Origin: Cyanophora paradoxa CCMP329
Taxonomy: Eukaryota; Plantae; Glaucophyta
Length of the DNA: 36,736 nt
Assembly (NCBI GenBank): GCA_004431415.1
Contig: QPMI01000576.1
Span: forward strand, 1-36,736
Direction of reading: 5' to 3'
The notes beneath the pieces were generated by a model, which saw nothing but the letters and a program-made list of their open reading frames with translations, had not been told where the DNA came from and did not search any database. The position numbers and the translations under genes were made by a program. Below are positions 1 to 36,736 of this stretch, piece by piece (position 1 is the stretch's first letter; each line of letters begins with the position of its first letter).

Positions 1-629
1 CTAATGGGGCCGGTTATAATAATTATACGAATATCCGACAACGTTTAGTTTCATCTATATTTCGCCAGACCCTCGCGCTGGCGAATATTTGACGCTGGCG
101 AATTAAGCCTCTGTATTGAGAGAGGGGTATAGCGGCTGACCCCTCTGCGGAGAAAGTCGCGGGTGGCCCCGGGTGGCGAAATCAAGACGCTCGCAGATTA
201 ATTTTCCCAGGGGTTTCGGTTTTTGGCGAATTAAAGTGCTGGCGGATATCGTACGTTTACAGTATCTCCGGAATGATGCGGCGGAATCCGGATCCTGTGG
301 TGTGTACTTTGCATATATGATAGAATCGAGTATATACTGTACGCTTGAGCGTCCGTCGGACTCCGGACTCCGGACTCCGGAGTCCGGACTCGGGATTCGG
401 GATTGAGAAATCGATATCCGATGATCGACATGCATCACTGAATCATGGCATGGCCAATTAAAATATTGCGGTACCGTGCCCGCGGTCCGACGGTCGCGCC
501 GCGCGCGCGATCGCGACTCGCGCGCTGCGCATATATGCATGCATATGATGCATGCCCAAGCAGCCCATGGCCAACCACGCGCGCCCCGCGGCCGGCGCCG
601 GGCCAGCATTGCGCCAGCGCCCTGTTGTA

Positions 630-918
630 CCGTGTAACACATAAATACTAGTACTGGACCCACTTAATTAACAGAGTCCAAATCATGGAATTAACAAACC
701 GAAAGTTTTGACATAGTCTGTTATTTGGGACTCTGCTAATTCACTGCTGTCAGTCACCTCATACTATCTACCCCCCAAAATTACGGCCTCATACAAGCCT
801 AAATTTGCATGATCTGTTAATTTGGATTCTGTTATTTCGCCAAAGGGAGGGCCAGACTCTGAGATTAACCTGTTAATTAACGGACTGTTAATTTAGTGTT
901 ACACCGTTAGTTACACGG
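630..918. mobile_element. Possible host MITE with TA target duplication
   Basis: TA|CCGTGTAAC (628-638) ... GTTACACGG|TA (910-920). AT-richer interior with inverted TTAATTAACAG/CTGTTAAT subrepeats. Confidence 0.45.
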
Positions 919-1393
919 TATACGTACCGATCCGGATCCTCCGACTCGGCGATCATCGGATGATTCGGATCCCGATTCCCGATTGCCCGAATTCGAATCA
1001 GCCCGAGTCACTGGAGTCAGTAGAGACTCAGTACTAGTGGCGGGTCCGACGGTCACTGGCCATATATGCATCGCCGGCGACGTCGACTCTGCCGGCGCAA
1101 GTCACTGCCGAGTCAGTGCCGACGTCGACCCTTTGCGAAGAACCCACCCCACTGGGCCACTGGGCCAGCTTGCAGAAAACCTCGTAGGAGTCATAGCGTA
1201 GGGCCGTAGGCTACTATATAGCTATATCTAGCTAGTAGTCCTTCTAGTCCGACGGCCGCGGCCAGACTGAGAGGCTGAGAGCTGAGACTCTGAATGAGAC
1301 GTCGACGCACGGCGCGGCGACGGCGCGGTAGCGCAGCAGCAGCAGCAGCACTGCAGCAGAAGAAGCAGCCGCGCACTGCAGCTGCGGCATGTC

Positions 1394-1399
1394 ATCATC
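1394..1399 (+). repeat. Left 6-bp target-site duplication ATCATC
   Basis: Identical hexamer immediately outside both termini (1394-1399 and 29659-29664). 6-bp TSDs are typical of Polinton/Maverick rve integrases. Confidence 0.93.
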
Positions 1400-1470
1400 A
1401 CACATATGAATATTCATATTTTAATCCTCGGCGTTCCGCCTCAGGATTAAAATATGAATTTCATATGTGT
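1400..1470. repeat. Left terminal palindrome/hairpin
   Basis: ACACATATGAATATTCATATTTTAATCCT - loop CGGCGTTCCGCCTC - AGGATTAAAATATGAATTTCATATGTGT (one indel in the stem). Confidence 0.9.
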
Positions 1471-2162
1471 GATTCGATGTTATATCAATAAATCGATTAA
1501 TTTATTTGAATTTTCACCTGAATTTCATATTTTACATGCATTTTCATTAATTTAATCGATGTATATCGATAACTCGATTAATCGATATGTATCTTAATTG
1601 TAGTTAATCGAATTTATCATAATTCGATTGATTTAATTGAATCTAAATGATCTAATCGAATTATATCAATAATTCGATTAAATCATGTTCTTTCCGATTA
1701 AATCAATTAAATATTTAACTTTGTTATCAAAGTGTCTAAGTTGACTCACTTTTCATAAACATTTTGAACTCTTAGTCTCTTTGAATTTCTAAGATGACTC
1801 ACTTAGTCAACTAGTCACTTTGTTACCATATCATCAGGGTGACTCACTTTTAGATCACTTTGAATTTCAAGCAAAATCAACTTGGATTTCAAAAGTGGAT
1901 TTCTAAGTGGACTCAAATGTTCACTTTGTGATACATGTTAGCTCAATCCTTACTGTTTATGGTCAGGGTTGACTAAGTGGGGAGTTGACACATTTTTGAA
2001 ATCCTTTTTAGAAACTTAGTCCAAATATTTCCTGTGAATTTGAGTCACTCAACCCACTTAGTCAACTTGCATTGAATTCGTAACAAATCCATATACTATT
2101 ACTACTTTACGATTAAATGAGTCAACCTTGAGTCCACTTAAATATAATATAATATAATAGGG
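1400..2162 (+). repeat. Left terminal inverted repeat (~763 bp)
   Basis: Reverse complement of 28851-29658; similarity stops after ...TATAATATAATAGGG (2162). Outer part rich in ATCGAT/TTCGATT motifs, inner part rich in GTTGACT/AGTCAAC/GACTCA motifs. Confidence 0.95.
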
Positions 2163-2189
2163 ATGAGGGATGTTGAGTTTTACTGTAAT

Positions 2190-2744
2190 GAAATCGAATA
2201 GTATTCGAAACTTGACATTGCTTAATGTAGGGTGCATTCATATTTCGCTACATATACAGTAGATTTCTATCGTAAAGAATGCCGGAATCCGGAAAATAAT
2301 CATTGTAGAAAGCTATTGTAATAAAAAGGTAAATCACCCTGATCATCATTATAGAACTCATCAAAACGGAATCTATCATGTTTATGTCTCTCAGTCTTCT
2401 CAAATGTGAGGAAATTCATGTTTTATCGATCTCACTGCTACTGCTTGTGTTTTATGCTGAGCTTCTTTACCACAATGAATATATCAATTGCTAACATGCC
2501 TTCATTGAATAACAATGAGCTGTACAATGGCTTTCATCTAATAGCAGAACCAATGCAAACCAGGAGGTGATAGTTCCATCAAATATCTCACGTGTTTATG
2601 AACAATCCTAATACTTGTCTCAATATTGCTTGTTCAAGGTTCTCATAATCCAATTACCAAGAAGCTAACATGCTCATAGCCTGTTGCTATAGCTGTTTTA
2701 GCCTTGTAATCAGCATTACATGAAGCTCTGTATTTAGTCTCCAT
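2190..2744 (-). CDS. Hypothetical protein, frameshifted; 3' end uncertain
   Basis: ATG at 2744 overlaps the upstream stop (TAATG) and reads METKYRASCNADYKAKTAIATGYEH... No recognisable motif. Confidence 0.3.
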
Positions 2745-3877
2745 TAAGAATACTTAGAAAAATTATTAATCCTAATCGAACCTAATGCAAATATCCCTGT
2801 ACTCTACTTTGATGATGAAGTAGCCCTTTTCCTGTAAGCCTGAGAATGCTTTTTGTTGCATTCCTACAACCTGATCCTTCACATGATTAAAGGATATGTA
2901 AGGATCACCTTGTTACACTGCAAACATCTAACAGATACTTTCTCTTGAGCTTTGATGTAATGTGTCTCACTGTAATCGAATTTATCTTTACCATGAACTG
3001 TCATAGCAGCATCATAAACTTTTTTGTTTTACTATCATACTCTATATATAACCAATATTCTTATGGAGCAGTATCCTGCCCAAAAATGGGAAATATCGAT
3101 TTGTCCATAGTATTCAGCATAGGTATTCTGCTTTGCAATAAAATCGGTTCTCTCAGCATATAATACACACTTGTAGATACCAAACTTGGTGGCTCTAACC
3201 AGAAACTGATAATCTTCCAACCAAAATTGACTCCATGATAAGCAATTCCGAATTATCATATGGGGTGATCACAACAGCAAAATTAGGAGTTCACCCTCTA
3301 CTTGACAAAGAGCATAAACATCTGGTGGATATCCACAACTACCTTGTAGTGGTCACCAATTTCAACAAGAGAGTCTACTACTGCTGTTTGTTCATTTACA
3401 ACAATGGGGAATATTTTTATTATATAGGGGCATTCATGCTGGGACATAGGTTCGAATTCTTGTGTTGGGATCAATGGATTGGGTTGATCATTCACAAATA
3501 AAGGCGCTCCAACAGCCCACCAACCCTAAGACCATCCCAATATATGCTCCCCCGATTTGCAGTTAATAGCTCCCGACCTAGATTCAAAGAATAAGTAGAC
3601 AGAGATCTCCATAGCTATCTGGGTCTCCATAATGAGCAGAAAAGTTTGCATTTGTGACAAGTAGCTTAGTTGTCTTAACTATTCCATTATTTTTATCACA
3701 TCTGAGTTCCTGTAATCTCAGTTGTGGGTGGAACCAAAGTGTTCATTGTAGGTTGGACCTCTGTGGATTGGAGACCCTCTACATCATCAAAGGTAGCATG
3801 CTGTAAAACATGGTTTGCTGGGGCAGCTAATGATAGTTGAGGTGTAATAATTCGTTCAAGTGGGGTTGCTCAGCCAT
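2744..3877 (-). CDS. Fibre-like paralog F1 (shared N-terminal domain, unique C-terminus), frameshifted
   Basis: Manual reading gives AAPANHVLQHATFDDVEGLQSTE...NNGIVKTTKLLVTN...SGAINCKSGGAYIGDG (with homopolymer corrections), matching F2-F4. Runs into ORFs 3298-3495 and 3035-3259. Confidence 0.55.
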
Positions 3878-3878
3878 T

Positions 3879-4738
3879 TTACATTAAAGGGATATATCTT
3901 TTATGGGGTTGGGTCATCAATTACATCTGGCTCCATGTAAAACCCTGTAACTGAAAGAGTATCAGGAGTTACACCTCTAAGAGCTGATACAGCGGCTATA
4001 TCTGTTCTCAAACCGATAAGAGTTATAGTATATAACCCAATATCAGTAACAAACAGTCAAAGGTGAAATTATTATTATAAACACAGTAGCCATAACCGAA
4101 ATGATTATATCCCTGAACATTGAAATAGTATCTATGACCTACTGATTGTTGTTGGCTCTACAAGGGAAAGCATTGCAGATGGAATCGCAAGACCTCTCAG
4201 TACTCTTTTGGTTCCTTCAATTAATTCCGAGTTTTCAAGAGTAACAGTATATCCAATGTAAAATTGAATTAATGGCTGCTGTGCAACAGGAGTATATAAT
4301 CGAATTCGTTGGGGTCTTCTACATTTTGCTCTAGAGTATCTGGGACATCATTATACGAAATTGAGGATGAAAGCTGACCTGAAATTCGACAGCCACCCCA
4401 ATAAATGCTCCTCCTGATCTCACAGTAACAGCAGCAGAATTCTTATCGAAATCAAGGCTTTCAGATCAACACTGTAAGCATCAGGACCTCCATTGGTAGG
4501 CTGGAAAAGTTAGCATTTGTGACAGAAGTCGAGTTGTTTTAACCACACCAGAATTCTTATCAGCTCTCAGCTCTTTAACTCGAATAATCGAATTTTTATC
4601 AAAGGAGTTGCCATTGGAATTGGGTCTCTCTGTGGATTCTAAACCACGAACCTCATCATTTACTTCATGCTGGCGAAAATGCATTGCAGGGGATCCAAGG
4701 GAATATATAGGCAGTTGAACTCGATTATATTCACCCAT
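3879..4738 (-). CDS. Fibre-like paralog F2 (shared N-terminal domain, unique C-terminus), frameshifted
   Basis: ORF 4481-4777 (NSIIRVKELRADKNSGVVKTT) continues as SAAVTVRSGGAFIGGG near 4400-4440. Stop at 3879-3881. Confidence 0.6.
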
Positions 4739-4773
4739 TGCTTCTTTTACTAAGAAGGAAAGAAAAATAATGT

Positions 4774-5040
4774 TCATTGTTCTTCTGTGACATAATTATA
4801 TTCGATACCTTTCTTTACAGTTCCCCTTTGGAATGCATGTAAAACGATGGCTTCCTTTGAGGTTGGTATTTGAATTCCTGATGCAATGCAAGACTGGATC
4901 TCTTTCTGAACAATATCATCAATTGCAATTCTTGCCCTGTTATGAACCACATTATCAATCCAATCCTGAACAGAAGCTGCACAGAATTCCATTCCCAGCT
5001 TCTCAGTATCTGAGAGAACTACTTGGTAGATATTCGACAT
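4774..5040 (-). CDS. 88-aa protein resembling the small tailed-phage proteins encoded after C1q-type tail fibres
   Basis: Intact ORF MSNIYQVVLSDTE...QDWIDNVVHNRARIAIDDIV...QIPTSKEAIVLHAF.RG.VK. I recall this pattern from aquatic Caudoviricetes hypothetical proteins; not verified by search. Confidence 0.65.
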   Translation of the reverse strand: MSNIYQVVLSDTEKLGMEFCAASVQDWIDNVVHNRARIAIDDIVQKEIQSCIASGIQIPTSKEAIVLHAFQRGTVKKGIEYNYVTEEQ

Positions 5041-5042
5041 TC

Positions 5043-6074
5043 CTACTTTATAAAGAGAAAATTTATGTGACACTCAAAAGTTCACCTGTGAATGTTGTTC
5101 GATTTGTGTAGCTACCCCATTATTTGTTACAAGTGTTATATACTCACCCATAGCAATGTTAAGAATTACACTAATGTAAAGCGGTTTATTCGTAAGAGTT
5201 GAGTCATTTTGTGTTATGATACTTTGACCCCTGGGTCTTGGTCATTTACTTTTAAAGAGAGACTTATTGGACTACTTGAAGTTGAATGGTATATGCTGTA
5301 AATCTGTAATGACCTGCAACAGGAGCAGTGAACCTTCCATTACTGACATTGAATGCCCCCTATTATTCACAAACACTACTCCCAATTGATAAGAGCAGTT
5401 TCACTGTAGCAACATGAGGATATTAAGTTGAACAGAAAATCGAGGCTGATAGTCATATTTTAAATAACAATTTGTGTTGATTGTCAAGCGATTGGCTTCC
5501 AGAGTAGCCATAATATCACTGTTGCGTTTCAAACAAGATTCACATTGCTCCTGTATCGATTTCAGGTGTGACCACCTTGGAAGTTGCTGTTATTATCGAT
5601 TGTGTTGTTTCTGGAATACTTATGCCTCCATTGGCTGTTACTGAACCTGTAAATGTGCTTGTTCCTGTAATGTTTACTTGATTGGCTGTTAGAGTTCCAT
5701 CAATCCTTGCCCATCTCCAATATATGCCCCTCCACTTCTAACTGAAAGAGCAGCATTATTAATTGTATTATCAAAAGTAACTATTTTGGGTGTGGTGAAC
5801 CCTCCCACATTGTCATAAATTGCTGTATCTGAAACAATTTGACCTGATTGGACTTGGTTCTTGTTAGATACAATGAGTCCTGTGGTTCTTATTTTTCCCC
5901 CATTGCGATCACATCGAATTTCTTTGCATCTAATCACAGAATTTTGTGAAAACGAATCAGCCCTGTTGTTTCTGTGCAAATAAACCCAGGTGTTGCATCT
6001 GTTACTGTATGGTTCAGTTGATGTATTTTTGGGGCGGCATAACAGAAAACAGGAACTGCTATTTGTGTGGACAT
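5043..6074 (-). CDS. Fibre paralog F3 with C-terminal C1q-like domain, frameshifted
   Basis: N-terminus KEIRCDRNGGKIRTTG...SVRSGGAYIGDG. Beta-shaft ANQVNITGTSTFTGSVTANGG. C1q signature GAFNVSNGRFTAPVAGHYRF at ~5300-5360. Confidence 0.75.
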
Positions 6075-6096
6075 TCTTTATATTATACAGATAATA

Positions 6097-7165
6097 TTAT
6101 GTAGCAGTAACAAGATAACAAGAAAAATAGTATCTGATATCAAATTGAAGACTGGCTCCAGAAGAATTGCGTATATCAAAGGAGTCACCTTCAATAACAG
6201 AAAGTAAAATTTCATATGAAATTGGAGTTACAAATGTATTAGAAATCCCTGCGGACGGCATTGAAACCCTTGTTTGGATGGTTGTAGGATTTCCATTTAA
6301 ATAAATGCTGGTAGCAATATGAGTATAAGAGGTTGTGCCAGCTCTCATACATGCAAAGAACACCCTATATACTCCGGAAACAGGAGCTGTAAATTTTGTG
6401 GATGAAAAGTTTCCTTCATTGTTTACAAGATAAGCTCCATTTATAAAGTTAAAGGGTGTTCCAGCTGTAAGTATTATGGACCCTGTCAAACCAGGAGCTT
6501 GTCTTGATATATTCATTCTTGGACAATAGGATCGTTTCAGACCACTATTTTCCGGATTGTGATTGCTTTCAGATCTGTTATTGTCTTTTCGAGAGTGAAA
6601 ATGGTATTTCCGTTTCGTTTATAATTCACATTTGCATCTGTCCCATTATCCATCTCAGGTGCATTAACTCTTGTTGTAGCTTTTCGAGTTTCAACGCTAA
6701 CATTTCCCAAGAGTCCACCATTGAAGGTCATCAATCCTGTAAATGAACTTGTCCCATTCACATTTAATTGATTCGCTGTTACAGTCCCTGCAACATTTGC
6801 CCATCTCCAATGTATGCTCCTCCACTCTTGACAACAAGAGCCGAATTATTTATTGTGTTATCGAAAGTTACTATCTTTGCTGTGGTGAATCCACCCACAT
6901 TATCATACACTGCTGAATCTGGGACTACTTGACCTGCTTGAACTTGATTTTTATTCGAGATAATAATTCCTGTGGTTCTTATCTTGCCTCCATTTCGATC
7001 ACATCGAATTTCTTTGACTCTGAGTATATTATTCTCTGTGAAAGAGGTATTACTTGAAGTTTCAGTGCAAATATACCCAGGTGTTGAATCAACTACTCCA
7101 TGAGAGGTGCTATGAAGTGATTTGGCTGCAAGTTCATAGTTTGGGATTTCTAATAGAGAGGTCAT
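6097..7165 (-). CDS. Fibre paralog F4 with C-terminal C1q-like domain, frameshifted
   Basis: Joins ORFs 6779-7201, 6537-6761 and 6097-6516. N-terminus is highly similar to F3. C1q signature NNEGNFSSTKFTAPVSGVYRVFF...LLSVIEGDSFDI. Confidence 0.8.
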
Positions 7166-7184
7166 CTTTATAATTACGAAATAG

Positions 7185-10100
7185 TTAAATTGCGACAGCA
7201 ATGTAATGGATCGTTACAGTTTTGGATGAATTATTCATTGCATATGGATCAGTGAAAAGTTCACAAGTGAAATAATCACTGTAAACATTCAACAAATTCA
7301 CAGTAAAAACGACGGGAGTTACTTGATAATTTGGTTCTTGTCCTTCATGCCTGACTGTTGCTGTCACAACAGGAGGAGAAGCAAAGGCATTGGTAAAATA
7401 GATAGTTAGATTGAACACATATAAATTATTGTAATTCAAAACAGGAGTAGTGTAAACATACTTTCCTGCTTGAATTTTCCCATTGAAATATGCATTGAGT
7501 TGACTGGAAAGATCTGCTTCTGTGATACATCTACTAATAGTCTGATTATTGGAAGGGTTCATAGCATAGAAATTTCTTGCATAAGCATTTCCACGAACAA
7601 GTAAGGTTTTATCAAAGTAATTTTGCGAATTGTGGAAGAACCATGTTTCTTCAAACATAGGTCCTGCTGGTTCTACAATCTGACCTGATCCTACATACAT
7701 TGTGTTGTTGGCTCTAATTGTGGTTGCTGTGAAGGGATCAAGAGTTGGTCTATTGGTAAGATCATTGTAGTTGCCTGAGAAAATTGCAGGTTTGTTATAG
7801 ATATCTGTATTCCAATCATGAGTGTGTGCAAAATCTGTAATCTCTGCCTTTGTGTGATTGTGAGCAAAATCTGTAATCTCTGCCTTTGTATGGGTGTGAC
7901 CAACATATGCAACATTTCCGAGATCTAATATCTCTGATTTAACATGAGTGTGAGCGAAATTCGTAATATCTGCTCGGGTGTGATAGTGTGCAAAATCTGT
8001 AATTTGGGACTTGGTGTGGGTGTGTGCGAAATCTGTGATTTCTGCCTTTGTGTGGGTGTGTGATCTATTATTAAGATCAAGGAAGCTTCCCGAAAATGCA
8101 ACAGGATGCAGATTTGCAGCAGTAGGTTTATTAATGAGATCATTATAATCTCCTGTAAATGAAATGGTTTTCAGTTCACCCCTTCCTACATAATCAGAAG
8201 GTAGATCAATCTTGATGGGCATGATAGCTGGATCATCTGGAATCTCATACTCACCTCCTGGGTGAACCACAGGGAAGGTTTGATTGCTTTCAGTGTGGAC
8301 AAAGAAATTGCATGCTGTTACTGTTCCATCAATAATCCCACCTGTGAGAGGGAGGTAATTTCCTGTGACTCCTATACCTGCAATGATTGTATTAAGTTCT
8401 GTTTCATCTATGTAGTTTTGGGCTTGCAGGTAATCCTCTGTGACCACTCTTGATATGGTCTCATTGTGAATATTCTTTGCTGCTGCCCTTTGATTAATTT
8501 CTAAAACTCCCTCACCCACTCCACCATTATAATTCGTTTTTATCCATGCCATCTCACATCTCTTATAGTCATCTCGATTTCCTATGAGAGCATCAGGTAA
8601 CAGTCTCTCCCTGCTGAATATTAATTTTGGTCTTGAACCATCCAAATCACTCACATCAGTAACATTAATTTGGATTGCTGCATCTTTGTCATCATAGTTG
8701 ACTGGATCAGATGGGAGTGGTGGTAATCCTGATGTCATTGGGATGTCATCAGCATAGTAACTTGTCAAATAAATACCTGGTTTGGTGTCCAATGCTCCAA
8801 AGTTTCCACCTGCTGCAATCATCTGCATTCTTGTAGGGGGTCTGATGTATAATTCACCCTCCATAGTAGTCCCTGCATCAATGCCTTTTCGATTTACATA
8901 ATAGTCATTGAGTTGCAGCCTTTCAGGTATGGCATTGCTCTGGTAAAGACTCACACCATGTGAGAAATCTGTTAACAGATTGCCTGCAGATGCAAATTTG
9001 GGTTGCTGGTCAATTTCACCCAAGGGTGTCTGTGATTACAGTTGGTGATCTGGGTATAATCATGAGTGTGAGTATCAGGAGGGAAGGTGATAGGTTTGTC
9101 CACAATATTTGACCAGGCATGTGTGTGATCATCTGGGGGAAAAGTCAATGGTTTGTCCACAATATTTGACCAGGCATGTGTGTGATCAAAGTCTATAATT
9201 TGGTCTTTGGTGTGAGTATGGCTTCTGATCCACCCATCCACAACATTTGAAGTTGGATGATGTGGAAGGTTTGCATTAGATGTAACTGTAAGATAATCGA
9301 CAGTGATATTGCTTGCATAAAGGTTACTTGTGTAAAGGTTACTGGTAACAGTTAGGTCCCTGTGATTGTTCCACCAGTTTTGAGAAGATACTTTGATAAT
9401 TCAAGAGCAAGTTCATTTTTCGTTACATAATTTGCAAGCATAGCAAGGGTAACTATATTCACAAGGATCACAGCAGTAAGGTAATCCTCTGTGACCACTC
9501 TCGAAATATTTTCATTGTGTATGTTTTTTGCAGCCATCCTCTGATTGGCTTCCAGAACCCCACCATAATCGGTTTTAATCCATGCAAGCTCTGCCCTCCC
9601 ATAATTATCATTTGCAGTTCCCACTATGGGAATATACGAATATTTATCTCTGCTGAATACTATCATTGGTCTTGAGCCATCTAAACTGCTTACATCTGCT
9701 ACATGAACCTGTATAGCAGAGTTGAAATTTTGGTAGGTTGCTGGGTCTGTTGGGACTCTGAATGTATCTGTGGGAATGTCAGCCTCCATGTAGCTTGACA
9801 CAAAGATATTTGGTATGGTTGCTCCTGGTTCAGGTGGTGGATTATAAGAGCCTGGTAGTGTCCTAATATGAAGTGGTCCTCTCATAGCTGAATTCGCAAG
9901 TGTCCCATTCACATGAACATAGTGTTCATTCAAAAAGATTCTTTCAGGGACATTACAAGTCTGATAAAGAGAAACCCCCAAGTTATCAAGAGGCTCTACC
10001 TTTGCGAATTCTGGTTGGTCATTGATCTCATCCCAAGTGTGTTCATGTTTGCTTGGTGGGAACTCAGTAGGTATCCCATCAATATCACCCCAATCATGCC

Positions 10101-11482
10101 TGTGATCTTCTGGTGGATACTTTTGAGGTTTGCCTAAGATCTCATCCCAATCATGATTGTGATCCTCTGGGGGATACTTTGCAGGTTTATTATTTATTTG
10201 TTCATAATCAGGAAAGAACTCCCAGATCTCAGGTCGAAATCCATCTGGTAACAATTCCTCATGGGGTTCATAAGGTTGCTCATAATCAACAGCTGGTGGA
10301 TCATGCCCATCTGGCAAATACTCCTCATCAGGTTCATAGTTCTGCTCATACTCAAACTCTTGGGGATCTAAGCCATCTGGTAGTATCTCCTCCTCATTGG
10401 GGTCAAACTGATCATATTCATATTCTTGTGGGTCAAAACCATCTGGTAAATATTCTTCCTCATCTGGAACGAATTGATATTCATCAAGCTCTAATATATC
10501 GACTTCAGGAGGTAAATACTGCTCATCTATTTGCTTTCTGGGTTCAATTATAGGTTTATTGCGAACTTGCTCCCAACTAACAATATGCTGCCCAAAGGCT
10601 ACATCTTCAGTTGCTGTGTATTCTCTTCCAGGCTGTTTCTTTGGTGTTAAATCGGGAGGTCCATTTGGAAATGGAATAGGGAATGGGACTGTTGGTCCAT
10701 TGGGACCATAATGCTCAATTATTTCCCTTAGAGTTTTCTCACTCACAAGTTTCTCCCCATTTGCATACACATTGCTGCCATGGATATTTCGCCATTGCCT
10801 GGTTCTAATTCCAAGGTCTTTCACATTGCTATACAAAGGCAAAAGGTGCCTATCCATTTCGACTAAATCAGGATGTAAATGGATTGCTACTGGTTGACTG
10901 GGGCTACTGTTGATTGTAATTGATGGCTTTTTTTGATGGACATCTTTTGGAGTAAAGAAACCAAAAGGCTCATTTCTTGCAAAGTCATAAGTAATATCCT
11001 TGGGTAGACATCATTTGTGTAGGAGACCTGATTTGTATTGGCAATGGGACCCACTTGCAATACTTGGGGACCTCAGCTTTTGCAGTGCTGCCCTCATTGT
11101 AAATTCGCAAAGCTGTGTTCTGTTTGCCCTGCTCATCTTGAACATTGAAAATCAATCGACCACTATCGAACCTGGAAGGTATATCTGGGTGAGTGCCACT
11201 GGTTTTTAGTTTCCTAGGTCTCCTTCTTGTTGCTTTGATCTCTGCCACTTGGTTTGCTTTCACATTACCCAAACTAAAGGCTACACTGACATCCTCTTTA
11301 TCTGGATCGGTTTGATTCACAGATAAAGCATGCTCCCTTGATTGAGTCTTTGATGAATTATCAGAGCTGTGGTCAATTGAAACTGAACCCTTTACTTTAA
11401 TATTATCAAAGTTCACATGCTTGGTGCTGCTTGCATTATCATCTTGAATGGTTTCTAGATTTGGTGGGTAATTGAAGCTCAT
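7185..11482 (-). CDS. Large phage-tail-fibre-like protein (~1400 aa if ORFs 10985-11482, 9352-10857, 8972-9241 and 7185-9023 are one gene)
   Basis: Phage fibre motifs HLLP..N..DLG...WRNI, YLLKTGGTITG, YLPLTGGIIDG, (V/I)xFSGxYNDLxNKP, and ~15 HxH repeats (HTHTKAEITDFA). C-terminal FTNAFASPPVVTAT...TIHYIAV resembles H-type-lectin/gp53-like tips. The join is inferred. Confidence 0.75.
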
Positions 11483-11525
11483 GGCTTTTACTATATGGAT
11501 TTATAAAATTCCTGATAAGTAAAAG

Positions 11526-13082
11526 ATGCCTCTCAAGGTCGTTTTAAGTCTTTCTGGCGGGGGTGCAAGGGGCATTATCATAACCAGGCTGCTAAAAGAA
11601 ATCGAAAATCGAACTGGCAGGAGAATAATCGATCTTGTGGATCTTGTGAGTGGAACTTCCACTGGTGGGATCATTGCAATAGGTTTGAATATAAGGCATC
11701 CTGATAGACCAGGTGAACCTAAACTGACAGCAAACGATTTACACAATATTTACCTAACTCAACTGCCTTTGATTTTCGCAAATCCTCGAAATATCATTGA
11801 AAATGCCCTATTTAACACAAAGTATGATGTGGGACCCTTGGAGACTGCAATCAATTCAGTTACTGGGGAATCACTAATACAGGATTCCCTAAAGGACATT
11901 GTGATCACATCCTTTGATACTCAGAATATGAAACCAATATTTATCACAAATGATAACAATTACAGCTTTCTGCCTTGTAAGATTGCTGCTAGGGCTACCT
12001 CTGCTGCTCCTACATATTTCTCTCCTGTAAGCATTGTTGATTTCAATCGGGGAGTATTTGTCTGTCTCATTGATGGTGCCATTTCGGGAAACAATAATCC
12101 CAGTGTGTGTGGTTACAGCCATGCAAAGAAGATTTACAGTGATGATGATGATATTATAGTAATAAGCATCTCTTGTGGAGAGGTGGACCCACATTTAGAG
12201 TCTGATTATGTGGGTTATGCTTATGAGACTGTGAACAGCTGGGGCATTCTCTCATGGATTGCCTCAACAGATGGAAGCCCATTGATTAACATGCTCATGG
12301 CTGCAAGTGAGCTTTCTGCCCTTGATAAGATGGAGGAGTTGTTACCCTACAACTATGATCAGGATTATGGGAGATACTATAGGCTATCAGTCCCACTTCC
12401 AAATCATATAGTAAGCTCCCTGGATGACACTTCTAAAATCCCAGACATGCTTGCATTCACTGAAACCTACATAGCAGCAAACAATGATATGATTAATAAG
12501 CTTTGCAGCCTACTAGTAGCAAACTATGAACTGAAGAACCCTTCAAAGGCTTACATTTCATCCACTCTCACTACATCACCTCCTTTGGATGCCAATTGGT
12601 ATCAGCTTTCAGATGATGCCTTTACTGCCTCATCCTCTGTGACAGGTAAAGAGCCTTTCATGGCTAGACCTTCAGCATTTGGCTGGGAAGCTGGAGCCTA
12701 TGCTCCTGAACAGATATGGGAAACCCCCACTGAATACCTTCAAGTTGCTTTCCCATATACTTTTGAACTCTCTTCTGTGATTGCATATGGATCAGGGGAC
12801 ACCAATGCTTTTATTAAGACTTTCAATGTGGCAACATCCACTGATGGGATCAACTGGTCTTTTATTCGATTAGATGGGCAGAACAAAATATATGTCTGTG
12901 AGAACATTAACAATGCTCACAACTCAGGTGATATGGCTCTGTTGAGTGGATTTCCTCTCAGCATCAAAGATGCTTTTTACATAGGTTATTCTCTCAGAAT
13001 CAAATATATTCGCATTTATCCCCTTGTGTATGTGAATGCTCCCACAATGAGAGTTGACTTTACAGGTGCCTTTATTCGATAA
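11526..13082 (+). CDS. Patatin-like phospholipase fused to C-terminal F5/8 type C (discoidin) domain
   Basis: Intact 518-aa ORF with GGGARG oxyanion loop, GTSTG nucleophile, SAAPTYF and DGA catalytic Asp. C-terminus has discoidin pattern EYLQVAF...FNVATSTDGINW...KYIRIYP...MRVDFTG. Confidence 0.92.
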   Translation: MPLKVVLSLSGGGARGIIITRLLKEIENRTGRRIIDLVDLVSGTSTGGIIAIGLNIRHPDRPGEPKLTANDLHNIYLTQLPLIFANPRNIIENALFNTKYDVGPLETAINSVTGESLIQDSLKDIVITSFDTQNMKPIFITNDNNYSFLPCKIAARATSAAPTYFSPVSIVDFNRGVFVCLIDGAISGNNNPSVCGYSHAKKIYSDDDDIIVISISCGEVDPHLESDYVGYAYETVNSWGILSWIASTDGSPLINMLMAASELSALDKMEELLPYNYDQDYGRYYRLSVPLPNHIVSSLDDTSKIPDMLAFTETYIAANNDMINKLCSLLVANYELKNPSKAYISSTLTTSPPLDANWYQLSDDAFTASSSVTGKEPFMARPSAFGWEAGAYAPEQIWETPTEYLQVAFPYTFELSSVIAYGSGDTNAFIKTFNVATSTDGINWSFIRLDGQNKIYVCENINNAHNSGDMALLSGFPLSIKDAFYIGYSLRIKYIRIYPLVYVNAPTMRVDFTGAFIR

Positions 13083-14004
13083 ACTCCAACTGAAACGAAT
13101 TATCGATTCCATTCATATCAATCAGTTCACCAAAGTAATCTTTAAACTCAACTGTGAGTTCCCTTATCACCAGGTTTCGGTCATTTATCTGAATGAATTC
13201 TGCATGCTCACCACTATGGTAAACATAGCCACCTATATCCTTACTCAATTGTAATCTAAGGATAGCCCCCTGGTTATGTGGTTGCGATTTCGGAATTATA
13301 TTGTGTCTGCTGGCAAAGGGGGCTAGCTCTTTAATATGCATGTACAGATACTGCTCAGCATTCATATCAGACATCTTCCTGCTGTCAAAATAATACTGCA
13401 AGGGCTTTGAGGAGAGTCTGGGTCCTGAGAAGGTGATTCCCCATGCTGGGTGATCAGGTGTAATAGGTTTACCATCATACTTTAAAAGGTTCTCAGGTCG
13501 ATATGGAGATCCACCAACAGGAGGAGTGCTATAATACCCATTGGTGTATTCAGTAGAACTTACACCCAAAAGCTTCCCGATTCGATTGTTGCTTGCAATA
13601 AAACGAAACTCATGATTACTGTAAAACTCCACTTTATAGGTAGTTGGATTGTAGAATATCTTGAACTCAAAAAACACAGTTTTGTCTGCAATTGTTTTGA
13701 AGCTTGAATAGTTCAGCCCATAATTATAGGGATGTGTTACCCCAAAATGACCCTGATTGATGTAGCCACTGGGAAGGGGATACACTTTCTGTGTGATGAC
13801 TTCATTGTATGAACCATCTTGGTAATTAAACTGAACTGTTAGATGATCAGTTCCCACACTGTTATAGATACTGTTCGGAATCTCTGCATATAGAACCCTG
13901 CATTCCCTTGGTCTCTCTACTGGAGTTGTGAGGGTGACCCTGTAAGAGTTTTCATTTTGTCCTTGGCTTCTATCCCTGCTATCAATATTAACGAGCCGGT
14001 TCAT
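13072..14004 (-). CDS. Minor capsid (penton) protein 1, single jelly-roll
   Basis: N-terminal IDSRDR, YAEIPNS, YLYMHIKEL and C-terminal LTVEFKDYFGELIDMNGIDNSFQLEF, typical of PLV/NCLDV pentons. Lies next to the MCP module. Confidence 0.85.
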   Translation of the reverse strand: MNRLVNIDSRDRSQGQNENSYRVTLTTPVERPRECRVLYAEIPNSIYNSVGTDHLTVQFNYQDGSYNEVITQKVYPLPSGYINQGHFGVTHPYNYGLNYSSFKTIADKTVFFEFKIFYNPTTYKVEFYSNHEFRFIASNNRIGKLLGVSSTEYTNGYYSTPPVGGSPYRPENLLKYDGKPITPDHPAWGITFSGPRLSSKPLQYYFDSRKMSDMNAEQYLYMHIKELAPFASRHNIIPKSQPHNQGAILRLQLSKDIGGYVYHSGEHAEFIQINDRNLVIRELTVEFKDYFGELIDMNGIDNSFQLEFIE

Positions 14005-14033
14005 TTTAATATATAAATATAGATAAAAGAAGA

Positions 14034-15043
14034 ATGCCTGTGGATTACATCGAGGTTAGCTCATTTAATACAATCTCTGGTGATGGTCCCACATCAAGCT
14101 TTGTGGCTCGACTCCCCAGTAGTTATGAGAATGTGAGGGCTGTGAGACTGGTCTCAGCCGAATTTTATAACAGCATCCCTATGGTGAGTGGTGAAACCAA
14201 AGCAGGAGATGTCACAGTTGATAACACATTTAGTATTTATTATTCGGAACAAACTCCAGGAGCTGGAAGCTCAGGAATTCCAACAACTCGCCCAGCTGCT
14301 GATTTTGAACAATGGAAACAATTCATGGTAAATCGCGAGACCCCATCCAAAGCCACCAACAGCTGGTGAATGTAATCAACTCAAAATTCATTGGCAGAAC
14401 TCCCCAACCATCCATTCGCTGCAAATGGGATGAGTCACTGAAACGAATTATATTCCACTCGGCAGTGCCTTTTTACCTGGCTTTCTCACTTGCTGTAAAC
14501 CCAAGCCAACAAACAATCCAAAAGCTATTGAGTTCAGCTAGACTGCTTGGTCTTGATCCTGGAAGATATGGGAATTCCCCAATCAAATCCCAAGTTTATG
14601 ATGCTCTCACTGATGGAATCTTTACTGATGGTCGAGTGAATGGCATTATATCTTCTTTTGAGCCTGAGAAGACCAGGGACAGTGTTTTGTTTGTGAGAGT
14701 AAAGGAGCTGGGTGATCTGGTTCAATGTGGGGATGGTCTTCTGACTGGTTACTTTCATAAAATAGTGGTTCCTGACAAAGATTATGGTGAGCATGTTGTT
14801 TACAATTCAACAGAGGCTCATCCACTTTATAAATACTATAACAAAAAGGTTGGATTATCCACTTTCTCGGTTGATATTGTTAATGCTGTAAATGAACCAA
14901 TTGATTTTGAGGGTCAACCTGTTCATCTGACCTTTGAAATTCGCTATGGTGATGAGCCAGCAGGAGACCCAGTTTATGAATACTTTAAGATGAGAATGTC
15001 GCAGCTTCACCCTTCCTATCCAGTTATTACAAGCTTCGCATAA
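14034..15043 (+). CDS. Minor capsid (penton) protein 2, frameshift near 14340
   Basis: VRLVSAEFYNS, LFVRVKEL and FSVDIVNAVNEPIDFEGQPVHLTFEI align with the same motifs in mCP1. Confidence 0.8.
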
Positions 15044-15096
15044 ATTAAGGATCATTGGTAGATTTTTTATGTTGCAGTATAATAAAAGAGAATATA

Positions 15097-16467
15097 ATGG
15101 ATATCACTTCCACTCTTCAAAGACTTTCGCTGAAAGAAGCCCTAACAACCCCAGAGGAGGCGAAAGCCTTTTTCCTGGATAACTCCCTTATGCTTGGTCT
15201 CGAATCCAAGTCTAAGCCAGTTCTAGTTGTTGTGAATCCCAGCAATACTTTTGAGAATAATGTTGGAAATCGCATTTCCTTCAAGCTACCTCGCTACAAT
15301 TTCTGTGGAAAACTCGAACTTGCTTTCGACCTTCCAGCCATCACTTTTGCTGCTGATACTGACCTAGTTCGCAATGGATACACTCGCCCAGTTGGTGCTT
15401 TAGTTCAGCGACTTGAAATTACCTATGGATCTTACACCTACCATATTCCATCTGATTTCCTTGCTCATTTCCCCCTGGTCTATTATTCGGAGGATCAACT
15501 AGCTAAAAAGAAGCGATCAATGGGCATGGTTCATGGCATTCCTGCTCATGGAACCAACCGCCTTGGTGGCTCATTTTTCGTTGAAATTCCTGTGCCTTGG
15601 CTAAATCACTACCTTCCCCTTGGTGCTTTATCTGGTGAAATGGTTGTTACTGTTTGGTTTAAGGATGCTGGAAAGGGTTATGTTGAAACTTCCTATGGTG
15701 GTCGTGGTCTTACTGTTGCAGCAGCTGATGTAGATTATTCAAAAGATGACGGTCTTGGAACTGCCCCTGCTGAAACTGTTCTGGCAAATGTTGGTCAAAA
15801 CATCACAGACTTTACTCTTGGTGCAACAACCCCTGTCATTTCTATTACTTCTCCTCGCCTTTACATGCATGCTATTAATGTTTCTGATGAGCTTTTCGCT
15901 ACTGTAATTGAAAAAGTAAAGACTACTGGCATGGCTATTCCCTCCCTTGATATTGGATTTGTAGATGCTAGTGCTTTCCCTGCCAAGGGCAATGCCCAAC
16001 CCAATCGAATTAACCTCTCTCAAATCTCAGGTCTTGTTTATGCTCTGCTTGTTTCAGTTCGTGATAATGCAACTGTTGATAAATCCACTGGCTCCCACAG
16101 TGTTCTTAAGACCTATGCCAACTCCAAAGATATTACTTTCACTGTTGAAATTAATGGACAGCGACTTTATGCCACTGAGCCAATTTCCCTACTCAAAGGT
16201 GCTGAGCTAATTGCTGATGCCTTCAAATGCTCTAACATGGATAAGGTTGCTGATCGCTATGTCCTTTCAGGTTTAAGTTTCTGCATTGATGGAGAGAAGG
16301 CAATTCGAAATATTGCCCAGTCTGGTTATGTTGATTTAACAAATTCCTCCTCTTCATTCCTCACCCTGTACATGCCTTCAGATAAGGTAATCGATGTTAA
16401 TGTTCGCGCTCTCATGCATTCCTATATAATTTTGGACAAGGATGGGCTTCGTCGTATAAATTTGTAG
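15097..16467 (+). CDS. Major capsid protein (double jelly-roll, 456 aa)
   Basis: Intact beta-rich ORF between pentons and ATPase, with ISFKLPR...LELAFDLPAI, LVQRLEITYG and FVEIPVPW...YLPLGAL.GEMVVTVWF pattern of PLV/NCLDV MCPs. Confidence 0.88.
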   Translation: MDITSTLQRLSLKEALTTPEEAKAFFLDNSLMLGLESKSKPVLVVVNPSNTFENNVGNRISFKLPRYNFCGKLELAFDLPAITFAADTDLVRNGYTRPVGALVQRLEITYGSYTYHIPSDFLAHFPLVYYSEDQLAKKKRSMGMVHGIPAHGTNRLGGSFFVEIPVPWLNHYLPLGALSGEMVVTVWFKDAGKGYVETSYGGRGLTVAAADVDYSKDDGLGTAPAETVLANVGQNITDFTLGATTPVISITSPRLYMHAINVSDELFATVIEKVKTTGMAIPSLDIGFVDASAFPAKGNAQPNRINLSQISGLVYALLVSVRDNATVDKSTGSHSVLKTYANSKDITFTVEINGQRLYATEPISLLKGAELIADAFKCSNMDKVADRYVLSGLSFCIDGEKAIRNIAQSGYVDLTNSSSSFLTLYMPSDKVIDVNVRALMHSYIILDKDGLRRINL

Positions 16468-16540
16468 TAATCTTACCATTTCTCGTAAGGCATTTAAAGA
16501 AAAAATGATTATTTATTTTTGAAAACATTTAAAAAGCAAA

Positions 16541-17272
16541 ATGCCCCTCACAATTAATGAGTTTGTAGATCGTGCAAATGCCAAGCATAATGGTAAATTC
16601 GATTATTCGAAGGTTCAATTTACAAAATGCAAGGATAAAGTTCTCATTTCTTGTCTGACTTGCAGTACAATATTTGAACAGCGTGTGGATCACCATCTAA
16701 GAGGGTCAAGCTGTAAAAAATGTAGTTTTCAGCGGTTGGGAAATGAACGCAGAAAAGAGCTGGAAACATTTATAGAGCAATCAAGAAAAACACATGGAGA
16801 CAAATATTGTTATAATAAAGTAGAATATGTGAAAGCTCACACACCAGTTTGTATAAGATGCAACTCTTGTAACAAAGAGTTCATGCAACCCCCAATCATT
16901 CATATTCGAAATACTGGTTGCCCATTTTGTAGATCTTCAAAAGGTGAGGAAGAGGTGTGCAAAGTGTTGGACTCCATTGGATTGGGGTATACACAACAAC
17001 ATACGTTCAAAGATTGTAGAAATAAGTTTCCATTAAGGTTCGATTTCTATATTGATTCTCTTCGAATTGCAATAGAATATGATGGTATTCAACATTTCAA
17101 ACCAAGAAAGTGGTTTGGTGCTGATAATGGTGAAGAGCAATTTAAACAGGTTCAAATTAATGATGGAATAAAAAATCGATACTGTGAAGCTAACAACATT
17201 AAACTACTGAGAATCCCATACACTGAAACTGATATTGAGGGTTGCATTAAACGATTCCTATCTAACCTGTAA
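16541..17272 (+). CDS. Zinc-finger repeat + PD-(D/E)xK (Vsr/DUF559-like) endonuclease, probable free-standing homing endonuclease
   Basis: Two YSKVxF/YNKVEY...CxxC...H..GxxC repeats, then SKGE, LRFDFYI, IEYDGIQHF and IKLLRIPY. Confidence 0.85.
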   Translation: MPLTINEFVDRANAKHNGKFDYSKVQFTKCKDKVLISCLTCSTIFEQRVDHHLRGSSCKKCSFQRLGNERRKELETFIEQSRKTHGDKYCYNKVEYVKAHTPVCIRCNSCNKEFMQPPIIHIRNTGCPFCRSSKGEEEVCKVLDSIGLGYTQQHTFKDCRNKFPLRFDFYIDSLRIAIEYDGIQHFKPRKWFGADNGEEQFKQVQINDGIKNRYCEANNIKLLRIPYTETDIEGCIKRFLSNL

Positions 17273-17328
17273 ACCATATTCAGTCACCTTGCATTATTTT
17301 TATCTGTTTCTTTATAGAAAGATACACA

Positions 17329-18069
17329 ATGCCAATACCAAGTTCTGATCTGGATGAATTTGTGGCTGGTGAAATGATAGAACCCCCTTTCAGACTACTC
17401 ATACTCGGAAAAAGTGGATGCGGAAAAACAGAAGCTGTAAAATATTATTTGAAACAGCTGCATGATGCCAAAAAGATTGATACAACACTTATTATATCCG
17501 CTACCTCATTTTCACATTTTTGGGACAAAGCTGCTACTGTTCAACTGGGTGCATGGGATCCCAATACATGTCGAAAATTATAAAGAAAGAGAGGCAAAAG
17601 GGAGAAAGGAGAAGAACTTAACCATATGCTGGTGATTTTAGAGGATATGATAGAAAATGACCAGCTGGATCTCAGTCGAGATAAAACAGTGGGAATGCTT
17701 TATGTTCGTGGCAGACATGTCAATATATCAATTATAACTATTTCCCAAAAATTAAGAAAGGTCGCAAGTGTTATTCGCTGCAATAGTGATATAGTAATTA
17801 TGGTTTGTGCAAGCAATCAAAAAGAGCTGGAAGCATTTGCAGAGGAGTTTTCGACTTTTCCTCGCAAAGAAGATTTCTATCAACTGTTTGAAGAGTATGT
17901 CCACTCATATCAATTCCTTGTTTATACATCTTTCAAGTATAATGTGGGCTACTATGTTGATAAAGCCGATTTAGTTGGAGATTTCGATTTTCCTCGCTTC
18001 CACAGGAAGCCCAAGAAGAAAGAAGATGAACTGAAACCACCAGAGAAAGAGGAAGCCCTAAAGAAGTGA
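17329..18069 (+). CDS. A32/FtsK-like DNA packaging ATPase, frameshift near 17580
   Basis: Walker A GKSGCGKT, Walker B LVILED, RGRHVNISIITISQ and IRCNSD. Confidence 0.92.
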
Positions 18070-18147
18070 AAAGCCAAGTCCATAGCAATAAATTGATGCG
18101 ATATAAACGCGGTTTATAAAATTATCTCTCATTCTAATAAAGATACA

Positions 18148-18843
18148 ATGCCTCCCAAACGAAAGATAGGGATTCCAGCTGGGCTGTTGGCTATTCAGGT
18201 GGTGGAAACAATGGATCCATTAATACTGAACCAATGAAATTCAATGGTATGAATGAGGTGAAGCCCTCACAGCAAGAAGAAGACCCCTCAATGCTGCCTA
18301 TGAGGAATCAGTTGATGACAAAGCCCCACAGGCTTCAACCAGTGACCAACTCAACATCTCACCAGAAGCCTCAAAAATGAAAGCTGTTGCTGAGGGTGCC
18401 AGGCGAATTATTGGGGCTGCTGATGACAAAGGTTTAGGCTTGCAAGATCTTTCACTGGCTCGCAAAGGTGAGGGTCTTAGTAAGGAATCAGACAAGGTAA
18501 TTCAGTCTATGGCTGGTGAAGTCACATACAAGACTGCTCCCACTCAAATATTCATCGAATTCCCAAGGCTCAATGGGATGAGATGACTGCTAAACTCAAA
18601 GATCTGGAAGCCAAATCAAGTGCCTTGGAGCAGTATGTTACTGAGAAGAAAGAGAGATCCAAGCTAAAGGAGATGCTTCGAAAGGAAGTTTATAAAATGG
18701 GCATTACTGGTGTCCAGATAAACAGTTTATTGCTAAGAAAGAGAACCAAATTGATGAGCAGGCAGTAGATGAAATGAAAACAAAGACCCAGAAGGGAACT
18801 ATTGAACCTGGTGCCACCAAAGCTGAAGTCGAAAAGGGAGTAG
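18148..18843 (+). CDS. Hypothetical charged protein, frameshifted
   Basis: Starts MPPKRK after the conserved AAAG motif. Fragments 18377-18586 and 18583-18768. Confidence 0.5.
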
Positions 18844-18900
18844 CCCCAACAGTATATAAAAGACGAGTTTGGCTTTAATTTTCTCTGTTTTATTAGAGAC

Positions 18901-19173
18901 ATGGATATAATACGAAAGTTTATTGAGATGCTCAGTCTGCATGTGGTGAGCAATTGCCACAGTGGATGCTGTGACACAACAATAGAGTTTGAGATGTCAG
19001 ATACTGAGGATAATGTATCTGAGGCAAGAGAGAGAAGGAGATCAACAGTTTCAGTGGAGTCAATGCCAGCAGACCCCACAGAGTATACATATGAGCAACA
19101 GGAGTATCCAAGGAGAAGTTCTTTACCAGGCGAAAACGTTTTCTCAGCAAATATTAATGGAGGATACAATTAG
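18901..19173 (+). CDS. Hypothetical 90-aa protein
   Basis: ATG-initiated ORF filling the intergenic space; no recognisable domain. Confidence 0.45.
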   Translation: MDIIRKFIEMLSLHVVSNCHSGCCDTTIEFEMSDTEDNVSEARERRRSTVSVESMPADPTEYTYEQQEYPRRSSLPGENVFSANINGGYN

Positions 19174-19402
19174 TTTGATCGAGTTTACTAGTGATGAGCC
19201 TTTAACTGAGGGTGCTATTAGACACATTCTAGCAAAGCAGAAACGATATAGAGAGGACCCAGCATATAGAGAGTATAAGAAACAACAAGCCCTGGCATCC
19301 TATTATCGCAGAAAAGCCCAAAAAGAGGAGCAGAGACCCAGAGGGAGACCGATTAAATATTATTTGCCTACTGATAGTAGCAATGGACCCACAGGTCTAT
19401 AA
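19157..19402 (+). CDS. Small basic protein with AT-hook (RPRGRP)
   Basis: KQKRYREDPAYREYKKQQALASYYRRK...RPRGRPIKY; paralogous to 19555-19881. Confidence 0.65.
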   Translation: MEDTISLIEFTSDEPLTEGAIRHILAKQKRYREDPAYREYKKQQALASYYRRKAQKEEQRPRGRPIKYYLPTDSSNGPTGL

Positions 19403-19554
19403 GATACTTGAGAAAAAGCGGTCTCAGTATGCTACTGAGGCAGCTATTAAAGTTTACAGACAGGAACTGGTGTTCGCAACAAAAAATGACTTAAAGAAAA
19501 AGTAGATAGGTTGTATTGAGGAAAAATTATTTTCGTATCTACTATTAAAGAGAA

Positions 19555-19881
19555 ATGCCGAATATCCGCAAGATACTCACAGATGATGAAAAAGCAGAGA
19601 AGCTGAGACTGAAAAGGGAGCAAGATGCCCAAAGAAAACGCGAAGCCTATCATAAAAAGAAGGAGGAACGATTATCCCAAGGAGCCGCTACAGTTCACAC
19701 ACCAGAAGAACTCAAAAAGATTGCCCTCAGACACCAGAGGAAATACAGGGAAAATGAAGAATATCGCGAACAGAAAAAGGCGAAAGCGCTGGAATACTAC
19801 CACAAGAAAAAAGACGAACTACCCAAGACACCCAAAGAGCATAAACCGGTTGGAAGACCTCGGAAATATATCGAAGAATAA
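19555..19881 (+). CDS. Small basic protein with AT-hook (KPVGRPRK)
   Basis: HQRKYRENEEYREQKKAKALEYYHKKK...KPVGRPRKY. Confidence 0.75.
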   Translation: MPNIRKILTDDEKAEKLRLKREQDAQRKREAYHKKKEERLSQGAATVHTPEELKKIALRHQRKYRENEEYREQKKAKALEYYHKKKDELPKTPKEHKPVGRPRKYIEE

Positions 19882-20042
19882 ATTCTCGATCGAAACAAAT
19901 TTTGTAGAAATCGATTTGATCGGAGGCAAAAAAATGACAGCTTTCTTCCCTCTTTTTTAAAACTGTACCTATATATCGAGACAGTATCCCGACCCAAAAC
20001 TACTTAAGGACTTGGCAAATAATAGGATATATATAAAAGACA

Positions 20043-22688
20043 ATTCCTCCTTCCGAAATTATTTTCTTCGTTAAAGGTAGAAGTCCCCCAAAATCGAAAA
20101 TGAACAAAATCGAGAAATTCGCCACCCTGTTGAAAATGCTACATTCCTTAGTACTCTCATTGGTGATCGCAACAAGGTCACCCATGTATTTGATTCTGCT
20201 GAAGATGCCCTTGAAGCCATTGATAATAGCAAGGTTAAGACCTGGGCTGAATGCATTCAGCCTGAACAAGTCACCAGAGTTTACCTGGACCTGGATAAAT
20301 TCGCTGATTTGAAGGAGAACATTGCTGAAAACTATGCTGAGGCTGAAACTGTTGTAAGAGAGATGAGAGATAAGCTATGGAAGCGATCTGGGACCACTTC
20401 GATTAACGATATTGCTGTTGCAGTTCGCCATAGAAGGGTTTATTTGATCAAGGAGGATGTCACCAAGTTCAAGATCTCAGCCCACTTTATCATTAAATCG
20501 CTTGCATGCAAACATGAAGATATCCCCAAGCTTTTCAAAGCTATGGATTGGTGAAAAATGAGGATTATGACAGTGGAGTTTACAGCTCCACACAGAACCT
20601 TATCTGCCTCAATTGCTGCAAAGGTGAGACTCTGGATGCTCAAAATAAATCAAAGAAAGATGTTGATAAAAACGTTTGCTTTAAGAAATTCGTTGACTGT
20701 GACAAAGTGTTAATGCGAAATGAGGACTTCTTTGTATCTTTCTTCTCAGCTTCTACTAAACTTGTGGATGAATCGAATATTTCTGCATTCGCAAATTATA
20801 GCCCTGAGCCAAAACCAGTTAAAAAGGAGCCAAAAAGTGATAAAGTGAAGACTGAGAAGGTAGAAGCTGAAAAAGACACTGAACCCGAAAATCCTGTTAC
20901 TTTCGAACTGCTACAAAGTGTTATAATGGGTCTGAACGGTGAGAGAGCTAATGAGTATAAAACTTGGATTGATGTAGGACTGGTCATCATCAATGTTGGG
21001 AAGACAACAAGTTCACCCCTAAAATGCAAGCTGAACTCTTCCACCAATTCTCAGAACAGAGTGACAAGTATGATTATGATGAATGCCAGGAGAAGTTTAC
21101 ACAGCTTCGCAGAAGCAAGAAGAAGGCTGAGCCTGGCAAAGTGTTGACCTTCAAATCCTTGGTTTATTGGTTGAGCAAAGATAACAATGAGCTTTTCAAG
21201 GAACTCTTCCCCAAAAAGTATGCATTCCTACCAGAGGACACAGATGAAATCGATTACAAGACTGCAAGTATCCCTCCTTTGGCTGAACATTACAATGTGC
21301 ATAAGAGGTATTTCAATGCTCGAATGCATCATGTTGAAAATGTTGGTTGTGTGATGCTCTGGGATGAACAACTACTTTGCTGGATGCCCAAAGATATTGG
21401 GAAGCTCTCTACAAAGCATTTCCCCCATTTGATGCATAAGGTGATTGTCAATGAGGGAACAGATAATGAGAAAGAGAAATGGGAGCAATCATTTAGGAAA
21501 TGGATTGTGGATCCAACAGCCACAAGATCAACTTACATGGATTTCCTTCCCCCTCCTGCTACTCTCAGTGCAAAATGCAAGTCTGTATTTAATCTCTATC
21601 CAGGAATGAAGGTCGACCATCAGCAATTCGAAAATGCTCCAGAGGATGTAACTGCTGAGATGATTAAGCCTTTCCTAGATCACTTGTTCTTAATGTCTGG
21701 TGAGGATCAAAATACCTATGAATATCTGTTGAAATGGTTTGCCCACATGCTGCAAAGCCTGGGGAACTCAATGGAGTATCCTTAATCTTCATTGGTGAGC
21801 AGGGAACTGGTAAAAATGTGTTGGTTGATACTTTCCAAAAGAAGATACTTGGAGATGCCCTAAGTTATGCAACTGGAAAGCCAAAAGAGGATCTGTTTGG
21901 TCGATTTGCCCACAATAGAGAGGATAAGATCTTGATTGTTGTGAATGAAGCCTCAGGCAAGGACACATTCGAAAATAATGATATGCTCAAAGATCTCATA
22001 ACTTCTGATAAGATTGTAATTGAACACAAAGGGATAGATTCATACACAAAAAGCAACTTTGCCAGGATTATATTCACCAGCAATAACAACATTCCAGTGA
22101 AAATTGAAGCTGGAGATAGGCGATTTGTGGTTGTTGAAGTTAGTAAGAAATTCGCAAAGGATAGGTCATACTTCCTTCCACTTGTAAAATGGCTAAATGA
22201 TCACTGCAATATTCGAAACATTGCCCACTATTTGAGAACCAAAGTTGACTGTGAGGATGTGAACTGGATTGCTGATAGACCCCTTACAAATAAATACTAT
22301 TTAGCCCAACAGGTGTGCGCTCCAATCATTCTTATGTTCACTAAGTGGCTTGTGGATCGAGGCTTAATTTCCGAGAATAAATGCAAGTCTGGTAGCCTTG
22401 TGGAAACCTGGAAGTGGTTCCAGGAGTTTATTACCAGCAATAAATATAAAACGATTATAATAGTCGCCGATATTATACTGAAATGAGAAGTGTTACATAT
22501 ATCCAAGTGAAAACTACAAATGGCAACAATACTATCATTTCCTATTCCCACAAGTATTTGAGGAATTCAGAAAGATGAAGCTTGTAGATGATGAGACTAT
22601 TGAGGAAGAAGCTAATCCAAGGATGAAACAGGACCTACCTGCTGCTGATCCTGATGCATCAGATTATGATTCTGATGTTGAAGTTTAG
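20043..22688 (+). CDS. AEP primase(-polymerase) - PriCT-2 - SF3 helicase fusion, frameshifted; start approximate
   Basis: AEP motifs VYLDLD (~20280-20296), KISAHFI and DSGVYS. PriCT-2 pattern YKTWIDVG...FSEQSDKYD...TFKSLVYW. SF3 motifs GEQGTGKN, IVVNEA, IIFTSNN and GDRRFVV. Confidence 0.9.
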
Positions 22689-22698
22689 GTTTACTCAA

Positions 22699-22876
22699 AA
22701 GTGGACTCATGTTGACTCAAATTTATCATAAAAGACCCAAACAGTCTTTTATTTATGGTTTATTTATCGATTAGGTTGACTAAGTGGGGGAGTTGACTCA
22801 TTTTTTCACAGATTCTAAAAAGGACTCTGCCCTAAAAGAAATAAAAAGTGCCTCAACTCCACCCACTAAGTCAACC
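22699..22876. promoter_or_regulatory. Internal iteron-like cassette, colinear with the inner TIR; candidate replication origin
   Basis: Inverted pair GGTTGACTAAGTGGGGGAGTTGA (22774-22796) / TCAACTCCACCCACTAAGTCAACC (22853-22876) around an A/T spacer, matching 28874-29059. The repeat is seen directly; the origin function is inferred. Confidence 0.6.
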
Positions 22877-22927
22877 AAAAAATGATTTAAGAGATAGAAA
22901 AATATATTTATATGTAAGTAGTAAGAA

Positions 22928-23277
22928 ATGGCTGGAACAGATCATGATTCTGGATCGATCTATATGATTGAGAGTGAAGAATTGAATAAAGTTTATATAG
23001 GGAGAACCTCACAGCCACTACAAAAAGATGGAGACAACACAAATCAGGTCAAATGCCATCTACAGCAGACCTATGCAAGGCTTCTGATGTGAGGTTTTCA
23101 GTCCTTTATTCAACTAAGAAGGGTGGGCATGAAGACCTTATGAACAGAGAAGCATATTACATGTATCTCTTTGAACCTTGGATAGTCAATCTACAAAAAC
23201 CGAAATCTCGATTTAGGATTAATAGGTTTTTGCGATTTCATTCAGAGGAAGCCAATGGATCCATTAAAACATTTTAA
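22928..23277 (+). CDS. GIY-YIG endonuclease (one missing A at ~23022-23026)
   Basis: GSIYMIESEELNKVYIGRTSQPLQKRWRQH...NREAYY...IVN after restoring one A in CAAAAAGATG. Confidence 0.82.
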
Positions 23278-23336
23278 ATTGCGTTTAGAACATCCTAAAA
23301 TAAAATATCCCTTAGAATAGGAACAAGTTAGGAATA

Positions 23337-26300
23337 ATGCCCGAATTACCAACAAACTCATAAGGGAGAAGAAATGGGAACTCATGGGATTGCTGGAACA
23401 CTATATGCAGCCCATGAAATAACAGAGGCTGAATATGACCGGGAAATAGATTTAATTGCAAGGGCAGACCCACTTTAAGCAGATTAACCAGAAAAGCAAA
23501 TAACCTATATGATAAAATTGAAACCTTGGATGAACTGGATAGGCTTAGGCAAATAGAACCAGAGCAGAAGATGGAACAGCCATGAATGAATTATATCGCT
23601 GGCTCACATACAGAGCCAGAAGGGAAGTTGTTGTAGATGTGATTGAATTCCTGGATAGAATTGCTACATCCTTCCAAATCGATTAAAGCAGGGTTTAGAT
23701 CAATTCAGGGCAATCAAGGTTCGCTTGTCTTTTATCTGCAAGTTCGTTAAAGTGAGCAATCCACAGGTTTGGATATCGAAATACATTTACAGTGATTACT
23801 TTGTATTAACCAGGTCGAGAAATATTCGAACTGAGCTGAATAAAGCAGCCCAAATGTGTCAGGAGCAGATGAATGTGGTTGATAGCTATCGCTTAGAAAG
23901 AATTGAAATACTCAGAGTGGCTATTATGAGTTATGCTCCAACTGGTGGATGCTTTCTACAAACCCCAGAGTGGATTGCTAGGAAGAGAGCCACAGTGAAT
24001 ATTCGAAATATAGATGATTCCTGCTTCGAAAATGCGATTTTAGCCTCGATTTACAGAAAATCTATTAACTCCCATAAGAGGAATGAGCTTTCACAATATC
24101 GCAAATGGAAATACTCAGCAATCGCTTATAATCCGCTGGCTCTCAATTTCGACAATATCCATTCCCTGTTGCCTGTGATGCTGAAATAATTGATAAATTC
24201 GAGGCTCAAAATGCAGGCATTAGCATTAATATATTCGGAATCGATGGAGAGGTTGTTTATCCCTGCATCAATCCAGTTACCCAGGCAGAAAGCATAAGGT
24301 TAATCTCATGCTGATATTTGATGATGAAGGGAATGGTCATTATATTACAATCATGTCCCTTTCAAGATTATTGAAAGTAAACCATGAAACATACAATGAT
24401 CAGAAGTTACACTACTGTGACACATGCTTATCTCGATTCAGGTCTGAGGCTAAACTCACTGCTCATGTGGACTCAAATAGATGCATTGATTGGAGACTCT
24501 CAAAGGGAATCACACCAAAACCTGAGACCACCATAGAGTTTGGACTGAAAAACCTCAGGAAAACTGTTTGGCTTCCTGTTGTGGTTTACTGCAAGATTGA
24601 ACATAGAAGCATCCCCATTGATGCATCAAAATCTAAGAGGGAAGTCTCAGCAGTCAACCTGAGAGTAGTCACTGGGGCAGATGTTCAGGAGTTTCGATTT
24701 GAGGGTCAGGATCCAATGGAGGTCTCTTTGAATGCTTGGAGTCCAAAGCAAGAGAACTAATCGATTTCCTGTTTACCAACATTCCTATGAATGAACTCAC
24801 AGATGAGCAGAAAGCAATTTACAGAGCTACCAAACACTGTTACCTTTGCAGTGAGAGGTTCACTAAGGAGAACTTCAAATGCAGGGATCATGATCACCAC
24901 ACAGGTCATTATATTGCTCCTGCATGCAGAAACTGCAATCTCCATAGGAGAATCTCAAAGCAAACCAAAGTTGCAGTAGTTGTTGACCAAATGGATGACT
25001 GTGGGACATTCATTTTCAGAAAAATAGCAGGCATGGGTGATAAAAAGCGAATCGAAATCCTTTCGAAAAACTTTGATCAATACCTTTCATTGCAATGGGG
25101 TCTTTACAAGTTCATTGATGCAAGCAATTTCATGGATTTGGAGCTGCTGATGTAGATGAGTTAATGAACAAATTCCAAGCCTTCAGAAGGCTTTCACACT
25201 CAGTATATGGACTTGACCCAGTTCATTATGTATCTGCACCTGGGTTATCTTGGGATGCTATGCTTAGGACCACCGAGGCAAAAATAGAGCTTATAAGTGA
25301 TGTAGAGCAATACGAATTTGTTGAGAGGGAATCAGGGGTGGCTTTGCAACAATGCCTTGTAGGTATGCTGAGGCTGATGGTGAGAACTCCCACATTATGC
25401 TGTTTGATGCTAACAACTTGTATGGCTACTGTTTGAGTCAGCCAATTCCAGTTGGTGATTTTAGATGGGAGACCGAATTCAACCCACAAGATAACAGATC
25501 CAGTTTCCTGGAAGTTGATCTGGAATACCCAATAAGGCTATATCTAGACCACAGTGATTTCCCCTAATTATTAACAAGAAAATAGTAGAATATGCGGAAT
25601 TATCACAATATCAAAAGAGCCTGTTGGATCTTTCAGGAGAAGAGCTTGATAAGACCCCTAAGCTAACTGCAACCTTTGGTTCTGTGGCAAACTATGTTAT
25701 TTCTGAGCCTCTTCTGCAATATCTGTTGGACAAAGGTGTGAAATTAAAGAAAATTCACAGGGTCCTCTCATTTACTGTGGCTCCTGTAATGAAACCCTAC
25801 ATTGAGCTGAATACTGAGATGAGAAGGAAAGCAGTGAATAAATTCGAGGCTGATTTCTATAAACTCATGAATAACTCAATCTATGGGAAATGCATTGAAT
25901 CTTGCAGAGGTAGATCTGTGGTTAAGATTGCAAACAGTGAGAAACTGTTTATGAAATATGCAGCTTCCCCATTGGTGAAATCAACAAGTCCCATAAACGA
26001 AAAAGCAGTTGCCTTTGAGTTTACACAAAGCATGTGAAACTAGATAAGCCTGTTGCAATTGGGCTTATGTTTTGGATGCAGCCAAACTGCATAATTACCA
26101 GTTCTTCTATGATACTGTAAGGTCCCAATGGACAAAAGCAAAGTTACTATTCCATGATACTGACTCCTTCTGTCTATATATTGAATCTAAGACCTTACAA
26201 AAAGATATAGAGAATATATCTTATGCCTTGGACCTAGGGGATCTAACAGAATGACCCCAGGTAAATACAAAAATGAAATGCCTGGCTCTGCAATATTGGA

Positions 26301-26566
26301 GTATGTAGGTCTGAGAGCAAAGTTTACAGTTTCAGAACTGCTGAGATTGAGAGGAGTAAGCTCTCTGGGACTTCCACTGAGGAACTCCAATTTAATGATT
26401 TTAAGCAGTGTTTATTTGCAGGTATCAGCAAGACTGTGACTGCAAAGCAGAAGAGAAGGCAGATCACACAATAATAGATACCGTGAGTAGAAGGGTTGCC
26501 CTAAACTGCTTTGATGCAAAGAGATACATCTTACCAGATGGTATTAATTCTGTTCCTTTTAATTAA
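23337..26566 (+). CDS. Polinton-type protein-primed family B DNA polymerase with EndoVII-like insert, frameshifted
   Basis: TPEWIARKRATVNIRNIDDSCF; GHYITIMSLSRL; CYLC...RDHDHHTG...ACRNCN; YGLDPVHYVSAPGLSWDAML; motif A FDANNLYG; motif B KLMNNSIYGK; motif C HDTDS; C-terminal FDAKRYILPDG. Confidence 0.92.
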
Positions 26567-26569
26567 GAG

Positions 26570-27825
26570 ATGCCAGCAACTGGAAGAATAGTTAGGAGAA
26601 CCACTGAGCAACTACAAGGTAACCTACTGCCTATCACAGTTCCAAAGGAGGAAAAAGGGGAATCTCGAATTGTCAAAAAATCAGAGATGAAAGAGCTTGT
26701 CCTGTGGAGATCCAGTTGCTATTGCAGTGAAAGAAACTAGCAAGATTGCCAAGAGATTCTATGATGTGAGGACTGGTTACAAAGGGCTTCAAGCTATGAG
26801 GGCTGAGTTACCAGATGAATCCTATAAGCAGTTGCAAGAGTTCTATAAAAAACAAGAGGTAGTTCAGATCAATGCACCTGCTATATCTAGGAAGAGAGAT
26901 CCCATGGTTCCAATAAGGCAACCCCTTGATACCTATGTGATTGATTTGCTCTTTTTCCCAGCTTATAAGAAACAAAACAATGGCTATGATACCTTTATGA
27001 CTGCTATGGAATCAACACTGAGAACTGGATATATCATACCTATAAGAGATAAATCAGCTCTCACTACATTAGCTGCATTTAAGCAGCTTGAAATGAGAGT
27101 GGCAAGACCCATAGTAAAAGTTCAATCAGATGCTGGAGTGAGTTCCAAAATCGAATATTCCAGGAGTATTTATCTAGTAAATTCATAGAACACCAAGTGA
27201 GTGGAACTGCTGACCATAGAAGCCAAGGTCGAATTGAAGCCTTTAACAAGCAGATTAAGAGACTGATCACAAACTACTGCATAGCTAATAACACAGCTAG
27301 ATTCTTTGATGTGTTAGGTGATATTGAGTATAATTACAATAATACAGTTCACTCAGCTACTAAGATGAAGCCAGGCGAAACTACAGAGGAGCATTATAGG
27401 TATATAGTGGGATTAGAAGATGAAAGATTCAAGAAATCAATAGCTTACCTTGATACCATGCAGCCAGGCATGTTTGTTAGAGTGAAAGTTGAGAAAAATG
27501 CCTTTGCTAAACAGGGTAACAATTGGTCTAGGATGGTTTACACTGTTGATAGTAGGGAAGGCTTTAAGTTTAAGCTAAGGAGTCCACTGGTGAGATCATA
27601 GAAAACAGGTTTGCTTTCCATGAGCTGTTACCTGTGAATTCAGTTGAGTATCTGGAAACACCTACAGTGGATGCATTAGAGCAAGCCAAAGAGGAAGCCA
27701 AGGTTGATGCTGCTATAAGGAGAGAAGGCATAGAAGCTGCTAATGAAGTCCCAGATAAGCCTTTGATAGAGGCTAGAAAGGAGAAGACTGGCAAGGTTAA
27801 TAGGGAACTCAAAAGCTCACTATAG
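26570..27825 (+). CDS. Retroviral-like (rve, DDE) integrase of Polinton type, frameshifted
   Basis: YVIDL (D1), VQSDAGSEF (D2, after frameshift correction), GRIEAFNKQIK (E), YNNTVHSATKMKP, GMFVRV...FAK..NWSRMVYTV. Confidence 0.93.
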
Positions 27826-28850
27826 CAGGACACAGAAACTTTCTGAGGTTAATAGCCAGAGATGGTATAATGACTTTCAGACTACTAAGGAGTCATATAC
27901 AGCCCCTAAACCTCAGAGAACACTAAGAGAAAGGACCAAAACTAGCTAGTTTGCTAGGCAAAAACTCGTTTTTTCCAAATATATGTATGACTGATATACA
28001 TATATGCACATGATATACACATAGTCTTGTAGATCTTATCAAGCGCTTCACAGCGATATGCAGAACGTTGCGTTTTGATGATCTGGTGATGAGATATAAC
28101 AGTTTGAAGATGCAAAAGTCACTTGCCATAGTAGACTTGGTGAAACACTAGCCCAGGAGTCGACTAGATGGCAAGCCGTTTTTGGCTCAGAGAATAAAGC
28201 GCTAGATTACTGACTCAGAACTACGAGGCTCAAATCCGACCGGGAACCTTTACTTCGTTCGCCGTGAAACTTGAAAAGAAAAAAAAAACGCGGTTTTTTC
28301 TAGATTAATGCTGTACCCGTCTAGAAACTCACTATTGCTACGATATCTCAACACCACATGCTCAAATCGATGCGCTTAAAACGTCATAAAATCGAGCATT
28401 TTAAGCGGTCACAGCGCTACTATCACATCTAGGATTTTCGATACCTGTGACTCCAAATCGCGATGAAACCGATTTTGAATTTTGATTTAAATTCGATTAA
28501 AATCCATTAAACGTGAGTTTTTAATACAGATCACCAGGAAGTTATCAAATCGATACACCAACGATTCAATATAATCACCAATATCATACATAACAATAAA
28601 TTGCAATCACATCTACGAATCTCGATGTGTATACATCGCTATTACGATTAAACCGATTTTGAAAATTCAAAACTAATTCGATTAAATTCGATTATAACGA
28701 AAGAGTTAAAGATCTACATCAAATACTTATCAACTCAATCACCTGATAACATCGAATAATCAACCCAAATCTACTTTAGAGATAATCGTGATTACATATG
28801 TGAAATCATCAATCTAACACTGCATTTAGTAAGCATCTCCCCTTGATTCC

Positions 28851-29658
28851 CCCTATTATATTATATTATATTTAAGTGGACTCAAGGTTGACTCATATTA
28901 ATCGTAAAAGTAGTAATAGTATATGGATTTTGTTACGAATTCAATGCAAGGGTTGACTAAGTGGGTTGAGTTGACTCAAATTTCACAGGAAATATTTGGG
29001 ACCTAAAGTTTTCTAAAAAGGATTTCAAAAAATGTGTCAACTCCCCCACTTAGTCAACCCTGACCATAAACAGTAAGGATTGAGCTAACATGTATCACAA
29101 AGTGAACATTTTGAGTCCACTTAGAAGATCCACTTTTGAAATCCAAGTTGATTTTGCTTGAAATTTCAAAGTTGATCTAAAAGTGAGTCCACCCTGATTG
29201 ATTATGGTAACAAAGTTGACTAAGTTGACTAAGTTGAGTCATCTTAAGAAATTCAAAGAGACTAAGAGTTCAAAATGTTTATGAAAAGTGAGTCAACTTA
29301 GACCACTTCTGATAACAAAGTTAAATATTTAATTGATTTAATCGGAAAAGAACATGATTTAATCGAATTTATTGATATAATTCCGATTAGATTCATTTAG
29401 GATTCAATTAAGATCAATCGAAGTTATTGATATAATTCCGATTAACTACAATTAAGATACAATATCGATTAATCGAGTTTATCGATATAACATCGATTAA
29501 ATTAATTGAAAATGCATGTAAAAATATGAAAATTCAGGTGAAAATTCAAATAAATTAATCGATTTTATTGATATAACATCGAATCACACATATGAATATT
29601 CATATTTTAATCCTGAGGCGGAACGCCGAGGGATTAAAATATGAATATTCATATGTGT
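28851..29658 (-). repeat. Right terminal inverted repeat (~808 bp)
   Basis: Starts CCCTATTATATTATATTATATTTAAGTGGACTC, the reverse complement of the left TIR inner end. Differs from the left copy mainly by single-base indels. Confidence 0.95.
29586..29658. repeat. Right terminal palindrome/hairpin (perfect 28-bp stem)
   Basis: 29586-29613 is the exact reverse complement of 29631-29658. The 17-nt loop contains GGCG-GAA-CGCC. Confidence 0.92.
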
Positions 29659-29664
29659 ATCATC
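29659..29664 (+). repeat. Right 6-bp target-site duplication ATCATC
   Basis: Matches 1394-1399 exactly. Confidence 0.93.
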
Positions 29665-29699
29665 TGGCATGCACATGTGCATGCCTCTTGTGCGCGCGC

Positions 29700-32600
29700 A
29701 GCCCTCGCGTTTGATCGCCGAGTACTCGGCGCGGTGGTTTGGCGGCAATCGTGGCATCTTCAGCAGTCTTGGCGGACGGAAGTTTCGATGGCACTCTCGT
29801 AAGTGGCGAGCTGGGAGGTGCGCTACGTATACCGTGTACTAGGCTAGCAGTAGCGAAGCTGATCAAGCAGATCGATTACTATACTGATCATAAACCGTCG
29901 CGATGTCGATCGCTTTCTCGAAATCTTTACTTTCAAGTTTTGTTCAATCCCCGCGGCCGCGCCCCCGGCCCGGCAACACAAATAACCGACTCGGCGATGT
30001 CGCACGCAGTTAACCGCGTGTCTCTGGGGACATTCGATGTCGCTGGCAACAAGGGCGCGTTTGTGCTGTGCTCTGTCTCATCTCCGAAGGATGGATCGCT
30101 CATCGCCGCCGTTTCCGAGAGCTTTTATGCGCCGGAGGAATCGTACCTTGTGAAGGTGCAGAATTGCCAACGTCTTTAACTGGCAATGGCTCGCCGCGCT
30201 CGCGCTGCAGCGCTAGCTGATCATGATTGTCTGGTCCGGGTGTGCATGCGCCCCGCCTGCCGCGCTCGCATGTTCAGCTCGACGCTCCGACGTGGACAAC
30301 GATCTCGGCGACGTCGCGAAGCCTGGGGCTGTCGACGTCCGGATCCTTGGTGCCGAGTCAAGATCCATATCGGGAGCTCGAGGGGCGAAACGGAACCCTT
30401 CAAAGGGGCGCTATGAACTGCAGCATCGATGCAAAAGGTGCACGTTGAATACCTTCTTAGATTTACGCCTCACGCGTACGTATACCTTATTACTAGATCG
30501 TTATATAATTATGCGCATGCTTGTCTGCCAGGTTATGAATACATACATACGCATATAACGTATACGCACAATCAATGATTAAGCGTGAAGTAGGATTCGA
30601 AACTATGATACCTATGTATTGCCAGGGCTGAACGAGTTCAAATTTGCGCATGCGCAGGGCAGTACGCTTATTTTGCTGGCCGCGGGAGGTGAGAGCGCCC
30701 GGCCGCAGAATAAGCGTATGTATGCTGCCCTTACGTACGATCGACCGGCACTGTGCAGGTGATTCAAGTCGACGCCGCGACGCTCGTAACGACCGGCATT
30801 TACGAACTGGATTCGTCGTACCGCATTGTTGCGATTCACGCCGTCGGCGAAAATGTCCGTGCGGCACCGTTAACGTTGCCCAATCAGCTCATCACTGAGT
30901 CATCAAGCTGCGCATGCGCACTCACATGCTCGATTGATGCAAATTCTCGCAGGTTTACGTTGTCACTGCACGGATCAGCGGCGATAGCGCCGTCGGTCGA
31001 GTCATTCGCCTCAACAACGCACCGGCCGCGGTGTCGGCCGCCACGAAGCGCAATCTACGTGCCGTCCCTGGGCTACTCTCTGTCAACCAGACCGTCGACA
31101 TCCCGAGCTCCGTAGGGCGGCCCGCACGTCGGTCCTCGCGCCACGGTGGGCCTACTTTTGTCGCCAGTGACGGCCTTGGGGCGCGGCCCTCCGCCTGGAT
31201 GACGTCACCGTCCATGCCGACGTGCCCCCAGTCTCGGAGGGAATCGACACCCTGCAGGGCCCCTTTAACGGCGCGGTTGCGGAGAGCGACGGGCGCCTCT
31301 ACATTCTTTGTTTGCCAATCCAGCTCCGACGTGCGGCCCGTGCTCGGAGGAAGAGTACCGCTCGTCTATGGGGGACACCTCCGCCAAATGCAGTCACGCT
31401 CCCCATCGCGGACCGCGTCAGCGGCGTCGACTACTGCACCAACTGCGACACGAGTACCGGCCGTTGTTCGACCGCCGCTGCACGCCTTGCGGTGCAGTGC
31501 CCTTCTTGAAGAACGCCCACCTCGCGCTCTTCCACTTCAAACTCGAGCCCTCCGGAGCCGGGAGCTCGTGCGCTCGTTTACTTCATTGTTATATATATAT
31601 ATAAGCCTATTCAGCCTCGCTTGCTCTGATCATGATCACGACTACAAACATGCCTCTTATCAGACTTACTCTCTTGCGCAACGAGACTTATCGGGCTGAA
31701 ATCCCAGTGCGTCCTACATGCATATGCACGACCAGTACTGGTCAATAATATGATACTCCGCCTAGGCCTGTAACTTACACACATGGCTCCCAGGTTACAT
31801 TTCCGATCTCCAGCAGCTTGCCCTTCATGTTCTTCCCATGCGCAACCGTCAGCTCTGGCGCAAATGCGGCGCCGACCGACGCGCGAGCGTACACTGTCGC
31901 TTCCACGATTGTCGGGACACAACGCACGTGGGGTGCGCATGCACATGGTCGCGCCATGCTAACACTCTTCCTCTCTTCTCAGGGTGCTATAGTTAATTAC
32001 CAAAAAATGAAATATTTAATTTTGATTGCACAGCGGCACGCTTTAATTTCTTGCGCAGTAATTCGGGCGTTCTCGCTGTACCCAAACCTTAGCGAAATTG
32101 GTATTGCGCACAACAGCCCGAACGTCGGCTTTTTTCTATCGAATGTTATTCAGGTGCTGTACACACACACGTTTTGCAGTTACCTTGCTGCTGCTCTCGT
32201 CTCAGTTGTTTACTTGCGGTGTGTAGGTTGTACGCAGTGGCACAAACAATTCAACGGTGTTCATGGGGGTTCAAGGATCACCCCCCCTACCGCCACCCCC
32301 CGGTTCAAATGCAACAGCACCAGGTCTCCAACGCATGGAGCGCGTAGCAACTAAATCAAATTCGCATTGTAGTAACCATGAATGCACTCCGAACGTGCAG
32401 TTGATCCCTCTGTCCATCTGGATCCTGCCCACGATTCATCCAATACTCACTGCCCGGTCAGGATTGATTTCTAATTATCCGGCGCCCGCTTTAAGTTTCC
32501 CATCTAATTGTAACACGACTTTCCCATCGAACACGTCAGATGTTTGCCCGGGTCCTTCTCAGCCAACCAGTCAGAGTCCAGGTCAGTCAATTCGATTTGC

Positions 32601-33860
32601 CCTTCGAATTCCGTCAATTGCAATCAGCTATAGAGCTAGGTATAAATAATTTTCTGACTTCGCATGTGGACTCAGGCGGAAACGAGGGCGGGCCTCAGGG
32701 CTCAGGGCAGGTGTCACATGGGGCGTCATCCTGCCTGTCAACAGCAGCTCCCTCGACGGCACTGTGGTTCGCTATATCACAGGATCGGGCTTCCCACGAA
32801 CGACCCTGCGCTCTCCCTGACCATCGGCGACCTCGTCGTGTCGAACCTCGCTGTGGCGCCGAACGCATCGCTGCTCACCTTCACGATCCCGCCCCTTCCC
32901 AAAACCCGAACAACGCTTTGGTCGCCGGTTCGTGCTTTCTTGACTCAGTGACGCGCGCTGCTCGCAGTCGCTTGCAAGCCGTTCGGTATAGGCCTGATCA
33001 TGAGCCCTGAGCCTATTGCCAATCGGCAGGGACGCATTACGACATCGTTCTAAGAACGTCCAATGGCGTGCAAGTGGCCACTTTCCCGAAGTCGTATGTC
33101 TTCTTTTCGCCGGTAATCGAATATATAGCTTCTTGCAAATTGTTGCCGTCTTCATTCTGAAGCACGGGAGCGGGCTTCAGAACTCGGCAGCAGGGGGGCA
33201 GGTGTCACGTGGGGCGTCATCCTGCCTGTCAACAGCAGCTCCTCGACGGCACTGTGGTTCGCTATATCACAGGATCGGCTTCCCCACGAACGATCCTGCG
33301 CTCTACCTGACCATCGGCGACCTCGTCGTGTCGAACCTCGCTGTGGCGCCGAACGCATCGCTGCTCACCTTCACGATCCCGCCCTTCCCAAAACCCGAAC
33401 AACGCTTTGGTCGCCGGTTCGTGCTTTCTTGACTCAGTGACGCGCGCTGCTCGCAGTCGCTTGCAAGCCGTTCGGTATAGGCCCTGAGCCCTGAGCCTGT
33501 TGCCGATCGACAGAGACACATTACGACATTGTTCTAAGAACGTCCAATGGCGTGCAAGTGGCCACTTTCCCGAAGTCGTATGTCTCTTCTTGCCGGTAAT
33601 TACATAATAAAATCAAACAAATTCTTACATGCGCATCCTCGAGCTCAAGCTTTGTTCCAGGGTGGAAATGGGAGCCGGCTTCAGGTCGTCGGAATTCGCA
33701 AGCGGGTGCAGGCCAACAGCACTGAGAGCGTCTTTATCAGCTGCAAGGTGCTCAGCTGCCGACGTCGACGTCATGATCAGTTTAGAATTTGAAGGACAAT
33801 CGCTTAACCTACGCTATCCTGCAGGGCTGCAACTTCGACCCACAGATGTGGTAGAGGTGC
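29700..33860 (+). CDS. Multi-exon host gene, probable secreted/surface protein with IPT/TIG-like domain; exon structure unresolved
   Basis: GC-rich segments bounded by CAG|...|GT. Hydrophobic LAAIVASSAVLA near the start. Exon reading RYITGSGFPTND...LTIGDLVV...LLTFTIPP is IPT/TIG-like. Confidence 0.4.
32705..33600 (+). repeat. Near-identical direct duplication (~410 bp): 32705-33117 and 33196-33600
   Basis: Both copies run from GGGCAGGTGTCAC... to ...GCCGGTAAT with few differences. Confidence 0.92.
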
Positions 33861-35659
33861 GCATGCGCGGGCCCGGCCTGCGCGCTGCTGCTGCAATCAT
33901 ATATAATTAAATTGAAGCTTGATCCTGATCGGTACCATGAGCAGGTCTACATTCAAATCCGGACTCGACGAGCCGCGGCTGGGCCATCAAAACTCCGGGG
34001 AACGTGACTTTATACCGCGGCCCGCCAACACGTGCGGAATGAGGGCGCCGAACGCGAGGGTCGTGTCCGACTCCCAAGTGGACTTCAGTCGCCCGTCTTC
34101 GCTCCGCGTGCATCAGGGACAACTTCCGCCGCTCGCTGCTGCAGGCGCAGGACCAAAGGGCGCTCAACACCCCGTACAGTGCGTCGACCGCCGACGTCGT
34201 TCCCCGCGCCTGTTCGCCACCGATGAATCGATATCGATATCATGCGCTTGTGCAGGCGTGTGCTGGTTTCCGCACAGCAGGGACCCTTCGTCGTCCTGCG
34301 TCTGCGCCTCGCCCGCCGAGTCGATCTAGATTTAATTTGTACATATAAATGGCGATACATAATTATAACCTTCTAGATATAATCGTGCGTGCGTGTACAT
34401 GTGCGTGTCAAGAACGTTCGAATTCCATTCCAGGCCTTCGAGTGGTTCGACGTCGATGCGGGGTCCGGCACACCGGCCGCTCCCACCGGAGCCACCAGCA
34501 ACATTAATTACTCGCCTTACCATCCGCCGAGAAAAGCGTGCGCACCTGCAGCTATTGTATAACCGCTCGTACTTGTTAATCCTTCAATTCGTGTGTGCTC
34601 ACATGCTGTTCGAATTCGGAGCGCAGAGCTCGAGCTCCCGGACCACTCGCCTGCGATCATTGTTCCGTCGTCGTCGCGTCTGCCTCGTCGCGCTCGCCGT
34701 CGCCTCGTGGGAGTCTTCGCGTACCGCCGCCGCCGCTGGGCCGCCTCCGCGAGTTCGTCGACGTCCGAGTGACCTTCGCCGACCCGGCGCCGCCAGGCGC
34801 CGACTCCGTCGCGGCGGCGATCGCGTCTCGCTGCGTGCTCCGCGCGTTGCGGGCGGTCGGGCTGAAGGGCGATCGCGAGGCCGCGCGGCGCTCGTGCGGT
34901 GCACGACGCGCGGCAGCGGTCGACGGGCGAGGTCCGCCGCGTGACCGAGGAGTCCTGCGTGGGCGTCGAAGGGCGTGGCGGGCTCCACGCTGGCGGCCGC
35001 AAGGTCGCGTCGCCGAGCTGCTGCGCCAGCCGGCGGCCGCAAAGTCAACCGTGGACGGCTCTGACTTCTACTCCAGCCGCGTCAACATCGCTCTGTAGCC
35101 GACTGTGGCTCGCGCGCTTCCGAAGCTCGCATTATATATATATATATATATATAATATATATATATTATTCCAATTAATCGACATTCCGGATCCTACTGG
35201 TACTTAGCTTTACTGATAATTAGGTTTGCGGATACCCTCCACTGGTAGATCTTGGATCCTACTATTCTGTGGCTCCGATCCAGTGGTCCGATTTATTCTT
35301 ATATTGATGTCGACGTCGATGTCCGCGGCTTAATTAAATGCCCGCTGCAGCTGGTTATATGTATTGCCCGAGAGAACAATGCGCCCCGGGCCCCGGGCCC
35401 CGCCCCGCCCTTAGCGCCCACACGCAATCTTGTTCGCGTTTCAAGTTCGAGTCTTGCAATTGGGAAGAGGTTAAGTTCAAATCAAATAAATGCAGCGTAT
35501 TCTAAAAATAGAATTGCTACAGCTAGATGTGATGCGAAATCATTCGCGATGTGTCCAAGTACTAGTATCGATATCGCCGGCGTCGAGTTTGGACACAGTC
35601 ACTCGGGCCGGCCACGCGTCCTCCATCAGCTGCTGGACCACTCTCGTGTACCCTCCAGC

Positions 35660-36220
35660 TCATCCTGGCCCTCGACGCGGACGGCGAGCAGGGCCGACTT
35701 GAGCGTGCTGGAGCGCGCGCACGCGCTCGAGCTCAAGCGCTGCGGGCAGAAGTAGGAAGAAGATGTAATGAGTAATATAATTATTACGGCATGTTTGATT
35801 GCTGGTTAGAAACTGAAAGAACCTGAAGAGGACGATCTCTGGGATGGAGTGAATGATGCAGCGGAGTTCCAGGGTCGAGAGTTTCGCGCAAGCAGCGATG
35901 GCCTCCGCCTCGGAAGCGTCGAGCGGCGCTCGAGGGAAAGCGTCAGGCCAGTGAGGATACGATTGCACGCGAGGAAGAGGCTCGCAGTGGCCGTTGCATC
36001 CACCTCCCCCGCCTATCGGGCCTGGACCATTGGGAAGGTTGTGGCGAAGGTGGAGTTCCAGCGACTCGAGCTTCGGGCAACCCGCGATGGCCTTCTCGAG
36101 CGCCTGAAGCCGCTCGGTGATGCACGTGTCGCTGCTCACCGAGAACTTCGCCTTGCGAAGGTTCGCTGATTTGAAGGCGGCGAGGTCGGCCGGGAGCAAG
36201 CTGGAGTCGCCCAGCTGCAA
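35660..36220 (-). CDS. Host gene fragment, LRR (RNI/F-box-associated)-like
   Basis: IAGCPKLESLELHL and IAACAKLSTLELRC repeats. Probable GT-AG intron at ~35740-35822. Confidence 0.45.
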   Translation of the reverse strand: MQLGDSSLLPADLAAFKSANLRKAKFSVSSDTCITERLQALEKAIAGCPKLESLELHLRHNLPNGPGPIGGGGGCNGHCEPLPRVQSYPHWPDAFPRAPLDASEAEAIAACAKLSTLELRCIIHSIPEIVLFRFFQFLTSNQTCRNNYITHYIFFLLLPAALELERVRALQHAQVGPARRPRRGPG

Positions 36221-36736
36221 ACACGGCAGTTAGCTGCAGAAATTAATATAAGCTAAAGCTTAAGATCGAGAATTGAAGGTCAAGGTCACGTCCAATTGAT
36301 TGGAGATCTAGATCCGGGAACGCGCACGTCAAGAGTCAGCTCTTCGAGGATGGTGAATTGCGCAAATTGCGCGCAGGGCCGCGCTGTCGATGACAAAAAC
36401 CTTCCCTGAAGTGACAATTTCAAAGTCATAAAGTGGATGTTAATTGATTATAATTAAATATATCGCAGTTTCTTGGCGGCAAATGGCGATTACAGACGCT
36501 TACCACGCAGACGCTTCATCCACGATCAACGCTCGAAGCGAATTGCAAGCGGAGCCGTTCACGATGGCGATAAGGGAGCTGCTGGTCCTCGAGGGGTCCT
36601 TGTGTTCCACATCCCAACCAGTGCATCGGATGATTATATCTCTCAAAGCTGACAACGGCGCAAGGGCTGCCAGAGCTCCCAGCTGATCATCATCTTCTTC
36701 ATCGGAATCATATGCGCATGCATTAGGCTGAAAGTG

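What the first reader, a model, noticed from the sequence alone, without database searches (positions are those of the whole stretch)
4774..5460. Apparent bacteriophage gene pair (C1q tip plus downstream small protein) in a eukaryotic virus
Seen: the F3 C1q-like domain (GAFNVSNGRFTAPVAGHYRF) stops 2 nt before an intact 88-aa ORF with WIDNVVHNRARIAIDDIV...QIPTSKEAIV. From memory, this small family follows C1q-domain fibre genes in aquatic tailed phages. Inference: a tip plus chaperone/adhesin module was captured together from a phage, plausibly inside a bacterivorous host.
Basis: partly seen in the sequence, partly recalled or inferred. Interest (0 to 1): 0.75.

Follow-up and report, generated by a model that had tools for sequence, protein, structure and literature searches.

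The report
Phage fibre-tip cassette in algal virus
A virus-like element inserted in a eukaryote's genome has a fibre gene ending in a C1q-type tip, followed by a small gene whose relatives sit behind such tips in aquatic bacteriophages, so it likely borrowed a phage attachment module whose small protein probably helps fold or hold the tip.

Summary
The main observation holds. The window contains a 28.3-kb integrated Polinton-type virus (terminal inverted repeats, 6-bp target duplication, capsid, ATPase, polymerase). Fibre gene F3 ends in a phage-type C1q domain and is followed by an intact 88-aa ORF. Two corrections: the gap is 22 nt, not 2, and F3 is frameshifted here, most likely by assembly deletions. 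The 88-aa family has no Pfam or PHROG model. Its relatives (up to 61% identity) lie in aquatic tailed phages: 83 of 101 distinct ones directly follow a C1q-tipped gene and 12 follow a tail-assembly chaperone. No fetched locus matched this element's core genes. Short-read contigs suggest that other copies in the host keep the small gene but vary the tip, as phages do. Best reading: a phage-derived tip plus a conserved assembly factor, grafted onto the virus's own fibre base. Not shown: a nested tree position, joint capture, binding, or a bacterivorous host; gene content points to a glaucophyte alga. Phage-like fibres and fibre-chaperone pairs are already reported in such viruses, so this is a new variant.

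The parts
4774..5040 (-). Intact 88-aa ORF (P0001); unnamed phage family that follows C1q-tipped fibre genes; likely tip assembly factor
   Evidence: profile of relatives built without it hits at 1e-35; no PHROG hit and only a sub-cutoff Pfam hit
5063..5450 (-). C1q-type tip of fibre F3 (start approximate), split over frames in this assembly; likely stop TAA 5065-5063
   Evidence: a short-read contig covers 5082-5724 with 0 substitutions and 10 gaps
5063..6074 (-). Fibre gene F3; N-terminal base shared with F2, F4 and F5, for which no outside relative was found
   Evidence: 77% identity to the F2 base; no relatives of the F2 base
5046..5052 (-). TATAAAG motif 5 nt before the small ORF; also directly before the F2 and F3 starts; candidate element promoter
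   Evidence: 3 of 9 occurrences in 2201-28800 precede these three starts; motif chosen after the fact
6097..7165 (-). Fibre gene F2, paralogue with a second C1q-type tip and no small gene behind it
   Evidence: Pfam C1q E 0.006, below cut-off; phage-tip profile 6e-10
3300..4738 (-). Further fibre paralogues F4 and F5 (approximate bounds, frameshifted) with non-C1q ends
   Evidence: tblastn hits at 4720-4397 and 3721-3614; no C1q-profile hit there
7185..10857 (-). Two long fibre-like genes; one has a phage tail repeat and an H-lectin-like end
   Evidence: PTR 7e-5 and H_lectin 0.011, both below cut-off; PHROG tail-fibre hits
11526..13082 (+). Patatin lipase fused to an F5/8 (discoidin) domain
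15097..16467 (+). Likely double jelly-roll major capsid protein
   Evidence: Atlas neighbours carry Capsid_N/Capsid_NCLDV, score 0.98 but low recognition value; no Pfam hit
17626..18069 (+). A32-type packaging ATPase fragment
   Evidence: PF04665 E 8e-6
23725..26037 (+). Protein-primed DNA polymerase B, in pieces
   Evidence: PF03175 E 1.3e-5 on the last piece, just under cut-off
1400..2162 (.). Left terminal inverted repeat; ATCATC target duplication at 1394-1399
28851..29658 (.). Right terminal inverted repeat; ATCATC at 29659-29664
   Evidence: 808 aligned columns, 0 mismatches, 44 gap openings against the left arm

Best explanation
An integrated Polinton-type virus carries a fibre gene with a phage-type C1q tip directly followed by an 88-aa gene of a tailed-phage family; the two were likely taken from an aquatic phage, and the small protein likely acts as an assembly factor for the tip. 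Shown: the element's anatomy, the gene order, the phage context of the family and its strong link to C1q tips. Inferred: the fibre base, for which no outside relative was found, anchors to the capsid vertex. The C1q trimer would bind a host surface receptor and is exchanged among element copies. The conserved, mostly helical small protein would contact the invariant part of the C1q trimer and help it fold or trimerise, filling the slot that Phage_tail_APC chaperones fill behind other short fibres. My odds by step: phage origin of the small gene about 0.9; functional link to the tip about 0.75; single joint capture about 0.6; transient chaperone rather than retained part about 0.55.
For: Gene order: 83 of 101 distinct relatives directly follow a C1q-tipped gene by my own profile; 45 of 61 do so by Pfam, 41 above cut-off; 29 of 31 in a second scan that partly overlaps the first. 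Complementary slots: 3 of 69 distinct Phage_tail_APC genes follow a C1q tip, and 5 of 149 C1q tips are followed by one. Context: 25 of 48 viral loci have head, connector or tail PHROG hits and 14 more have other PHROG hits. The isolates are Limnohabitans phage DC33 and Synechococcus phage S-SRM01, both with a C1q gene upstream. Constant partner, variable tip: mean column identity 60% against 28% over 49 phage pairs. In the host's DNA runs, summed depth is 3,900-14,400 on the small ORF and 460-1,700 on the tip, and joints at 5063 lead to other sequence. Domestication: GC 0.38 and GC3 0.33 lie within the element's range, and the upstream motif is shared with F2 and F3. Precedent: Pam3 TNF-like fibre with a 3:3 chaperone (PMC9608196, abstract).
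Against: The tree gives no donor clade: branch length 0.84, paired only weakly (77/79) with the longest row. The tip-similarity test does not single out F3: p 0.02 for F3 but 0.003 for F2. 63 of 149 phage C1q tips are followed by neither this family nor a Phage_tail_APC gene, and the element's own F2 tip lacks the gene, so it is not needed right behind every tip. 18 of 101 relatives do not directly follow a C1q gene, although 13 of these have one within about 2 kb. The best fold matches are ribbon-helix-helix antitoxins at Z 4.6 or less, not fibre chaperones. Depth is summed over contigs and is not a copy number.
Confidence: 0.6

Rival explanations
1. The small protein is a retained virion part (a cap or adaptor that stays on the fibre, or a linker between fibres) rather than a transient chaperone. 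The phage origin is the same.
For: Same gene order. It is much more conserved than the tip. One copy sits within an array of several fibre genes. Some fibre chaperones stay bound in virions (recalled).
Against: It is small and helical, with no lectin-like or glycine-rich adhesin character. It occupies the slot used by assembly chaperones.
Confidence: 0.25
2. Tip and small gene reached the element separately, or through an intermediate eukaryotic virus, and the phage-like order is inherited from that intermediate or coincidental.
For: No donor clade; no tip-level signal of joint capture; ameliorated composition suggests an old transfer. Only the best 80 hits per scan were examined (of 221, 553 and 364 hits), and eukaryotic genomes were not searchable.
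Against: The element has one copy of the small gene and it sits 22 nt behind a C1q tip, matching the phage arrangement (typical gaps 3-50 nt). No scanned neighbour of a relative matched a PLV or giant-virus core family, and the element's core genes found no match.
Confidence: 0.25
3. The small protein is a ribbon-helix-helix-like DNA-binding regulator or antitoxin, and its place behind fibre genes has nothing to do with fibre assembly.
For: Many top structural rows are ParD, MazE, KacA and TacA antitoxins, Z 3.3-4.6, over residues 1-57.
Against: These Z values are in the noise range for helical models (note). The N-terminal segment has hardly any basic residues across relatives. There is no conserved toxin neighbour, and the tight link to C1q tips has no regulatory rationale.
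Confidence: 0.08
4. The phage-like genes are a contaminant or assembly chimera and not part of the element.
For: The window has many indel errors.
Against: The genes lie between inverted repeats with a 6-bp target duplication and match the element's composition. All 30 bins of 2800-7300 are covered in three separate DNA runs, and contigs join the small-gene side of 5063 to tip sequence.
Confidence: 0.02

Closest known systems
Phage-like fibres of Polinton-like viruses, including phage tail repeat genes next to Phage_tail_APC chaperones in Rhodomonas lacustris PLVs (PMC12220804, section 13 part 1 read)
   Same: Endogenous protist PLV with phage-type fibre modules and a fibre-plus-small-partner gene pair. 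The paper's PTR + H-lectin fibre (one Cyanophora paradoxa PLV) and patatin-discoidin fusion (glaucophyte and rhizarian PLVs) also occur here.
   Different: Here the tip is C1q and the partner is an unnamed family, not PF16778 or an S74 chaperone. 'C1q' occurs 0 times in that paper's text and in its 2 supplement files held as text.
C1q-domain receptor-binding proteins of marine phages (PMC3909814, passages)
   Same: C-terminal C1q tip near tail fibres, hypervariable against a conserved N-terminus; the same depth pattern appears among host copies here.
   Different: Here it is in a eukaryotic jelly-roll virus. The passages I saw do not mention the small downstream gene.
Cyanophage Pam3 fibre gp24 with chaperone gp25 (PMC9608196, abstract)
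   Same: Fibre with a TNF-like domain (C1q and TNF share a fold, recalled) served by a separate chaperone in a 3:3 complex.
   Different: gp25 has a beta-sandwich plus a helical domain. The 88-aa protein is predicted nearly all helical and has no PDB sequence match.
Virophage DSLV2 tail proteins (PMC12724248, abstract) and Gezel-14T Ltf (10.1101/2022.07.28.501842, passages)
   Same: Small eukaryotic dsDNA viruses with fibres related to phage fibres; the DSLV2 ones are related to Synechococcus phage proteins.
   Different: Those are T4 gp37- or gp36-like, not C1q, and no companion gene of this family appears in what I read.

Membership tests
Polinton/Maverick-type virus (PLV sensu lato) | Terminal inverted repeats and 6-bp target-site duplication | tested here: met
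   that 6 bp is the Polinton norm is recalled
Polinton/Maverick-type virus (PLV sensu lato) | Double jelly-roll capsid protein and A32-type ATPase | tested here: met
   ATPase above the Pfam cut-off; capsid by Atlas neighbours only, weak recognition value
Polinton/Maverick-type virus (PLV sensu lato) | Protein-primed polymerase B and retroviral-type integrase | tested here: inconclusive
   Polymerase piece 24.8 bits against a cut-off of 25.8; the two integrase-like pieces (26697-27601, label from recall) have no Pfam hit
Phage-type C1q fibre tip (PF00386-like) | C-terminal C1q domain with the FTAPVAG-Y-F motif and a final F(S/T)G strand | tested here: met
   Pfam itself does not score the broken F3 pieces
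Unnamed C1q-linked small phage family | Sequence membership and position directly behind a C1q tip | tested here: met
   1e-35 to a profile built without it; 22-nt gap
Phage_tail_APC chaperone (PF16778) | Match to the Pfam model | tested here: not met
   no hit at E 0.05
Tail-fibre assembly chaperone (functional class) | Binds the fibre tip and is needed for its folding | not testable with these tools
   needs co-expression and folding assays
Ribbon-helix-helix antitoxin or regulator | RHH fold with a basic DNA-reading strand | tested here: inconclusive
   Z 4.6 at best, rmsd 3.9, 56 aligned; N-terminal segment not basic
Gene pair captured together from one phage lineage | Nested, concordant placement of both genes | tested here: inconclusive

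The most novel reading that the evidence does not exclude
The 88-aa family is an undescribed class of fibre assembly factor dedicated to C1q tips. A population of endogenous algal viruses has adopted the whole phage 'constant partner, swappable tip' system and diversifies its receptor-binding tips by recombination at fixed anchors among copies in the host genome.
Probability: 0.3. Interest if true: 0.68.

Novelty: new variant of a known kind. Interest (0 to 1): 0.47.

Why it matters
It gives a likely role to a widespread unnamed phage family (512 clusters at 50% identity) and shows that the family crossed into a eukaryotic virus with its gene order kept. Many copies in one host genome appear to carry different tips, so receptor-tip exchange in Polinton-like viruses could be studied directly from one genome. 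The wider point, that these viruses use phage fibre parts, is already in print, which limits the surprise.

Tried and rejected
Complex prediction of a native phage pair (L010 tip x3 with small protein x3) returned 'no answer', score 0.01, alignments not used; it is no evidence either way. Fold searches of the 88-aa model (mean pLDDT 84.7): no Z of 5 or more among 48,161 chains, no BFVD match at E 0.001, no PDB sequence match at E 1. The single-sequence model of the F2 tip failed (pLDDT 36.5) and was not used. No relatives were found for the capsid protein, the F2 base or the F2 tip among longer proteins, so sister elements could not be compared; these blanks are weak. GTDB genomes gave 1 clear hit on a 13.7-kb MAG contig and 2 marginal hits that I dropped. 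No RNA holder was listed; run X15 is only guessed to be RNA and is not used as evidence of expression. Three flank ORFs gave no Pfam hit, so the host is not identified from its own genes. No whole genome is held, so element copies could not be read. A closer second look at the junction in read data was not obtained. The scan's earlier findings held nothing. No tRNA genes. The Atlas call on the small protein (Uroviricota) has a low recognition value and is a lead only. 10.1101/2025.06.17.660233 (passages) was irrelevant, and 10.64898/2026.06.19.733378 had 0 hits for six terms.

Full report
Setting. The window holds an AT-rich element in GC-rich flanks. It runs from 1400 to 29658, with inverted repeats of about 760-800 bp and the hexamer ATCATC duplicated on both sides. 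It encodes an A32-type ATPase, a DUF5906 helicase, polymerase B pieces and a patatin-F5/8 fusion, and a likely double jelly-roll capsid protein (weak recognition value). This is an integrated Polinton-type virus. The two repeat arms differ by 0 substitutions but 44 gap openings over 808 columns, which points to a young insertion in an assembly with many indel errors. No whole genome is held.

Observation. The 88-aa ORF (5040-4774) and the quoted C1q motif (5359-5300) are present. F3 is split over frames. A short-read contig of 653 nt covers 5082-5724 (643 nt) with 0 substitutions and 10 gaps; a contig in a second run shows 6 gaps and 0 substitutions over 5082-5421. The breaks are therefore most likely missing bases in this assembly; I could not read the contigs, so an intact frame is inferred. 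The spacing is not 2 nt: the likely stop is TAA 5065-5063, 22 nt before the ATG, and the alternative is 33 nt before it. The tip scores well above shuffled DNA against 145 phage tips.

The small family. It has no PHROG hit and only a sub-cutoff Pfam hit. A word-based search gave 26 hits among 26 candidates at 47-61% identity. A profile search gave 512 clusters at E 0.001 or better. Among 50,697 phage records, 3 match: Limnohabitans phage DC33 and two records of Synechococcus phage S-SRM01. I fetched the best 80 of 221 viral and the best 80 of 553 metagenomic hits, later the best 80 of 364 with another lead sequence, and 3 from GTDB genomes, of which 2 marginal ones were dropped. Of 61 distinct upstream ORFs from the first 82 loci, 45 hit Pfam C1q (41 above cut-off), 12 hit Phage_tail_APC and 4 hit neither. 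Over 163 hits, 101 distinct, my own C1q profile (built from 41 of these tips, so partly circular) gives 83 directly behind C1q, 12 behind a Phage_tail_APC gene, 4 other and 2 at contig edges. Of the 18 not directly behind, 13 have a C1q gene within about 2 kb. The later scan gave 29 of 31. For context I scanned 98 of 115 picked neighbour proteins from 48 loci: 25 loci hit head, connector or tail PHROGs, 14 hit other PHROGs, 9 hit none. Pfam scans of further neighbours added T4-like neck, sheath-stabiliser and baseplate genes, SU10 portal and adaptor, and RecT, and no giant-virus or PLV core family; many neighbours had no hit. The element's core genes matched no ORF in 165 loci or in 48 later ones. 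So every classifiable relative examined is in a tailed-phage setting, but eukaryotic genomes were not searchable.

Origin. The tree (69 of 128 rows after removing near-duplicates; 92 columns) leaves the element's protein on a 0.84 branch, weakly paired (77/79) with the longest row; no donor clade emerges. Tips that are followed by the small gene score slightly higher against F3 than other tips (median 66 against 61.5, p 0.02), but F2, which lacks the gene, shows the same (62 against 57, p 0.003). Joint capture therefore rests on gene order alone. Composition matches the element, and TATAAAG precedes the starts of F2, F3 and the small ORF (3 of 9 occurrences, motif chosen after the fact). Both suggest an old, assimilated transfer. 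No outside relative of the fibre base was found, which fits a phage tip on an element-specific base.

Variation among copies. In three DNA runs, summed contig depth is 3,900-14,400 on the small ORF bins and 460-1,700 on the F3 tip bins; the F2 tip is low too, while fibre bases are high. Joints run from 5063 to 5300, 5307 and 5646, and from 5341 to 5425 and 5746, with unknown sequence between. I read this as many copies that share the small gene and the tip's anchor motifs but carry other tips. Summed depth is not a copy number, and the sequence between the joints was not seen. Phage pairs show the same contrast: 60% against 28% mean column identity in 49 pairs. PMC3909814 (passages) reports hypervariable C1q tips in pelagiphages.

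Mechanism. In these phage loci, 3 of 69 Phage_tail_APC genes follow a C1q tip. Of 149 C1q tips, 80 are followed by the small family, 5 by Phage_tail_APC, 63 by other ORFs and 1 by none; the 80 is inflated because loci were fetched around the small gene. The family thus fills the chaperone slot for C1q tips, and I infer an assembly factor. The model is mostly helical, with one 31-residue helix. The best structural rows are ribbon-helix-helix antitoxins at Z 4.6 or less, which is noise level. The function is untested.

Host. PMC12220804 (section 13 part 1, passages, term search of 2 supplement files) reports a PTR + H-lectin fibre in only one PLV, from Cyanophora paradoxa, and patatin-discoidin fusions in glaucophyte and rhizarian PLVs. 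This element has both, though the PTR, H-lectin and F5/8 hits are below cut-off. A glaucophyte host is therefore likely but not shown from host genes. That glaucophytes are not known bacterivores is recalled; PMC5167767 (passages) only presents phagocytosis as a peculiarity of one green alga among Archaeplastida. The bacterivory claim is unsupported for the present host.

Novelty. Phage-like fibres are known in PLVs and virophages (PMC12220804; 10.1101/2022.07.28.501842, passages; 10.1101/2025.10.09.676808, passages; PMC12724248, abstract; PMC8502044, passages). Fibre-repeat genes beside Phage_tail_APC genes are reported in 19 Rhodomonas PLVs. C1q tips also occur in bacterial injection systems (PMC12923769, passages). 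I found no paper on C1q tips in PLVs or on this small family in eight searches. The library lacks most subscription papers, and preprint supplements and figure images were not seen, so they may bear on this. Verdict: a real feature and a new variant of a known kind, interest 0.47.

Noticed in passing
window 3300-10857, minus strand: At least six fibre-like genes in tandem: four share one N-terminal base (F2-F5) and two long ones share another block; their ends differ (two C1q, one H-lectin-like, others unassigned).
   Followed up: partly
window 1400-1460 and 29586-29658: The element's ends carry a near-perfect hairpin (35-nt arms, 3-nt loop at the right end), followed by degenerate 55-nt tandem repeats.
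   Followed up: no
window 22763-22806: An internal sequence 81-86% like a motif in the terminal repeats lies downstream of the helicase gene, in a stretch with no long ORF listed.
   Followed up: no
window 16541-17272 and 2646-3028: An intact zinc-finger and nuclease-like ORF follows the capsid gene (DUF4379 hit); fragments near 2.9 kb look like a second copy (by eye).
   Followed up: no
window 6914-7107: Contigs in two runs replace 192 nt of the F2 base with 40 other letters, suggesting shortened fibre variants among copies.
   Followed up: no
L010 648-7979: A phage array of short genes with three Phage_tail_APC genes, ending in a C1q gene plus the small family; a clean natural system for testing chaperone specificity.
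   Followed up: partly
L003 (PQ492659.1): The record is filed under Inoviridae although it is 39 kb with a fibre-like gene block and an L-alanyl-D-glutamate peptidase, which suggests a tailed phage.
   Followed up: no
window 32705-33585: A host-side tandem duplication of about 490 nt at 94-100% identity.
   Followed up: no
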